Under the pieces are notes generated by a model, which was not told the origin of the DNA, did no database searches, and saw nothing but the letters and a program-made list of their open reading frames with translations. The position numbers and the translations under genes were made by a program. Shown here piece after piece: positions 1 to 64,000 of a stretch of 64,000 nt of DNA (position 1 is the stretch's first letter; the number at the start of each line of letters is the position of its first letter). The DNA lies in contig JAFWDK010000012.1 in the NCBI GenBank assembly GCA_017513085.1, forward strand, positions 8,310 to 72,309, given 5' to 3'. The DNA is from Clostridiales bacterium. GTDB taxonomy: Bacteria; Bacillota; Clostridia; Saccharofermentanales; Saccharofermentanaceae.

Positions 1-2260
1 CTATTCTAATAAATTTGTGACTATAGATTTGACCCCATGTCCTAATCTGGAAGAACTTAACATAAATGCTAATCAGTTAAAGAATATAGATGTTTCCTCA
101 AACAAATTATTGAGACAATTAGTTTGTAAAGAAAACCAGTTAGTTTCGCTTGACGTAAGTAATCATGCGATGCTTGATGATTTTTCGTGCAGATTCAACA
201 ACATAAAGACACTCAACTTGAGTGGTTGCAAAAAGTTGACAGATCTATCGTATATTCACGAAGATAATCCGTTAGAGAGCCTGGACCTGTCAGATTGTAT
301 CAGTTTGAATGAATTCTCGATTAATGATACACCGCTTATTTCTGTTGACCTGAGTAGGTGTTCTGGACTAGTTAGGGTGGATCTGTCGAATAATCAGCTT
401 GAGGAGATTAGCCTGGACGGGTGTGATCATCTTCAGGAACTGAATGTATATAACAATAATCTTGAAGATTTGGATATTTCCACTTGTAAACGACTGGAGA
501 CTCTTGATTGCAGACTCAACTATCTGACTAAAAAACCTTCTGCGAGCAATCTTACTGTTAAGTTTGATCCGCAGAAAATATTAGAGGCTCCTTCAGGATT
601 CAAAGTTGAAACTGTCAGTGAAGAGAGCGTTACACTTGCTTGGGATGACGCAGGAGAAGACATACATTATGAGTTGTTCAGATCTGATTCCAAAGATGAC
701 GGGTACATAAGTATTTACAGTGCTGATCGTTGTACTTCATATACGGATGAGGATTTGAACCCTAATACAACATATTACTATAAGCTAAGACTGTGGATAT
801 CTGTTGATAGAATAGTAATCGAAAGTCCTTTTTCTGATACTTTGGAAGCAAAGACAAAAGCACTTCCGACGCCTACTCCTACAGAGACACCGTCGCCAAC
901 ACCAAATCCGGTAACTCCTACACCGACACCGGTAGTGAAAAAAACTGGTATTAAAATCGATGAAGAGCATTTCCCTGATAAGGCGTTCCGTAAATATGTT
1001 TCTGAGTCTATCGATAAAGATTCAAATGGATTGTTAAGTCAGGATGAAATAACTATTACTGATTTCATGGATGTCAGTGAACAGGGAATACAATCAATCA
1101 AAGGAATTGAGTATTTTGCTGATTTAAAATGGCTTGGTTGCGAACATAATAGTATATCTACTATTGATGTAAGTAAAAATGCGAAACTAACGAGTCTTTG
1201 GTGTGGAGATAATAAGATTACAGGACTTGTGATTAATCCGAATCTTATGTATCTTGAGTGCAATGATAATCTGTTAACGAGTTTAGATGTTAGTAAGAAT
1301 AAAGAATTGGATGTGCTTGTAGCACATCACAATAAGCTAGCTTCGCTTGATATTTCAAACTGCAAAGTTAAAGGCGTTGTTGACGATGATTATCTGGAGT
1401 TTGTAGAGAAAGAAGATTTCTATGCATACATTGATCCGGAAAAAAATGAGTATTATCTTTCTTTTGATAAGACTACAAAGATTATCGGTGCGAATGTTCC
1501 TGTCCCATCTACCGGATCTATCGCAGACTTCGTAGAGCGTCTTTATACGGTTGCGCTCGGTCGTCCTTCTGAGAAAGAGGGTAAAGAGTATTGGGTAAAG
1601 GAAATCACAAATGGTAACAAGACCGGTGCTGATTGCGGTCTGTTCTTCCTAACAAGTGAAGAGTTCAACAACCGTGGCCTCAGTATTGAGAACTTTGTAG
1701 AGACGCTTTACCAGACATTCTTCGGACGTGCTTCCGAACCGAATGGAAAAGCCTACTGGGTTGGTGAACTGAAGAGTGGAAGAAAGAGCAGGGCAGATGT
1801 CATCTGGGGCTTCATTGATTCGAAAGAATGGTGCAATATCTGTGCGGATTACGGAGTTAAGTCCGGCGCGCCGACAGCAAAAGCAGAGCACGCATCGCAG
1901 AACGCGATCGATTTTGCAACACGTCTTTACACTTGCTGCCTCGGCAGAGCATCGGAAGAAGGTGGACTGAAGTACTGGTCTTTGGCACTTACCAACCTTG
2001 AGCAGACAGGTTGCTCGGCAGCGAAGTTATTCTTTACCAGTGAGGAGTTTGTCAAATTCAAACTCAAAGACGATGAGTATGTAAGAAGACTGTACACGAC
2101 GTTCATGGGCAGAGAGCCGGCTAAGGATGAGATAGCATACTGGATAGGCGAGATCAAGAAAGGAAGCCAGACCAGGTATAGCATTATGCAGTTCTTCGGT
2201 CAGTCGCCGGAGTTCACAAACATCTGTAAGAAGTACGGTATTGATCGTGGCACGATCTAG
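1..2260 (+). CDS. LRR / FN3 / Pro-Thr linker surface protein with C-terminal DUF4214-type repeats (5' truncated by window edge)
   Basis: Frame is open from the window start. Internalin-like LRRs (LxxLxCxxNxL), FN3 motif (VTLAW...LNPNTTYYYKL), PT linker, 'FPDKAFR..DKDSNGLLS' cap, and C-terminal 'FVERLYTVALGR..E..G..YW' repeats ending YGIDRGTI. Confidence 0.85.
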   Translation, partial: YSNKFVTIDLTPCPNLEELNINANQLKNIDVSSNKLLRQLVCKENQLVSLDVSNHAMLDDFSCRFNNIKTLNLSGCKKLTDLSYIHEDNPLESLDLSDCISLNEFSINDTPLISVDLSRCSGLVRVDLSNNQLEEISLDGCDHLQELNVYNNNLEDLDISTCKRLETLDCRLNYLTKKPSASNLTVKFDPQKILEAPSGFKVETVSEESVTLAWDDAGEDIHYELFRSDSKDDGYISIYSADRCTSYTDEDLNPNTTYYYKLRLWISVDRIVIESPFSDTLEAKTKALPTPTPTETPSPTPNPVTPTPTPVVKKTGIKIDEEHFPDKAFRKYVSESIDKDSNGLLSQDEITITDFMDVSEQGIQSIKGIEYFADLKWLGCEHNSISTIDVSKNAKLTSLWCGDNKITGLVINPNLMYLECNDNLLTSLDVSKNKELDVLVAHHNKLASLDISNCKVKGVVDDDYLEFVEKEDFYAYIDPEKNEYYLSFDKTTKIIGANVPVPSTGSIADFVERLYTVALGRPSEKEGKEYWVKEITNGNKTGADCGLFFLTSEEFNNRGLSIENFVETLYQTFFGRASEPNGKAYWVGELKSGRKSRADVIWGFIDSKEWCNICADYGVKSGAPTAKAEHASQNAIDFATRLYTCCLGRASEEGGLKYWSLALTNLEQTGCSAAKLFFTSEEFVKFKLKDDEYVRRLYTTFMGREPAKDEIAYWIGEIKKGSQTRYSIMQFFGQSPEFTNICKKYGIDRGTI

Positions 2261-2285
2261 AATTAGATAATTCAAGTAGTGAAGC

Positions 2286-2318
2286 AGTCCTCCTGTGGAA
2301 GCCATCCGCAGGAGGACT
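2286..2318 (+). terminator. Probable intrinsic terminator hairpin
   Basis: AGTCCTCCTGTGGA...TCCGCAGGAGGACT inverted repeat just after the stop codon. Confidence 0.65.
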
Positions 2319-2441
2319 TACATTTTCAATTGCCTTTGAAAAAATAAGTGTTTAAGCTTATCCATAACACACATCTTTCTTGGAATTCTGGGTGCGGTAT
2401 AATAACTATAATGTGATTATGCGATACGGAGAATAAGTTGA

Positions 2442-3197
2442 ATGTTTGGAAAAGAGAATCATATTACGTTAGATGATTACAAATTGTTCTTGGAGATACT
2501 GTGGAACACCAACAGAACAGAAACAGAAGCTGTGCAAAAAGCAGTAGAGTATTTCCTGTGGGCGCTTTTCGGGCTTTCTTCTGACGTCAGCGTTGTTGAT
2601 GTACATAACGATAACATAATTACTTCTAAACATGATCCGTCACGCTTTTACCTCTTGCGTGGTATTGAAGCTAAGAAAGAATCACTTACAAAAAAGCGAA
2701 TGACAGAGAAGACCCGGGAAGATATAAAGTCACGATATGAAACTGCCCAGAATGAGTTTGCAAAAAGGAAAAACATGTATATGGGTGGGGACGATAACGA
2801 TAGTTTTTACTCAGGTCCGCCGGATCTGATGGTTGTGAAGAACTATAACTATGAAAACATTGAACATGGAAATGGTACGATTTGTTTTCTGGTAGAAACA
2901 AAAGAGTTTGAAGAAGATTTGAAAAAGATTCAGGAAAAAGATTCTAAGTTTTCACAGATTTTCTCACATATGACGCAAGCAAACAACGTCGTTCTTACTA
3001 ATGGAAAAATGTGGATACTATATACACAGAAATCAAATGATCATCCGAACTATGACGAATGGAAACAAGAAGTATTACAGAATTCAAAGGTGTTTGAACT
3101 CTGGAATGACAAGAACGAAAAGAATACCGAAAAGTTTGAAGAGTTGTGTGAGACACTAAAAAATCTGGCGGCCAATACAAACAAAGTAACCTGTTAA
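2442..3197 (+). CDS. Hypothetical protein, PD-(D/E)XK / HsdR-N-terminal-like nuclease domain
   Basis: 251 aa; GGAG RBS and TATAAT upstream. Motifs 'TEAVQKAVEYFLWAL', 'PPDLMV...FLVETK' and 'VVLTNGKMWILY' resemble the type I restriction HsdR N-terminal domain. Confidence 0.55.
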   Translation: MFGKENHITLDDYKLFLEILWNTNRTETEAVQKAVEYFLWALFGLSSDVSVVDVHNDNIITSKHDPSRFYLLRGIEAKKESLTKKRMTEKTREDIKSRYETAQNEFAKRKNMYMGGDDNDSFYSGPPDLMVVKNYNYENIEHGNGTICFLVETKEFEEDLKKIQEKDSKFSQIFSHMTQANNVVLTNGKMWILYTQKSNDHPNYDEWKQEVLQNSKVFELWNDKNEKNTEKFEELCETLKNLAANTNKVTC

Positions 3198-3234
3198 TCT
3201 TGCATATTGTTCCAGCGTATAGATTAATTCATTC

Positions 3235-3272
3235 AAGAAGGCGGTTCCGAGATACAAGGGAACGGCCTTCTT
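3235..3272 (+). terminator. Probable intrinsic terminator
   Basis: AAGAAGGCGGTTCC...GGAACGGCCTTCTT hairpin followed by T residues. Confidence 0.6.
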
Positions 3273-3414
3273 TGGATTTGACATATTATCGTTCTGTAAA
3301 CTTTCACGAAGAAAAGGCCAAATTCGCTACTATTCTGATATTCTATGTTTAACGAAAAGAAAGCCTTGAGCAGGCTCTCTTAATCTTGATTGTATGTGGG
3401 AGGGGAATGAATAT

Positions 3415-6096
3415 ATGAAAAAAGCAGTGATAGTGACGGCATTGGTCGCATCTGTAACATTTGCTGTTTCTTCAATCAACTTGTTTGCTAAGAAGGTGGC
3501 CTATGCAGACGAAAATATAGTATATCCGCAGGCGGACGTGGCAATTGATGAGAAGAATTTCCCAGATGAGTATTTTAGAAAGTATGTATTGAATAATTTT
3601 GATCAAAATCACGATGGTACTCTTTCTGAAGCAGAGATTGCTGAAGTTACGAGAGTGGTTTATGAAGGTAAAAATGTAAAATCGCTTAAGGGAGTGGAAT
3701 TTTTTACTGAACTAAAGGATTTGTGTTGTTCTAATTGTCAATTGACGAGTTTGGACGTGAGCAAGAATACGAATCTTACAGAATTGGACTGCAGATATAA
3801 CCAGCTGACTAATCTGGATGTGAGCAAGAATGCGAATCTTACAAAATTGAAATGCGGTTCTAACCAGCTGACTAATCTGGATGTGAGCAAAAATACGAAG
3901 TTGGAAAATTTGAATTGTTATGGAAACCAACTGACTAATCTGGATGTGAGCAACAATCCGAATTTGATAGACTTTGATTGCTCGGAAAATCAATTGATAA
4001 GTCTGGATGTGAGCAACAATTCGAAGTTGGAAAACTTGACTTGTTTGGTAAACCAACTGACTAATCTAGATGTGAGCAACAATCCGAAGTTGAGATTCTT
4101 TAGTTGCAGGGAAAATCAATTGACAAGTCTGGATGTAAGCAACAATTTGCAGTTGAAAGTCTTGTATTGTGGTAAAAACAAACTGAAAAATATAGATTTA
4201 GGTCAAAATTCAAATCTGGAAGTATTGGGGTGCGAATTTAACCAGCTGACGAGTTTGGATCTTAGCAAACTTGGTTATTTGGATGCTCTGGTATGTGATA
4301 ATAATCAGATTGATAAACTCGATGTTTCGAACTGTACGGAATTAATATCGCTGTGCAAGAAATTTGGTGTTCAGCAGAATATAACCGGAATGTGTCAAGT
4401 GGCACACGAACAAGAATATCTTTTTTTCTCGGTCGATTCAGTTGTGAAGATGACACCAGAGTTATTCGTACCCATAATGCCAAATTCAATGAGTGTAGAA
4501 ATTGATCTTTCAAATGAAGGTATTCCGCGTAATGGAAGTGATGATCCGATTCATGCATGGAATGCTTTATGGTATTTGGATATGGTGTATGACTTGTTCG
4601 ATAGTTACTATGATAGAGGTATTACGTCAACAGATTTAGATCGCGATGGTCATTACGATGTGGATGAATTCTATAATGGAGATTTTTACCTTAAAAAATC
4701 AGCTTCCTGTAACATCAAAGATGAATTTGTTTTTAAGAAAGACCAATTGAAAGATACGATCTACAAAGAAATTGCAATTGTATTTGGTGAGCATTATACA
4801 ATATCGTTTGATGCAAATGGCGGAAGTGGAGTTATGGATTCGAGAAGGCTATTCGATGGAAAAGAGTTTGTACTCCCAGAATGTGAGTTTGCTGCACCGG
4901 AAGGAAAAGAATTTGACCGATGGAATCTGGGTGACCCCGGTGTTTCTGTTAAGATTACTGCCGATACCACGCTCAAAGCACAATGGAAAGATATAATTTA
5001 TTCAGTAAAAGTAACAACTGACGGGCATGGAACTGCGCTTGCTTCAGTAGATAATGGTGCGATGGGTACAGAAGTCACATTGAAGACACAGCCAAATGAT
5101 GGCTATAAGTTTAAAGAATGGCAGGTCATATCTGGTGGAGTTACAATTAAGGATGATAAGTTCGTGATTGGTACTGAGAATGTAGAAATCAAGGCGTTTT
5201 TTGAAGCAGTATCTTCAAATCCTACTCCGAGCGTATTTCCAACGCCGCCAGCGGTCCCTGCAACTCCAACTCCAGTAGGGCAAACTCCTACTAATGTTCC
5301 TACTCAGAATCCTACACCAACACAGCAGCCTACACCCGCTCCCTCCAAAGGCACTATCGCCGATTTCGTTGAGCGTCTTTACACGGTAGCTCTTGGGCGT
5401 GCATCCGAGAAAGATGGTAAAGAATTCTGGGTTAAAGAGATCACAAATGGTAACAAGACCGGTGCTGATTGCGGTCTGTTCTTCCTAACAAGTGAAGAGT
5501 TCAACAACCGTGGCCTCAGTATTGAGAACTTTGTAGAGACGCTTTACCAGACATTCTTCGGACGTGCTTCTGAACCGAATGGTAAAGCATACTGGGTTGG
5601 TGAACTGAAGAAAGGATCGAAGAGTAGAGAAGATGTTATTCGTGGATTCATCGATTCTACAGAGTGGTGTAATATCTGTGCGGATTACGGAGTTAAGTCC
5701 GGCGCGCCGACAGCAAAAGCAGAGCACGCATCGCAGAACGCGATCGATTTTGCAACACGTCTTTACACTTGCTGCCTTGGCCGTGATCCAGAAGACGGAG
5801 GGCTGAAGTACTGGTCACTTGCCCTGACAAACTTGGAGCAGACAGGATGCACAGCAGCAAAAGAATTCTTCATGTCACAGGAGTTCGTCAACCTTAAACT
5901 GAAGGATGACGAGTATATCAGGAGACTCTATACGACGTTCATGGGACGTGATCCTGAATCAAGCGAGATCGCATACTGGACGGGAGAAATCAAGAAAGGC
6001 ACGCAGACCAGGTACAGCATCATGCAGTTCTTCGGTCAGTCACCGGAGTTTACGGAAATCTGCAAAAAGTACGGTATTGATCGCGGAACAATCTGA
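3415..6096 (+). CDS. Secreted LRR surface protein with InlB B-repeat-like domains and DUF4214-type C-terminus
   Basis: GGGAGG RBS, signal peptide MKKAVIVTAL..AYA, 21-aa LRR tandem, 'YTISFDANGGSG' and 'GYKFKEWQV' repeat domains, PT linker, DUF4214-type repeats. Confidence 0.88.
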   Translation: MKKAVIVTALVASVTFAVSSINLFAKKVAYADENIVYPQADVAIDEKNFPDEYFRKYVLNNFDQNHDGTLSEAEIAEVTRVVYEGKNVKSLKGVEFFTELKDLCCSNCQLTSLDVSKNTNLTELDCRYNQLTNLDVSKNANLTKLKCGSNQLTNLDVSKNTKLENLNCYGNQLTNLDVSNNPNLIDFDCSENQLISLDVSNNSKLENLTCLVNQLTNLDVSNNPKLRFFSCRENQLTSLDVSNNLQLKVLYCGKNKLKNIDLGQNSNLEVLGCEFNQLTSLDLSKLGYLDALVCDNNQIDKLDVSNCTELISLCKKFGVQQNITGMCQVAHEQEYLFFSVDSVVKMTPELFVPIMPNSMSVEIDLSNEGIPRNGSDDPIHAWNALWYLDMVYDLFDSYYDRGITSTDLDRDGHYDVDEFYNGDFYLKKSASCNIKDEFVFKKDQLKDTIYKEIAIVFGEHYTISFDANGGSGVMDSRRLFDGKEFVLPECEFAAPEGKEFDRWNLGDPGVSVKITADTTLKAQWKDIIYSVKVTTDGHGTALASVDNGAMGTEVTLKTQPNDGYKFKEWQVISGGVTIKDDKFVIGTENVEIKAFFEAVSSNPTPSVFPTPPAVPATPTPVGQTPTNVPTQNPTPTQQPTPAPSKGTIADFVERLYTVALGRASEKDGKEFWVKEITNGNKTGADCGLFFLTSEEFNNRGLSIENFVETLYQTFFGRASEPNGKAYWVGELKKGSKSREDVIRGFIDSTEWCNICADYGVKSGAPTAKAEHASQNAIDFATRLYTCCLGRDPEDGGLKYWSLALTNLEQTGCTAAKEFFMSQEFVNLKLKDDEYIRRLYTTFMGRDPESSEIAYWTGEIKKGTQTRYSIMQFFGQSPEFTEICKKYGIDRGTI
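3730..4200 (+). repeat. 63-bp coding tandem repeats (LRR units)
   Basis: AACCARCTGACTAATCTGGATGTGAGCAA core recurs with 63-bp period (3799, 3862, 3925, 3988, 4051, 4114), some copies with substitutions. Confidence 0.85.
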
Positions 6097-6118
6097 TCAC
6101 AAACTAAGTATTATCTTT

Positions 6119-6175
6119 ATGAGGCCATCTGCACTACATAAGTGTGGGTGGCCTTTTTAACAGAAAGTTAACAAA
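6119..6175 (+). terminator. Intrinsic terminator, copy A of a duplicated 57-bp intergenic element
   Basis: GGCCATCTGCACT..AGTGTGGGTGGCC followed by TTTTT; 52/57 identical to 9505-9561. Confidence 0.8.
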
Positions 6176-6214
6176 TAAATCTGTAACTGCCCCAAACGGC
6201 GGATTCTCCTAGGA

Positions 6215-6273
6215 AAATCGCTGCTATTCTACGAGTAGCAGATTAAGATAGCCCTTAACAGGACTATCTTAAT
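6215..6273 (+). promoter_or_regulatory. Extended -10-like motif (TGcTATTCT) within a small palindrome, followed by a long hairpin
   Basis: CTGCTATTC-TAC-GAGTAGCAG then ATTAAGATAGCCCT-TAAC-AGGACTATCTTAAT. Related motifs at about 3321, 9596 and 11646. Confidence 0.5.
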
Positions 6274-6302
6274 TCAATCTTGTGAAATGGGGTGTTACGA
6301 GA

Positions 6303-9300
6303 ATGAAATGGGTTAAGAATTTCCTACGTGGAGCATTTGCAGTAGCATTGTCTCTTTGCATATTGCTTGGAGTAGCATATAAAACAAATGTTAATGCTGT
6401 TGCTGTATCCGATATTCAAGCTTTGCTGAGTACAAAAATGACTGAGAATGGATTTAAACCAGGACAGTCGCTTTCAGAATCAAATTGCTGGAAATTTGTT
6501 AATTCGCTTTGTAGTTATCTTTATAAGCATGGACTACCATCTCAAATGCCCAGTAAATATGAATTTTATAGAACAAGCAATAGATTTCATACAGGTTGGG
6601 AGGATAACTATATCCAGGTTGGAAATACATTGACAATAGCTGATGGAACCTTAAACTCTACTTCGTTAACGAATCTCCTTTTACAATCCCAACCTGGTGA
6701 CGTTATTCAGATGAATTACAATCGAGATAGCGGAGATGATTTTCATACTTTAATGATATATTCTATTTCTAATACTGGTGCGATTTTTTATCATGCAGGT
6801 TCAATAGTATACTTTGGGGGCAACGGTTTTTGGGGAACGAAAGGAACCGAAATACCATGGGCAACTGTATGGAGCATGTTTGGTCAATCAAATGACGGTA
6901 TTAGTATTTATCGTTCAAAGAGAGTTACAGGAGGCCAAACACCGTCTAACGATCCACCGACGATTTCTGTTTCTGGTTTCAATGCGCCGACAAATCTCAA
7001 TGTTGGTCAGTCTTTCGGTCTTTACGGAACAGCAACATGTTCGCCTGGCGTTATTTCACAGGTTGAAGCCAAGGTACTTAATTCCTCGATTGGAATAACG
7101 GTATACCCGGGTTCCTCAGCATTTAATGTCCGTAGTAGCTATTCTGGAGGCAATGTAAATAATGCAATCGCCTTCAATAAGTTATCTGCAGGTTCATATA
7201 CTCTGTACTATAAGATAACTGCTCAAAATGGGAATAAGACAACAGTCAAGGAACTGTCTTATCCGTTTACCGTTGGATCAGTAACTCCTAGTACTCCGGA
7301 AATCTCGAGTATTACTGCATCTAAAACGGCTACTTTATCAGGAGACACAGTTACTATCAACTGGACTACGAAAAATGCGGGGTCAGTGTGGCTCCATGTA
7401 TGGAAGGACGGACAACCGGAATACTTTTCAGAAGGACAGGGGAGTAATACTTCCAGAGCTATAACTTTGAATGGCGCTGGAGTCTATGAAGTGAAACTCA
7501 CACCATATTCAGGGCAAGGATATACAGGAACTGAGGGCAGTTACGCTTCTGTTTTGATCTATGTTTATAATGCGATTACAGATCCATGGATAACTGCTGA
7601 TAAGACAAATGTTGTGGTCGGCGAAACAGTAACATTCTCGTTTGGCGCGAATAATGCACAGCTTTATTGCTTGGGATTTGATAAAGAAGGCGTCGGAAGA
7701 ATCTGGACGCCTGACTGTGGGACACAGACGACCTTTGCTACTGCTTTTGATTCTCCAGGAACGTACACGGTTTACGCCTCTTGCTACATCCCTGATGTAC
7801 AAAGCGTTGATACGAGCAAAGTAACAATTAATGTCAGTCCAGATTTCTCGATGATTCTTTCTTGTGGGGATTCTGTTGAATATGGGGAACCTTTCACAGT
7901 GAACTGGACACCGGTACAGGGTGCAGTTCGTTATAGAGTCGAGTTTTACTGCAAAACACGAAGTAAAAATGGTTTTATAGTATATTACGACTATGAAACT
8001 ACGAAAACATCATATTCTTTAAACGCCCATTTGGCGGGGGGACTTGCATACGATTTCTTCTCCCAAGATTTCTATGAAGATTACTCTGTGGGCATTTATT
8101 CCGTGGATAGTAATGAAAAGAGCTCTTTCTGTGGAAATCTTCCTCTGAGAATTACCGCGCCCTATGTTGAAACTCCACAAATGAGTGTCCAGAGTGTATC
8201 CAATCAGTCATTTATTTTGAAATGGAATGCAGTTGTAGATGCCGAAGCATATGTTCTGTATTTTAGATTGCCTTCGGAGGAAAAAACTCGAAGTGCATAT
8301 CATTCCAAGGATACAACTCTTGAGATAAATCAGGAAATGGCACTAAAACAATACGGAAAAGAATTGATACCGGGTGAAACATATTGTGTAAGAATAGCTA
8401 CTTTTAAGAAAGTAGAGGGAGAAGAAGGGAGAAGCTCTGCACGATTTCGCTCAGATATGAGCGAGGAACTCATGATTACTATTCCGACGGCTACGCCTAC
8501 GCCAACTAAGGCACCTACTAAGGTGCCGTCAAAAGCACCCACTAAGGCTCCAACTAAAGCACCTACAAAAGTACCAACAAAAAAGCCTGTAACACCAACG
8601 CCGACGAAGAAAGCGACACCTACGCCTACTAAGAAGGTCACACCTACAAAGACACCTACGAAGACACCGACAAAGATGCCAACTAAGGTTCCTACAAAGG
8701 TGCCGACTCAGAAGCCTACACCAACAAAAGCACCTGTCTTCAGTGATTTTGTAGAGAGATTGTACACTTGTGCGCTGAACCGTGCTTCGGAGCCGGGTGG
8801 TAAGAAGTTCTGGACAGATGAGGTAACGAGCGGAAGAAGAACAGGTGGCGATTGTGCAAGATACTTCTTGCTTGAGGCACCTGAGTTCATGAACCGAAAT
8901 CTCAGCGTGGAGGATTTTGTAGAGACGCTTTATAAGACATTCTTTGATCGTAAGTCCGATGTAGCCGGAAAGAAAGGCTGGGTGGACGCGATCAAGTCCG
9001 GAGCGATGTCACGAGCCGTGGTCGTTGAGAATTTTATCGAGTCAACTGAATGGTGTAATATCTGTGCTAAATACAGCGTTAAGTCCGGTGCGAAGTACCA
9101 CAAAGCAACAGTTGCATCGCCGAATTCAATCAGCTTTGCGACAAGGCTGTATACCTGTTGCCTGAAGCGTAGTGCGGATGCAGACGGTGTAAAGTACTGG
9201 AGCTTAGCTCTGACCAATCTCGAACAGACAGGCTGTTCGGCTGCTAATTTCTTCTTCACGGGACCAGAGTTTACAGCTCTGAAGACATCCCCTGAAGAGT

Positions 9301-9482
9301 ATGTAAGAAGATTGTACACAACGTTCATGGATAGAAATGCCGATGAGGGTGAGGTCACATACTGGGCAAGCAAGATCCGCAATAATGAGATGAGCAGACT
9401 TGCTGTGCTTCAGTTCTTTGGCCAAAGCGAAGAGTTTACAAATATCTGCGCGAAGTACGGTATCGATCGTGGAACGATCTGA
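6303..9482 (+). CDS. Secreted surface protein: putative CHAP/NlpC-like N-terminal domain, Ig/PKD/FN3-like domains, PTK linker, DUF4214-type C-terminus
   Basis: Signal peptide; 'NCWKFV..QPGDVIQM..HTLMI' Cys/His pattern; beta-rich domains; PTKAPTKV repeats at about 8483-8733; C-terminus YGIDRGTI. Confidence 0.8.
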   Translation: MKWVKNFLRGAFAVALSLCILLGVAYKTNVNAVAVSDIQALLSTKMTENGFKPGQSLSESNCWKFVNSLCSYLYKHGLPSQMPSKYEFYRTSNRFHTGWEDNYIQVGNTLTIADGTLNSTSLTNLLLQSQPGDVIQMNYNRDSGDDFHTLMIYSISNTGAIFYHAGSIVYFGGNGFWGTKGTEIPWATVWSMFGQSNDGISIYRSKRVTGGQTPSNDPPTISVSGFNAPTNLNVGQSFGLYGTATCSPGVISQVEAKVLNSSIGITVYPGSSAFNVRSSYSGGNVNNAIAFNKLSAGSYTLYYKITAQNGNKTTVKELSYPFTVGSVTPSTPEISSITASKTATLSGDTVTINWTTKNAGSVWLHVWKDGQPEYFSEGQGSNTSRAITLNGAGVYEVKLTPYSGQGYTGTEGSYASVLIYVYNAITDPWITADKTNVVVGETVTFSFGANNAQLYCLGFDKEGVGRIWTPDCGTQTTFATAFDSPGTYTVYASCYIPDVQSVDTSKVTINVSPDFSMILSCGDSVEYGEPFTVNWTPVQGAVRYRVEFYCKTRSKNGFIVYYDYETTKTSYSLNAHLAGGLAYDFFSQDFYEDYSVGIYSVDSNEKSSFCGNLPLRITAPYVETPQMSVQSVSNQSFILKWNAVVDAEAYVLYFRLPSEEKTRSAYHSKDTTLEINQEMALKQYGKELIPGETYCVRIATFKKVEGEEGRSSARFRSDMSEELMITIPTATPTPTKAPTKVPSKAPTKAPTKAPTKVPTKKPVTPTPTKKATPTPTKKVTPTKTPTKTPTKMPTKVPTKVPTQKPTPTKAPVFSDFVERLYTCALNRASEPGGKKFWTDEVTSGRRTGGDCARYFLLEAPEFMNRNLSVEDFVETLYKTFFDRKSDVAGKKGWVDAIKSGAMSRAVVVENFIESTEWCNICAKYSVKSGAKYHKATVASPNSISFATRLYTCCLKRSADADGVKYWSLALTNLEQTGCSAANFFFTGPEFTALKTSPEEYVRRLYTTFMDRNADEGEVTYWASKIRNNEMSRLAVLQFFGQSEEFTNICAKYGIDRGTI

Positions 9483-9504
9483 TTACAAGCTGAGCTATAT
9501 ATAG

Positions 9505-9561
9505 ATGAGGCCACCTACACTACAAAAGTGTGGGTGGCCGTTTTTACAGAAAGTTAACAAA
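9505..9561 (+). terminator. Intrinsic terminator, copy B of the duplicated element
   Basis: GGCCACCTACACT..AGTGTGGGTGGCC followed by GTTTTT; homologous to 6119-6175. Confidence 0.8.
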
Positions 9562-9595
9562 CTGATTTGTTCCCCGAAAGTATGGGCATTTTCGA

Positions 9596-9650
9596 CTGCT
9601 ATCCTACGGATAACAGTTAAAGATTGACTTCACATGTCAATCTTTAACTG
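9596..9650 (+). promoter_or_regulatory. Extended -10-like motif plus perfect 15-bp inverted repeat
   Basis: CTGCTATCC-TAC-GGATAACAG overlapping CAGTTAAAGATTGAC-ttcacat-GTCAATCTTTAACTG, upstream of a GGAGG RBS. Confidence 0.5.
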
Positions 9651-9669
9651 CTCTGTGTACGGGGAGGAT

Positions 9670-10818
9670 ATGAAAATGCGTAGATTTAGAAAAGTGAGCG
9701 TATTAGCTCTATCTTTGATGATGGTTTTTGAACTTGCTTCATGTGCAAAAGAAGAAAAAAAGAGCACAAGGGAAATTACCGTTGCAGCATACAATGATTT
9801 TCCTACAACTGTAAATTCAAGTGATGATTACACAACAACTGAGACAGAACCTAGTGAAACGGAGACTGTTAACTATGAAGGTATCCTTGTTCAAAGCCTT
9901 CATACTGGTGATAGGTACAAATGGAAGAGTACCGGAACATACAAGTGTGACGCGTTTACCGTAAATCTGGACTTTATTGATCCTGAAACTGGTGCAATTA
10001 CACACTTTAAGACGTTTTCAAGCGAGCAGACACACTCTTGCGGATACTATTATTCAGTAAGTGATAACGTTAACGAAGCCAGAACGCAGTTCAATGCTGA
10101 TTATTCTGCCATGGTTGCGATATTAACCAAAGACGATGGAGCAGAACACATAGGGTGGATCGATGAAGATGGAGAGTTCTTTGATGTCTCTGAGAGAATA
10201 ACCCACAAGAGTGATTTTGGATCTATAACAAAACATAGTCAGCCTTGCTTCTGGGGCGATTATATGTATTTTTACGATCAAACGGAGGGTGTTGAATGTA
10301 TTAAGCGAGTTCCTCTTAATAACCTTCAAGAAAATACAGTAGAGTTGATGTGGAGCAAAAACAAAAGTAACGGCCATGTCTATCCGAAGCCGGATGGCAG
10401 CATCCCGGATGAACCATATTTTTATGAATACTCGACTGCGGACTCAGAATACGGAGCATATCCGATTCAATTCGGCGGGTGGATCAATACAAATGAATGT
10501 GTAGGCTCAGACAATGGCATGATCTATCGTTATAATCTCGAAGGGTTTTCGGGAAAACAGAGTACAGGTCATTGGTATAGCAGTAAAACCGAGCTGATTC
10601 CAAATGTAAGCGGAAGAGTTAATTTAGTCCCTGTTCTTTCACCAGATGGGGATAAAGTGGCATTTATCTCAAGTGTGAATGGAAAAAACGAGTTGTTTGT
10701 TGTTGATGCTTCGTGTGGAGAACCGAAAAAAATCGATACAGATTACAATTTTTCAGAAGTGGCGTTTATAGGGGGCAGGGTTGGTTTTATAGGATGGATA
10801 AGTAATGACAATGCTTGA
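9670..10818 (+). CDS. Lipoprotein with TolB/PD40-like beta-propeller motif
   Basis: GGAGG RBS, lipobox LASC, Thr/Glu linker, 'PVLSPDGDKVAFISSVNGKNELFVVD'. Confidence 0.75.
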   Translation: MKMRRFRKVSVLALSLMMVFELASCAKEEKKSTREITVAAYNDFPTTVNSSDDYTTTETEPSETETVNYEGILVQSLHTGDRYKWKSTGTYKCDAFTVNLDFIDPETGAITHFKTFSSEQTHSCGYYYSVSDNVNEARTQFNADYSAMVAILTKDDGAEHIGWIDEDGEFFDVSERITHKSDFGSITKHSQPCFWGDYMYFYDQTEGVECIKRVPLNNLQENTVELMWSKNKSNGHVYPKPDGSIPDEPYFYEYSTADSEYGAYPIQFGGWINTNECVGSDNGMIYRYNLEGFSGKQSTGHWYSSKTELIPNVSGRVNLVPVLSPDGDKVAFISSVNGKNELFVVDASCGEPKKIDTDYNFSEVAFIGGRVGFIGWISNDNA

Positions 10819-10866
10819 TAGTTGTCTGATGAATTTAGAATCATAAGCATTTATGGAGGGAATAGT

Positions 10867-11571
10867 ATGGGACGCACAGGATATCCTAGGAGAAGGAAAA
10901 CATATGCTCCGGCGACAGCTGGTGCTTTGGGACTTATGCTCGCTATAGTTATCAGCGCAGCAGCAGACAGCAAAGTGCTTTTCTTTATAGCATGGATCGT
11001 ATGCACGCTTCTTGTATATATTATTTGCAGTAAGATTGAAGATGCGATCTATCACGCAGCAGATAAAACTCGTGAGATTATCGAGAATAAGATTTCCGGG
11101 TCGTCGGAAGGATCGTCGATTCCATCAAGTAAAGAAGTTGAAGTACCCCAAAAGACGAAAGCCAACCCGGGTACAAACGAATGGAAATGTGTTTGTGGAA
11201 AGATCAACCAAAACTACACAGGACAATGTGTCTGTGGCGTGAGGAAAAACGATGCGGCAAAACGAATAGAAGAGAATAAGGCTAAGGCCATAGCAATAGC
11301 AAAGAAGAAGAATCTCCAGCTTCCCAAAGAGGAAGAAGCCAGCAAAGATGAATTATTGACAGTTAGCAAACAGTTCGAGAAGGAGAATGAGTGGAGATGC
11401 GTTTGTGGAAAGAAAAATCCTAAATTCGTAGGTACTTGTCAGTGTGGTATGCGCAAAAATGAGGCTATCAAACGTCGTGCAATCGCACTTCAGAAATCCA
11501 GAGAGATCATGGAAGCGAAAAAAGCAAAGGCACAAGGCGTAGATCTTCAACAGGACGAATTCGAGACTTAG
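10867..11571 (+). CDS. Membrane protein with two Zn-ribbon repeats
   Basis: GGAGG RBS; two N-terminal TM segments; 'WKCVCGKIN..CVCG' and 'WRCVCGKKN..CQCG'. Confidence 0.75.
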   Translation: MGRTGYPRRRKTYAPATAGALGLMLAIVISAAADSKVLFFIAWIVCTLLVYIICSKIEDAIYHAADKTREIIENKISGSSEGSSIPSSKEVEVPQKTKANPGTNEWKCVCGKINQNYTGQCVCGVRKNDAAKRIEENKAKAIAIAKKKNLQLPKEEEASKDELLTVSKQFEKENEWRCVCGKKNPKFVGTCQCGMRKNEAIKRRAIALQKSREIMEAKKAKAQGVDLQQDEFET

Positions 11572-11815
11572 AAATTGATAATTCTCAAACTAAGCAGTTG
11601 TGACTGACTGTCTAAATGATATCACATTAATAATATAACAGTATCAAATCGCTGTTATTCTGCGATTAGTAGATTAATAGTGGATTGAGAATCGTTTAAC
11701 TTAAGAAGTTTCCTCAGTATCTTTATTCTTTCTTTGTTTCCGGTTGACGATGTTTTTACTTTTCGGCATTAAGATGGAATCATGAAGCCGAAGAAGTGCT
11801 TCGAAAAAGAAGAAA

Positions 11816-12082
11816 ATGACTATGAAAGAGTATTTTGAAAGCCTTAAGACAGAAACAAACTGGTTTAAACTGTTCCGCCCAATCTGCATCGGAATGACGA
11901 TCCTCCTCGAGATTGGGACACCGATCATCTTATATATTATTCAGGTCCTGATCAAGCAACAGGAACTGGATCTGCCGAGCTTCTGGTACGGACTGATCGT
12001 CGCCTTCCTCTACAGCGCCATTCTTGCCTGGGTAATAAGCAGTGTGCATCGAAAAGAACAGCAAAAGCAGGAGAATAAGTAA
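11816..12082 (+). CDS. Small hypothetical membrane protein (2 TM)
   Basis: 88 aa with two hydrophobic helices; TTGACG..TAAGAT promoter-like sequence upstream. Confidence 0.6.
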   Translation: MTMKEYFESLKTETNWFKLFRPICIGMTILLEIGTPIILYIIQVLIKQQELDLPSFWYGLIVAFLYSAILAWVISSVHRKEQQKQENK

Positions 12083-12161
12083 TCTGACATTTTACTTGAA
12101 CGATATTTTCAAGATAGTACATCGTTCAACATAAAACAAAGAAAGTATAGCTATACATGTG

Positions 12162-12193
12162 GAAAAGCCAGGCCCGAAAGAGTCTGGCTTTTC
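12162..12193 (+). terminator. Terminator-like hairpin
   Basis: GAAAAGCCAGGC-ccgaaaga-GTCTGGCTTTTC. Confidence 0.55.
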
Positions 12194-12318
12194 TATTCCT
12201 GCTGTTACTTGATCGCTTGTTGCGATCTTGTGCCGATTCAGGCGGCGGAAGTCTGTTTTCTAACCTTCCGCTGGATCCGCTTCGGATTCTTGCCAAGTGC
12301 TTGCACAGCAGTTGTCAT
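12193..12318 (-). pseudogene. YjdF/DUF2992-family fragment with in-frame stops
   Basis: Minus strand reads GKNPKRIQRKVRKQTSAA*IGTRSQQAIK*QQE, matching the remembered DUF2992 motif NPKRxQR..IGTKSQQALKLQQE. Confidence 0.6.
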
Positions 12319-12384
12319 AGCGAACAGACAACTTGTGAGGATAATATAACTGGGTGGAGGAGAGAGGGGTGGGTCGCGTAGTTT

Positions 12385-12443
12385 AATTGCCTCATCAAAA
12401 CATTCAATTGCCTCGTTTGAGGTGAAAATGAGGCAATTGAATG
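12385..12443. repeat. Perfect 14-bp inverted repeat with an additional partial copy
   Basis: CATTCAATTGCCTC (12401-12414) / GAGGCAATTGAATG (12430-12443); AATTGCCTC also at 12385. Confidence 0.7.
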
Positions 12444-12730
12444 GGGGGATGAGTATGTTGAAACAAGGATAATGTATTCCACAAGATTGGAGGGATAACT
12501 TATTGTAGAAAAAACAGGTCTAACGTTTAGATAAGTAAAATCAAGAAGGTGGAACCGAGATTTATTGAATGCAAAAATGTAGTACGTTATCGTTAATTCT
12601 GAACTATCAAAAAAGAAATTACAAAATGTAAACGATTATTAAATTCTTTTGCTTAGCTATTTAGATAAATTGAGTTTTGGCTATACTATGTTTAGAGGTT
12701 ACATTTTTTTGTGATTGGAAATGTAAAAAG

Positions 12731-15394
12731 ATGATTGATGTATTGTGGGCAAAAAAAGATGGCAAGCACTGGCTATCGTTAAAGTCTCATCTATTGGATA
12801 CTGCGGAAACCATGGATTATTTATGGAATAATTGGGTATCACAAGACTTAAGAGATAGACTTTGTAATGCATTTAGGCAGAATTTGTCCGTAGATGAATG
12901 TGGCAGATTCTTGAGATTTCTTGCGCTTGCTCATGATGTCGGAAAAGCGACTCCCATTTTTCAGTCAAAGATATTGCAAGGAAAGAATGATGCAGATGCT
13001 GTCATTCTAAAAAGATTCATTAAGAAAGAAATACCACTTAAGGAACATTTCTTAAGAGATCTCTATCATGCTCAGGCTGGATACAACCTTCTTATTGAAG
13101 CGGGATGTAATTTGAACGCAGCTTCAATCGTTGGTTCGCATCATGGAATGCCATCTCAAAAGCAACCATCAAATGATAATCAAGAAGCATATTATTTGGA
13201 GAGCGAAGGTAAGTGTGTGTGGTCCAAACTGCAAAAAGACATCTTATCCTGGGTTTTGCAGCAGTCTGGTTATGCTTCGTTTGAAAGTGTTCCAGTACCA
13301 GCGTTCAATTCCCAGGTTTGGATGACGGGCCTTCTTATTATGGCAGACTGGATTGCAAGTAATAGCGCTTTTTTTCCAATGATTGCAGTAGATAGTCTAG
13401 TCACTGGAAATAATACGCATCGGCTGAATTCTTCTGATCTGGTTTTCCTACGAGGGGGCTTTTTTGAATCCATGAGGCAAAGTAACCTTGCTCTTCCAGA
13501 AGTTTTCAGGCATAGGTTTTCATTTTATCCCAACACGGTTCAACTTGAAACATGTGGTATAGCGAATAGTATGTCGGATTCCGGTATCATAGTTCTGGAA
13601 GCTCAGATGGGAAAAGGAAAGACTGAAGCTGCGCTTGCGGCAGGTGAAATTCTAGCGTCGAAATTCGACAAAAAGGGTTTATTCTTCGCGTTGCCTTCTC
13701 AGGCTACTTCGGATGGTATGTTTGTAAGAGTAAAAGAGTTTCTTGAAAGCGAAAACTACAAAGGAAGCATAAATCTTGTTCATGCTAAAGCCGCATACAA
13801 CAGAGAATATAATGAGATTCCTCACATTAATTCCGTTTGGGATGAACAAGACGACCTATCTCTTGGAATAGGAGAGTGGTTTGAAGGGAAAAAACAATCC
13901 CTATTATCGAATTTCGTAGTTGGCACTGTTGATCAACTTCTTATGGCAGGTTTACAACAAAAACATGTTATGTTGAGGCACTTGGGATTAGCAGACAAAA
14001 TCGTTATTGTGGATGAAGTTCATGCTTATGATGCATACATGTCTGTGTATCTTAAAAAGGCGTTATCCTGGCTAGGTGCATATCATGTACCGGTTATTCT
14101 TCTGTCAGCTACGCTTCCACACAAAAAGAAAATGGAACTTATTACTGCGTATGTTGGAAAAGAACGCAGTAAGAATATTGAAATACCTCCCTATTCTGGA
14201 GAGTATCCTGTACTTACTTATTATGATGATCTGAAAATTCAGTCAAAGCCTATAGCAAATACAGATTTGACTAGATCTGTTGATGTCGATTATTCTTCTT
14301 CAGATATTATTGGCTTAGCTGAAATCATAGAAAAGACCTTGGATCGATCTGATGGTTGTGTAGGCGTTATTCTTAATACTGTCAAGAATGCACAGAAGCT
14401 TTACATGATGCTAAAAAAACAGTTTTCAGATGATGAGATAATACTAATTCATTCAGGTTTCCTTGCAAACGATAGGGTAGCGATAGAAGAAAAAATCAGA
14501 AAGACTTTGGGTCGCTCAGGAATGGCCACCAGACCACAAAAGTTCATTGTAATCGGAACGCAAGTTCTTGAACAGTCATTAGATATTGATTTTGATTGGC
14601 TTATAACAGAACAGTGCCCCATAGACCTTTTGCTGCAGAGAATAGGAAGGCTTCATAGGCATGGTAGAGAGAGACCTGAGATCTTCAGTCAAGCAAAATG
14701 TCTTGTCGTTATGCTTTCTGACCAGGAAAGAGATGCGTCAGAATTGATATATGGACGTTATCTTCTGCGAAGAACTAGAGCGGTTATTGAAGCTAAATCA
14801 ATGCGGATTCGAATACCGGACGATTTATCCCAACTGGTAGAAGATGTGTATGATTGTGAAGACTTGTCAGATGCAGATTATTCTAATTGGGTTAGATCAA
14901 TACAGAACAAAGATTACGAGGCAAAGCAATTCTGTATAGCTGACCCGGTGGATAGATTTGATCGAAAATTTCTTCGAAATATGGATTACTTGCTTGACAA
15001 CAGAAAACTGTGTGTAACTACAGAGGGCGAGGCAAGAGTACGTGATACTAATGGCTCAATAGAGGTTGTGATTTTTCAAATGAAACATGGAAGGATTTAT
15101 CATGTCTCCGGAGATAAAGAAGTATGCTCTGATAAGGAACTGGCATGTGAGACCGTCCGATTACCTTACTCTCTTTCTGGACCGCATATGATACAGGAGA
15201 CGGTGAAAGCACTGGAGAACCTTCGAAACGATACATTGTCAGATGATTTAAGAAACAGTGTATGGCTTAAGGATACGCTATTTTTAGCATTTAACGAGAA
15301 TCAGAAAACTAAACTTGAAGTTGGAAAAAAGGTATATAGCATCAAATATGACAATATGACAGGAATTCATGTAGAGAAGGAGGAAAATACGTGA
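12731..15394 (+). CDS. cas3: CRISPR-associated helicase/nuclease Cas3 (type I-E)
   Basis: LWAK..HLLD, HD motif 'AHDVGKATP', 'HHG', 'ADWIAS', Walker A-like 'AQMGKGKTE', 'DEVH', 'SATLP', 'QRIGRLHRH'. Confidence 0.97.
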   Translation: MIDVLWAKKDGKHWLSLKSHLLDTAETMDYLWNNWVSQDLRDRLCNAFRQNLSVDECGRFLRFLALAHDVGKATPIFQSKILQGKNDADAVILKRFIKKEIPLKEHFLRDLYHAQAGYNLLIEAGCNLNAASIVGSHHGMPSQKQPSNDNQEAYYLESEGKCVWSKLQKDILSWVLQQSGYASFESVPVPAFNSQVWMTGLLIMADWIASNSAFFPMIAVDSLVTGNNTHRLNSSDLVFLRGGFFESMRQSNLALPEVFRHRFSFYPNTVQLETCGIANSMSDSGIIVLEAQMGKGKTEAALAAGEILASKFDKKGLFFALPSQATSDGMFVRVKEFLESENYKGSINLVHAKAAYNREYNEIPHINSVWDEQDDLSLGIGEWFEGKKQSLLSNFVVGTVDQLLMAGLQQKHVMLRHLGLADKIVIVDEVHAYDAYMSVYLKKALSWLGAYHVPVILLSATLPHKKKMELITAYVGKERSKNIEIPPYSGEYPVLTYYDDLKIQSKPIANTDLTRSVDVDYSSSDIIGLAEIIEKTLDRSDGCVGVILNTVKNAQKLYMMLKKQFSDDEIILIHSGFLANDRVAIEEKIRKTLGRSGMATRPQKFIVIGTQVLEQSLDIDFDWLITEQCPIDLLLQRIGRLHRHGRERPEIFSQAKCLVVMLSDQERDASELIYGRYLLRRTRAVIEAKSMRIRIPDDLSQLVEDVYDCEDLSDADYSNWVRSIQNKDYEAKQFCIADPVDRFDRKFLRNMDYLLDNRKLCVTTEGEARVRDTNGSIEVVIFQMKHGRIYHVSGDKEVCSDKELACETVRLPYSLSGPHMIQETVKALENLRNDTLSDDLRNSVWLKDTLFLAFNENQKTKLEVGKKVYSIKYDNMTGIHVEKEENT

Positions 15395-17028
15395 AATCAG
15401 AATATAATTTGCTTGATGAGCGATGGATTATAGTTACTCGACTTGATGGAAATCTAGAAAAAGTCTCTTTGCTTGAACTTTTTCAAAATGCCCACATCTA
15501 TAAATCTTTTGATGGTGAATGTGAGACACAGAATATTTCCATCATTCGGTTGTGCTTGGCAGTCTTGACAACTGTGATTTCTAGGTTTGATTTGGAAGGA
15601 AAGAATAATCCCATTGAAGATGATATTGATGCTACAACCAGATGGGGAGAATGGTGGAATAGAAAGTCATTTCCAATTCGAATCATATCAGAGTATCTCG
15701 AACAATATCGATTTAGGTTTTACCTTTTTGATGAACAATATCCTTTTTACCAAGATGCTTCAGTCGGGCAGGAACTGGCAATGGAATATAAAAAGGTAAC
15801 AGGAAAGAAAAGAATCGCGGATGTGAGCACAGGGTATTACCCTTTGACAAAACTAATAGGGAATCTATCCGAAAGTGCAAACAAAAAGCGTTTGTTCAAA
15901 GCTGCTGATAAGAATAGTATCGAATTTGACGAAGCCGCACGATGGCTGATCAATTATATGAACACCGCGGATAAACCAGAAAAAAAGCCAACACCGAAAA
16001 ACTGCGGAATAATTGGAGAAATGGGCTGCGTTTATTGTCAAGGCAAAAGCATCTTTGAGACGCTTATGCTAAACCTGATTCCTGGCGCAGATGGTTCATA
16101 TGTGGAGAAACCGGAATGGGAAAAAACATCACCTACAGGAAATAATGAAGAGATTTTTCCGTCTTCAAAATCAGAATTATATACATTTCAAATCAGAAGA
16201 CTGTTCCTTGACAGGAGAGAGAATCTGATTGTTGGTTTCAAATCTAAAGCTGGTATGTGTTACAATAGCCTGCCACTTTGGGAACCTATGACTATGTGGA
16301 GGATTCAAAGCAAGAATAGTATAGAAGAAATACGTCCTAAGCATCATGACCCTTCAGTAGTAATGTGGAGAAATCTATCATTATTGTTGGCTTCTACAAA
16401 CGATTCTCGTAAACCAGAGGTTATAAGGTGGATTGAAACTCTTGAGAATCAGGACATATTTGATAGTAATTATTCGCTATCTATTAAGACTGCAGGTATT
16501 GAATATGGAAGTATGTCGTCGTCCATCTCCAACACATTTTACGATTCCCTCAGTTTTTCTGCTGTAATTATTAGAGAACAGGAAAAAAACGAGCAGAGTA
16601 ATATTTTAAAAATCCTGGAATTGACCAATGATGTTGCGGACAGATTCGCATATTTCTGTGGGGTTTTGTATGTTGCTCAAGGTGGAGACAAGGAAGGTGA
16701 AAGCGGTGTAAGAAGAAAATCAAAAAGCCGGATGTATTCAGCGCTGGACCTTCCGTTCAGGCGATGGCTTCTCAAAGTCGGAACAGAATATATAACAGCG
16801 GGGCAGATAGAAAACAGCTGGTGGGAAATCATACAACGTATCTCCTTACATCTGGCCGACGAGGAGATAAGAAAAATGCCTGTGGAAGCAATGATTGGCA
16901 AGATGATTTGGGATGAAAAGAAAAAGAAAAATATGATTTACAGTGGAGCAAAGGCATTAGAAGATTTCCACTATGAGATTTCGAAACCAGATAGAGTGAA
17001 GGAGGTCAAAAATGGGAAGAAGAAGTGA
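15391..17028 (+). CDS. cas8e: Cascade large subunit Cas8e (CasA/Cse1)
   Basis: 'YNLLDERWI', 'RFYLFDEQYPFYQ', 'FETLMLNL', 'EPMTMW'; position after cas3. Confidence 0.92.
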   Translation: MKSEYNLLDERWIIVTRLDGNLEKVSLLELFQNAHIYKSFDGECETQNISIIRLCLAVLTTVISRFDLEGKNNPIEDDIDATTRWGEWWNRKSFPIRIISEYLEQYRFRFYLFDEQYPFYQDASVGQELAMEYKKVTGKKRIADVSTGYYPLTKLIGNLSESANKKRLFKAADKNSIEFDEAARWLINYMNTADKPEKKPTPKNCGIIGEMGCVYCQGKSIFETLMLNLIPGADGSYVEKPEWEKTSPTGNNEEIFPSSKSELYTFQIRRLFLDRRENLIVGFKSKAGMCYNSLPLWEPMTMWRIQSKNSIEEIRPKHHDPSVVMWRNLSLLLASTNDSRKPEVIRWIETLENQDIFDSNYSLSIKTAGIEYGSMSSSISNTFYDSLSFSAVIIREQEKNEQSNILKILELTNDVADRFAYFCGVLYVAQGGDKEGESGVRRKSKSRMYSALDLPFRRWLLKVGTEYITAGQIENSWWEIIQRISLHLADEEIRKMPVEAMIGKMIWDEKKKKNMIYSGAKALEDFHYEISKPDRVKEVKNGKKK

Positions 17029-17584
17029 TGCTTCGGCATTCGTTAATCGGAAGATTAGTTTGCTGAAAACAAGACCATCTTCTGAAGTTTCAGCTGCACT
17101 GGCAGAACTTCGGAGAGGCGCAGGAAAGGAGCCCGGATCAAATCCACTACTGTGGGAATGGACACTAGAAGGGTTACCCGATGAAGGATTTGGTGCAGAG
17201 CCATCGTATCTTGAAACATCAGTATATCTGGCGATGACATTGTTTTCTGTTCATCAACAAGGAAACGATGTTCAAACAAAGTGTATGAGCGTATCAAGTG
17301 TTCGTTTCGGCGAAGCTGTCAGAAGACTCTGTAAAAATGAGGATGATATTGACAGGATGATTAAGAAAATCAAGGCTGTGACATCTGCTGATTCGATTAC
17401 ATCGGTAGCATATTATCTTCGTCAATTGATTTCGCTTCTTAAATCGAATGGAATCGGATTTGATTATGCTGATTTAGCTGGAGATCTTTATGATTTTCAG
17501 TTTGAAGAAGGTCGTGATCGAATTGTGTTGAAATGGGCAAGAGATTTCTACAAAACTAAAAAGATTATATCTGAGGAGGAATAA
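17012..17584 (+). CDS. cas11: Cascade small subunit Cas11 (CasB/Cse2)
   Basis: 'ALAELRRGAGKEPG', 'LFSVHQQG', 'DYADLAGDL', 'WARDFY'. Confidence 0.93.
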   Translation: MGRRSDASAFVNRKISLLKTRPSSEVSAALAELRRGAGKEPGSNPLLWEWTLEGLPDEGFGAEPSYLETSVYLAMTLFSVHQQGNDVQTKCMSVSSVRFGEAVRRLCKNEDDIDRMIKKIKAVTSADSITSVAYYLRQLISLLKSNGIGFDYADLAGDLYDFQFEEGRDRIVLKWARDFYKTKKIISEEE

Positions 17585-17586
17585 TT

Positions 17587-18642
17587 ATGAAAGAAGAAAG
17601 AATTTATGTTGATGTTCATGTATTGCAAACAGTTCCGCCGAGCTGTGTGAATCGTGATGATACCGGAAGTCCCAAAACAGCTATTTACGGTGGAGTTCGA
17701 AGAGCTCGGATTTCTTCCCAGTCATGGAAACATGCAGTCAGATGTTATTTCAGAGATCATCTTGATGAGCAGAAACTTGCTTATAGAACTAAAAATGCGG
17801 ATGCTAAGGTTGCTGATTATCTTGTTCAATATGGGATGAGTCAGGAAGAGGCGAAAAAGTCAGCTGTCAAGGCACTTAAAGATGCGAAGATTATAGCTTC
17901 GGAAGATGGAAAAAAGAACGCATTATTCTTTATTAGTGACGCTCAAGCAAGAGCGGTTGCTTCAGCAATTAATTCTGGTGCTGATAACGAAGAGATTAAA
18001 AAGGCTCTCTCTGAAACTCCTGGCATAGAAATAGCCCTCTTTGGTCGAATGGTAGCTGATAATACGGCACTTGGAGAAGACGCTTGTTGCCAAGTTGCTC
18101 ATGCTATATCAACTCATAAAGTATCTAATGAGTATGATTACTTTACAGCAGTTGATGACATACAAGATGATGATGCTTCCGGAGCGGGTCATATTGGTTC
18201 GAATGAGTTTAATTCTGCAACTTTATATCGATATGCTACTGTTGCTGTCCATGATCTTGCAAATAGTCTTGGAACGGATACTGCTCAGAGCGTCTGTGAT
18301 TTCTTGGAGGCTTTTGTTAAGTCGATGCCAACGGGAAAGATGAATTCGTACGCTAATAGAACTATTCCTGATGCAGTACTGGTTACGATTCGAAATGATC
18401 AGCCTGTGAATTTTGTCGGTGCATTTGAAGAAGCGGTTAACCCTGATAAGCAGTGCGGAGGATATGTTTCTGGTTCTGAAAAGAAACTTGAGATGTATGT
18501 TCTTGAAAGCTATAAGGACTTTATAGATTCTCCTTTGAAATCTTTTGTTGTTGGTAATCTTGATGACTCGTTGGGAGAAAAGGTGTCTTTCGGAGATTTG
18601 TTGCTCAAGGTAAAGGACGTGCTCGTGGAGAATCTCTCATAA
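17587..18642 (+). CDS. cas7: Cascade backbone Cas7 (CasC/Cse4)
   Basis: 'VPPSCVNRDDTGSPKT..GGVRRARISSQSWK', 'IALFGRMVA', 'DYFTAVDD'. Confidence 0.96.
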   Translation: MKEERIYVDVHVLQTVPPSCVNRDDTGSPKTAIYGGVRRARISSQSWKHAVRCYFRDHLDEQKLAYRTKNADAKVADYLVQYGMSQEEAKKSAVKALKDAKIIASEDGKKNALFFISDAQARAVASAINSGADNEEIKKALSETPGIEIALFGRMVADNTALGEDACCQVAHAISTHKVSNEYDYFTAVDDIQDDDASGAGHIGSNEFNSATLYRYATVAVHDLANSLGTDTAQSVCDFLEAFVKSMPTGKMNSYANRTIPDAVLVTIRNDQPVNFVGAFEEAVNPDKQCGGYVSGSEKKLEMYVLESYKDFIDSPLKSFVVGNLDDSLGEKVSFGDLLLKVKDVLVENLS

Positions 18643-18657
18643 TGTGGAGGAAGTATT

Positions 18658-19371
18658 ATGTCTACGTTATTGATTAGGCTTGAAGGTCCTATGCAATCCT
18701 GGGGGGATGAGTCTGCCTTTGGTGAAAGAAGGACTATGAGAGAACCGACGAAGAGCGGAATCATCGGCCTGGTAGCATCCTCACTGGGATATAGAAGAGA
18801 TGATGAAAGGCTGAAGACACTTTTATCTCTGAGATTTGGAGTCAGGATTGACAGAGAGGGTGTGAACGTATCTGAGTATGATTACCAGATCTCGAGGGTT
18901 GCATGTAAAAACCGTGGCCATTATGTAAGCCTCAAGTATGGTGAGTATGAAACGGAGCCTTCTCAATCAGTTCTCTCAAAACGATACTATCTCTTCGATG
19001 CATCCTTCTTATGTGGTCTGGAAGGAGATGAGAGAATGCTCAAGGACATTGCACATGCTCTTTGCCATCCAATGTGGCCGCTGTTTTTGGGGAGACGGTC
19101 TTGCCCGCCGGCAAAACCGATTTATGTTGCTATAAGAGATGGTTCGTTGGAGGATGCACTTAGGACTGAATCTTTGGCCCAAAGATCTGAACTTCGAATC
19201 AGATATTGCATTGAACCGATTGATGCAGATAGCAGGGCATTTGAGCAAAAAGATCTGCCTCTTTCGTTTGATAAGCGGAAGAGAATCTATAGCAAGAGAA
19301 AAGTCATAGAAGGTTATTGGGATTACGTGGATTCTTGCGAGTCAGAACAAGATCCTCTCGCCATACTGTAA
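18658..19371 (+). CDS. cas5: Cascade subunit Cas5e (CasD)
   Basis: 'LEGPMQSWG', 'PTKSGIIGL', 'LFLGRRSCPP'. Confidence 0.96.
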   Translation: MSTLLIRLEGPMQSWGDESAFGERRTMREPTKSGIIGLVASSLGYRRDDERLKTLLSLRFGVRIDREGVNVSEYDYQISRVACKNRGHYVSLKYGEYETEPSQSVLSKRYYLFDASFLCGLEGDERMLKDIAHALCHPMWPLFLGRRSCPPAKPIYVAIRDGSLEDALRTESLAQRSELRIRYCIEPIDADSRAFEQKDLPLSFDKRKRIYSKRKVIEGYWDYVDSCESEQDPLAIL

Positions 19372-19381
19372 GGGGAAAAAT

Positions 19382-20005
19382 ATGTATTATTTATCTAGGA
19401 TCATTCTTGATGATACAAATAGAAAGGTGATGGAAGGATTTGCTAGACCATCACTTTTCCATGGAGCCGTAGAAAGAAGCATAGACGGTCCGCGAAAACG
19501 AAACATATGGAGAATTGACAGGTTCAAAGGCAAATCCTGTCTGCTATTGGTAACGTCTGAAAAACCGGATTTGAGTTCAATTCAGAAAGAGTTTGGATAT
19601 GAAAATGTGCAGCCGGAGATTAAAGAATATGATGCTTTTCTCCAGAAACTATCATGCGGACAGATATGGAGGTTCAGAATTAAGTTGAACCCGGTTGTGA
19701 ATCGTGATTCTAAGAGGATCCCTATTAAATCGTCTCAAATGAAAGACTGGTTTATGGGAAAAGTGGAATCATACGGATTCACAGTCAATTCAGATGGTTT
19801 TGATATAGTTGACTTGCGAGATTATGATTTCCATAAGAATGGCGAATCATATCTTAAAAAGGAACCAAAAGTAAGATTTAAAACCGTAACGTTCGAAGGT
19901 ATTCTGACTATAACGGACTCCGAAAAAATCAAGAGTGCCTTGGTCACCGGCATTGGAAAAGAAAAAGCTTTCGGATGCGGTTTGCTCACACTTGCGGGTT
20001 TGTAA
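19382..20005 (+). CDS. cas6e: crRNA endoribonuclease Cas6e (CasE/Cse3)
   Basis: 'YLSRI', 'FRIKLNP', Gly-rich C-terminal 'GIGKEKAFGCGLLTL'. Confidence 0.95.
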   Translation: MYYLSRIILDDTNRKVMEGFARPSLFHGAVERSIDGPRKRNIWRIDRFKGKSCLLLVTSEKPDLSSIQKEFGYENVQPEIKEYDAFLQKLSCGQIWRFRIKLNPVVNRDSKRIPIKSSQMKDWFMGKVESYGFTVNSDGFDIVDLRDYDFHKNGESYLKKEPKVRFKTVTFEGILTITDSEKIKSALVTGIGKEKAFGCGLLTLAGL

Positions 20006-20006
20006 T

Positions 20007-20951
20007 ATGGATACATATAATACAAAACCAGAATTGCAATCCTTAGTTCCTGTAAATGACAGGATGAGTTTTTTGTATGTTGAAAAATGTAATGTCAATC
20101 GTGAGTCTGGTGCTATATCATTTACGAATAAAGAAGGGCAGATCAATGTTCCAGCTTCATCCATTTCTGTTCTGTTACTAGGCCCTGGATGTGACATATC
20201 ACATAGAGCTTTGGAGCTTATAGCTGATTCAGGAACATCTGTTGTGTGGGTGGGGGAGCATGGTGTCAGATATTACTGCCATGGTCGACCTTTAACCCGG
20301 ACCTCTTCGTTGCTTATAAAACAGGCTACTATGGTCTCGAATGAAAGAAAGCGACTTGATGTTGCTCGTAAAATGTACGCAATGAGATTCCCAGGGGAGG
20401 ATATTTCCAAGATGACATTAGCCCAGTTGAGAGGCAGAGAAGGCGCACGGGTTAGGAGAGTTTACAGAGAATTTGCTCATAAGTTTGGTGTTCCCTGGAA
20501 TGGACGCGAATATGATCCAGAGGACTTTAACAATTCTAATGAGATTAACAAAGCTCTTTCTGCCGCCAACATCTGTTTATATGGTCTAGCGCATAGTGTA
20601 ATTGCGGCACTAGGACTATCTCCGGGCTTGGGCTTTATTCACACTGGCCATGAAAGATCATTTGTCTATGATCTTGCTGATTTATATAAGGCAGAAATAT
20701 CTATTCCAATTTCATTCCAAACGGTAGCGGAGACCCCGTCTGATATTGAATCTGCAGTTAGACACAAAATGAGAGACTGCTTTTATTCAACAAAAGTTTT
20801 GAGACGGATGGTTGCGGACATATATACTATTTTATCGGAGAATGAAGAAGAAACTAGTGTAGAGGTGGATGTGTTGAAATTATGGGATAACAAACAGGGT
20901 GAGGTTGATTCCGGGAAGCAGTATTCCTGTGATGAAGAAGATATAAAATGA
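20007..20951 (+). CDS. cas1: Cas1 integrase (type I-E)
   Basis: 'DRMSFLYVE', 'LLGPG', 'LRGREGARVR', 'LGFIHTG..SFVYDLADLYK'. Confidence 0.97.
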   Translation: MDTYNTKPELQSLVPVNDRMSFLYVEKCNVNRESGAISFTNKEGQINVPASSISVLLLGPGCDISHRALELIADSGTSVVWVGEHGVRYYCHGRPLTRTSSLLIKQATMVSNERKRLDVARKMYAMRFPGEDISKMTLAQLRGREGARVRRVYREFAHKFGVPWNGREYDPEDFNNSNEINKALSAANICLYGLAHSVIAALGLSPGLGFIHTGHERSFVYDLADLYKAEISIPISFQTVAETPSDIESAVRHKMRDCFYSTKVLRRMVADIYTILSENEEETSVEVDVLKLWDNKQGEVDSGKQYSCDEEDIK

Positions 20952-21799
20952 TTGTATTATCTCTGTCAAAATGTTCTGCTTCTTTGAGAGGTGATTTGAC
21001 CAAATGGTTGATGGAAATAGATACTGGAGTCTATGTTGGACGAGTTTCTGCTCGAGTCAGAGATCATTTATGGAAGAAGGTTGAAAACAATATAGGAGAA
21101 GGTCGTGCTATTCTCGTGTTCAGCGCACAGAACGAGCAAGGCTTTGATATAAAGACAATTAATTCAGAAAGATATCCTATTGATTGTGACGGACTTAAGT
21201 TAATGATGATACCTGCTAAGGAACCTCTCAAAGAAAGGAAGATTCATCAAACGAGAATCAAGAAAGCAAGTAGTAACCCAACAACGAAGTATCCAGCAAA
21301 TTCCTATGTGGTGCTTGACATAGAAACAACAGGCCTTGATAAAACAAGCGATAGAATCATCGAGTTTGCTTGCTTATCTGTAAGCAGAGATGAGATTACT
21401 AAAGAGTTGCATGGATTTATAAAACATGAGCAACCTCTTTCCGATATGATAGTCAATTTAACAGGAATTACAGATGAAATGATTAATGGAGGAATGGATG
21501 AAAAAAGAGCATTAACAGATATATTAGACTTTATAGGACAAGAGTCTATTGTTATTCACAATGCCGAGTTTGACATTGGTTTTTTAAATGCAGCTTTACT
21601 TAGACACAACATGCCTCTCCTTTCAAATGTGTGTGTAGATACGCTAAAAATGGCAAGAAGGAGAGTTAAGGATGTAGAAAACTATAAGCTTGACACCCTA
21701 ATTAAGCGTTTCTCATTAACTGCTCGGAAAAAACATAGAGCGTTAAGTGATTGTCATATAACATATGAGTTGTACAAAAGATTAATTGAAATCGTATAA
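20948..21799 (+). CDS. cas2: Cas2 fused to a DnaQ-like DEDDh 3'-5' exonuclease
   Basis: N-terminal I-E Cas2 ('LRGDLTKW..EIDTGVYVGRVSARVRD.LW'). C-terminal 'VLDIETTG', 'HNAEFD' and 'HRALSD' give intact DEDDh residues. Confidence 0.95.
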   Translation: MIVLSLSKCSASLRGDLTKWLMEIDTGVYVGRVSARVRDHLWKKVENNIGEGRAILVFSAQNEQGFDIKTINSERYPIDCDGLKLMMIPAKEPLKERKIHQTRIKKASSNPTTKYPANSYVVLDIETTGLDKTSDRIIEFACLSVSRDEITKELHGFIKHEQPLSDMIVNLTGITDEMINGGMDEKRALTDILDFIGQESIVIHNAEFDIGFLNAALLRHNMPLLSNVCVDTLKMARRRVKDVENYKLDTLIKRFSLTARKKHRALSDCHITYELYKRLIEIV

Positions 21800-21850
21800 A
21801 AACGAACCTTGACAATTAAATATTCCCCATTTTTATGGTATTATTCAAGT
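21800..21850 (+). promoter_or_regulatory. Short CRISPR leader with extended -10
   Basis: 51 bp, AT-rich; TGgTATTAT at 21836-21844 lies 6 bp before repeat 1; TTGACA at 21809. Confidence 0.6.
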
Positions 21851-23403
<1,553 letters not shown>

Positions 23404-23795
23404 TGACCTTTGGAGATGAACAGCTGTTTCCTGCGAGAAAAACGTAGTTTGAAACATTTTGAATGACACATATAAGCCATGACTGCACAAGCTCATTCAA
23501 AACGACAAATCTCTTATATTGTTACCATGGATCTTGTGAAAAAGCCTGCAGAAGCAATGTATGCCTTGCTAAACAATAGTTATAGTTCGCATTACAATTT
23601 TCGTATCTAAGTTTGCAAAAAATCAGGAACTTGTTTATGACAGAAGCGGGATAGACGAGACATTGATTACTGCAGAATGGACGTGAGAAAGATTGAATAT
23701 AATATATGAATATCCATGGTATTTGCTTAGGTTGCACATATATCCCTGAATAGTTAGAATTAGTATTAGAAATACAATTCTGCTGGGGGATGCAT

Positions 23796-25688
23796 ATGCT
23801 TGTCTATTCTGGAATCAAAACGGATTTTATGCGTGATGTAGATGACGGTGTTCTTGCGGGGAAAATCAAGCAGACTATCCTTGAGAAGATGGGGAGAAGG
23901 ACGCCGGATAGTGAGTTCCGTTCTTGGGAGAATTCCATGAAGGATATGTTTATTGTGATGAGTGATTCTCAGATCCCTGAAGATTCCGGTGTGGCGATTG
24001 AATATAACATTCCGCAGACGGCGAAGCGTGTGGACTTTATTATATCCGGTTATGACAAAGACAACCGTCCTTCCATTGTGGTGATTGAACTCAAGCAGTG
24101 GGAGATGCTCAAGGCTATTGCAGGGATGGATGCTTTGGTAGAGACATATACGGGTGGAGCAAATAGAAGAGTGGTACACCCGTCTTATCAGGCCTGGTCA
24201 TATGCGCAGCTGATCAAAGACTATAACTCTACAGTCCAGGATAAAGAGATTCAGATCTGGCCTTGCGCATATTTGCATAACTATGCACGTAAAGAAGACG
24301 ATCCAATCGATAGTGAGTGGTACGATGAGTACCAGAAAGAAGCCCCTGCATTTACAAAAGGTCAGAACGCTAAGCTGCGTGAGTATATCAAGAAAAGCAT
24401 TGTAAAAGGCGACAGCAAAGAAGTTCTTTACTATCTTGAGAATGGAAAGATACGTCCTTCCAAGAGCCTGCAGGATTCCATCGGAAAGATGTTGAAAGGT
24501 AATCCTGAGTTCATCATGATCGATGAACAGAAAGTGGTATACGAAGAAGTAGTTCGGCTATCAGAGCTTTGCCAGAAAGATAATAAGAAAAGGACGATTA
24601 TCTGTCAGGGCGGCCCGGGAACCGGAAAGACGGTTATTGCTGTAAATCTTCTTGCAGAACTGACGCAAAGAGGACAGATGGTCCAGTATGTATCTAAGAA
24701 TGCTGCGCCTCGTCAAGTCTATCTTCGAAAGTTGAAGGGGACTTATTCAAAGAGTAGCGTCAATAATATGTTCAAAGGTTCCGGCCAGTATTTTGAGGCG
24801 CCTGAAAACTTTGCGGGGACACTGTTGGTGGATGAGGCACACCGATTAAATGAGAAATCCGGAATCTACCATAACAACGGAGAGAATCAGATAAAAGAAC
24901 TGATCCATTCCTGTCTGTGTAGTGTTTTCTTTATTGACGAAGATCAGCGTGTGACGATGGATGATATCGGCAGCATTGACCAGATAAAACGATGGGCAAG
25001 AGAGGCGGATTCTCAGGTATATGAGATGGAGCTGGTTTCTCAGTTCCGTTGCAATGGTTCGAATGGTTATATGGCATGGCTGGACGATGTTCTTCAGATC
25101 CGTGAAACGGCAAATCCGGATCTGGATGGATTGGATTTTGATATCCGCATCTGTGATACTCCGGGTGAAGTGCGTGATCTGATTTTTGAGAAGAACAGAA
25201 GCACAAACCGCGCGCGTATCCTTGCGGGTTATTGCTGGAATTGGAATAAGAAAGAAGCAAACAACACGGATTATCATGACATAAAGATCGGAGACTTCGA
25301 AATGAGTTGGAATCTTGACGGCGGAGAACCTTTTGCTGTATCGGATACGTCTGTGAATGAGATCGGATGCATTCATACATCACAGGGCCTGGAGTTTGAT
25401 TATGTCGGCGTAATAATCGGCGAGGATATCCGCTATGAGGATGGTAAAGTCATTACCGACTTCTCGAAACGCGCTCAAACTGATCAGTCACTTCGAGGAA
25501 TCAAGAAACTGAATAAGGAAAATCCTGAAGAAGCACGGGAGCGTGCAGATCAGATTATCCGGAATACATACCGAACACTTCTGACACGCGGAATGAAAGG
25601 TTGCTATATCTACTGTGTGGACTCGGAGTTGGAACGGTATCTGAAAGAAAGAATAAACGCATATAACTCGAAGAAGGTGAATACATGA
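23796..25688 (+). CDS. DUF2075 (Schlafen group 3-like) helicase with N-terminal PD-(D/E)XK-like nuclease
   Basis: 'EYNIP..KRVDFII..VIELKQW', 'HPSYQA', Walker A GGPGTGKT, 'LVDEAHRL', 'QFRCNG', 'HTSQGLEFDYVGV', 'YRTLLTRG'. Confidence 0.88.
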   Translation: MLVYSGIKTDFMRDVDDGVLAGKIKQTILEKMGRRTPDSEFRSWENSMKDMFIVMSDSQIPEDSGVAIEYNIPQTAKRVDFIISGYDKDNRPSIVVIELKQWEMLKAIAGMDALVETYTGGANRRVVHPSYQAWSYAQLIKDYNSTVQDKEIQIWPCAYLHNYARKEDDPIDSEWYDEYQKEAPAFTKGQNAKLREYIKKSIVKGDSKEVLYYLENGKIRPSKSLQDSIGKMLKGNPEFIMIDEQKVVYEEVVRLSELCQKDNKKRTIICQGGPGTGKTVIAVNLLAELTQRGQMVQYVSKNAAPRQVYLRKLKGTYSKSSVNNMFKGSGQYFEAPENFAGTLLVDEAHRLNEKSGIYHNNGENQIKELIHSCLCSVFFIDEDQRVTMDDIGSIDQIKRWAREADSQVYEMELVSQFRCNGSNGYMAWLDDVLQIRETANPDLDGLDFDIRICDTPGEVRDLIFEKNRSTNRARILAGYCWNWNKKEANNTDYHDIKIGDFEMSWNLDGGEPFAVSDTSVNEIGCIHTSQGLEFDYVGVIIGEDIRYEDGKVITDFSKRAQTDQSLRGIKKLNKENPEEARERADQIIRNTYRTLLTRGMKGCYIYCVDSELERYLKERINAYNSKKVNT

Positions 25689-26005
25689 ATGATCAGACGA
25701 TAGCAAGGATTAGAAAGTTTAAAGAAGAACGGGATTGGGATAAGTTTCATACTCCGGCAAATCTCGCGAAATCCATATCCATCGAAGCAAATGAACTACT
25801 CGAGTGCTTTCAGTGGAGCGATACGGAATACAATCTCCAGCATGTGAAAGAAGAACTGGCGGATGTGCTTGTTTATTGCCGAGACTTGCTCGATAAACTC
25901 GGACTGGACGAAGACGAAATCGTCAATATGAAGATGGATCAGAATGAAGCGAAGTATCCGGCTGACAAGGCTAGAGGAAATAGTACAAAGTATGACGAGC
26001 TGTGA
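25685..26005 (+). CDS. MazG-like nucleotide pyrophosphohydrolase (dCTPase-like)
   Basis: 'ERDWDKFHTPANLAKSISIEANELLECFQW..EELADV..KYP'; ATGA overlap with the upstream gene. Confidence 0.92.
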   Translation: MNDQTIARIRKFKEERDWDKFHTPANLAKSISIEANELLECFQWSDTEYNLQHVKEELADVLVYCRDLLDKLGLDEDEIVNMKMDQNEAKYPADKARGNSTKYDEL

Positions 26006-26250
26006 ATGGTGAATCTCAGCTTAGTTGGTGAGAATAAGTGAAAACTATATAGTGCATGCTTTGGGGGAGTAAATGCGTCGTAGAGTTGAAATAGGTGTAA
26101 ATGATTTAGCGACATGGTGTAAAACACATAACACCTAATTGATGAGTTGGATTCAGCTAACGAATTTCAAAAAGGGAAGCAGTTCAATGAAATGACATAT
26201 TATCAGTTCTAGCCATGCTTTTTCAAAATGCATGGTTTCAGGGAGAATAC

Positions 26251-27231
26251 ATGAGATTTGAAATTACAACATCATATGGAAAAGGAAATATTCAGGCTAT
26301 TGCTATAAGTAAGAAATTAAACGATTTGCAGATTTCTGAGGGAGAAAATGTTGTTTTTGATTTTCAAAAGTATAAAGAAAAGAATCCGTTTAGCAATCTC
26401 TTGTTAATCAATTCGATTAGACGATTTCGCAAAAGATTTCCTGAGTCTGAGATGAGGTGCTCATATGTTGAGGATGGAGGGTATTTATCTCACATTGGAT
26501 TTTTTAAGAAATTGGGGCTGAATATCGGAAATGAACCAGGAGCAGCTCATGCAAATTCGAGGTATGTTCCTATAACTGATATTATATTAGAAAACGACTT
26601 TTATGGGAGTATTGAAGATATTGCTAAGCGACTAACGAATACACTCCAATTTGATGATGATCTTCAAGAAACATCTGAGTATGTTCTGATTGAGACGATT
26701 CGCAATGTATTTGAACATGCTGGCGTGAAAGAGGTTTCAGTTGCCGCGCAGAAATGGCCGACAAAGAATCTTGTGGAAATTGCAATTATGGACACAGGTT
26801 GTGGAATAGTTGGCAGTATGGGGAAAAAGTATTCTCTTAACGAGGTTGAACTGTTGAAGTATGCTTGTAAGCCTGGTATTACAACAGGATCGAATTTTAC
26901 ATATTTAGATCTGGATGATCCATGGAGGAATTCAGGGTATGGGTTATACATGTTAAAAGAGTTAACACTCGAATACAATGGATCGTTTATTATCTGTAGT
27001 GGAGATAAGGCTGTTAGATACAGAAAGAAAGACAAACAAATAGAAGAAAAGGTTTTTTCTGCTGGCTGCGAAGGTACGATTATCTGTTTGCGGTTTTCTA
27101 CAGAACAACAACCTTCTTTCTCGGAGGTCCGAAAGAGAATCCTAAAGAGTGGCGAAGACGAAGCGAAGAGAATTGCAGGTGCGATTCAAAAGGCGTCAAG
27201 GTCTTCGGGAGGAAGATATATTATTTCTTGA
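26251..27231 (+). CDS. Stand-alone GHKL/HATPase_c ATP-binding protein with STAS-like N-terminus
   Basis: N box 'ETIRNVFEHAG', G1 'DTGCGI', G2 'NSGYGLY', 'GT'; no H-box or TM segment; N-terminal 'VVFDF..YLSHIGFFK'. Confidence 0.7.
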   Translation: MRFEITTSYGKGNIQAIAISKKLNDLQISEGENVVFDFQKYKEKNPFSNLLLINSIRRFRKRFPESEMRCSYVEDGGYLSHIGFFKKLGLNIGNEPGAAHANSRYVPITDIILENDFYGSIEDIAKRLTNTLQFDDDLQETSEYVLIETIRNVFEHAGVKEVSVAAQKWPTKNLVEIAIMDTGCGIVGSMGKKYSLNEVELLKYACKPGITTGSNFTYLDLDDPWRNSGYGLYMLKELTLEYNGSFIICSGDKAVRYRKKDKQIEEKVFSAGCEGTIICLRFSTEQQPSFSEVRKRILKSGEDEAKRIAGAIQKASRSSGGRYIIS

Positions 27232-27386
27232 TGAAATAATGTTGGATAAAGATGCTGTGGATTTTGGCTCGCTGATTGTTAATCAAAGCTGGTAATGATT
27301 CAAGTGAGATACAGCTCGTTCTGTACAGACATATGGTGTTTGTATGGGCTCAAACAATAAAATCTAGGATTGGTAGGTTATAGAAG

Positions 27387-27755
27387 ATGGACACAAATCA
27401 AGCGATACAGATCATACACGACAACTACAAGTGTGAGGGAAACAGCTTCATATACTATCTCCATGAGAAAAGTACTTTTGACACGGAAGGGTTCTGGGCG
27501 TTCTATGATAGTGTTGTGGCGTTGGTGGAGCGTGAGGAGTTGAAGACTGCGGAGTTGACCAGGGAGATCACGGGTGTCTACCAGTTGATACTGAAGTATT
27601 TTGTGTTCCATTTTGATCCGGCGGACGGGTATGTGATCGCGGGGTTCCCGAAGGAGTATATCGGGTACATTGAGAGGGTCGAGTATGCTTTGATGGCGTA
27701 CTATAGTGGGAATATGAGGCTTGTGATAGAGGACGACTTTGAGTTGGAGAGGTAA
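27387..27755 (+). CDS. Putative Imm41-like immunity protein
   Basis: 'NSFIYYLHE..FD..FW..HFDPAD.Y.I..P..YIERV' resembles polymorphic-toxin immunity family Imm41 (from memory). Confidence 0.55.
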   Translation: MDTNQAIQIIHDNYKCEGNSFIYYLHEKSTFDTEGFWAFYDSVVALVEREELKTAELTREITGVYQLILKYFVFHFDPADGYVIAGFPKEYIGYIERVEYALMAYYSGNMRLVIEDDFELER

Positions 27756-27758
27756 CGC

Positions 27759-28325
27759 ATGAACGAGGTTTTGGTGGATGAGGCGATTGGGTTCATCCGG
27801 GGATTGTTTGCAAACAGGAGTGATGGGCATGATGTGGAGCATTCGTTGAGGGTGTACCGGAATGCGAAGAAGATCGCTTCGTGTGAGTGTGGTTTTGATG
27901 AAGAGGTCGTGGTGTTGGCGGCGTTGCTTCATGATGTGGACGATAGTAAGCTTTTTGAGACGAAGGACAATGCGAATGCCAGAGGTTTTCTGAATTCCGT
28001 GGGGATTTCGGCAGGGAAAATCGATAAGATCTGTGCGGTGATTAATTCCGTTTCTTTTTCGCATAACAGGGGGAGACGGCCGGATTCTGTTGAAGGGAAG
28101 ATCGTGCAGGATGCGGACCGACTTGATGCGATGGGGGCGATTGGGATCGCGAGGACGTATGCCTATGGGGGAAGCCATGGGCGGTCACTGGAGATGTCGA
28201 GGCAGCATTTTTACGATAAACTGTTGCTTTTGAAGGATGAGATGAATACGGAAAAGGGAAGGGAGCTGGCGCAGAGACGGCATGCTTTTCTGGAAGCTTT
28301 TCTGAATGAATTGGAGAATGAATGA
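27759..28325 (+). CDS. HD-domain phosphohydrolase (YedJ/YpgQ-like)
   Basis: 'GHDVEHSLRV', 'LLHDVDD', 'VQDADRLDAMGAIGIAR', 'HFYDKLL'. Confidence 0.9.
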   Translation: MNEVLVDEAIGFIRGLFANRSDGHDVEHSLRVYRNAKKIASCECGFDEEVVVLAALLHDVDDSKLFETKDNANARGFLNSVGISAGKIDKICAVINSVSFSHNRGRRPDSVEGKIVQDADRLDAMGAIGIARTYAYGGSHGRSLEMSRQHFYDKLLLLKDEMNTEKGRELAQRRHAFLEAFLNELENE

Positions 28326-28338
28326 GAGGAAAATATAC

Positions 28339-28851
28339 ATGAAAGTTATAAAAACGATTTTCGACGATTGTCTGGTCGTTGAACCGACGCAAAGAAACGA
28401 CGAAAGATGCGATATGGCGCTTCTGTATAGTCATGAGGGAGAGATGAAAGAGATCTTTCACGGATTTACGCTGACGGAGCAGCGCTTCTATCGGATGAGG
28501 AAGCATGCGTTTTTTGGGATCCATAAGGGGCCGCCGAGACTGGTCTGCATTATTGCGGGGAAGGGTCTGGATTATGTGGTCGATCTGAGGAAGGATTCGC
28601 CTACATATAAGCAGTACCAGACGATCGAACTGAGTGGTGATGCGCCGAAGATCGTCTTCATTCCTTCGGGGTTCGGTCATGCTTTTCTTTCTCTTGCAGA
28701 AGGTACGATCGAGGCTTTCGGCATGGATCTGGATGCGCCGTTTGAGAGGAGCGGGCCGGTCAACTATAAGTCTCCGGGAATCGACTTGAAACTTCCTGTT
28801 TCAGATGTGATCCTGGCGGACTATGACAGGGATGCGGCTATGTTAGAATAA
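28339..28851 (+). CDS. RmlC-like dTDP-sugar epimerase family (cupin) protein
   Basis: 'GIH', 'DYVVDLRKDSPTY', 'FIPSGFGHAF'. Confidence 0.75.
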   Translation: MKVIKTIFDDCLVVEPTQRNDERCDMALLYSHEGEMKEIFHGFTLTEQRFYRMRKHAFFGIHKGPPRLVCIIAGKGLDYVVDLRKDSPTYKQYQTIELSGDAPKIVFIPSGFGHAFLSLAEGTIEAFGMDLDAPFERSGPVNYKSPGIDLKLPVSDVILADYDRDAAMLE

Positions 28852-28870
28852 AATCGAGACTGTAAAAGAA

Positions 28871-29146
28871 ATGGAGAAAGTGCTTTTTGCCGTGGATGAA
28901 TTGACCGGACTGATCGGTGCCGCTGCGCTGATGCGGCCGTCGAAGAGCACGAAGGATATGGAGTTGAAGTCTTTGAAGAAAAAGTATAAGAGCAAAGGCT
29001 TCGCGGCGGGATGTTCTCGGGAAGTGATCGAGCGTGGTGCAGAGCAATTAGGGTGGGAGCTCGATAAGCTTCTGACGATGACGATTGCGGCGATGGCTGC
29101 GACGGAAGATGAGATCAACAGTAAGATGGAAAATCTAGATATTTAG
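28871..29146 (+). pseudogene. C-terminal fragment of an HD-superfamily hydrolase (COG2316-like)
   Basis: 'KVLFAVDELTGLI..RPSKS..LKKKYKSKGFAAGCSRE' is the C-terminal half; the N-terminal HD motif is absent. Confidence 0.6.
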
Positions 29147-29165
29147 TGTTCGGGAGGACTGAAAA

Positions 29166-29690
29166 ATGAACGAGACGATCAAAGTTTTAGAGAGCAGAAG
29201 AAGCTGCAGAAATTTTAAGCCGGATATGGTGAACGAGGAAGACCTGAAGGCGATCATCCGGGCCGGGACTTATGCTGCGACAGGCATGGGCAAGCAGAGC
29301 CCGATCATTATCGCGGTGACAGATAAGAAGCTTCGTGATGAGATCGCTGAGGAGAACAGAAAGATCGGCGGTTGGAGCGAGGGCTTCGATCCTTTCTATG
29401 GTGCGCCGGTCATCCTGATCGTTCTGGCGAAGAAGGATGTGGTTACGTACATTTACGATGGTTCTCTGGTAATGGGAAACTTGATGAATGCGGCGGAGAG
29501 TCTGGGTGTGGCGAGCATCTGGATCCATCGTGCCAAGGAAGAGTTTGAGTCGGAGTTCGGTAAAGCGATCCTGAAAAAACTCGATATTGAGGGCGAGTAC
29601 GAGGGTATCGGTCATTGTGCGCTCGGCTATGCGGCGGAACCGGCGAGAGAGGCGGCTGCGCGTAAAGCGGATTACGTTTATTATATTTGA
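29166..29690 (+). CDS. Nitroreductase family protein
   Basis: 'SRRSCRNF', 'FYGAPV', 'LMNAAESLGVASIWI', 'ALGY'. Confidence 0.92.
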   Translation: MNETIKVLESRRSCRNFKPDMVNEEDLKAIIRAGTYAATGMGKQSPIIIAVTDKKLRDEIAEENRKIGGWSEGFDPFYGAPVILIVLAKKDVVTYIYDGSLVMGNLMNAAESLGVASIWIHRAKEEFESEFGKAILKKLDIEGEYEGIGHCALGYAAEPAREAAARKADYVYYI

Positions 29691-29822
29691 CGGAACGCTG
29701 AGATTTGCGACTAAAAGAGCGGGAGGCTTTTCCATAGTCTTAGGGGATTACTTGCTGAATTTGTTCGCCTGGTAGTATTTTCGTGTATAATCGAGATAGT
29801 AATTTCGGGAGGAAGTCTTCGG

Positions 29823-31019
29823 ATGCGGATCGATTCAGTGGAGCGTGGCGCCGTGTGGGGCGCGGCAGTCGTGGGGATCATTGCGCAAAGCGTGATCCTG
29901 GCGGTTTTCTGTCCGCTTCTCGTCGGAGTCTTCTATTTTTCTGTGGCGATGCTCACATTAAATCTCTCTTTCTTTCTGGAAAAAACACCGGCGAATGTCT
30001 TTCGAGCGTTGCTGGTCATTTGTGCTTTGGCAGCAGTAGTTTTGAGCGGTAAATGGTATATGGGGGCGATCGGACTATTGCTGATTTCTGCAGCCGTGAG
30101 ATTGAAACCGGGGCTGAGAAGAATCTTGGGTGGTATCCTTTGCCTGACTGCGCTTGGCTGTTTCCTTTTCCGTGAAATGCCGGATGTTATCCGGGTTTTG
30201 GTGGTTTTCGGGGTGCTCCTTGCTTCCTATATCCTATGGGAATCTCTAGAGATGATCGTATATCGTCTGGAAACTATGAACCAGAGGCTGGATCGGGCGT
30301 TGACAGCGGCCGCGCTGGATGCGATGGAGCAGAGGAGTCTTCGTGAGCAGATCGCGAAGGATCAAAACGTGAATGAGCATAATGCGCGTCTTCAGGAGCG
30401 TGAACGGATCTCGAGAGATATCCATAATATGGTCGGGCATACGCTTTCTGCGGCGACGGTGACGCTGGATGCGGCTTCGATGCTGGTGCCGAGTGATCAG
30501 ACGCGGGCCAAGGAGAAGATCGATGTGGCCAATTCTCGTGTGCATGAGGCGATCTCGTCGGTGAGAAGTGTTGTGCGGACGTTGGATGCGGATGATGACA
30601 AGGTCGTGCTGACGGACTATATGAAATCGCTTCAGGTCATGGTCTCTGAGTTCATGATGGATACCGAGATCAAGGTATATCACAATTTTGCCCAGATCGA
30701 TCAGGAGGCGCGGATCCCGTTGTCGGTCGCATCGTTCCTGAGCAGTTCGCTTTCGGAGCTTCTGACCAATGGTGTCAAGCACGGCGGTGCGAAGATCTTC
30801 GTGGTGACTTTCCTTTATGATGTGAAAAATGTGCGGCTTACGGTGCAGGATAATGGCACCGGATGGGGCGTGTTGACGGCAAGTGAGAAGAAGATGAAGC
30901 TCGCTAACGGGTTTGGTCTTCGGAAGATGATCGAATATGCGGAGAAAAAAGGCGGTTCCTGCGTGATCGAGAGCGAAGACGGTTTCGCGGTGAGACTTCA
31001 GATGCCTTTGGAGGAGTAG
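29823..31019 (+). CDS. Membrane sensor histidine kinase (HisKA_3, DesK/NarX-like)
   Basis: Multiple TM segments; 'ERERISRDIHNMVGH', 'ELLTNGVKH', 'DNGTG', 'GFGL'. Confidence 0.92.
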   Translation: MRIDSVERGAVWGAAVVGIIAQSVILAVFCPLLVGVFYFSVAMLTLNLSFFLEKTPANVFRALLVICALAAVVLSGKWYMGAIGLLLISAAVRLKPGLRRILGGILCLTALGCFLFREMPDVIRVLVVFGVLLASYILWESLEMIVYRLETMNQRLDRALTAAALDAMEQRSLREQIAKDQNVNEHNARLQERERISRDIHNMVGHTLSAATVTLDAASMLVPSDQTRAKEKIDVANSRVHEAISSVRSVVRTLDADDDKVVLTDYMKSLQVMVSEFMMDTEIKVYHNFAQIDQEARIPLSVASFLSSSLSELLTNGVKHGGAKIFVVTFLYDVKNVRLTVQDNGTGWGVLTASEKKMKLANGFGLRKMIEYAEKKGGSCVIESEDGFAVRLQMPLEE

Positions 31020-31021
31020 GT

Positions 31022-31705
31022 ATGGCGAAGATATTGTTAGTTGACGATGAGCCTTTGTTGCTCGAAAGTCTGGAGATCATCCTGACGATGTCCGGGGACT
31101 ATGAGGTCTGCGGAAAAGCAGGAAACGGTGTGGAGGCGTTGAAACTTCTCTCCGAGACCGTGCCGGATGTGATGCTGGTCGATCTGAACATGCCCGGAAT
31201 GGGTGGGATCGAGCTGATCCCGAAGGTGCATGCGGATCATCCGAACGTGAAGATCATTGTCCTTACGACTTTCTACGATGAGAAGAACATCGCTAATGCG
31301 ATTGCAGGCGGTGCGACGGGATATCTTTTGAAGGATTCCGGAAAAGATGCGATCCTAAATGCTGTTGCGCAGGCCATCAAGGGACAGAGCGTGCTGGATC
31401 TGAAGGTGATGCAGAAGCTTAACGCGATGCTGGCGTCCGGTGCGGAGGCTTCCAGGACGGCGTCGTCTTCGGGCGGGTCTTCGTCGCGGGCTGATTCTTC
31501 CGGATCGCTGGATTCGTATGGCTTGACGGAGAGAGAAAAGGAGATATGCAAACTGATCTGCGAAGGATGTACAAATGCGCAGATCGCTTCGATCCTTTAT
31601 ATCAGCGAGGGCACGGTTAAGAACTATGTATCGACGATCTACGATAAGTTTGGTGAGCATGACCGGACGAAACTGGTCGTGAAACTACGGGATTTTACCT
31701 TCTGA
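31022..31705 (+). CDS. NarL/LuxR-family response regulator
   Basis: REC 'LVDDE..DLNMPGMGG'; HTH 'LTERE..NAQIA..LYISEGTVKNYVS'. Confidence 0.95.
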   Translation: MAKILLVDDEPLLLESLEIILTMSGDYEVCGKAGNGVEALKLLSETVPDVMLVDLNMPGMGGIELIPKVHADHPNVKIIVLTTFYDEKNIANAIAGGATGYLLKDSGKDAILNAVAQAIKGQSVLDLKVMQKLNAMLASGAEASRTASSSGGSSSRADSSGSLDSYGLTEREKEICKLICEGCTNAQIASILYISEGTVKNYVSTIYDKFGEHDRTKLVVKLRDFTF

Positions 31706-31717
31706 TTATATTGACAC

Positions 31718-31765
31718 ATGACCGCAGTCATACCGCGGTCATTTTTATTTCATGACTTCGGTCAC
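31718..31765 (+). promoter_or_regulatory. Paired TGAC-N4-GTCA palindromes (putative response-regulator boxes) overlapping a terminator-like hairpin
   Basis: ATGACCGCAGTCAT (31718) and ATGACTTCGGTCAC (31752) upstream of the ABC operon. Confidence 0.55.
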
Positions 31766-31876
31766 TGTTTCGCTTCCCTTAAGTTTTGTAAAGTGTTACC
31801 AGAAACACAAAAACACGGGTCTTGCGCCGCCCTGGCGCTTATCGCGTGGAAAAACTTGAAGGGGTGATTAAAAGCC

Positions 31877-33019
31877 ATGCACAATACTAAATCGAGGCTT
31901 TCGCCGTGGCCGTATCTTCGAAATAACCGGGTGCGATCGACCGCTCTGGTGATCAGCCTTGCCATGTTTATGGTGATGATCTATGTGATGAACTACATCA
32001 TCGGCGGCACAAATGAGCCTTTCCGGAAATGCGATGTGGAAACGATGGATAGGCTTCGTATAGTTTCATCCAGAATGAATCTGGATAATATGGATTTTGA
32101 TTCCGATGAAGCATTTCTTGCCGAAGCTTGGAAGGAAGCTGCTGATTTGGGAAAGGAAATGGAGAAAGAAGAAGACGTTGTGAGAGCAGTTCCTTATGCT
32201 GCGCAATATGTTTCGCTGAATTCTTTTATCGGACAGTATGGAGTGGATTGCTATTTGTTTCAGGAGGCTTCATGTTGTGAGATGTATCTTTCCCATATGG
32301 AGGCAAAGCTTATTTCCGGAAGAATGCCTGAGAATCCAGGAGAAATCGTGGTGGACCGGAAACTTTTGGATAACCATAAAAACGATAACGATCTCCTGAA
32401 AAGCATGGGAACTTCTTATAAAGTCGTGGGAGAGGTCTCTTCGGAATATTATCTTTGCTTTGGCATTGCCATGCCCGGGGAAAACAATGTTGTGATCCTT
32501 GCGATGGTCAAGCCCGGCAGTGATATCGATCTGCGACCGGTCGTTGAGAAGCAAGGCTATAAGGTTAGAAACTATGTCGATACGGCCGTGGCGGAGAAAA
32601 ATCTTGTGGAAGGCATGGGCGGATCTCTGGATACGGTGCAGACGATCTTTACCGGAGTTTCCGGAGGACTTCTTCTTATCTGTGTATCGGTAGTCGTTGC
32701 GATCCATATCATGGACCGGCACAACGAATGGTGCCTGCTGAACTCTATCGGCTTCAGCACCTCCGAGATCTATCTGATGGCGCTCAAAGAACTTCTGATC
32801 TGTGTTCTTCTGGCGATGATCGTCGGTACGGTCCTTTCTTTCGGATCTTGCATCCTGATGGAAAAACTCATGTATAACCCGATCGGCATTACGATCAATA
32901 TATACCGTATTGGAGCGATCCCGAGGATCCTGGCGGTTATTGCCCTTCTTCTGGGTATTGCCCAGATCCCGTTATTCAGTGGTATGAGAAAGATTCAGAC
33001 GATCGATGCGATCGAATAA
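31877..33019 (+). CDS. ABC transporter permease (FtsX/MacB family)
   Basis: N-terminal TM, 'GRMPENPGEIVV', C-terminal 'DRHNEWCLLNSIGFS' plus 3 TM. Confidence 0.88.
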   Translation: MHNTKSRLSPWPYLRNNRVRSTALVISLAMFMVMIYVMNYIIGGTNEPFRKCDVETMDRLRIVSSRMNLDNMDFDSDEAFLAEAWKEAADLGKEMEKEEDVVRAVPYAAQYVSLNSFIGQYGVDCYLFQEASCCEMYLSHMEAKLISGRMPENPGEIVVDRKLLDNHKNDNDLLKSMGTSYKVVGEVSSEYYLCFGIAMPGENNVVILAMVKPGSDIDLRPVVEKQGYKVRNYVDTAVAEKNLVEGMGGSLDTVQTIFTGVSGGLLLICVSVVVAIHIMDRHNEWCLLNSIGFSTSEIYLMALKELLICVLLAMIVGTVLSFGSCILMEKLMYNPIGITINIYRIGAIPRILAVIALLLGIAQIPLFSGMRKIQTIDAIE

Positions 33020-33036
33020 GTTTAGGAGAAATTACT

Positions 33037-33711
33037 ATGTTTACATTAAAAGATGCAACCATGATCTACGATATGGATAAAGAAGAAAAGGTGTATGCGA
33101 TGAAGAGCATTAATGCTACATTCCCGGATACAGGACTTGTCGGTATCATCGGCCCTTCCGGTTCAGGAAAGTCCACGCTTATGTATACGATGTCCACGCT
33201 GAAAAAACTGACGTCTGGTGATGTTTCCTATAACGGAAAATCTCTTTCGTCCATCAGTGATTCGGAGAAGCAGAACCTGCGACGCAATGAGTTCGGTTTC
33301 GTGTTCCAGCGCCACTATCTTATCAATTACATGACGGCGCTGGATAATGCGATCGTGGCGGCCAATATCCCGGTTTCGGAAGCGAAGGAAAAGGCCGAAA
33401 AACTTCTCCTGGAAATCGGATTGAAGAAGAGTGAACTGAAGCATAAGCCATCCAAGCTTTCCGGCGGACAAAGACAAAGAGTTGCCATTGCAAGAGCCAT
33501 GATGAACGATCCGAAAGTGCTTTTCGCGGATGAGCCGACGGCATCTCTGGATCACGAGAATGCTTTCATGGTTATGGAACGGCTGAAGGAATATGCCAAG
33601 GACAGACTTGTTGTGGTGATCACGCACGATACCAGCATTATTTCGGATGCGGACATGACGATCAAGATCTGGGATGGGAAGATCGCTGACGTGGAGACGA
33701 AGGGAGTGTAA
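33037..33711 (+). CDS. ABC transporter ATP-binding protein (LolD/MacB-like)
   Basis: GPSGSGKST, LSGGQRQR, ADEPT, ITHD. Confidence 0.95.
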   Translation: MFTLKDATMIYDMDKEEKVYAMKSINATFPDTGLVGIIGPSGSGKSTLMYTMSTLKKLTSGDVSYNGKSLSSISDSEKQNLRRNEFGFVFQRHYLINYMTALDNAIVAANIPVSEAKEKAEKLLLEIGLKKSELKHKPSKLSGGQRQRVAIARAMMNDPKVLFADEPTASLDHENAFMVMERLKEYAKDRLVVVITHDTSIISDADMTIKIWDGKIADVETKGV

Positions 33712-33713
33712 GC

Positions 33714-34811
33714 ATGAGACCTTTTTCTGCATTTACGTATTTTCGGAATAACCGTCTGCGCGTGCTGGTGCTGATCCTGATGATGTCTTTTATCACGGTT
33801 TGTTTTATCGGTGGCATGTATGTGGATAATCCGGGCGAGATCTTCCGTATCACGCTTGAGGGGGAGAACCGTTTTCTGGTGCTGGATACGCGTGGTACCA
33901 GTAACGATTCGATCGACCAATACAGGGAGCTTCAGGGAAAACTGTCTTCTTACTTGCCGGAAGATATTTCTACGATCATCTATTTGAACCGTTACTATGA
34001 GGATTTTGACAGTATCATGGGGTTTAACTGTACGACCGATCATTATATTTTCCAGTCTGCAGAGGATTTTGAACTGTTTAAAACAAGGACCGGTCTTGTC
34101 CCGGAAGATGTCCATCTGAAAAACGGAGAGACGGTCATGAGCGAGCAGCTGGCCAATAACCAGGGTGTTCATGTTGGGGAGAATCTCCCGAAAAGGAAGG
34201 GACTTACACTTGTGGCGACAATGAAAGTTCCGGGAATGCGAGCCTATTCTGTTTATGATATGAGTGGTACGAACGCCATGATGATCGTCGGAAATGACGC
34301 GAACTTTACCGTCGAGAGGAGCCGGGAGTTTGCCGATGCAGCCAAAAAGATCGAATCGGACTATCCTTTGGTTTGGACGCAGACGTATAGCACGGACCTG
34401 GAAGAAACCGAGTTTGAGCTGTCATTTATGTACTATATTTTCTTCGCGATCGTTATCGTCGTCGTGATCGTTCTGCTGGTTACGATCAACGCTGCATTTA
34501 CTGCTGCTTATGACAAGAGAAAACATGAGTTTGCCATCTACAAAGCTCTTGGTTTTACTAAATTCCAGATCTTCCGGAAGATTGCTTCCGAGGTCCTTCT
34601 GATGAACCTTTTTGCCATTGTCATCGGCGCATGCATCAACGCTGGTCTGGTCTTGGTTTTAAATCAAGTGCTCTGGAGTTCAGGACAGTATTTTCCGCGT
34701 GTCTCTAAACTTGCTTTGATCGGTACCGTGCTTGCCGAGATGTTGATCGTGGTGACCATCATTTTCCTGAACTGGAAGAAGGTCAGAAAGTGTGAAGTGA
34801 CGGAAGATTGA
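33714..34811 (+). CDS. ABC transporter permease (FtsX family)
   Basis: 'KRKHEFAIYKALGF' FtsX motif and TM pattern. Confidence 0.88.
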   Translation: MRPFSAFTYFRNNRLRVLVLILMMSFITVCFIGGMYVDNPGEIFRITLEGENRFLVLDTRGTSNDSIDQYRELQGKLSSYLPEDISTIIYLNRYYEDFDSIMGFNCTTDHYIFQSAEDFELFKTRTGLVPEDVHLKNGETVMSEQLANNQGVHVGENLPKRKGLTLVATMKVPGMRAYSVYDMSGTNAMMIVGNDANFTVERSREFADAAKKIESDYPLVWTQTYSTDLEETEFELSFMYYIFFAIVIVVVIVLLVTINAAFTAAYDKRKHEFAIYKALGFTKFQIFRKIASEVLLMNLFAIVIGACINAGLVLVLNQVLWSSGQYFPRVSKLALIGTVLAEMLIVVTIIFLNWKKVRKCEVTED

Positions 34812-34838
34812 AGCGGATGGTTGGAATTGGAGAAAGTT

Positions 34839-34882
34839 GGAGAAAGTCGCATTCCTCATTTTTCTCGATTGCGACTTTCTCC
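34839..34882 (+). terminator. Hairpin after the ABC operon
   Basis: GGAGAAAGTCGCA...TGCGACTTTCTCC perfect 13-bp inverted repeat; no clear U-tract. Confidence 0.45.
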
Positions 34883-34981
34883 CGCGCTTGAATGGAAAGT
34901 CGGATCAATGCTCCGCGCTTTTTCTGGTAGAATGTGTACATAAGGATTACACATCTTTCGTTTATACTGAAAACAGAAACG

Positions 34982-36619
34982 ATGAAGAACAGCGCGGAGG
35001 AGATCGGAAAGTTGAAGCAGCACTATACCCGAATGACGATAGTGATATGTGTGTTGATCCTTGTAGCGGTCCTGCTGGGTGGACTGTTCTTTTCTTATGC
35101 GAAAGTGAGTGCGATCAATGACGAGTATTTCGATTCATTAAGCGATCTTCATGAGACATTCGGCAGTAAATTTCAGAATGATTATTCCTCATATACTGAA
35201 GAAATCTGCAATGCGTGTATCAATTGGCGGTACTTCACCATGCTCCGTGAAGAAGATGTCGGCTATTCAGGTTCTTTTGAATGGGAAGACTTGGTGACAA
35301 AAGAGATCCGCACGATCAAGTCGCAGGATTTTGTGAGGGTATATTATCTGCTTTCTGACGAACTTCGGGAGACAGAACAGAACCGCATCCTTCTGATCGA
35401 TGAAAGCTTCGGGTATGGTAAGGTCCCTATGATGCTTGACTTTTCGGTCAATGCCAAGTGTGATGCGGTCTTTCTTTATGACGGCTTTATCACCTATAAG
35501 CTTCGTTCCGGAGAGGAAACGAATACTTACTTTTTCGGAAAACCTAAACAGCTGGCCACGGTTCTGGAATATGAGGATACGGATTGGACTTCTTCAAAAG
35601 AACTCTACGGGGATTACTATTCGATGGCGAACAGTGCGTCTCAGGCGAGGCTGAATGAGGAAGCTTCGGAAATGTATACGAAGGTGATGGAGCAATACGA
35701 GAACGGCAAAGGCCTGAAGCTTTCGGAAAAAGGCTTTTGGACATCTTTCTGCATTTTTTCGGCGAGGACTTCGGGAAGAACGCCGGCGATGAGTTCCTGG
35801 GATACTTTTGTGTTTCATCCGATGAGGATCGTGTTCTTCCGATATATCCATGTGTATCTTCTGGCGCTTGTTGTTCTGCTGTTTATTCAGGGATCGGTCA
35901 TCTTTGTGATGAGGAAAATGTATGTCAACCGGAGAAACTTCGAGGCGAGAAGCCGGAAACTGGCTAGGAGTGTGGCGCATGAGCTGAAAACTCCGCTTGC
36001 AGTGACGAAGGCGTATGTGGAAAATTGGGAATATATTGATGAGAACGATCGGCCGGAGGTGGCCGAGAAGATCAATTCGGAAGTGGATCATATGACGAAG
36101 ATGGTCAATAACCTGCTGAAACTCTCGAAAATGGACTCCGGAGATGTGCAGATCAATGCGGAAGAAGTGGAACTTCTCTCGTTGACGAAGTCGGTCTATA
36201 AGAGAATGGAGCCGCTTGTTCTGGAACGGGAGCTGGAGGTTTCTTGGAAGACCGATGAAGAGAACGGTGAATACTGTGTTTCGGCTGATCTGGAGATGAT
36301 CCGCATGGTGATCGGAAACTTCTTATCCAATGCGTTGAAGTTTGCAAAGAAGAATGTTGTGATCTCGTTTGAGAAGAACGGAAAGAATGTGCGCTTCTCA
36401 ATCAGAAATGACGGGACGACGATCGATCCGAAAGACAGTAAGAAAATATGGGATCTTTTCTATAAGACGGATAATGCGCGCACGGAACGGTTGAGCAGCA
36501 GCGGCGTGGGACTTGCGGCCAATAAGAGTATCCTGGAACTGCATAAGGCCGGATATGGTGTGAAGTGCGGCAAAGAAGAGACGGAATTCTGGTTTGAGAT
36601 GAAGAAGGTGAAGAAATGA
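34982..36619 (+). CDS. Sensor histidine kinase (HisKA + HATPase_c)
   Basis: Two TM segments flank an extracellular domain; 'VAHELKTPL', 'NFLSNALKF', 'GVGLA'. Start codon uncertain. Confidence 0.9.
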   Translation: MKNSAEEIGKLKQHYTRMTIVICVLILVAVLLGGLFFSYAKVSAINDEYFDSLSDLHETFGSKFQNDYSSYTEEICNACINWRYFTMLREEDVGYSGSFEWEDLVTKEIRTIKSQDFVRVYYLLSDELRETEQNRILLIDESFGYGKVPMMLDFSVNAKCDAVFLYDGFITYKLRSGEETNTYFFGKPKQLATVLEYEDTDWTSSKELYGDYYSMANSASQARLNEEASEMYTKVMEQYENGKGLKLSEKGFWTSFCIFSARTSGRTPAMSSWDTFVFHPMRIVFFRYIHVYLLALVVLLFIQGSVIFVMRKMYVNRRNFEARSRKLARSVAHELKTPLAVTKAYVENWEYIDENDRPEVAEKINSEVDHMTKMVNNLLKLSKMDSGDVQINAEEVELLSLTKSVYKRMEPLVLERELEVSWKTDEENGEYCVSADLEMIRMVIGNFLSNALKFAKKNVVISFEKNGKNVRFSIRNDGTTIDPKDSKKIWDLFYKTDNARTERLSSSGVGLAANKSILELHKAGYGVKCGKEETEFWFEMKKVKK

Positions 36620-37305
36620 CACAGGACAAGCAGTATAGAGTGCTTCTGGCTGAGGATGATGTAGCGCTTCGTTCCATTGCGGCGACCGTTTTCAGAAAGA
36701 ACGGATATGAAGTGGACGTGGTCGGGAACGGGGACGATGCCTGTGTGATGGTCGAGAGAAATCAGTATGATGCGATCATATTGGACATCATGATGCCCGG
36801 TAAAGACGGAAAAGAAGTCTGCAAGTATATCCGGAGCCGTTATGACGTGCCGGTGATCTTCCTGACTGCTTTGGGTTCGGAGAACGATATCGTGGCGGGC
36901 TACGAGATCGGTGCGGATGAGTATGTGACCAAGCCGTATTCCACGAAGCTTCTTCTCATGAAGCTCAATGCCCTGATCACGCGTTATCGGGGTCTTCTGG
37001 TGAAGGAAGGGCGGATCGTGGTCGATGAGATCGTGATCGAGCCGGCAAGAAGACAGGTTACCGTAAACGGCAAAAAGATCGAGGTCTCGCCGAAAGAATA
37101 TGATCTGCTGCTTTTCTTCGTGGAGAATAAGGAGCGTATCTTGAGCCGTGAACTGATCCTGGACAAGGTCTGGGGCGACGATTACGAAGGGTATGACCGG
37201 GCGGTCGATACCTATGTCAAAAAACTGCGCGCGACGCTGGGCGATGCAAGTTACCACATCGAGACCGTGATCAAGTGCGGATATATGTGGAAAAACAAAG
37301 CGTAA
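36616..37305 (+). CDS. OmpR-family response regulator
   Basis: 'LDIMMPGKDG', 'GADEYVTKP', 'KEYDLL', 'RAVDTYVKKLR'. Confidence 0.95.
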   Translation: MTQDKQYRVLLAEDDVALRSIAATVFRKNGYEVDVVGNGDDACVMVERNQYDAIILDIMMPGKDGKEVCKYIRSRYDVPVIFLTALGSENDIVAGYEIGADEYVTKPYSTKLLLMKLNALITRYRGLLVKEGRIVVDEIVIEPARRQVTVNGKKIEVSPKEYDLLLFFVENKERILSRELILDKVWGDDYEGYDRAVDTYVKKLRATLGDASYHIETVIKCGYMWKNKA

Positions 37306-37349
37306 CGACAGATGCCGTTACGCCTATACTGCAAGTTTGTGATTTCGGA

Positions 37350-38960
37350 TCATCCCCACAATGCTGTGAGCATCGGGATGATCTGTTTCTTTCTCGACAT
37401 GACGCCCGGAAGGAATACGTGATTGTCTTTCGGCTCGACGTTGAAGGCGAAGCGGATGGTGTCGTCCTCGCCGACGTAGAGGAGCTCGGTGCCTTCCTGC
37501 AAAACATCGGTAAGCATCAGGATCACGAAGTCGTAGCCGCGCTCGGTGCGGAGCGTGTTCATGTGAGCAAGGAATTCGTCCTTTCTGTCGAGCATCTTGA
37601 ACGAGTCGATGCAGATGATCTGCGCCACGCCAAGAGTATGCTCGGCGATATGGAATTCTTTGAAGTCCGCCTTGAAAAGCTCTTCCACCGTTTTGCTCTC
37701 AAATGAGGAGGCGAAGAGGTCGTGCCCGAGTTCGTCGATCGAGACGCCGGCGATCCTTGCCAGGCGTTCGGCCATGGCGATGTCGCGCTGGGTGCAGGTC
37801 GGGGATTTGAACATGACGGTATCGGAAAGGATCGCTGCGCACATGAGGCCGGCCATCTTGACCGAAGGCATGACGCCGTTTTCCTGATAGAGTTCCGTAA
37901 TGATCGTCGTCGTGCTGCCGACAGGTTCGTTACGCATCGCGATCGGCTGGGTCGTCTGGATATCCGCGAGGCGGTGGTGGTCGATGATCCCTAAGATCTC
38001 GGCCTGCTCAAGTCCCGGAACAGCCTGAGCCAATTCGTTATGGTCGACCAGAACGACTCTTTTTCTTCTGGGACGCAGCAAATGGTAACGTGACAGGGTT
38101 CCGACGACTTTTCCGTTCTCGTCTAATACAGGATAGCTTCTGAAACGGCTCTTCAGCACGACTTCACGTACATCGTCGATATAGTCGGTCAGGTGGAAGC
38201 ACTCGATGTCACCGGTAAAGCAGGCTCGTGCGATCGGGATCGCCTGATAGATCAGCTTGGCGACTTTGTTGGCGTCTAAAGGAGTGGAAATGACACAGGT
38301 CGAAGTCGGCTTGGAGAACCAGGACGGATCAACGTCCGTCTGGCAAAGGATCAGGCAGTTAACACCTATCTCGAGGGCGCGCTTGACCATGTCATCCTGA
38401 TTTCCGCAGATGACGATGGAATCTTTCGAACTGAACAGAAGGTTCTCACAGGTCTGCGGAAGGGCAATGGAGATCTCGCCGGAGATGGCGTCCACGGTGA
38501 TATCGTTTTCGTTGACGATCCGTCCTTCGAGTACGCTTAGAAGGTTGAAGAGCGGTACATCGTCGATCCTTGGTTCGTGGATGGTCGACATGTTATAGGA
38601 TGCGATATCGCTGGAGGAGAGTATGCCGTGAAGCGTACCGTCCTCGTTGATGACCGGGATCACGGTGGTCTGTCCGTCGTTCATGGTATTCCACGCAAGC
38701 TCAAGCGTGACGGATGCATTTAACGCCGGAGGAGTATCGAAATCCAGATCTTTGACCTGGGTACGTACGTCGCGCAGACGCATCGGTGTTTCAAAACCGA
38801 ACCTCTGGAGCATTCTCTTGGTCTCGTCACTCAGGTGATCAAGGCGGGCGGCGGTGTAGTCCTGTTCGCCCAGCGCATGCTTCAGTGCCGTATAAGCCAT
38901 CGCCGATACGACGGTATCGGTGTCCGGATTCTTGTGACCAACAACATAGATCTCACTCAT
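37350..38960 (-). CDS. ppaC: Mn-dependent inorganic pyrophosphatase with CBS/DRTGG insert
   Basis: 'GHKNPDTD', 'LVDHNE', 'IIDHH', 'ILSDT..SPT', 'GVMSRKKQ'. Confidence 0.93.
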   Translation of the reverse strand: MSEIYVVGHKNPDTDTVVSAMAYTALKHALGEQDYTAARLDHLSDETKRMLQRFGFETPMRLRDVRTQVKDLDFDTPPALNASVTLELAWNTMNDGQTTVIPVINEDGTLHGILSSSDIASYNMSTIHEPRIDDVPLFNLLSVLEGRIVNENDITVDAISGEISIALPQTCENLLFSSKDSIVICGNQDDMVKRALEIGVNCLILCQTDVDPSWFSKPTSTCVISTPLDANKVAKLIYQAIPIARACFTGDIECFHLTDYIDDVREVVLKSRFRSYPVLDENGKVVGTLSRYHLLRPRRKRVVLVDHNELAQAVPGLEQAEILGIIDHHRLADIQTTQPIAMRNEPVGSTTTIITELYQENGVMPSVKMAGLMCAAILSDTVMFKSPTCTQRDIAMAERLARIAGVSIDELGHDLFASSFESKTVEELFKADFKEFHIAEHTLGVAQIICIDSFKMLDRKDEFLAHMNTLRTERGYDFVILMLTDVLQEGTELLYVGEDDTIRFAFNVEPKDNHVFLPGVMSRKKQIIPMLTALWG

Positions 38961-39050
38961 TGTTTTTCCCTCGCTTGCTATTTCAGATATATAACCGGTC
39001 CGGAAAGCCTGGTAGTGGTATCGGGATCGGTGGCGGAGCACCTCCCGGGA

Positions 39051-40535
39051 TCAGACCTGGAAGACGAATCCGTAGAAGTCGAAGAGGTTTCTTCCTTCCA
39101 TATAGTGACCGCCCCAGCCCTTGTAGCGTCCTTCTACGAGGAAGTAGATCGCGTGCTTGCCGGTAAGTCCTTCAACGGTAGCCGTAACGATGCCGGCGTT
39201 AGAAGAGAAGGAGCAGGAACCGATCTCGTGTCCTTCGTGGGACAGACCGAAACGATCGGTGTATTCCTTGGCGGAGAACTGCTCGAGGACCTTGCCGCTG
39301 AAACCGTACACCTGGGTGGAAGCGGACTCTCTGGCCGCCATCTTATCCTTGGCATTCGGCTCATCCGGGAAGATCGGACGGGCATATTTCCGGAGAGCTT
39401 CTTCCGGCACGCCGTCGGCGAAGATATGGATCGTGCCGCTCATGTAGCAGTTGTCCAGCTTCATGACGCACTTCATCTCGCTTCCGGAGTGGTTGCCGAA
39501 ATCGTAGTATTTGAAACCGAAAACGGAACCGTCGGAGATCTTCGTGATACACTGGTCGAAAGGCGTTCTCTCCGTGATCGTCGCTCCGTTCGTGAGCACG
39601 CAAGCCATCTGCGGATTGATCATCCTGTACGGATTGAGAACATCCTCGAATCCCTGAGAAGTCATCTCCGCCTGGGTAAATGTGCCGTCATCCTTGAGTT
39701 CAAGCTTGTCGACACAGCCGACACGGCTCATGATGGAACCATTTGTCATCTTATGGTAGAAGATGTACCACTGGTCGCCGACTTTGCCGACAGAACCATG
39801 GTCGTTTCCGCCCGGATAGTCGCAACCGGAATCCACGAGTGTACCCTTGAATTCAAAAGGACCCGTCGGGGAGTCGGATACGGCGTAGACCAGCTGGCTG
39901 GTGGGCTCTGCGGAAGAATAGATCATGTAGTACTTGCCGTTGATCTTTCTCGGCGAACAAGCCTCGAAGAAATAGAACGGCGCCGTGTTCGGGATGATGT
40001 CCATCTTAAAAGATCCGTCGATGACTTCGTACATGTTGTCCGGGTTGACCTCGACCATGTAGGAGCGGAGGAAGCCGCAGTAAACATAGACGCGTCCGTC
40101 ATCGTCGACCAGAACGCCCGGATCGATGAAGATACCGCCGTCCGGGTGATTCTCGATGTTGTACTTGTAGCGGGAAATCAGCTTAAAAGGACCTTCCGGC
40201 TTGTCGGCAACGGCTACGCAGCCTGCAGCATTCTGAATATATGCGTAAAGGTAGTATTTCCCGTCCTTTTCCACAACGTCCGGCGCGAAGAGGCGGCCGT
40301 CCGTCCAATCCGTGTCGGAAGGATGTCCGGGAAAATCTCTGGTGGCAAAAGCAATACCGTGGGAAGTCCAGTTGGTCGGGTCGCTGACCGGTGCGGACCA
40401 GACTTTCAGACAGAAATCACAGAATTCATCAGTGTCGGCATTATCATGGGATCCGTAGATGTAGACACGGTCTCCGAAGATACGCGGTTCGCCGTCCGGA
40501 ATATGTTCCCACATGGGTAAATATGGATTTGCCAT
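39051..40535 (-). CDS. Glycoside hydrolase family 43 protein
   Basis: 'NPYLPMWEHIPDGEP..YGSHD', 'FAPD', 'IDPGVLVDDDG', 'FFEA', 'GNDHGS'. Confidence 0.9.
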   Translation of the reverse strand: MANPYLPMWEHIPDGEPRIFGDRVYIYGSHDNADTDEFCDFCLKVWSAPVSDPTNWTSHGIAFATRDFPGHPSDTDWTDGRLFAPDVVEKDGKYYLYAYIQNAAGCVAVADKPEGPFKLISRYKYNIENHPDGGIFIDPGVLVDDDGRVYVYCGFLRSYMVEVNPDNMYEVIDGSFKMDIIPNTAPFYFFEACSPRKINGKYYMIYSSAEPTSQLVYAVSDSPTGPFEFKGTLVDSGCDYPGGNDHGSVGKVGDQWYIFYHKMTNGSIMSRVGCVDKLELKDDGTFTQAEMTSQGFEDVLNPYRMINPQMACVLTNGATITERTPFDQCITKISDGSVFGFKYYDFGNHSGSEMKCVMKLDNCYMSGTIHIFADGVPEEALRKYARPIFPDEPNAKDKMAARESASTQVYGFSGKVLEQFSAKEYTDRFGLSHEGHEIGSCSFSSNAGIVTATVEGLTGKHAIYFLVEGRYKGWGGHYMEGRNLFDFYGFVFQV

Positions 40536-40633
40536 AGAAAAATCTCCTTTATGTTCAGCAAGTTTTTTTCAATTATAGCAAAATCGGAACGATAAATGTA
40601 TAATCAAATAGTTTAGGAAAGGAAGATCCGCTG

Positions 40634-41662
40634 ATGCATTTTTATCCGTTCGTTGATTCATACTGTATGTTCTTCATTTATGCCTTCCTGGGATGGATCC
40701 TGGAAGTTATCTATTACGGCATCGATGAGGGAAGATTCATCAACAGAGGATTTCTTAACGGCCCGCTTTGCCCGGTCTACGGCGTCGGCTTTTACGGCGT
40801 TATCCTGATCCTCGAGAAGATCAAGTTCAATTTCTTCCTTTTGTTCTTCGGCTCCATGATCATCTGCACATTCGTCGAATTCTGGGCCGGATACATTCTT
40901 TTCAAGATCTTCAAGATGCGCTGGTGGGACTACACGGACGAGAAACTGAACCTTTGGGGTTTTATCTGTCCGAAGTTCTCTCTTTACTGGGGCATCGCCT
41001 GTTCTTTCGGTATTTACGTCCTGCACCCGAGCGTGCTGTGGCTTCTCAATAAGACACCGGACTGGCTTCAGATCCTGACACTCGGCTTTTTGTCGATCAT
41101 ACTGGTCTGCGATATCGTCGCGACGGTATGCGCGCTGGTGGGCCTGAAGAAGCGGATCCTCATTATCGGCGGTATTTCCGGCGAGATGAAGGTGATCTCG
41201 GACAAGATCGGCGGCGGGATCTATGGCGGCGTCGATACGGTCATCACGAAGAGTCAGCCGACCCGAGATGCCTATAATGACTGGCGGGAGCTTTACCGTA
41301 AGCATCGTAAGGAGGAAAAAGCACTGGCCAAGGTCCATCGTGATGAGGAGCGGGCGCTTCTTGCCAAGATGAAGCCGAAGGAGATCAAGATCGGAAGTCC
41401 GAAGGAGGCCTTGGGCAATACCAAGGATGCGATCGGGAAGAAGGTCACCGGGTTTGCCAAGCTGGTGCGCCATACCGAGAAGCGTATCGTGCAGACCGTA
41501 AGCATCAATATCAGCGGCTACGGTAAGATCGCGTTAAGCAATATCAGCAACTTGAGCAAGCGTCTCCCACGCATCCGTGGCGGTGCAAGTGAGGAAGCGG
41601 TCGAGAAAGAGGAATTCCTCAAGCAGATCGAAATGCTTGAAAATAATGAAGATGACGAGTAA
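40634..41662 (+). CDS. Putative ABC transporter permease (DUF1113/CmpB family)
   Basis: 'FLGWILEV..NRGFLNGPLCPVYG', 'RWWDY', 'ICPKFSLYWG'. Confidence 0.88.
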   Translation: MHFYPFVDSYCMFFIYAFLGWILEVIYYGIDEGRFINRGFLNGPLCPVYGVGFYGVILILEKIKFNFFLLFFGSMIICTFVEFWAGYILFKIFKMRWWDYTDEKLNLWGFICPKFSLYWGIACSFGIYVLHPSVLWLLNKTPDWLQILTLGFLSIILVCDIVATVCALVGLKKRILIIGGISGEMKVISDKIGGGIYGGVDTVITKSQPTRDAYNDWRELYRKHRKEEKALAKVHRDEERALLAKMKPKEIKIGSPKEALGNTKDAIGKKVTGFAKLVRHTEKRIVQTVSINISGYGKIALSNISNLSKRLPRIRGGASEEAVEKEEFLKQIEMLENNEDDE

Positions 41663-41772
41663 TTCGTTTTTTGTTTAATCTTTTAATATATTTTAATATG
41701 TGGTATCCTAAACGTAATTTGGGGCACGGCGCTGACTCGCTTGAGCGGCTTCGTGGATAAGGATGCTTTGAG

Positions 41773-42732
41773 ATGAAACACATATTTATTATCAATCCTC
41801 GGGCAGGAAAAGAGAAAGAGAATATATCTGTCCGCGTGCGCGCTTTTATCGCTACCAGACCGGATCTGGAGGCGCTGGTGTTCACGACGGAATATTGCGG
41901 CCACGAGACCATCCTCGTCGGGCGTCTCTGCCATATTTTCGAAGATGAGACAATCCGCCTTTATATCTGCGGTGGTTCCGGCACACTCTGCCGCGCCGTC
42001 AGCGGCATCCCGAACCTGGCTATGGTCGAGGTTGCCTTTTTCCCGTGTGGCATGACCAATGACATCCTGAAGGTTTTCGAAGGAGAGGCCGAGCCTTTCC
42101 GTCAGCTGAACGCACTGGTCAACGGTACGCCGATGTATCTCGATCTTCTGGACTTTGGTTTTGGCAAAGCACTGAATTTCTGTTCGACGGGTTTCGATGC
42201 GAAGGTTTCTTCGGATATTAACAGTCTGGCGCGCTTCTCCATCGTCGGCTCGAAGCTTCCTTACTATCTGGCGATCATAAGAAATGCGATCGCAGTCAGA
42301 CATTCCATGTATACCATCAATATCGACGGACATGATTTTTCAGGAAGAAAGACCATGATCACGGCGCTGAACGGCATCACCTACGTAGGATCGTTCAATC
42401 CTTTCGAGCGGGCATGCCCGGTCAATGCGAAGATGAAGGTGATCCTTTACGATGCGGTGTCCATGTTTGCCGTCGCCAAGCATATGAACCACTACCGTCA
42501 CGGGCGGCTTGATAAGATCGGCGCGTCCATCGTGACATTGGAGGGAAGCGAGCTTCGTGTCAAAGCTCCTGAGGGAAGAAATATGTACTTCGCCGCTGAC
42601 GGGGAGACGTTCCCGATCAAGGAGTACCATAACGAATATGCGCTCCGCGTTATGCCGGCCGCGCTGAAGTTCGTGCTTCCGCAGAATGTTGTACTTAAAG
42701 AACAGTGCCGTGAATCGGAAGGAGGGGTCTGA
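41773..42732 (+). CDS. Diacylglycerol/lipid kinase family protein (divergent)
   Basis: 'IINPRAG', 'CGGSGT', 'PCGMTND', 'GFDA', 'ADGE'. Confidence 0.8.
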   Translation: MKHIFIINPRAGKEKENISVRVRAFIATRPDLEALVFTTEYCGHETILVGRLCHIFEDETIRLYICGGSGTLCRAVSGIPNLAMVEVAFFPCGMTNDILKVFEGEAEPFRQLNALVNGTPMYLDLLDFGFGKALNFCSTGFDAKVSSDINSLARFSIVGSKLPYYLAIIRNAIAVRHSMYTINIDGHDFSGRKTMITALNGITYVGSFNPFERACPVNAKMKVILYDAVSMFAVAKHMNHYRHGRLDKIGASIVTLEGSELRVKAPEGRNMYFAADGETFPIKEYHNEYALRVMPAALKFVLPQNVVLKEQCRESEGGV

Positions 42733-42733
42733 G

Positions 42734-45472
42734 ATGCTTCTGGATGTAAAAGACGCGCAGCGGATCCTTCTGGGTATTTATTTTGTCGTATGCATATTCT
42801 TCCTGATCGTTTCAGCGTCCATTATGCAGTATCCACTGTACTTTTCGCTTTACTGCCTGATCTCGCCGATCGTTGCTTTCCTTCTGACGAGGATCGCCAG
42901 GACGAATCTTAAGTTCCAGAAGTACATGATGACCACGTTCTTCCTGGCCATTATCGTGCTTTACGGTATCTACTACAAGAATCCGGGTACGATCCAGGAT
43001 GGTTTTATCACGGTAGCCTGTATCGTGTCTTTGTACTTCGACTTCAGTATCAACCTGTACTGCCTGTTCTTCACGGCTTTGTACTACGCATTCTGGATCG
43101 TCTTCGACTATACGCTCCTGACCAACTCCCTGATGACCATGGGTTCGCTGGAACTGGCGGTCCGTATCACGATCCTTCTGGTCTCCCAGGTATTCCTGAT
43201 GTGCCTGGTTTCGTTTATCAACCGGTCGCGACAGTCTCTGGTGGATAAGTCCAGAAGTACCGAAGATCTTCTCCAGATCGTTGAAATCAAGAAGAAAGAA
43301 GCGGTGGCGGCTTCCCAGACCAAGGCGGACTTCCTGGCCAGCATGTCCCATGAGATCCGAACTCCGATGAATGCTATCGTCGGTATGACCGAGATGATCC
43401 TTCGTGATGACATTAACCCGAGCGTCCGTGAGAATGCCCGAAACATCAAGAGTGCAGGTAATTCCTTGCTCTCCATCGTGAACGATATCCTGGATTTCTC
43501 CAAGATCGAATCCGGTAAGATGGAGATCATCAACGTCAGATACCAGCTGACTTCGGTCATTAACGATATCATCAATATCATTAATGTCAGAATTGCCGAC
43601 AAGAACCTCGACCTGGTCGTCGATGTGGATCCTAATATTCCGGCGGAAATGGTGGGCGATGAGATCCGTCTGCGCCAGATCCTCCTGAATCTTCTGAATA
43701 ACGCCGTGAAGTTTACTTCACAGGGCCATATCGGTCTTCGCGTTTCGCATCGGGCACTGACCAATGATATGTGCCTGCTGCATTTCGATGTTTACGATAC
43801 AGGCTCCGGTATCCGTGAGGAAGACAAGCAGCGCCTGTTCAACAGTTTCCAGCGTCTGGACACCCGGCAGAACCGTTCCATCGAGGGAACAGGTCTCGGC
43901 CTTTCGATCTGTAAGCAGCTCCTTGACCTTATGGGCGGCACGATCTCGGTGCAGAGTACTTACGGAAAGGGCAGTACGTTCTCGTTCGAACTGCATCAGT
44001 TCATCGTCCGTGCCCAGCCGATGTCGAGCATCCCGGATGCCAAGAGAGAACACGTATTCTATCTTGACGACAAGCCGATCTACAGAGAATCTGCCAGATT
44101 GGATCTGCAGCGCCTCGGCGTTTCGGCCCGCTTTGCAACGGATATCTTCGATCTGGACAAGAACTCGAATGCCAAGTATTCCTACTTCTTCGTATCCCGC
44201 GATCTTTTCGACGCAAACAGCCAGAAACTGCGTGCTTTTGCCAGAGAACACGGTGATCCGAAGATCGTCATCATGATCGACCCGACCCAGCTGGCGACCG
44301 GCTACAAGGACGTTCTGGTCGTCCGCCGTCCGGTTTATTCGGCGGTATTTGCTTCCGTTCTCCGTGACAAGCCGATCGAGTCTCTCGAAACCAACGAGTT
44401 CCACGAGAGCTTCATCGCGCCGGAGGTCAGCATCCTCGTGGTCGATGACAACGCCGTAAACCTGAAGGTCGTTAAGGGCCTTCTTGAGCCGTATCAGATG
44501 CACGTGACCACGGCGAACAGCGGCTCGCGCTGCCTACAGATCCTGAAGGAAGAAGGCCAGCGATTCCACCTGATCTTTATGGATCACATGATGCCGGAAC
44601 TCGATGGTATCGATACTTTGCGCCTCATCCGGAATACCGATGATCCGTATTTTAAGAATGTGCCGGTCATCGCGCTTACGGCCAACGCGGTCAGCGGTGT
44701 CCAGGATATGTTCATGAAGGAAGGTTTCCAGGGCTATGTTTCCAAGCCGATCGAGCTGGCTCAGCTGGAAAAAGCACTGAAGAACAATCTTCCGGAGGAT
44801 CTGATCATCAAGAAGCAGGTGGCGGCGGCGGTGACTACGCCGAAGGCCGGCGAGGGCGAGATGCAGCTTCGTGGTGTGGATTGCGCGCGTGGTCTTTTGA
44901 ACTGTGGAAATAACCTTGATAACTATCTGAGCCTGTTGAAGGTCGTATATGAGGATGGTGTCGTGAAACTGGACCGTATCCGTGAACTGGCGGAACAGAA
45001 GAACTACAATGAATACGGTATCGAGGTGCACGCCCTGAAGAGTGTCGCCGCATCGATCGGCGCGCAAGAGCTTTCGGATCAGGCTAAGGAACACGAATTT
45101 GCCAACTATGACGGGCATTTTGATTTCATCGATGCGAACTATCAGGACCTTCTGGTGAATTACAGTTCGCTTCTGGACGATATCGCCATTGAGCTGAAGG
45201 CTCGTGGTGTCATGAATACGGTAGATAAGACAGAAAATGACGGACAGCCGAAGCCGGAGATCCCGGAGGAAACTTTCCGTCAGGCGCTCGTCGAGATGCG
45301 TAGATCGGTAGAGGATTTCGATGCGGATGTGGCCATGGAGAAACTGGATTGGATCCTTGGCTTCGAGGTCGGGGAGCAGCGTACGCTTGCGCTCCGTCGT
45401 ATCCGGAATCTCTTGAACGACTTCCAGTATGATGATGCGGTTTCTGCTATAGATAAGATCCTGGAGTTGTGA
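42734..45472 (+). CDS. Hybrid sensor histidine kinase (TM-HisKA-HATPase-REC-Hpt)
   Basis: 'SHEIRTPMN', 'NAVKFT', 'GTGLGL', REC 'FMDHMMPELDG', Hpt 'VHALKS'. Confidence 0.93.
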   Translation: MLLDVKDAQRILLGIYFVVCIFFLIVSASIMQYPLYFSLYCLISPIVAFLLTRIARTNLKFQKYMMTTFFLAIIVLYGIYYKNPGTIQDGFITVACIVSLYFDFSINLYCLFFTALYYAFWIVFDYTLLTNSLMTMGSLELAVRITILLVSQVFLMCLVSFINRSRQSLVDKSRSTEDLLQIVEIKKKEAVAASQTKADFLASMSHEIRTPMNAIVGMTEMILRDDINPSVRENARNIKSAGNSLLSIVNDILDFSKIESGKMEIINVRYQLTSVINDIINIINVRIADKNLDLVVDVDPNIPAEMVGDEIRLRQILLNLLNNAVKFTSQGHIGLRVSHRALTNDMCLLHFDVYDTGSGIREEDKQRLFNSFQRLDTRQNRSIEGTGLGLSICKQLLDLMGGTISVQSTYGKGSTFSFELHQFIVRAQPMSSIPDAKREHVFYLDDKPIYRESARLDLQRLGVSARFATDIFDLDKNSNAKYSYFFVSRDLFDANSQKLRAFAREHGDPKIVIMIDPTQLATGYKDVLVVRRPVYSAVFASVLRDKPIESLETNEFHESFIAPEVSILVVDDNAVNLKVVKGLLEPYQMHVTTANSGSRCLQILKEEGQRFHLIFMDHMMPELDGIDTLRLIRNTDDPYFKNVPVIALTANAVSGVQDMFMKEGFQGYVSKPIELAQLEKALKNNLPEDLIIKKQVAAAVTTPKAGEGEMQLRGVDCARGLLNCGNNLDNYLSLLKVVYEDGVVKLDRIRELAEQKNYNEYGIEVHALKSVAASIGAQELSDQAKEHEFANYDGHFDFIDANYQDLLVNYSSLLDDIAIELKARGVMNTVDKTENDGQPKPEIPEETFRQALVEMRRSVEDFDADVAMEKLDWILGFEVGEQRTLALRRIRNLLNDFQYDDAVSAIDKILEL

Positions 45473-45473
45473 T

Positions 45474-46856
45474 ATGGGCGAAGAAAAGAAAGACATGAAG
45501 ACGATTTTAGTGGTGGATGACAGCAAGGCGAATCTTACCCTTTCCAAACAGGCTTTAGAGGAATACTATCAGGTCAGTCTCGTGATCTCCGGACAGATGG
45601 CTCTCCGTTATCTGGAGAAGAAGACGCCGGATCTGATCCTTCTGGACATCAATATGCCGGAGATGGACGGCAAAGAAACTCTGCGCCAGATCCGTTCGAT
45701 TGAAGAGTATAAAGATATCCCGGTCATCTTCCTTACCGCGAAGACGGACCCGGAGACTGAGGTGGAATGTCTGAAACTGGGCGCTACCGACTTTATCGCG
45801 AAACCTTTTGTGCCGCAGGTCATGCGTTCACGTATCGCGAGGACACTTGAACTTGAGGAGTACCGGAAACAGGCGGAGAAGAAGGCGAAGAAGTTTGAGA
45901 ATATTGCCTCCACCGACGCGATGACCGGACTTTGGAACCGTAATTACCTGACGACGAAGATCGACGAGAGCCTCGCGGCCGGTAAAACGGCAGCCTATCT
46001 CATTGTGGACGTGGACCACTTTAAGAGCGTCAACGATAAGCTCGGACACATTATGGGCGATAAAGTCCTGATCCGTCTGGCGCACATGATGATGGAGTAT
46101 TTCCCGAATGACACGGTGGCAAGACTCGGCGGTGACGAGTTCGTTATCTTTATCGTGGATCCGCCGGAGCACGATGTGCTCTGCGAGAAGCTGGCTTCTT
46201 TCCAGAAGACGGTCAACGAAGATCTCGAAAGAACGACGAACGGTATTGCGACATTGTCGATCGGTGTCGCACTGGCACCGCAGGATGGCGCGAATATGGA
46301 TACGCTTTACGATAAGGCAGACCGTGCCCTCTATGTCGTAAAGAAGGAAAGCCGTAACAGCTTCCGTTTTTACGATTCCACACTCCCGTCCAAGCAGGCT
46401 AAGGCCGATCTGCCGAGCTCCGTGGAGGTCGATGTCCGTGTCCTGATCCAGCAGCTCAGAGAACCCGGTACGATCCGTGGCGCGTACTGGCAGGAGTATG
46501 AACCGTTCCTGTCCACTTTCCGCTTTGTTGAGAGAAGCAACTCCCGTTCGGATGAGTCCTTCTGCGTGATGCTGACGACACTTTTGAATGAAAACGGTGA
46601 GAAACTGGAAGACGATATTCTGGAGCAGAATATGGATATCCTGTACACGGCGATCCAGGATACGCTCCGAAAAGGTGATGTTTTCACCAAATACAGCAGT
46701 TCCCAGTATGTGGTGATGCTGCCGTCCGCGAATAAAGAAGCCGGCGGACAGATCGCGGCCGAACGACTCAAGAGCTTTTTCAACGAAAAGAAGAGTCACC
46801 CGGGTGTGGTGCTCAAGACGGATCTGGCCATGATGAATATGGTGGAGCGTACATAA
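45474..46856 (+). CDS. Response regulator diguanylate cyclase (REC-GGDEF + degenerate GGDEF)
   Basis: REC 'LDINMPEMDG'; 'DHFKSVND..GH..GD', 'RLGGDEF'; C-terminal 'LRKGDVFTKYSSSQY'. Confidence 0.92.
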   Translation: MGEEKKDMKTILVVDDSKANLTLSKQALEEYYQVSLVISGQMALRYLEKKTPDLILLDINMPEMDGKETLRQIRSIEEYKDIPVIFLTAKTDPETEVECLKLGATDFIAKPFVPQVMRSRIARTLELEEYRKQAEKKAKKFENIASTDAMTGLWNRNYLTTKIDESLAAGKTAAYLIVDVDHFKSVNDKLGHIMGDKVLIRLAHMMMEYFPNDTVARLGGDEFVIFIVDPPEHDVLCEKLASFQKTVNEDLERTTNGIATLSIGVALAPQDGANMDTLYDKADRALYVVKKESRNSFRFYDSTLPSKQAKADLPSSVEVDVRVLIQQLREPGTIRGAYWQEYEPFLSTFRFVERSNSRSDESFCVMLTTLLNENGEKLEDDILEQNMDILYTAIQDTLRKGDVFTKYSSSQYVVMLPSANKEAGGQIAAERLKSFFNEKKSHPGVVLKTDLAMMNMVERT

Positions 46857-46906
46857 TATTTGTGGTAAAATTATAAAGTTATTCAAAATGATGGAGGCGA
46901 GAAGCA

Positions 46907-48196
46907 ATGCTCGACATTAAATTTGTCCGTGCGAACCCGGATGTTGTAAAGGAAAACATTAAGAAGAAATTCCAGGATGAGAAACTCCCGTTGGTGGATG
47001 AGGTCATCGAATACGATAAGCAGCTGCGTGAGGCGAAGACCCGTGTGGAATATCTCCGTAGCCAGAGAAATGCGATCAGTAAGCAGATCGGTATGCTGAT
47101 GGGTCAGGGCAAGAAGGACGAGGCCGAGGAAGCCAAGAAGCAGGTTGCGGAAATGGCGGACGAGATGGCTGCCCTCGATGTGAAAGAGCAGGAGCTGACC
47201 GAGAAGGTCAAGAAGATCATGATGGTGATTCCGAACATTATCGACGATTCCGTGCCGGTTGGTAAGGATGACAGCGAGAATGTCGAGAACGAGCGTTTCG
47301 GCGAGCCGGTCGTTCCGGATTTTGAGATCCCGTATCACGTGGATATCATGGAGAGATTCGACGGCATCGATCTGGATGCGGCCAGAAAGACTTCCGGAAA
47401 CGGTTTTTACTATCTCAAGGGCGATATCGCCAGACTTCATTCCGCGATCCTTTCTTATGCAAGAGATTTCATGATCGATCGTGGATTTACCTACTATGTA
47501 CCGCCGTTCATGATCCGTTCCGCAGTAGTAAACGGTGTTATGAGCTTTTCTGAGATGGAGAACATGATGTATAAGATCGAAGGCGAGGATCTCTACCTGA
47601 TCGGTACTTCCGAGCATTCCATGATCGGAAAGTTCATCGATACGATGCTTGACGAAGCAGATCTTCCGCAGACATTGACATCCTATTCTCCTTGCTTCCG
47701 TAAGGAAGTCGGTGCGCACGGCATCGAGGAGAGAGGCGTATACCGTATCCATCAGTTTGAAAAGCAGGAGATGATCGTTGTCTGCAAGCCGGAAGAGAGC
47801 ATGGACTGGTATAACAAACTTTGGAAGAACACTGTGGATTTCTTCCGCAGCATGGATATTCCGGTTAGAACGCTGGAGTGCTGCTCGGGTGACCTGGCCG
47901 ATCTTAAGGTCAAGTCCTGTGACGTTGAGGCATGGTCTCCGCGTCAGAAGAAGTATTTCGAGGTCGGAAGCTGCTCGAACTTAGGTGATGCGCAGGCTCG
48001 CCGTCTCGGTATCCGTGTCAAGAATAAAGAGAAGGGCAACTATCTGCCGCATACTCTGAATAATACAGTTGTAGCTCCGCCGCGTATGCTGATCGCATTC
48101 CTGGAGAACAACCTCAATGCTGACGGTTCTGTCAACATCCCGCAGCCGCTGCGTATGTACATGGGCGGCAAGGAGAAGATCGAAGTCAAGAAGTGA
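46907..48196 (+). CDS. serS: Serine--tRNA ligase
   Basis: 'MLDIKFVR', 'GTSEH', 'CFRKE', 'YRIHQFEK', 'EVGSCSN', 'HTLNNT'. Confidence 0.97.
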   Translation: MLDIKFVRANPDVVKENIKKKFQDEKLPLVDEVIEYDKQLREAKTRVEYLRSQRNAISKQIGMLMGQGKKDEAEEAKKQVAEMADEMAALDVKEQELTEKVKKIMMVIPNIIDDSVPVGKDDSENVENERFGEPVVPDFEIPYHVDIMERFDGIDLDAARKTSGNGFYYLKGDIARLHSAILSYARDFMIDRGFTYYVPPFMIRSAVVNGVMSFSEMENMMYKIEGEDLYLIGTSEHSMIGKFIDTMLDEADLPQTLTSYSPCFRKEVGAHGIEERGVYRIHQFEKQEMIVVCKPEESMDWYNKLWKNTVDFFRSMDIPVRTLECCSGDLADLKVKSCDVEAWSPRQKKYFEVGSCSNLGDAQARRLGIRVKNKEKGNYLPHTLNNTVVAPPRMLIAFLENNLNADGSVNIPQPLRMYMGGKEKIEVKK

Positions 48197-48255
48197 TCGG
48201 ACGATCTGACCTTACGAAGAGCAGTTGACGAAAGAAGAGGACGAAGGCATAGAAG

Positions 48256-49296
48256 ATGCGGAACAATAAGAAGTTTATTATCGGATTTGTCATATTTGAC
48301 GCGCTCCTGATCATCGGGATCGTGTTATATATCGTCATCGCCAATCCTTTCAGCGACAGTGTCGCGCCTTCCGTGACACCGACAACGAAGACGACGACGC
48401 CTGCCGAATCCGGTACGGGCTCGAAGAAGAAGGGCGCGCTTTCCAAAGTGGAAGAACTGAGTATGGAATCCATGCAGGTCATGACACAGGAACCGGCTCT
48501 GATGGGCCTTCGTGAAGAAGCCAACCGCACCGAAGATGGCCTTTACTATACCGACTATCTCGGTTATACCGAATCGGATGTGGACGGTGACGGCGAGAAC
48601 GAGTACTTCTCCATCAGCCTCGATGATCACAGTGAATCTTTCTATGTCCTGGCCAGAAAGGGCGATAAGGTCGTCGACTATGTCGTGCCCGGCACGGAGT
48701 ATTCTTTTAACGATGCCTATGGCGCCAAGGTCTGCAAAGGCGAACTTCGCGGATTTACGGTCGATCTGAACAGTTCCGACAAGTACACCGAGATCGGTGT
48801 GATCCTTATGCGTGATAACTGGAAAGAGTATGACACGATCATCGCGAGATTTGACGGCGAGAAGATCTATGCGTCCCGCGTGCACGGATTCCTTTCCGGA
48901 TTGTCGGATTCATCTAGCGTGCAATTTGCTACATATGATACTATATATGGTATACATAAACTTTATCGGAATTACTCGATCGTGGACGATACGGATTTCT
49001 TAAGCCCGCAGGGCGATTACTTCGCCGAACTGAATGTGGAGCGCACGTCGTATCTGCACAATCTGGATTTCGAGATCACATGCACGAACCTTAAGGGTGA
49101 ACAGATCACATTGAAGCCGGGAACGTCCTTTTACTGGGGAAGAACGGACAATGCGACTTTTGTGGACATGATCTCTACGGACGGATATGTTTACCGCTTG
49201 CCGGTCCGTGAGGAGGTCGTTCACTACGATACAGGCGATCAGTCTGTATACTATCTTGGCGACAAGGTATCTTCGGATATCTACACCAAGGCTTGA
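48256..49296 (+). CDS. Hypothetical membrane-anchored extracellular protein
   Basis: N-terminal TM, S/T linker, 'DVDGDGENE' Ca-binding-like loop. Confidence 0.7.
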   Translation: MRNNKKFIIGFVIFDALLIIGIVLYIVIANPFSDSVAPSVTPTTKTTTPAESGTGSKKKGALSKVEELSMESMQVMTQEPALMGLREEANRTEDGLYYTDYLGYTESDVDGDGENEYFSISLDDHSESFYVLARKGDKVVDYVVPGTEYSFNDAYGAKVCKGELRGFTVDLNSSDKYTEIGVILMRDNWKEYDTIIARFDGEKIYASRVHGFLSGLSDSSSVQFATYDTIYGIHKLYRNYSIVDDTDFLSPQGDYFAELNVERTSYLHNLDFEITCTNLKGEQITLKPGTSFYWGRTDNATFVDMISTDGYVYRLPVREEVVHYDTGDQSVYYLGDKVSSDIYTKA

Positions 49297-49324
49297 TTGC
49301 GAGGAAAGAAGAGGACAAAGATAC

Positions 49325-49960
49325 ATGTCGAAGTACTGTATTGGATACTATAACCGTTCTGTCGTGATGACCTATATCGGGTTGGCTTTCGCGGTGGTCG
49401 GTATCTGTTTTGCTTATGTGACGAATCTGACGTGGTCGGTCGTCTGCCTGATCGTGGCGGGCGTGACGGATATGTTCGACGGCAAGATCGCCAGAGCTTG
49501 TAAGAACCGTTCCAAGCAGGAAAAAGAATTCGGCGTGCAGATCGATTCTCTGACCGATACTGTGGCATTTGTTGTGCTTCCGGTCCTGATTTCCCTGGAG
49601 ATGGGCCATCAGGGACCGATCAGCATCGCGATCAGCTGCCTGTATGTTCTGGCCGGCGTCATCCGTCTGGGATATTTTAATGTCCTCGTTGCCAATTCGG
49701 TTCCGGATCAGCCCATGAAGAACTATACCGGCCTTCCGGTAACTTCCGCGGCGATCATCTTCCCGACATTGTGGCTGATCTCCCGCTTTATTACGAAATT
49801 TCCGACCACGATCATGTACAACGTGGTCATGTTCCTGACGGCAGTGCTTTTTGTATCGAGAATGAAGATCAGAAAGCCGAAGGGGATTGCTTACTATATC
49901 TTTACCGTCATTGCGGTCATCGGTATCGCACTTCTTTTGTACCTGCAGTATTTCCGCTAA
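49325..49960 (+). CDS. CDP-alcohol phosphatidyltransferase (PssA-like)
   Basis: 'DMFDGKIAR..FGVQIDSLTD', 'IRLGYFN', 'GLPV'. Confidence 0.9.
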   Translation: MSKYCIGYYNRSVVMTYIGLAFAVVGICFAYVTNLTWSVVCLIVAGVTDMFDGKIARACKNRSKQEKEFGVQIDSLTDTVAFVVLPVLISLEMGHQGPISIAISCLYVLAGVIRLGYFNVLVANSVPDQPMKNYTGLPVTSAAIIFPTLWLISRFITKFPTTIMYNVVMFLTAVLFVSRMKIRKPKGIAYYIFTVIAVIGIALLLYLQYFR

Positions 49961-49994
49961 GGTACGAGGATCTCTGTTTCAGGAGGATAGCAGA

Positions 49995-50813
49995 ATGGGT
50001 ATTATCGTCGGCCTCGACATCGGAGGCAGCACTACGAAAGTAGTGGGAATGAATGGAAATAAGATCATCGGAAATCAGATCGTAAAAGCAGACGACCCGG
50101 TTACATCCGCTTTTGGTGCGCTGGGAAAACTCATGGATTCATACTCTCTTCAGATCTCGGATATTGAGAAACTCAAGATCACAGGCGTTGGCGCTTCGTT
50201 CCCGAACGGCGATCTTCTGGGCATTCCGACGGTCCGGATCCAGGAGTTCTTCGCAACCGGACAAGGTGGTCTTTTCCTTTCCGGACTGGAGCATGCGATC
50301 GTAGTCAGCATGGGTACCGGTACGGCTTTCGTCGAGGCGACCAAAGAGGAAGTCCGTCACATCATCGGTTCCGGTGTGGGCGGAGGTACGCTGGTCGGTC
50401 TTTCCAACTGTGCCCTGAATATGCGTGATTTTGACCTGATCGTGGATCTTTCGCAGGATGGCGATCTGAAACATGTTGATCTGACCATCGGCGATATTTC
50501 CCACGCGGCGATCCCCGGTCTGACGATGGATACGACCGCTTCCAACTTCGGTAAGATGCAGGACGATGCATCCAAGTCGGATGTCGCATACGGCCTTTTC
50601 AATCTGGTATTCCAGTCGGTCGGCACCATGGCGGTCCTGGCGGCAAGAAATGCAAACCTGAAGGATGTTGTTTTTACCGGTCAGGCGACAAAAGCACCGA
50701 TGTGCGCGACTATCTACAAGGCTTTTTCCGAGTTGTATAACATTAACTTTATTGTTCCGCAGATGTCGGAGTTTGCGACCGCGATCGGCGCGGCCATTGC
50801 TTCCGAGGTTTGA
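49995..50813 (+). CDS. Type II pantothenate kinase (CoaW-like)
   Basis: 'GLDIGGSTTK', 'TGVGA', 'QEF', 'SMGTGT', 'GVGGGT', 'ASNFGK'. Confidence 0.88.
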   Translation: MGIIVGLDIGGSTTKVVGMNGNKIIGNQIVKADDPVTSAFGALGKLMDSYSLQISDIEKLKITGVGASFPNGDLLGIPTVRIQEFFATGQGGLFLSGLEHAIVVSMGTGTAFVEATKEEVRHIIGSGVGGGTLVGLSNCALNMRDFDLIVDLSQDGDLKHVDLTIGDISHAAIPGLTMDTTASNFGKMQDDASKSDVAYGLFNLVFQSVGTMAVLAARNANLKDVVFTGQATKAPMCATIYKAFSELYNINFIVPQMSEFATAIGAAIASEV

Positions 50814-50818
50814 TCCTT

Positions 50819-51682
50819 ATGTCGGACGATGCGCATGCCATTTCGAAAGATACGGATCGTTCGGATAAGCGTGCACTGCGCCTTTTGAAGAGGAAGAACA
50901 GGGCATTCGAACTCGATCTTCTTCGTGGTCTGGCGATGTGTGTTATGCTTTGGATGCATACCGCCTGGGATCTGCGCTATATCTTCGGCTATAACATTTT
51001 TTCCTGTATTGAACCGGATAACAAGATCTTCTGGGGATTCGTCCATCCGTTTTTCTTAAGCGTCTTCGTGGTGGTTTCCGGTATCTGTTGCCAGTTTTCC
51101 AAGAATAATTTCAAGCGTGCCCTGAAGCTCGGGATCATCGCGATCCTTTTTACTATCGGCACCGTAACGATCGACCATTTCCTCGATATGGGCTGTACCG
51201 TGTATTTTAATGTGCTGCATCTTCTTACGATCGGAATGTTCCTGTTCGCGATCTTTGACCATGTCGAGCAGAAGAAGACAGAGACCCGCGACAGCCGTGG
51301 GGGAACCATGTTCCTGCTTCTCGTGCTTCTGGTCTTTTTTATCCTTACCCATGCACTTCCATATTACGATGGCATGTTTAAGACTCCATGGGTCTTTATT
51401 GTCGGACTGGAACCGGATCCGGCCTACTCGACGGCCTCGCTTCATATGGCCGACCAGATCGGCATCGTGCCGTGGCTCGGAATGTTCTTCTTCGGCGTTT
51501 TGATCGGACGCATGGCCTATAAAGAGAAGAAGACGTTCTTCCCGGGTGCGCCGAAAGCCGTCCGTGCCATCTCTTCACCGATCGAGTGGATCGGCAGGCA
51601 TTCCCTGATCATCTACCTCGTCCACCAGCCGCTCACCATGGGCATTCTGAAAGGCCTTCAGTTTCTGGGGGTGATCAAGTGA
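50819..51682 (+). CDS. DUF1624 / heparan-alpha-glucosaminide N-acetyltransferase-like membrane protein
   Basis: 'ELDLLRGLA', 'YFNVLH', 'PWLG', 'GRHSLIIYLVHQP'. Confidence 0.85.
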   Translation: MSDDAHAISKDTDRSDKRALRLLKRKNRAFELDLLRGLAMCVMLWMHTAWDLRYIFGYNIFSCIEPDNKIFWGFVHPFFLSVFVVVSGICCQFSKNNFKRALKLGIIAILFTIGTVTIDHFLDMGCTVYFNVLHLLTIGMFLFAIFDHVEQKKTETRDSRGGTMFLLLVLLVFFILTHALPYYDGMFKTPWVFIVGLEPDPAYSTASLHMADQIGIVPWLGMFFFGVLIGRMAYKEKKTFFPGAPKAVRAISSPIEWIGRHSLIIYLVHQPLTMGILKGLQFLGVIK

Positions 51683-52833
51683 GGGAGAAAAAGAAGCGGA
51701 TTCTTTTTCTTTGGGGCGCCGGCATCGTGCTGCCTCTGCTGCTGATCGGACTTCTTTATGTGTTGCAAAGATTTCTCATTTCGTATCCAGCTATAGGCGA
51801 GGCCTATGCGAGAGGACCTTTCAAGTTTTTATCCTATCTCCCGTCGAGGCTTTCGAGCCTTGTCCCGATCTCGATCACGGAAGTTCTCTGTTTGACGGCG
51901 GCCCTGGCGTCTCCTTTCCTGATCGCCTGGTTTATCCTGCGCATAGTCAGATCTATAAGGCAGAAAAAAGGTCGGAAGTTTTTCTTCGGAAAAGCACGCA
52001 TCCTGACCTGGGGGCTTTTTGCCATGTATGCGTTTTTCATGCTCTTTCATGGCATCAACTACACACGCCGTCCGCTCGAGGAATCTCTGGGATTCGGGCA
52101 GAGGACATATACTGTCGAGGAACTTGGCGAAGTATATATATGGGTGATCCTTCAGATCAACGAGGCGAGGACGAAGAGTTTTGAGGACGAAAACGGCGTC
52201 ATCGCGTATCCGGGCGGAATGAATGTGTTCTGGGATGAGGCGCAGAGACACTATAGGGATGCAGCATCGATCTTTCCTTCGCTTCAGGGAAATGTGGGCA
52301 GGCCCAAACCGGTCGCAGCATCCCGCTACTGGTCCTACACGAACATTGTAGGCCTTTACGACCCGTTCCTGTGCGAATGCAACGTCAACAAAGCCACCAC
52401 ATTTACGGAAATCGCGAGCAGTGCTTTTCACGAAATGTCTCATCTAAACGGATATGCCGTCGAGAACAATGCGAATCTGGCATCCATGCTCATCCGCATG
52501 AACTGCGACAAGCCGGAGATCCGCTATAGCGGGTTCTCGGACGCGCTGCCCCTGATCGAGGAGGATTTTGTCAAAGCGTTCAACGGAAATTCCGACGTCA
52601 TCCGACAGGTCCTCGAGCAGGTGCCGCTCTGCGACGGATTCTACCGGGACTGGGCGGCTCGTGTCGAATTCTGGGACAGCATCAACCCGCCGCCGATCGT
52701 GGAGACGGTGTCGAATAATGTCAACGATTCTTTTCTCAAGGTCAACCAGCAGAAAGAGGGCGTGCAGAGTTACCATGTGCAGCCTTCGGTGGTGGCCGAT
52801 TATTACTATACTTACGTGAAACCGCAGGAGTGA
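51679..52833 (+). CDS. DUF3810 family membrane zincin-like protein
   Basis: GTG start overlapping the previous stop; 'GINYTR', 'GLYDPF..ECNVN', 'HEMSH..G...E'. Confidence 0.8.
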   Translation: MREKKKRILFLWGAGIVLPLLLIGLLYVLQRFLISYPAIGEAYARGPFKFLSYLPSRLSSLVPISITEVLCLTAALASPFLIAWFILRIVRSIRQKKGRKFFFGKARILTWGLFAMYAFFMLFHGINYTRRPLEESLGFGQRTYTVEELGEVYIWVILQINEARTKSFEDENGVIAYPGGMNVFWDEAQRHYRDAASIFPSLQGNVGRPKPVAASRYWSYTNIVGLYDPFLCECNVNKATTFTEIASSAFHEMSHLNGYAVENNANLASMLIRMNCDKPEIRYSGFSDALPLIEEDFVKAFNGNSDVIRQVLEQVPLCDGFYRDWAARVEFWDSINPPPIVETVSNNVNDSFLKVNQQKEGVQSYHVQPSVVADYYYTYVKPQE

Positions 52834-52836
52834 GCC

Positions 52837-54279
52837 ATGCTGACGATCCGACTGATTGGACATGAACATTTTTATCCGCTGTGCGATGTGGCGCGTCTGT
52901 TTACGGGCGTGATCCCACGCGTGGATGGGGATACGATCCGGGTGGACGTTCCGTCCGAGGCCGTGATCGAGAGCCGTTTGTCCGAGGGAAAAGCACTGAC
53001 TTCGGTTGTGGAGGGTTTTCCCGAGCTTGTGGGGGAGCTTCGTGCGGTGCGAAAGCAGGAGGATCTTCCGTCTTCGCGGGAGTGCAAGAGACAGCTGTAT
53101 GTTCTTCTTTCCAGGGCGTACGGGAAAGAGTTTCCCTGGGGCGCGCTGACCGGGATCCGTCCGACGCAGGTAGCCCGGGAAGTGGACCGAGCGGAAGATC
53201 TGATGCGGATCTACGGCGTGCGTGAGGATAAGGCGAAGCTTGCTTTTGCGACCATGCGTGGAGAAGATGATGTGCTGGCGGATTCGGATCCCGAGAGCCT
53301 GCATGTATATATCGGCATACCATTCTGTCCGACGAGATGCGCGTACTGTTCTTTTGTCGCACAGGAAGCGCCCCGGAAAACGAAGCTTCTGCCATCTTAC
53401 GCGGAGGCGGTGCTTCGGGAACTGGATCTGGTCCTGCCGAAGATACGTAAGCCGATCGAGACGCTGTATATCGGCGGAGGAACGCCTACAGTCCTGGATG
53501 ATGAGCTTTTTACGGAATTCATCCGGGGCGTGTTTTCCCATCCTGAGTTTTCGAGCCTTCGGGAAGTGACGGTAGAAGCGGGAAGACCGGATACCATTAC
53601 GGAGAAAAAACTGGCTGCTCTTCGGGAAGCGGGAGTGACGCGGATCTGCATCAACCCGCAGACTTTGTCCGACGCGACGCTTCTTCGTGTCGGCAGAAAG
53701 CACACTGCCGAGGACTTCCTTAGAAAATTCGAGCTGGCCCGCTCAATGGGCTTTTCGGTCATCAACACGGACCTGATCGCCGGCCTTCCGGGTGAAAGCG
53801 CGGAAGAATTCTGTGATTCGCTTTCTCAGCTGATCGGGCTTGGTCCGGAGAACATCACGGTGCATTCTCTCTCGAAAAAGAGAAGAGCCGACCTTTCCCG
53901 TGAAGAGGTCCTTCGCGAGCAGGAGGAAGAGCTCGGGAAAATGGAGCAAATGCTTTCGTTTTCTTCGCGCGTGTTGTCTGAAGCGGGTTATGCGCCGTAC
54001 TATCTTTATAAGCAGAAAGACACCTTGGGCGGTCACGAGAATGTGGGTTACCAGAAAGACGGCACGAGCTGTATCTATAATGTCGCCATGATGAGTGACC
54101 AGAGAAGTGTCCTGTCTTTCGGCGCGGGCGGCATGAGCAAGAGAGTCTTCCTTCAGGAAGAAAGCCACCAGGTCCGGATCGAACGGTGCCCGTGCATCAA
54201 GGACGCCATCCAGTACATCGAAAATGTCGAGAAGATGGCTGAAAAGAAAGTGCTTTTCTTTCAGACGGAGGGAAAGTGA
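52837..54279 (+). CDS. hemZ: Radical SAM coproporphyrinogen dehydrogenase-like HemZ
   Basis: 'PWGALTGIRP', 'CPTRCAYC', 'GGGTP', 'EAGRPDT', 'PYYLYKQK'. Confidence 0.9.
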   Translation: MLTIRLIGHEHFYPLCDVARLFTGVIPRVDGDTIRVDVPSEAVIESRLSEGKALTSVVEGFPELVGELRAVRKQEDLPSSRECKRQLYVLLSRAYGKEFPWGALTGIRPTQVAREVDRAEDLMRIYGVREDKAKLAFATMRGEDDVLADSDPESLHVYIGIPFCPTRCAYCSFVAQEAPRKTKLLPSYAEAVLRELDLVLPKIRKPIETLYIGGGTPTVLDDELFTEFIRGVFSHPEFSSLREVTVEAGRPDTITEKKLAALREAGVTRICINPQTLSDATLLRVGRKHTAEDFLRKFELARSMGFSVINTDLIAGLPGESAEEFCDSLSQLIGLGPENITVHSLSKKRRADLSREEVLREQEEELGKMEQMLSFSSRVLSEAGYAPYYLYKQKDTLGGHENVGYQKDGTSCIYNVAMMSDQRSVLSFGAGGMSKRVFLQEESHQVRIERCPCIKDAIQYIENVEKMAEKKVLFFQTEGK

Positions 54280-54374
54280 CAAAAGGTGTAGTAAAGCCCG
54301 GCGGGAATTGGGTATAATACATGCTGACACACGGGTTGCCGTGATTGGATGGGAAGGGAGAAGAGCGAGGCCGC

Positions 54375-56084
54375 ATGGATCAAGAGGCGTTTCGGAAACT
54401 GAAAGACCGGGTTTTCGGGGAAGAGAAGAAGCTTCACCGCGCCTTCTATCTCGGCGTGTTCGCGTTCGTCTCGCTTTTTCTTTTCTATAACCTCTACCGC
54501 ATCGTGTTCGCGGTCCACGACGACATCCTGATGTACGCCATCGCAAGAAACGGCAACATCGGGGAAGAAGCGCTTTGTGCCGCGAAATTCGGGCGGCTCT
54601 CGCAACTGTGGGATTATCTGTTGCTGTCGATCCCGTTCCTGGCGAACAAGCTTTGGTTCTACAAGATGATCGCCTATTTATCCATTCTTTTCGATGTCTG
54701 GGCGATGTGGTATTTCGTCCGCAAGCACATCGACCGGTCGTTTGCGGATCTTTGCGCGATCAGTTTTATGGCGTTTGCGACCATCTCGCCGCAGCACAAT
54801 CTTTTCATCACATACGCACTGTGCCACCAGATCCCGATCGGACTGTTCTTCCTGGCACTGCACTATTTCCTTAGATTTTACGAGGGCAAACGCAAGAAGG
54901 ATCAGATCCTCTCCTGCGTGTTCTATCTTGCGTCCTGCATGATCTACGAAACATTCCTCGTGCTCATGCTGGTCTTCGGCGTGGCCGCGTGTTTTCTCGT
55001 CGGCCGGGAGAAGAAGGGTTTCCTGAAATTCTGCCGCGACGTGCTGCTCCTGATCCTGCCGCAGCTCCTCTGCGCCGCCTCTTACGCGGTCGCGCACACG
55101 GTCTGGCAGCACTACTATCCGTCGCCGTACGAGGGGCTCTCGCTCTATCTGGACGAGCCGCTCTACAGCGCCAAAGCCGTTTACAAGTTCAGCATCTCGC
55201 TTTTCCCGCTGGAATCCATGAACTGGCTCCACAAGACAGAAGGCATCACGTTCGCACAATTCCTCCACGGCATTACGATCGCCAGTGTGGCAAAAGCACT
55301 TCTCGTGGCGGGTGCTTTTGGCCTGGTATTGGCGATGGTGGCGAAGCGTGTGAAGTTCAAGGGCCATCTTGCCGTGATGGCGGTCGGTACGCTTGCGCCG
55401 TGCATCCTGATCGGTTTCAACCTGAAATACGTGAATGTGGCCAAAAGCGGTGTCACGACGTATATTCCGTCGTTTTACAGTTATGTGTTCCTGATCGTTT
55501 TGTTTTGCGGGCTGGTGTGCCTGGTGTATAAGTTCCTGAAACCGTTGTGGCTGCGTGGTTTGTACGTGGCGGCCGTTTTGGGGCTCGTGATCGTGCTGAG
55601 CCTGGCTTCGGATTTTACGGTGGACTACTGGAAAGCGCGCTTCCTGCCGCAGGAAGTCCGTTACGAGAATTTCGACCGGGCGGTGTCTTCCGATGTGGTG
55701 ACGAACTGCGATGCTTCCTGGCAGATCTATGCGCCGGACAACACGGGCATCCATTCTTACGAGGGCTACACGCTGAAGTACCTGATGATCTACGACGATA
55801 CGCCGGCCGGCGGGTTTGTCCTGAATGCAAGCGAGATCGACTGGAGCAAGCATGTTCTGTGCCTGCGTTCGGATATCTCGTATCAGTTTATGGTGGCGGC
55901 GGAAGTGGACGAGAACTATATGACGGACAAGATTGCATTCTTTACGTCGCTCGATGAACCCCGAAACATCGTCCTTCAGACCGATGACGGGGAAGAGGTG
56001 ATCTACCAGAACGTCTCAGACGGCGATGTGATCGAAAGCCCTGAAGGCAAGCGCTTCGACATGTCTTACCGGGCGCATTCGTGA
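54375..56084 (+). CDS. Multi-pass membrane protein (GT-C/GtrII-like glycosyltransferase candidate)
   Basis: About 11 TM segments, early 'HDD' loop, 'GR', 'IYE'; C-terminal soluble domain. Confidence 0.6.
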   Translation: MDQEAFRKLKDRVFGEEKKLHRAFYLGVFAFVSLFLFYNLYRIVFAVHDDILMYAIARNGNIGEEALCAAKFGRLSQLWDYLLLSIPFLANKLWFYKMIAYLSILFDVWAMWYFVRKHIDRSFADLCAISFMAFATISPQHNLFITYALCHQIPIGLFFLALHYFLRFYEGKRKKDQILSCVFYLASCMIYETFLVLMLVFGVAACFLVGREKKGFLKFCRDVLLLILPQLLCAASYAVAHTVWQHYYPSPYEGLSLYLDEPLYSAKAVYKFSISLFPLESMNWLHKTEGITFAQFLHGITIASVAKALLVAGAFGLVLAMVAKRVKFKGHLAVMAVGTLAPCILIGFNLKYVNVAKSGVTTYIPSFYSYVFLIVLFCGLVCLVYKFLKPLWLRGLYVAAVLGLVIVLSLASDFTVDYWKARFLPQEVRYENFDRAVSSDVVTNCDASWQIYAPDNTGIHSYEGYTLKYLMIYDDTPAGGFVLNASEIDWSKHVLCLRSDISYQFMVAAEVDENYMTDKIAFFTSLDEPRNIVLQTDDGEEVIYQNVSDGDVIESPEGKRFDMSYRAHS

Positions 56085-56345
56085 GTTTTCTAAAAAGAAA
56101 ATTCCAATTGCGCGGATCTGTGCGGTTAAAGGCTTTTCGTGCATATTGCCGATGCACATGTGTTAAAAAAACAATAATTTTGATATCTCATCTATTCTAA
56201 TCTGTAGTATAATGTTCGATGTGATGAAATGCACAAATGTACGTTGCCGGTATGGCAAGAGAAGCGGAATGCCTTATGATCAGGCGCTTCTTGGGAACCG
56301 GTAGCGGTAATGAGATCAAATCTTATTAGTAAGGTAGGGGGATTT

Positions 56346-57983
56346 ATGCATTTGTTTAGAAACAACAAAGAAGCGAAGAGCAGAAAAAGCCGCTTGCTCT
56401 CCGTAGCTCTCTCAGCGGCACTGGTCCTTGGATCCTTTTCTGTCCTCTCTATGGCAGACACAAAGAGCGAAGCCGCTCCGGCAAATCAGGTAGTCGAGAA
56501 TACTGCGAAGGTGGCTTCAAAAGCACTTCCTATGACGCCAACACCGGGGCCAACTGCACCTGCACCGACACAAGGACCGGTATCTTGTGGTACGAACGCT
56601 TACTATGAATTAAATGAAGAAGGCTTGCTTACGATTTTTTCTTTGGAATCTGGAAGCTCTACAGTCACAAAGCAAGACTGGCAGTATAATACAAGAATTA
56701 AAAAAATTCATTTTGCTTTGCAGGATAATAACACTTTAACTGTTAACAGCTCAACATTTAATGGCTTGACTGCTTTAACATCAGTTGAAGTGGATGAGTG
56801 CGCTGAGGTGCAGTTTGGTTCAATGACGTTCTATAACTGTAATTCATTGAAAACGATGAACATAAATGCGCACAAAGTGAATTTTGAAGGGGATTGTCTT
56901 GGAGGTTATCCATTTATTTCGGCTAACATTTATTTGCCATATGTGAATAGTGTAAGTGATTTTGATCTTTCACAAAATGGCGATAGGGCTTATGGAGAAT
57001 TAACATTTCATTTTGTAAATGCTGAAGTAGCAAATTCTTTAGCAATCAGAGCAAAAGATCAAGAAGCGTACTTTGGTAACTATGTTTGTGATAATGGTGA
57101 TAATCCAACTCCGACGCCGCTTCCTGGTGGGGCTGCTTTTAGCGTAGCAACAGATGGATCCCGAATTGCGTTGGTAATACAACTCGAGAGAATTGAAAAC
57201 TCTGATTATCATGCATATGATGTTACGATCGATGAAGTCACTTATAGAGACGGTACTCAGAATGATATAATTGACGAAAATGGTAAGGTCTGGCTTACAT
57301 GTGATGTGAAAGATTTTGACCAAAAGTATAATATAAAAGTTCTTGTTCATAATGGAGCTGACACCGTTCTGTATGAGGGTTCCCTTTCTGTAGCAGATTT
57401 TCTGAATAGAATGATTCAAGATCCTCAAACAGATAGAGTGAGTAGAGAACAAGCAACAGCAATGATGGACTATTGTTGTGCTGCAAAGAAGTATTTCAAT
57501 GCAAGTACTCCTCTTGAAAATCTTCCCAACGGCGGAAACTTTTACAGACTTAATGACGATTCGGTTTTCCCGACAGATACTTATGATGGTCTCGCTTTCG
57601 CAAGAGCTTTGCACCTTGATAAGTCTGTATATGCCGGTATTACTTTGCGGTTCAATGCAAAACTGGATTTCTATATGTTCTTCAAAGTAAAGGATGGTTT
57701 TACTGCAGCAGCAGCTGAGGCTGAACTGAAAGATCGCTATTTAAATACACAAACTGAGCAGATCGGCTTTATCACGAATGAAGAGTTCGGATATGTAGTA
57801 TTGCATCGTTCGTCTTCGGATGTGAATGCAACACTCATCTCATTTGACATCAATGGCGATACACAGAGTGTAGCCATCAAGGACTATATTGTGAAGGTTT
57901 TACAGCAGACAGATCCTGCTTATGAGAATCTCCAGAGACTCTGTAAAGCGCTCTACCTTATTAATCCCGCTGTTGGAATTTGA
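56346..57983 (+). CDS. Secreted protein with BspA-type LRR segment
   Basis: Signal peptide, PT linker, 'CGTNAYYEL..GLLTI', 'TFNGLTALTSV', 'TFYNCNSLKTM'. AT-rich relative to its neighbours. Confidence 0.75.
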   Translation: MHLFRNNKEAKSRKSRLLSVALSAALVLGSFSVLSMADTKSEAAPANQVVENTAKVASKALPMTPTPGPTAPAPTQGPVSCGTNAYYELNEEGLLTIFSLESGSSTVTKQDWQYNTRIKKIHFALQDNNTLTVNSSTFNGLTALTSVEVDECAEVQFGSMTFYNCNSLKTMNINAHKVNFEGDCLGGYPFISANIYLPYVNSVSDFDLSQNGDRAYGELTFHFVNAEVANSLAIRAKDQEAYFGNYVCDNGDNPTPTPLPGGAAFSVATDGSRIALVIQLERIENSDYHAYDVTIDEVTYRDGTQNDIIDENGKVWLTCDVKDFDQKYNIKVLVHNGADTVLYEGSLSVADFLNRMIQDPQTDRVSREQATAMMDYCCAAKKYFNASTPLENLPNGGNFYRLNDDSVFPTDTYDGLAFARALHLDKSVYAGITLRFNAKLDFYMFFKVKDGFTAAAAEAELKDRYLNTQTEQIGFITNEEFGYVVLHRSSSDVNATLISFDINGDTQSVAIKDYIVKVLQQTDPAYENLQRLCKALYLINPAVGI

Positions 57984-58007
57984 ACATTTGCGAGAGAGGT
58001 GATAACA

Positions 58008-58154
58008 ATGAATAAGATTGAGTATAAAGAATTAGAAATGGAAGTCGTCTTCTTTGATAGCGAAGATGTAATTACAGATTCAACACAGAAGGTTGTAGCA
58101 GATGCGGGCTCTGCACTTCAGGAGACAAATAATCTGGGTAATGTAATGTATTGA
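58008..58154 (+). CDS. 48-aa small peptide (not in ORF track), 'YxxxEMEVVxFxxEDVIT' family
   Basis: GAGGTG RBS; MNKIEYKELEMEVVFFDSEDVITDSTQKVVADAGSALQETNNLGNVMY*; followed by a terminator. Confidence 0.7.
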   Translation: MNKIEYKELEMEVVFFDSEDVITDSTQKVVADAGSALQETNNLGNVMY

Positions 58155-58181
58155 TTTCCGGATATTGATTGAGTAGTTCAA

Positions 58182-58220
58182 GAAAGGGTGTCACTCGTGA
58201 CACCCTTTCACTTTTTCTTC
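58182..58220 (+). terminator. Intrinsic terminator
   Basis: GAAAGGGTGTCAC-tc-GTGACACCCTTTC followed by ACTTTTTCTT. Confidence 0.8.
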
Positions 58221-58301
58221 TTGTTGGAGTGCTGAGATTGGATAGTGCTTTTGCAGGCTGAATACGTATGAAATCGGCAAAAACGGATTTTGACACATAA
58301 T

Positions 58302-58640
58302 GTTAGCTATGGCTAACTGACGGAATTACGGGTGAATTCGTCATTTTCTCAATTTCACCCGTAATCGGCTCGGCTCCATGAAACCAGATTACGGGTGAAT
58401 TCGTCATTTCTTCATTTTCACCCGTAATCGGCCAGGCCTCACGAAAACGGATTACGGGTGAATTCGTCATTTCTTCATTTTCACCCGTAATCGGCCCGGC
58501 CTCACGAAAACGGATTACGGGTGAATTCGCCATTTTTTCAATTTCACCCGTAATCGGCCCGGCTTCTCGAAAACAGATTACGGGTGGATTCGCCATTTCT
58601 TCATTTTCACCCGTAATTTGCACAGTTAGCAAACGCTAAC
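58302..58640. repeat. Intergenic array of five 41-bp palindromic units at 63-bp period, flanked by GTTAGC-N4-GCTAAC hairpins
   Basis: ATTACGGGTGAA-N17-TTCACCCGTAAT at 58325, 58388, 58451, 58514 and 58577 (the last has one substitution). Confidence 0.9.
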
Positions 58641-58883
58641 CGCCGGACCGGCAGCTGGAATCGGTATCAATAAATCCTACATGAAGCCAATCTGGCCGTT
58701 CCCGAGCCGCTAAGCCGCGAGGCTCCGCACCAGGCGTGGAGTTTGCATGAGAGATGCGCTGCAGGTGCCCGGAATTTGTAAACGAACTTGAAATTCTTAG
58801 CGTTTGGCGGTTTTTTCTTTCTGATGAGGAGTAAAATATAGGGTGAACGGTATTTGTGGTTTCACATATTGGGGAGGCTGTTT

Positions 58884-61694
58884 ATGATTTGCATTGGGGA
58901 GAAGTATCATAGAAGAAATAAGAAGAATTTCATACGCACGATCGGCGTGAGTGTATGCACGTTTATGGTGGCTATGGCTGTGATGATCGGAACATCCGCC
59001 AGAGTACTTGCCGCGAACAAAGCATATCAAGTAGAAGTGCTTTTTGATCAGAGCGGGGCGAGAGGAATGCTCGAGCTGGTTAATGATTTCCGGACGGGGG
59101 ATAATGCTTGGGCGTGGGATGCGAATGGACAGAAAGTCTACTATGAGCGTGGGCCGCTTAGTTATGACTATAACCTGGAACAGATCGCGATGCAGAGAGC
59201 GGTTGAGCAGATCATGAGATGGGGACATGACAGACCGGACGGGTCGAGTTGCTTCTCGCTTGTGTATAACGGGACCAAGTCGATGGGCGAAAATGTCGCG
59301 ATGAACTGGACGACCGTGGAAGATGCTTTTAAACAGTTTTTGGAAGAAGATGAAGACTATTCGGGCCAGGGGCACAGACGGGCGATGCTTGGCGTGGGCT
59401 GGAACAACTATACGCATATCGGTATTGCGCATGTGGTGTATAACGGCTGGCATTACTATGTTCAGGAATTTGCTACAAAAGGAAGCGGTGCGGCGTATTC
59501 GGCGCCGGTCGATACGACGCAGGTGCGGCAGATCGTGGCGGATTCTGATTCGCTTGCGTTGAGCGCGACACTGAGATCGTCGTCGAGAAGGCTTGAGTTT
59601 GATACGACGGCGGAACTGCCGGAGCTGAAAGTGCTTCTCAAAGAGGCATCCAGTTCCTGGGGAGGTATGCAGGTGCCGCTTACGGATGTGAAGCTGACGT
59701 GGACGTCGAAGGATACGTCGGTAGTGAAAGTGGTGGATGGGAAACTGCAGGGCGTCGCGCCGGGAAAGACTACGGTCGAAGTACAAGTGGTTCTGGATGG
59801 AATGACAGCGACGGATTCTCTGGATGTGGAAGTGACGCAGGGAAAGATCCGGGCGGAGGATGTCGGGGAGATACCTGATCAGAAATATACGGGGAATTCA
59901 ATCGAACCGCCGGTGACCGTGACGAGGAACGGACGCGTGCTGAAGGCGGGGACGGACTATGAGGTGTCTTACTCCTATAACACTCGGCCGGGAACGGCAT
60001 ATGCAGTGATTTCGGGAATCGGAAACTATACGGGAAGTTGCAGGAAAAGTTTTGTGATCAACAAGAAAGAAATAACAGATTTGACGATACTGGTGGAAGA
60101 CGCGACGTATTGCGGCAGCGCGCTCGAACCGGAAGTGGTCGTCATGGATGGCGAGAGGGTGCTCGAGAGCAGTGAGTATCGCGTGAGCTACAGCAATAAT
60201 GTCAATGCGGGAGAAGCCCTCGTGACAGTGAGCGCGGCTATGGGCACCGGGTACGAAGGAGAAACAGGAATCCCGTTCAATATCCACCCCGCAGATCTCG
60301 GAGAAGACAACGTCGTCAGTGCTTTTAGCGTATTCGCGACGACCTATAACGGGCAGGAGGCGAAGCCTGTTCCGATGATCCAGGCGTTTGGAAAAACGCT
60401 CACGAAAGATGTGGATTTCACTTTGATGTATGCGAATAATGTGAATGCGGGAATGGCTATGGTTACGGCCGTAGGAAAAGGAAATTTCTGCGGGCAGTAT
60501 AGCGGCGAGTTTGAGATCTATCCGCTTTCACTTGAGGAGATCGCGACGATCGGGGAGATCCCGGATCAGGTGTACTATGGTGAGCCGGTGGAGCCGGAGA
60601 TCACGGTGAGCCTGACTGATGGTTCTGTTCTGGTTTCGGGGCAGGACTATACGGTTTACTATGAGTCGAATGAAGCGGTCGGGTATGGCTATGCTTTTGC
60701 CCAGGGTATCGGGAATTATACGTCGGAGATCAGTCGTGGATTCCGGATCGGGGCGGCGCCGACGCCGACACCGGGAACGGATCCGATATTGACCGGAGCG
60801 CCGACGCCGACGGTCACGCCTGCACCGGGTGTGAGTGTGACACCGGTTCCTATGCCGACGGGGGCGCCGGGTGTTTCGCCGACACCTTATCCGGGTATTC
60901 CGGGTATGCCGACGCCGACGATGACGCCGGTGCCGGGACATGAGCCTTCGATTGCGGATTTTGTGGAACGATTGTATACGATCGCGCTGAACCGTAAAGC
61001 TGAACCTGAGGGAAAAGCATTCTGGGTCAACGAGATCAATAGCGGAAACAGGACCGGCGGCGAATGTGCGCATTTCTTCCTGATCGATGCGGAAGAGTTC
61101 CTGAATCGCGGACTTAGCACCGAGGATTTCGTGGAGACGTTGTACAAGACATTCTTTGACCGTGCGTCGGAGCCTTCCGGAAAAGCGTACTGGGTGGGAG
61201 AACTCAAGAGTGGCAGGAAGAGTAGAGAAGACGTGATCAATGGATTTATTGATTCCACGGAGTGGTGCAATATTTGCGCGACATATGGAGTGAAGTCCGG
61301 TGCACCGAGTGCCAAGGCGGAGATCGCGTCAAGAAATGCGACTCGTTTTGCGACACGCCTTTATACATGCTGTCTGGGAAGATCTCCGGAACCGGGCGGA
61401 CTGAAATACTGGTCGTTAGCATTAACTAACCTTGAGCAGACAGGTTGTTCTGCGGCGAAACTTTTCTTCACGAGTGAGGAATTTGTCGGGTTCAATTTGA
61501 GAGATGAAGAATATGTCAGACGGCTCTATACGACCTTTATGGACCGAGTACCGTCCGATCCGGAAGTGGCGTACTGGGTAAGCGAGATCGCGAAGAAAAC
61601 CCAGACGAGAGAGAGCATTCTTGCTTACTTCGGAAGCAGTGAAGAATTCACGGCGATATGTAAAATGTACGGTATTGAACGAGGCACGATGTAA
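58884..61694 (+). CDS. Secreted CAP/SCP-domain protein with Ig-like/MBG-type repeats and DUF4214-type C-terminus
   Basis: GGGAGG RBS; CAP motifs 'LVNDFR', 'HDRPDG', 'GENVA', 'GHRRAML', 'VQEF'; Big_2 'WTSKDTSVVKV'; repeats 'DYxVSYxNN..G.A....G.GNY'; PT linker; ends YGIERGTM. Confidence 0.88.
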   Translation: MICIGEKYHRRNKKNFIRTIGVSVCTFMVAMAVMIGTSARVLAANKAYQVEVLFDQSGARGMLELVNDFRTGDNAWAWDANGQKVYYERGPLSYDYNLEQIAMQRAVEQIMRWGHDRPDGSSCFSLVYNGTKSMGENVAMNWTTVEDAFKQFLEEDEDYSGQGHRRAMLGVGWNNYTHIGIAHVVYNGWHYYVQEFATKGSGAAYSAPVDTTQVRQIVADSDSLALSATLRSSSRRLEFDTTAELPELKVLLKEASSSWGGMQVPLTDVKLTWTSKDTSVVKVVDGKLQGVAPGKTTVEVQVVLDGMTATDSLDVEVTQGKIRAEDVGEIPDQKYTGNSIEPPVTVTRNGRVLKAGTDYEVSYSYNTRPGTAYAVISGIGNYTGSCRKSFVINKKEITDLTILVEDATYCGSALEPEVVVMDGERVLESSEYRVSYSNNVNAGEALVTVSAAMGTGYEGETGIPFNIHPADLGEDNVVSAFSVFATTYNGQEAKPVPMIQAFGKTLTKDVDFTLMYANNVNAGMAMVTAVGKGNFCGQYSGEFEIYPLSLEEIATIGEIPDQVYYGEPVEPEITVSLTDGSVLVSGQDYTVYYESNEAVGYGYAFAQGIGNYTSEISRGFRIGAAPTPTPGTDPILTGAPTPTVTPAPGVSVTPVPMPTGAPGVSPTPYPGIPGMPTPTMTPVPGHEPSIADFVERLYTIALNRKAEPEGKAFWVNEINSGNRTGGECAHFFLIDAEEFLNRGLSTEDFVETLYKTFFDRASEPSGKAYWVGELKSGRKSREDVINGFIDSTEWCNICATYGVKSGAPSAKAEIASRNATRFATRLYTCCLGRSPEPGGLKYWSLALTNLEQTGCSAAKLFFTSEEFVGFNLRDEEYVRRLYTTFMDRVPSDPEVAYWVSEIAKKTQTRESILAYFGSSEEFTAICKMYGIERGTM

Positions 61695-61735
61695 AGAAGA
61701 CGTGCCTGGCAAGTACTGGCGGAAATGACTTGTTT

Positions 61736-61778
61736 GAACGGGATTTTGTGCGATGGGATGCATGAAATCCCGTTCTTT
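61736..61778 (+). terminator. Probable terminator
   Basis: GAACGGGATTT...AAATCCCGTTC followed by TTT. Confidence 0.55.
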
Positions 61779-61957
61779 GAGTGAATAAAATGTCACCTTG
61801 TATTTATTCAAAATCCATTGATTTGCTTAAGTTTGATCCGTAGAATGTATGGGAAGGAATAAGAGAAGTGGCTGAGGAATAATAGCATATTTACCGTCTG
61901 CGGACGTTAATTTTTTGCGCCTTTTTTCTTGGCCCGATAAAGAAATGAGGTGACTAT

Positions 61958-64000
61958 ATGTTGAAATGGAAATGTGGTCTCATAGCCGGTTTAAGTTTTT
62001 TTGCCTTCACTGCCGGTATGGGACTTATCTCTTCTTCGGGAACGATTCGTGCGGATGAAAAGGAGCGTCCGGACGAGGTCGAGATCAATGAGACAAATTT
62101 CCCGGATGCGGAGTTCCGGGGATTTGCAGAGCTTTGCGACTTGGATAAGAATGGAAAGCTGAGCACGAAGGAACGCGATGCAGTCAAGAAGATCGACCTT
62201 ACTTATTTGGATGTGAAATCCGTGGAAGGTATCTCGTATTTTGAAAAACTGGAGGATTTTACTTGCTCGTCAGAGGCACTCAAATCTATTGATCTGAGTG
62301 GAATGCAAGAGCTGAACTATGTAAATACTATGTTTTCCGGCATCAACAATGTCGATGTAAGTAATTGCCCTAAACTGGAAGAATTGAGACTAGGTTATTC
62401 TCCTGTCAAAGAACTGAAGATGGAGAATTGTCCGAGTCTTGTTGAACTTGATGTTTCCGGTTCATCCCTAAAGACGATCGATCTGAGTAATTTACCGAAA
62501 CTTGAGTATTTCTGCGCAATGGAATCGAAGTTTAAGGAATTGGATTTCAGTAAAAATCCGAAACTCACTGATCTGGATTGCAGTGCCAGTACGGTGGAGT
62601 CCTTGGACCTTAGTAAAAATTCTAATCTTTTAAGGCTCTATGTTTCCGATACAGGTCTTACTTCTCTGGATCTGTCCGCTTGCAGTTTCCTGAAAGAATT
62701 ATCTTGTGATAATACTTCACTAAAAGAACTAGACGTGAAGGATAAAGCTTATCTTGAACTGTTGTGGTGTTCGGATTGTGGCTTGTCCGCTATCGATCTT
62801 TCGGGATGTGAATCACTGAGAGAGGTTATTGCGGAAAACAATCCGTTATCTTCTCTTGAAGTTTCTTCATGTTCAGATATCGAGACCATCGATATTGCCG
62901 GGAATAATATTGAAGCACTTGATGCCAGCGGTCTCAAATATCTTCGGATTCTGGTCCTGGATGGAAACCCGATCAACAGTTTGGATGTAAGCGGATGTGA
63001 AAGTCTTACGTTGTTTTCATTAGTCGGCGGAGGAATGGATTCCATTGACCTGAGTGATTGTACTTCCTTGACACAGTTGCTTATTGCGGAGAATCCTTCA
63101 CTTAAGACTCTCGATCTGACGAAAAACATTAATCTTCGCGAGGCGACCGTAGCGATGAATCCGAAGCTCGATACATTGAAGTTCGGAACATGTCAGGCTA
63201 TGAAGCAGTTGGAGTGCAGCGGAAATAATCTGAGTGAAATGGATTTCAGTCTTTTCCCCAATGTGGATTTCCTTTTCTGCGATGGGAATCATATCCCGAA
63301 AATCGATCTTTCCAAAAACTCGAATCTGACGTTGTTCTCCTGTGTGGAAGGTTCGCTTCAGGAACTGATCCTTCCTGAAAACGGAAGACTGGTCATCGCT
63401 CAGGTTCCGAGTAACAAGCTCAAAGAACTGGATCTGAGCAATTGTTCTGAACTGAGAATTCTCTATCTGGATAATAATGATTTCGAGTCGATCGATATTT
63501 CCCTTGCCAAGAAGCTTATGATCTGCTCATTGAGCGGTAATCCGATCAAAGATCTGGATATTCGTAATTCGGCTAAGCTCGTGAATCTCGTCAAGACAAT
63601 GGAGCGTCAGACGACAGAAGATGGCCTTTCTTATTACTACACGGATATGGAAGAAGAGCATGCTCTGAATCTTAATAAGGAAGAGCTTATGCAATTCAGC
63701 AAAGATCCGGAATCCAACATCACAGTTATAAGCCGTTACTTATGCTATCCGAAAAAAACCGAACTGATCACGGAAGATCCGACACCAACACCTACGCCGA
63801 CACCGACACCTACGCCATCTCCGGCTCCGGAAAAGAGTGCGACGATCGGTGATTTTGTAGATCGTCTTTACACCGAGGCGCTCGGCCGTGCTTCGGAAGA
63901 AGCAGGCAAGAAGTATTGGGTCACTGAGATCACAAGTGGCAGAAAGACCGGTGGTGATTGCGGTCTGTTCTTCCTGACCGGCGAGGAATTCGCAAACAGA
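61958..64000 (+). CDS. Secreted LRR surface protein with DUF4214-type C-terminus (3' truncated; missing from ORF track)
   Basis: GAGGTG RBS; MLKWKCGLIAG signal peptide; 'INETNFPDAEFR..DLDKNGKLS' cap; many LRRs; PT linker; in-frame 'IGDFVDRLYTEALGRASE' running off the window end. Confidence 0.88.
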   Translation, partial: MLKWKCGLIAGLSFFAFTAGMGLISSSGTIRADEKERPDEVEINETNFPDAEFRGFAELCDLDKNGKLSTKERDAVKKIDLTYLDVKSVEGISYFEKLEDFTCSSEALKSIDLSGMQELNYVNTMFSGINNVDVSNCPKLEELRLGYSPVKELKMENCPSLVELDVSGSSLKTIDLSNLPKLEYFCAMESKFKELDFSKNPKLTDLDCSASTVESLDLSKNSNLLRLYVSDTGLTSLDLSACSFLKELSCDNTSLKELDVKDKAYLELLWCSDCGLSAIDLSGCESLREVIAENNPLSSLEVSSCSDIETIDIAGNNIEALDASGLKYLRILVLDGNPINSLDVSGCESLTLFSLVGGGMDSIDLSDCTSLTQLLIAENPSLKTLDLTKNINLREATVAMNPKLDTLKFGTCQAMKQLECSGNNLSEMDFSLFPNVDFLFCDGNHIPKIDLSKNSNLTLFSCVEGSLQELILPENGRLVIAQVPSNKLKELDLSNCSELRILYLDNNDFESIDISLAKKLMICSLSGNPIKDLDIRNSAKLVNLVKTMERQTTEDGLSYYYTDMEEEHALNLNKEELMQFSKDPESNITVISRYLCYPKKTELITEDPTPTPTPTPTPTPSPAPEKSATIGDFVDRLYTEALGRASEEAGKKYWVTEITSGRKTGGDCGLFFLTGEEFANR

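Follow-up and report, generated by a model that had tools for sequence, protein, structure and literature searches.

Downstream of a type I-E CRISPR array, this clostridial contig carries two overlapping genes, one encoding a predicted nuclease-helicase and the other a small MazG-like pyrophosphatase. The locus raises the question of whether the pair serves in defence, and why an enzyme that hydrolyses nucleotides should accompany one that would attack DNA. Our analysis of the window, i.e. the whole stretch of 64,000 nucleotides, suggests that the pair is probably an antiviral module and not a new kind of system. With a probability of about 0.5, it is a horizontally mobile anti-MGE module in which the nuclease-helicase would be the effector and the pyrophosphatase an accessory enzyme removing C5-modified dCTP-like nucleotides. 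The following features were assigned.

23796..25688, + strand: gene 1, predicted nuclease-helicase of 630 aa (ORF calls, PF09848)
23796..24575, + strand: predicted N-terminal PD-(D/E)XK (restriction-endonuclease-like) nuclease domain with helical linker, residues 3-262
24591..25622, + strand: predicted DUF2075/Schlafen-group-3 SF1B helicase-ATPase domain, residues 268-611 (PF09848)
25685..25688, + strand: ATGA overlap, start codon of gene 2 on the stop codon of gene 1 (direct sequence reading)
25685..26005, + strand: gene 2, predicted MazG-like, DCTPP1/RS21-C6-type all-alpha dNTP pyrophosphohydrolase of 106 aa (PF12643)

The sequence confirmed both reading frames and their overlap as described in the first-pass annotation. 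An in-frame ATG at 23790 opens a longer frame for gene 1 (23790-25688, + strand, 632 aa). The start at 23796 is preferred because it lines up with a conserved M-x-VY start in 72 homologues, because two identical database entries for the protein are both 630 aa long, and because a GGGGGA sequence precedes it by approximately 6 nt. The AF2 model of the protein has a mean pLDDT of 92.4, and the model of its nuclease domain one of 89.4. In this domain, the motifs R80-V-D82 and I99-E-L-K102 sit in a conserved block, and residues E71, D82, E100 and K102 are invariant across 65 diverse relatives sharing 28-65% identity. Fold comparison (VIA-align wide) placed VC1899 first (Z 8.0, rmsd 3.1, 131 aligned), ahead of Can2 (Z 7.3 and 7.2), Cdn1 (7.0), Card1 (6.4), NucC (5.9), McrC (5.6) and NucS (5.6), with Type II REases also among the matches and an overall range of 8.0-5.0. 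Foldseek returned weak matches for the domain (best E 7e-3). As the Z values are middling, it is the catalytic motif that bears most weight in assigning the N-terminus to the PD-(D/E)XK nucleases.

The remainder of gene 1 matches PF09848 (SLFN-g3_helicase/DUF2075) over profile positions 2-354 of 354, with an E value of 5e-100 and a score of 335.6 bits against a gathering cut-off of 24. Its Walker A (G277, G279, K280) and Walker B (D348, E349) residues are invariant in the 65 relatives, and a Foldseek search against the PDB retrieved DSH9, RecD, SLFN11, RecD2, Dna2, Ighmbp2, Upf1 and Dda at E values from 3e-11 to 1e-6. The Walker motifs and the modelled RecA-like fold place this part of the protein among predicted SF1B helicases. 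Hence, the two domains proposed at first sight, a PD-(D/E)XK-like nuclease recognised by RVD..IELK and a Schlafen-group-3 helicase, both stood up to profile and alignment. The sequence of gene 1 matched nothing in the PDB at E≤0.01 and no family in PHROGs. Profile searches gave no match to SRA, PUA, DUF3427 or MrcB_N, and fold searches revealed no additional domain. With no modified-base reader seen in gene 1, a preference for modified DNA is proposed only from analogy and context.

Gene 2 is predicted to be an all-alpha NTP pyrophosphohydrolase of the MazG-like family. PF12643 matched it at 8e-17 (61.7 bits, cut-off 27), sequence matches in the PDB included the pyrophosphatase 4qgp (1e-19) and mouse DCTPP1 (1e-15), and PHROGs returned phrog_3301 'pyrophosphatase' (3.8e-13). 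The acidic motifs, reported earlier as intact, are indeed so: none of the predicted metal-binding residues E34, E37, E56, E57 and D60 varies across 49 partner sequences. Likeness to DCTPP1 (RS21-C6, mammalian dCTP pyrophosphatase 1) extends to much of the pocket. In DCTPP1 this comprises a Trp47/Trp73 sandwich, His38 and His51 as filters, Phe41, Phe50, Ile101, Tyr102, Tyr129 and Asp98 (PMC13291643). By manual mapping from the alignment, eight of these ten residues are identical in gene 2 (F12, W18, F21, H22, W44, D60, Y64, Y91), among them the Trp sandwich, the counterpart of His51 and the Tyr, Phe and Asp positions. V63 conservatively replaces Ile101, but I9 stands in place of His38. Since DCTPP1 selects cytosine by two histidines and His38 is one of them, base specificity of gene 2 is uncertain. 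DCTPP1 is reported to exclude methylated dCTP from DNA (PMC13291643). It is a protein of 170 aa, whereas gene 2 encodes 106 aa, is prokaryotic and is operon-coupled to a nuclease-helicase.

The start codon of gene 2 lies on the stop codon of gene 1, an overlap that suggests co-transcription. In related loci, the adjacent MazG frame ranges from a 44 nt overlap to an 83 nt gap relative to the gene 1 homologue, as measured on ORF calls using the first start codon. Promoter and terminator scans gave signals not above shuffled expectation, and an Rfam search over 21000-29000 gave no match. GC content is 44% in the pair, 38-42% in the cas genes and approximately 50% downstream. The CRISPR array, with a period of 61 nt, runs from 21851 to approximately 23404, leaving about 390 bp between its last repeat and the start of gene 1, close to the 400 bp first estimated. 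The idea that the pair might back up Cascade found no support. Type I-E cas3, cse1, cas7 and cas1 were found in 0 of 80 related loci, so that no conserved CRISPR-Cas link emerged and the adjacency is a local matter. A 338-aa GHKL gene further downstream was likewise considered as a third component and rejected, being missing from all 80 loci. DNA of the downstream flank is dispersed in 23 relatives from the genus, so that no clean empty site could be defined; a 122-aa gene from this flank adjoins the pair in a single genome (G045).

Is the pairing more than a local accident? A MazG homologue directly adjoins the gene 1 homologue in 48 of the 80 loci, where it lies downstream (32), upstream (14), between two DUF2075 genes (1) or is split (1). 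Adjacency in both gene orders favours function over inherited synteny. In one further locus MazG lies 5.5 kb away. Paired loci span Bacillota, Bacteroidota, Balneolota and methanogens, and the pairing also appears in a record labelled as a Microcystis phage. Viewed from the other gene, 18 of the 23 MazG-like places in 100 genomes belonging to the window's family touch a DUF2075 gene, and in five of these 18 cases the partner shares no more than 26-35% identity with gene 1. Over 44 linked pairs, the pairwise distances of one protein correlate with those of the other (Mantel r 0.62, reached by none of 999 permutations), with some swaps of MazG partners between lineages (L034, L054, L077, L080). 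The claim of a genuine two-gene unit is thus sustained.

The association is optional all the same. No MazG was present in 31 of the 80 loci; in seven of these less than 330 nt of sequence follows downstream, and 24 have enough flank to show the gene, had it been there. Nuclease and ATPase residues are retained in 27 of 27 sampled homologues lacking MazG, and presence and position of MazG require at least 19 changes on a tree of 73 rows. A different conserved neighbour in place of MazG was ruled out, as 40 flanking ORFs scanned from the 24 MazG-less loci were heterogeneous. No MazG-helicase fusion occurred among 18 relatives checked, 15 of which are long forms of 740-1068 aa. Twelve of these 15 carry a Peptidase_S24 domain; gene 1 stops at residue 632 without one. 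The longer relatives, with this LexA/UmuD-type domain at the C-terminus, are up to 60% identical to gene 1 over the whole nuclease-helicase (P0123). Genes 1 and 2 are therefore members of a conserved, mobile two-gene module in which MazG is optional, and because it is dispensable in many relatives, MazG is better regarded as accessory than as the co-equal partner first envisaged. The MazG-like family as such is a general house-cleaner. Across 200 other genomes of the phylum, our MazG-like profile (A3) found 14 places in 13 genomes. Only three of these places adjoin a PF09848 gene, and the remaining 11 are solitary, near recJ, holA, degV and similar genes or inside a prophage.

The distribution of gene 1 is that of a mobile gene. 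A search of genome contigs yielded 543 relatives, and 93 plasmid records carry one. Relatives with 51-87% identity come from Bacillota, Bacteroidota, Spirochaetota, Balneolota and methanogens; archaeal relatives share 51-63% identity and those from other bacterial phyla 48-68%. Within the window's family, the gene is patchy, with a match in 22 of 100 genomes: it occurs in 8 of the 23 further genomes from the genus and in 13 of 58 from a second genus, and six other genera, represented by 18 genomes, gave no match. In two homologues that lack MazG (G089, G097), stop codons interrupt the frame, a hint that the gene is dispensable. To our knowledge, no member of this nuclease-helicase family has been characterised experimentally.

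Precedents for the architecture come from defence. Nhi (SERP2475) of Staphylococcus epidermidis is a proven single-component anti-phage protein (Bari et al., bioRxiv 10.1101/776245). As described there, it combines an N-terminal PD-(D/E)XK domain with a DUF2075-overlapping SF1B helicase in one protein, as predicted for gene 1, but acts as a single component, whereas gene 1 has a coupled MazG gene. Nhi-like, as outlined by Millman et al. 2022 (bioRxiv 10.1101/2022.05.11.491447), shares the domain order of a predicted N-terminal nuclease followed by DUF2075. Phages are reported to escape Nhi-like through loss of a DNA methylase (10.1101/2022.08.27.505566), which fits a link to modified DNA. By its predicted domains, gene 1 has the architecture of Nhi and Nhi-like but lies outside the PADLOC families Nhi and PDC-S41. 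The models for Nhi (PDLC02372, E 8.2e-12) and AbiO (2.6e-13) matched only residues ~240-422, covering approximately positions 176-331 of models 468-470 long and thus falling short of full-length membership. PDC-S41 (PDLC05014, 6.7e-16) matched in two stretches, again short of full length; a true member of that family (L027:1674-3851) scored 9.7e-242 over positions 3-653 of 657, and BLASTP found motif-level similarity only between this protein and gene 1.

A second parallel concerns the partner. According to the relevant section of Xu et al. 2011 (PMC3141236), SauUSI-like genes with a linked pyrophosphohydrolase number at least 60, and a passage in Monk et al. 2012 (PMC3312211) reports that restriction by SauUSI does not require the nudix gene. 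On these accounts, SauUSI has the same set-up as our pair, an ATP-dependent nuclease-helicase beside a small nucleotide pyrophosphohydrolase, which in SauUSI is dispensable for restriction. The parts are unrelated, however: SauUSI combines a PLD nuclease with an SF2 helicase and a DUF3427 reader, gene 1 a predicted PD-(D/E)XK nuclease with an SF1B helicase and no reader seen, and the SauUSI partner has the NUDIX fold in contrast to the all-alpha MazG. Among the related loci, a small NUDIX hydrolase directly follows SauUSI-like Type IV enzymes in L031 and L055 and lies ~0.8 kb off in L045. PDC-S41-type genes, which belong to a different DUF2075 family, are followed by a small NUDIX gene in L027 and L010, paralleling MazG beside gene 1. 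SauUSI-like genes even adjoin the pair itself in L031 and L076 and lie ~3.9 kb upstream of it in L055.

The novelty assumed in the first-pass annotation survives only in part. No single named system in PADLOC-DB v2.0.0 and NCBIfam 20.0 matches both genes, gene 1 giving partial PADLOC matches only and gene 2 only PDC-M24A at 7e-4. The literature searched contained, among the matches listed, no paper on the pair and none with both DUF2075 and MazG, and neither 'pyrophosphatase' nor 'MazG' occurs in the main text of the Millman et al. 2022 preprint. The Nhi/Nhi-like architecture, on the other hand, is published, and the link between SauUSI and a pyrophosphohydrolase was already noted in 2011. The expected clustering with defence genes is partly visible as well. 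Restriction, Type IV, Abi and further defence genes are frequent in related loci, and flanks of 12 of 16 scanned loci contained a PADLOC match at E≤1e-10, with named systems in five (AbiE, Type IV in three loci, RM II plus IetAS). On a Priestia plasmid, an operon of the order DUF3578, pyrophosphohydrolase, DUF2075 is surrounded by RM genes. However, four of the 16 loci have no PADLOC match and two more only a generic methyltransferase-like one; as raw counts for the loci themselves, these figures make enrichment in defence islands a possibility at most.

From these observations we infer the following mechanism. Gene 1 would act as the effector, its SF1B helicase using ATP to unwind invading DNA and the attached PD-(D/E)XK nuclease cutting it. 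The target would probably be phage DNA, perhaps preferentially when modified. Gene 2, co-produced with gene 1, would be an accessory splitting dCTP-like nucleotides to the monophosphate, probably C5-modified ones such as 5-methyl- and 5-hydroxymethyl-dCTP. It would probably serve to purge the nucleotide pool while restriction is under way or once it has taken place. Neither modified nucleotides synthesised by the phage nor those recovered from the breakdown of modified DNA would then be incorporated into new DNA. The host chromosome would thereby escape becoming a target, and the phage would have to go without its own modified nucleotide.

A more symmetrical division of labour was originally proposed, in which MazG starves the phage of canonical dCTP or of a modified dNTP and the nuclease-helicase degrades its DNA, both as co-equal effectors. 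Nucleotide-depleting defence enzymes are known, a dCTP deaminase and a dGTPase being reported in 10.1101/2022.08.27.505566, and the invariant catalytic residues and DCTPP1-like pocket of gene 2, the co-expression implied by the ATGA overlap and the related phage 'pyrophosphatase' family would all agree with such a role. We nevertheless consider it unlikely: gene 1 is intact in the 24 loci that have room for MazG but lack it, close relatives of MazG stand alone in housekeeping contexts, and SauUSI restriction reportedly dispenses with its NUDIX partner (PMC3312211). Moreover, a constitutive 106-aa enzyme lacking a sensor would drain the dCTP of the host unless it were specific for modified nucleotides. 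An antidote or regulator fares worse. MazG might bind the nuclease-helicase, restraining or activating it, or hydrolyse a nucleotide signal, with house-cleaning as a secondary task. An antidote should be indispensable, yet all 27 sampled homologues without MazG keep an intact nuclease-helicase; partners were swapped between lineages and none of the 18 relatives checked is a fusion. The translational coupling and the partial co-divergence of the proteins (Mantel r 0.62) are consistent with physical contact, and complexes are described as common among nuclease-NTPase defence systems (10.1101/2025.07.10.664194). Beside other nuclease-helicases, however, the unrelated NUDIX fold takes the equivalent position, which favours shared chemistry over a shared binding surface and leaves regulation improbable.

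Finally, the pair might have nothing to do with defence and combine a helicase-nuclease for damaged DNA with a dNTP sanitiser, a repair or replication-hygiene unit placed in variable regions by chance. The S24 domain of LexA/UmuD type in 12 of 15 long forms ties the family to a DNA-damage signal, and MazG-like relatives next to recJ and holA, the four loci devoid of PADLOC neighbours and the DHFR, M20 peptidase and nitroreductase genes near MazG-less homologues point in the same direction. Such a unit would hardly be expected to show the patchy occurrence within the family, the relatives in archaea and other bacterial phyla, the carriage on plasmids and in a phage record, or the homologues broken by stop codons. 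Recurrent Type IV, RM, AbiE and IetAS neighbours and the architecture common to Nhi and Nhi-like likewise argue for defence, and a pure repair function thus appears to be a long shot.

If the accessory role of MazG is correct, it may reflect a more general principle, which we put forward tentatively and regard as rather doubtful at present. Nucleases directed against modified DNA would create a salvage hazard, a form of autoimmunity, in that modified dNTPs, of phage origin or released from their target, could enter the host chromosome and turn the enzyme on its owner. Avoiding this would be a general constraint on the design of modification-dependent immunity. As sanitisers against it, two unrelated pyrophosphatase folds, all-alpha MazG/DCTPP1-type and NUDIX, may have been taken up on separate occasions by three or more nuclease-helicase families of different descent, namely the DUF2075 clade described here, the PDC-S41 DUF2075 clade and the SauUSI-type PLD-helicases. 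The nuclease-helicase family of gene 1 is large (793 clusters at 50% identity, E≤1e-30) and spans the boundary between bacteria and archaea. If true, the reading would account in one way for the pyrophosphatase genes that accompany Type IV enzymes, as seen with SauUSI in 2011, and Nhi-type nuclease-helicases: they would clear modified nucleotides from the pool during destruction of modified DNA. A bacterial module would thereby be connected with human DCTPP1 and its role in excluding methylated dCTP from DNA.

The pair joins a PD-(D/E)XK nuclease-DUF2075 helicase (gene 1) to a 106-aa MazG-like protein (gene 2); among related loci this linkage is recurrent yet optional, and it occurs in both gene orders. 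It lies on contig C7 of a 36-contig, 3.06-Mb genome most closely related, among named organisms, to Clostridia of rumen and gut, e.g. Mageeibacillus and Saccharofermentans. The layout is as follows:

12677-21799: type I-E CRISPR-Cas operon (Cas3 to Cas2-DnaQ fusion)
21851 to about 23404: CRISPR array, 61-nt period
23790/23796-25688, + strand: gene 1, ~390 bp beyond the array
25685-26005, + strand: gene 2, overlapping gene 1 by ATGA

For gene 1, the start at 23796 is better than 23790, as it agrees with the N-terminus conserved among 72 homologues and with two identical 630-aa database entries. GC content is 46% in the window, 44% in the pair, 38-42% in the cas operon and about 50% in the housekeeping genes downstream. 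Cas2 of the I-E system (20948-21799, +) carries a fused DnaQ-like 3'-5' exonuclease (Cas_Cas2CT1978 + RNase_T), and stand-alone DnaQ-like exonucleases occur near the pair in loci L031, L058 and L061. Directly after the pair, a 338-aa stand-alone GHKL (HATPase_c-like) "ATP-binding protein" is encoded (26215-27231, +; GC 36%), with weak matches only (HATPase_c 6e-4, DrmA model N-terminus 1.6e-8). This slot is variable, since the GHKL gene was not found in any of the best 80 of 543 gene-1 relatives' loci and a DUF4062 protein takes its place in the nearest relative (L002 of genome G045). At 27387-28325 (+), a 122-aa ORF without family match, the sole downstream gene common to the window and L002, is followed 3 nt later by a 188-aa HD-domain phosphohydrolase (PRK10119-like at 5e-24, below cut-off). 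Four large proteins (17-9482 and 58854-61694, +) combine DUF4214 repeats with LRR, Listeria-Bacteroides repeat or CAP domains and resemble surface or secreted proteins.

A profile search placed PF09848 (SLFN-g3_helicase, formerly DUF2075) on residues 268-611 of gene 1 (E 5e-100). In an alignment of 65 relatives (28-65% identity), the PD-(D/E)XK tetrad E71, D82, E100 and K102 is invariant, as are Walker A G277/G279/K280, Walker B D348/E349 and Q418, R420, Q532 and R600. The tetrad takes in the RVD and IELK motifs noticed in the first-pass annotation. The AlphaFold2 model (mean pLDDT 92.4) matches SF1B helicases over its C-terminal two thirds (DSH9, RecD, RecD2, Dna2, Ighmbp2, Upf1, Dda, SLFN11, SLFN14). 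Folded separately, the N-terminal 260 residues (pLDDT 89.4) resemble restriction-endonuclease-like nuclease domains, with fold Z values of 8.0 for VC1899, 7.3-6.4 for Can2, Cdn1 and Card1, and 5-6 for NucC, Upx, McrC, NucS and many Type II enzymes. As these values are middling, the nuclease call rests chiefly on the invariant motif. Domain and fold searches revealed no separate modified-base reader domain in gene 1. Clustered at 50% identity, the family amounts to 4630 clusters at E<=1e-3 and 793 at E<=1e-30. Of 15 longer relatives, 12 have a LexA/UmuD-type Peptidase_S24 domain at the C-terminus, gene 1 itself being the short form; S24-ending proteins (P0123, P0125 and others) are up to 60% identical to gene 1. 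One relative is a fusion with a PIF1-like helicase, and another has N-terminal Sel1 repeats.

Gene 2 matches PF12643 MazG-like (E 8e-17) and, by sequence, the solved pyrophosphatases 4qgp (1e-19) and mouse DCTPP1/RS21-C6 (1e-15). All of 49 partner sequences keep E34, E37, E56, E57 and D60, which bears out the earlier reading of intact MazG acidic motifs. DCTPP1 pocket residues, taken from the accessible part of PMC13291643, were mapped by hand onto the gene 2-DCTPP1 alignment: Phe41, Trp47, Phe50, His51, Trp73, Asp98, Tyr102 and Tyr129 are identical, Ile101 is Val and His38 is Ile. Because eight listed residues are identical and Ile101 is Val, the gene-2 pocket appears DCTPP1-like, including the Trp facing C5 of the base, with one of two cytosine filters missing.

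Linkage was followed in both directions. Among the best 80 of 543 gene-1 relatives' loci in assembled genome contigs, a MazG homologue directly adjoins the gene-1 homologue in 48 (on the downstream side in 32, on the upstream side in 14, flanked by two DUF2075 genes in one and split in one) and lies 5.5 kb away in one more. In seven of the 31 loci lacking any MazG the downstream flank is shorter than 330 nt; the other 24 have room and truly lack MazG, with heterogeneous neighbours. Conversely, 100 genomes of the own family hold 23 MazG-like places, 18 of which touch a DUF2075 gene (in five cases a partner with only 26-35% identity to gene 1); one is ambiguous owing to contig ends and four are non-adjacent, two of them fragments. 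Across 200 other genomes of the phylum (>=90% complete), only three of 14 MazG-like places in 13 genomes lie beside PF09848, and 11 stand alone, by recJ, holA, degV and similar genes or in prophage next to terminase. In a MazG tree of only 111 columns, weakly resolved and with rows from different sampling frames, stand-alone housekeeping copies branch outside, and the linked ones make up inner clades within which three orphans are nested. On account of the reverse tests and this placement, we read the linked MazG as probably a branch, dedicated to DUF2075, of a general family of house-cleaning enzymes. Distances of gene 1 and MazG correlate (Mantel r 0.62, reached in 0/999 permutations), L034, L054, L077 and L080 have exchanged partners, and a 73-row gene-1 tree requires at least 19 changes in MazG presence or position. 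Nuclease and ATPase residues are kept in 27/27 MazG-less rows (three from cut contigs), so MazG is optional for the nuclease-helicase. Outside the window, the same genome encodes a second MazG-like ORF (L082, G000:C14:3933-6152) of 86 aa, N-terminally truncated and 84% identical to gene-2 residues 33-106. This ORF is followed directly by a 569-aa protein ending in an HNH domain and preceded by an HTH/antitoxin-like gene of 213 aa and a DUF3990 gene; no DUF2075 gene is present at L082.

The distribution of gene 1 is that of a mobile gene. Within the genus, 8 of 23 other genomes have it, as do 13 of 58 genomes in a second genus, and the search of 18 genomes from six more genera of the family did not find it; two MazG-less copies contain internal stops. 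Relatives with 51-87% identity reside in Lachnospiraceae, Erysipelotrichaceae, Negativicutes, Spirochaetota, Bacteroidota, Balneolota, Methanobrevibacter and Methanocorpusculum. Relatives are also found on 93 plasmid records, and the pair in a 22-kb record deposited as Microcystis phage. PADLOC was run on 150 flanking ORFs from 16 pair loci (of 259 ORFs listed for 30 loci) and gave matches with E<=1e-10 in 12 of these loci, a raw count rather than an enrichment. L002, L007, L014 and L077 had no PADLOC match, and in two of the 16 loci the sole match was the methyltransferase-like "mad2". Named systems near the pair include AbiE (L058), SauUSI-like Type IV (L031, L055, L076) and RM II + Vsr + IetAS (L034). 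A backup role to Cascade had been suggested but is not supported: none of the best 80 of 543 relatives' loci holds I-E cas3, cse1, cas7 or cas1, so the adjacency to CRISPR is local. A ~330-405-aa protein with C-terminal HNH_4 stands beside the pair in 9/80 loci (L007, L010, L012, L013, L017, L018, L027, L030, L031) and a 200-aa SAM-methyltransferase-like gene is present in six loci (L010, L012, L013, L016, L027, L055). Neither is present in the window; the two may together serve as third and fourth components in a Lachnospiraceae subset.

Gene 1 shares its architecture with Nhi and Nhi-like, as far as these are described in the excerpts available, but falls outside the Nhi, AbiO and PDC-S41 models. 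PADLOC-DB 2.0.0 and NCBIfam hold no named system covering both genes. Our literature search found no paper joining DUF2075 with MazG or dealing with the pair, and the 2026 bacterial Schlafen papers, in their accessible portions, concern the RNase domain (PMC13056530).

A convergent parallel comes from NUDIX hydrolases. A 128-139-aa NUDIX protein (PADLOC PDC-S07; Pfam NUDIX, NUDIX_4) lies directly behind SauUSI-like enzymes in L031 and L055 and ~0.8 kb behind one in L045. Such a protein also comes after members of another, very different DUF2075 family (L027, L010) that matches PDC-S41 at 9.7e-242 and has the motifs alone in common with gene 1. In L031, L055, L045, L027, L010 and L025, NUDIX is a second pyrophosphatase fold, placed beside SauUSI-like and PDC-S41-type genes as MazG is beside gene 1. 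On a Priestia plasmid, DUF3578, which we take to be a McrB-N-like 5mC-binding domain, shares one operon with a pyrophosphohydrolase and DUF2075, among RM genes and a MutT gene. According to the accessible text of Xu et al. 2011 (PMC3141236), at least 60 genomes have a conserved MutT/NUDIX gene, linked with SauUSI, whose "function remains to be examined"; in that of Monk et al. 2012 (PMC3312211), restriction was retained after deletion of this gene. Loss of a phage DNA methylase allowed escape from Nhi-like, as stated in the part available of Stokar-Avihail et al. (10.1101/2022.08.27.505566).

Several roles can be weighed for the coupled MazG. It is unlikely to be a co-equal effector depleting nucleotides, given how often the nuclease-helicase retains its active sites without it. 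Less probable still is a binding regulator or antidote, and we would give equally little credence to a repair pair outside defence. The NUDIX genes beside SauUSI-like and PDC-S41-type genes shape the mechanism that we favor for MazG. Gene 1 would be the effector, an ATP-driven nuclease-helicase degrading invading DNA, and gene 2 an accessory sanitiser of C5-modified dCTP-like nucleotides, which would keep modified nucleotides, whether phage-made or salvaged, from entering new DNA.
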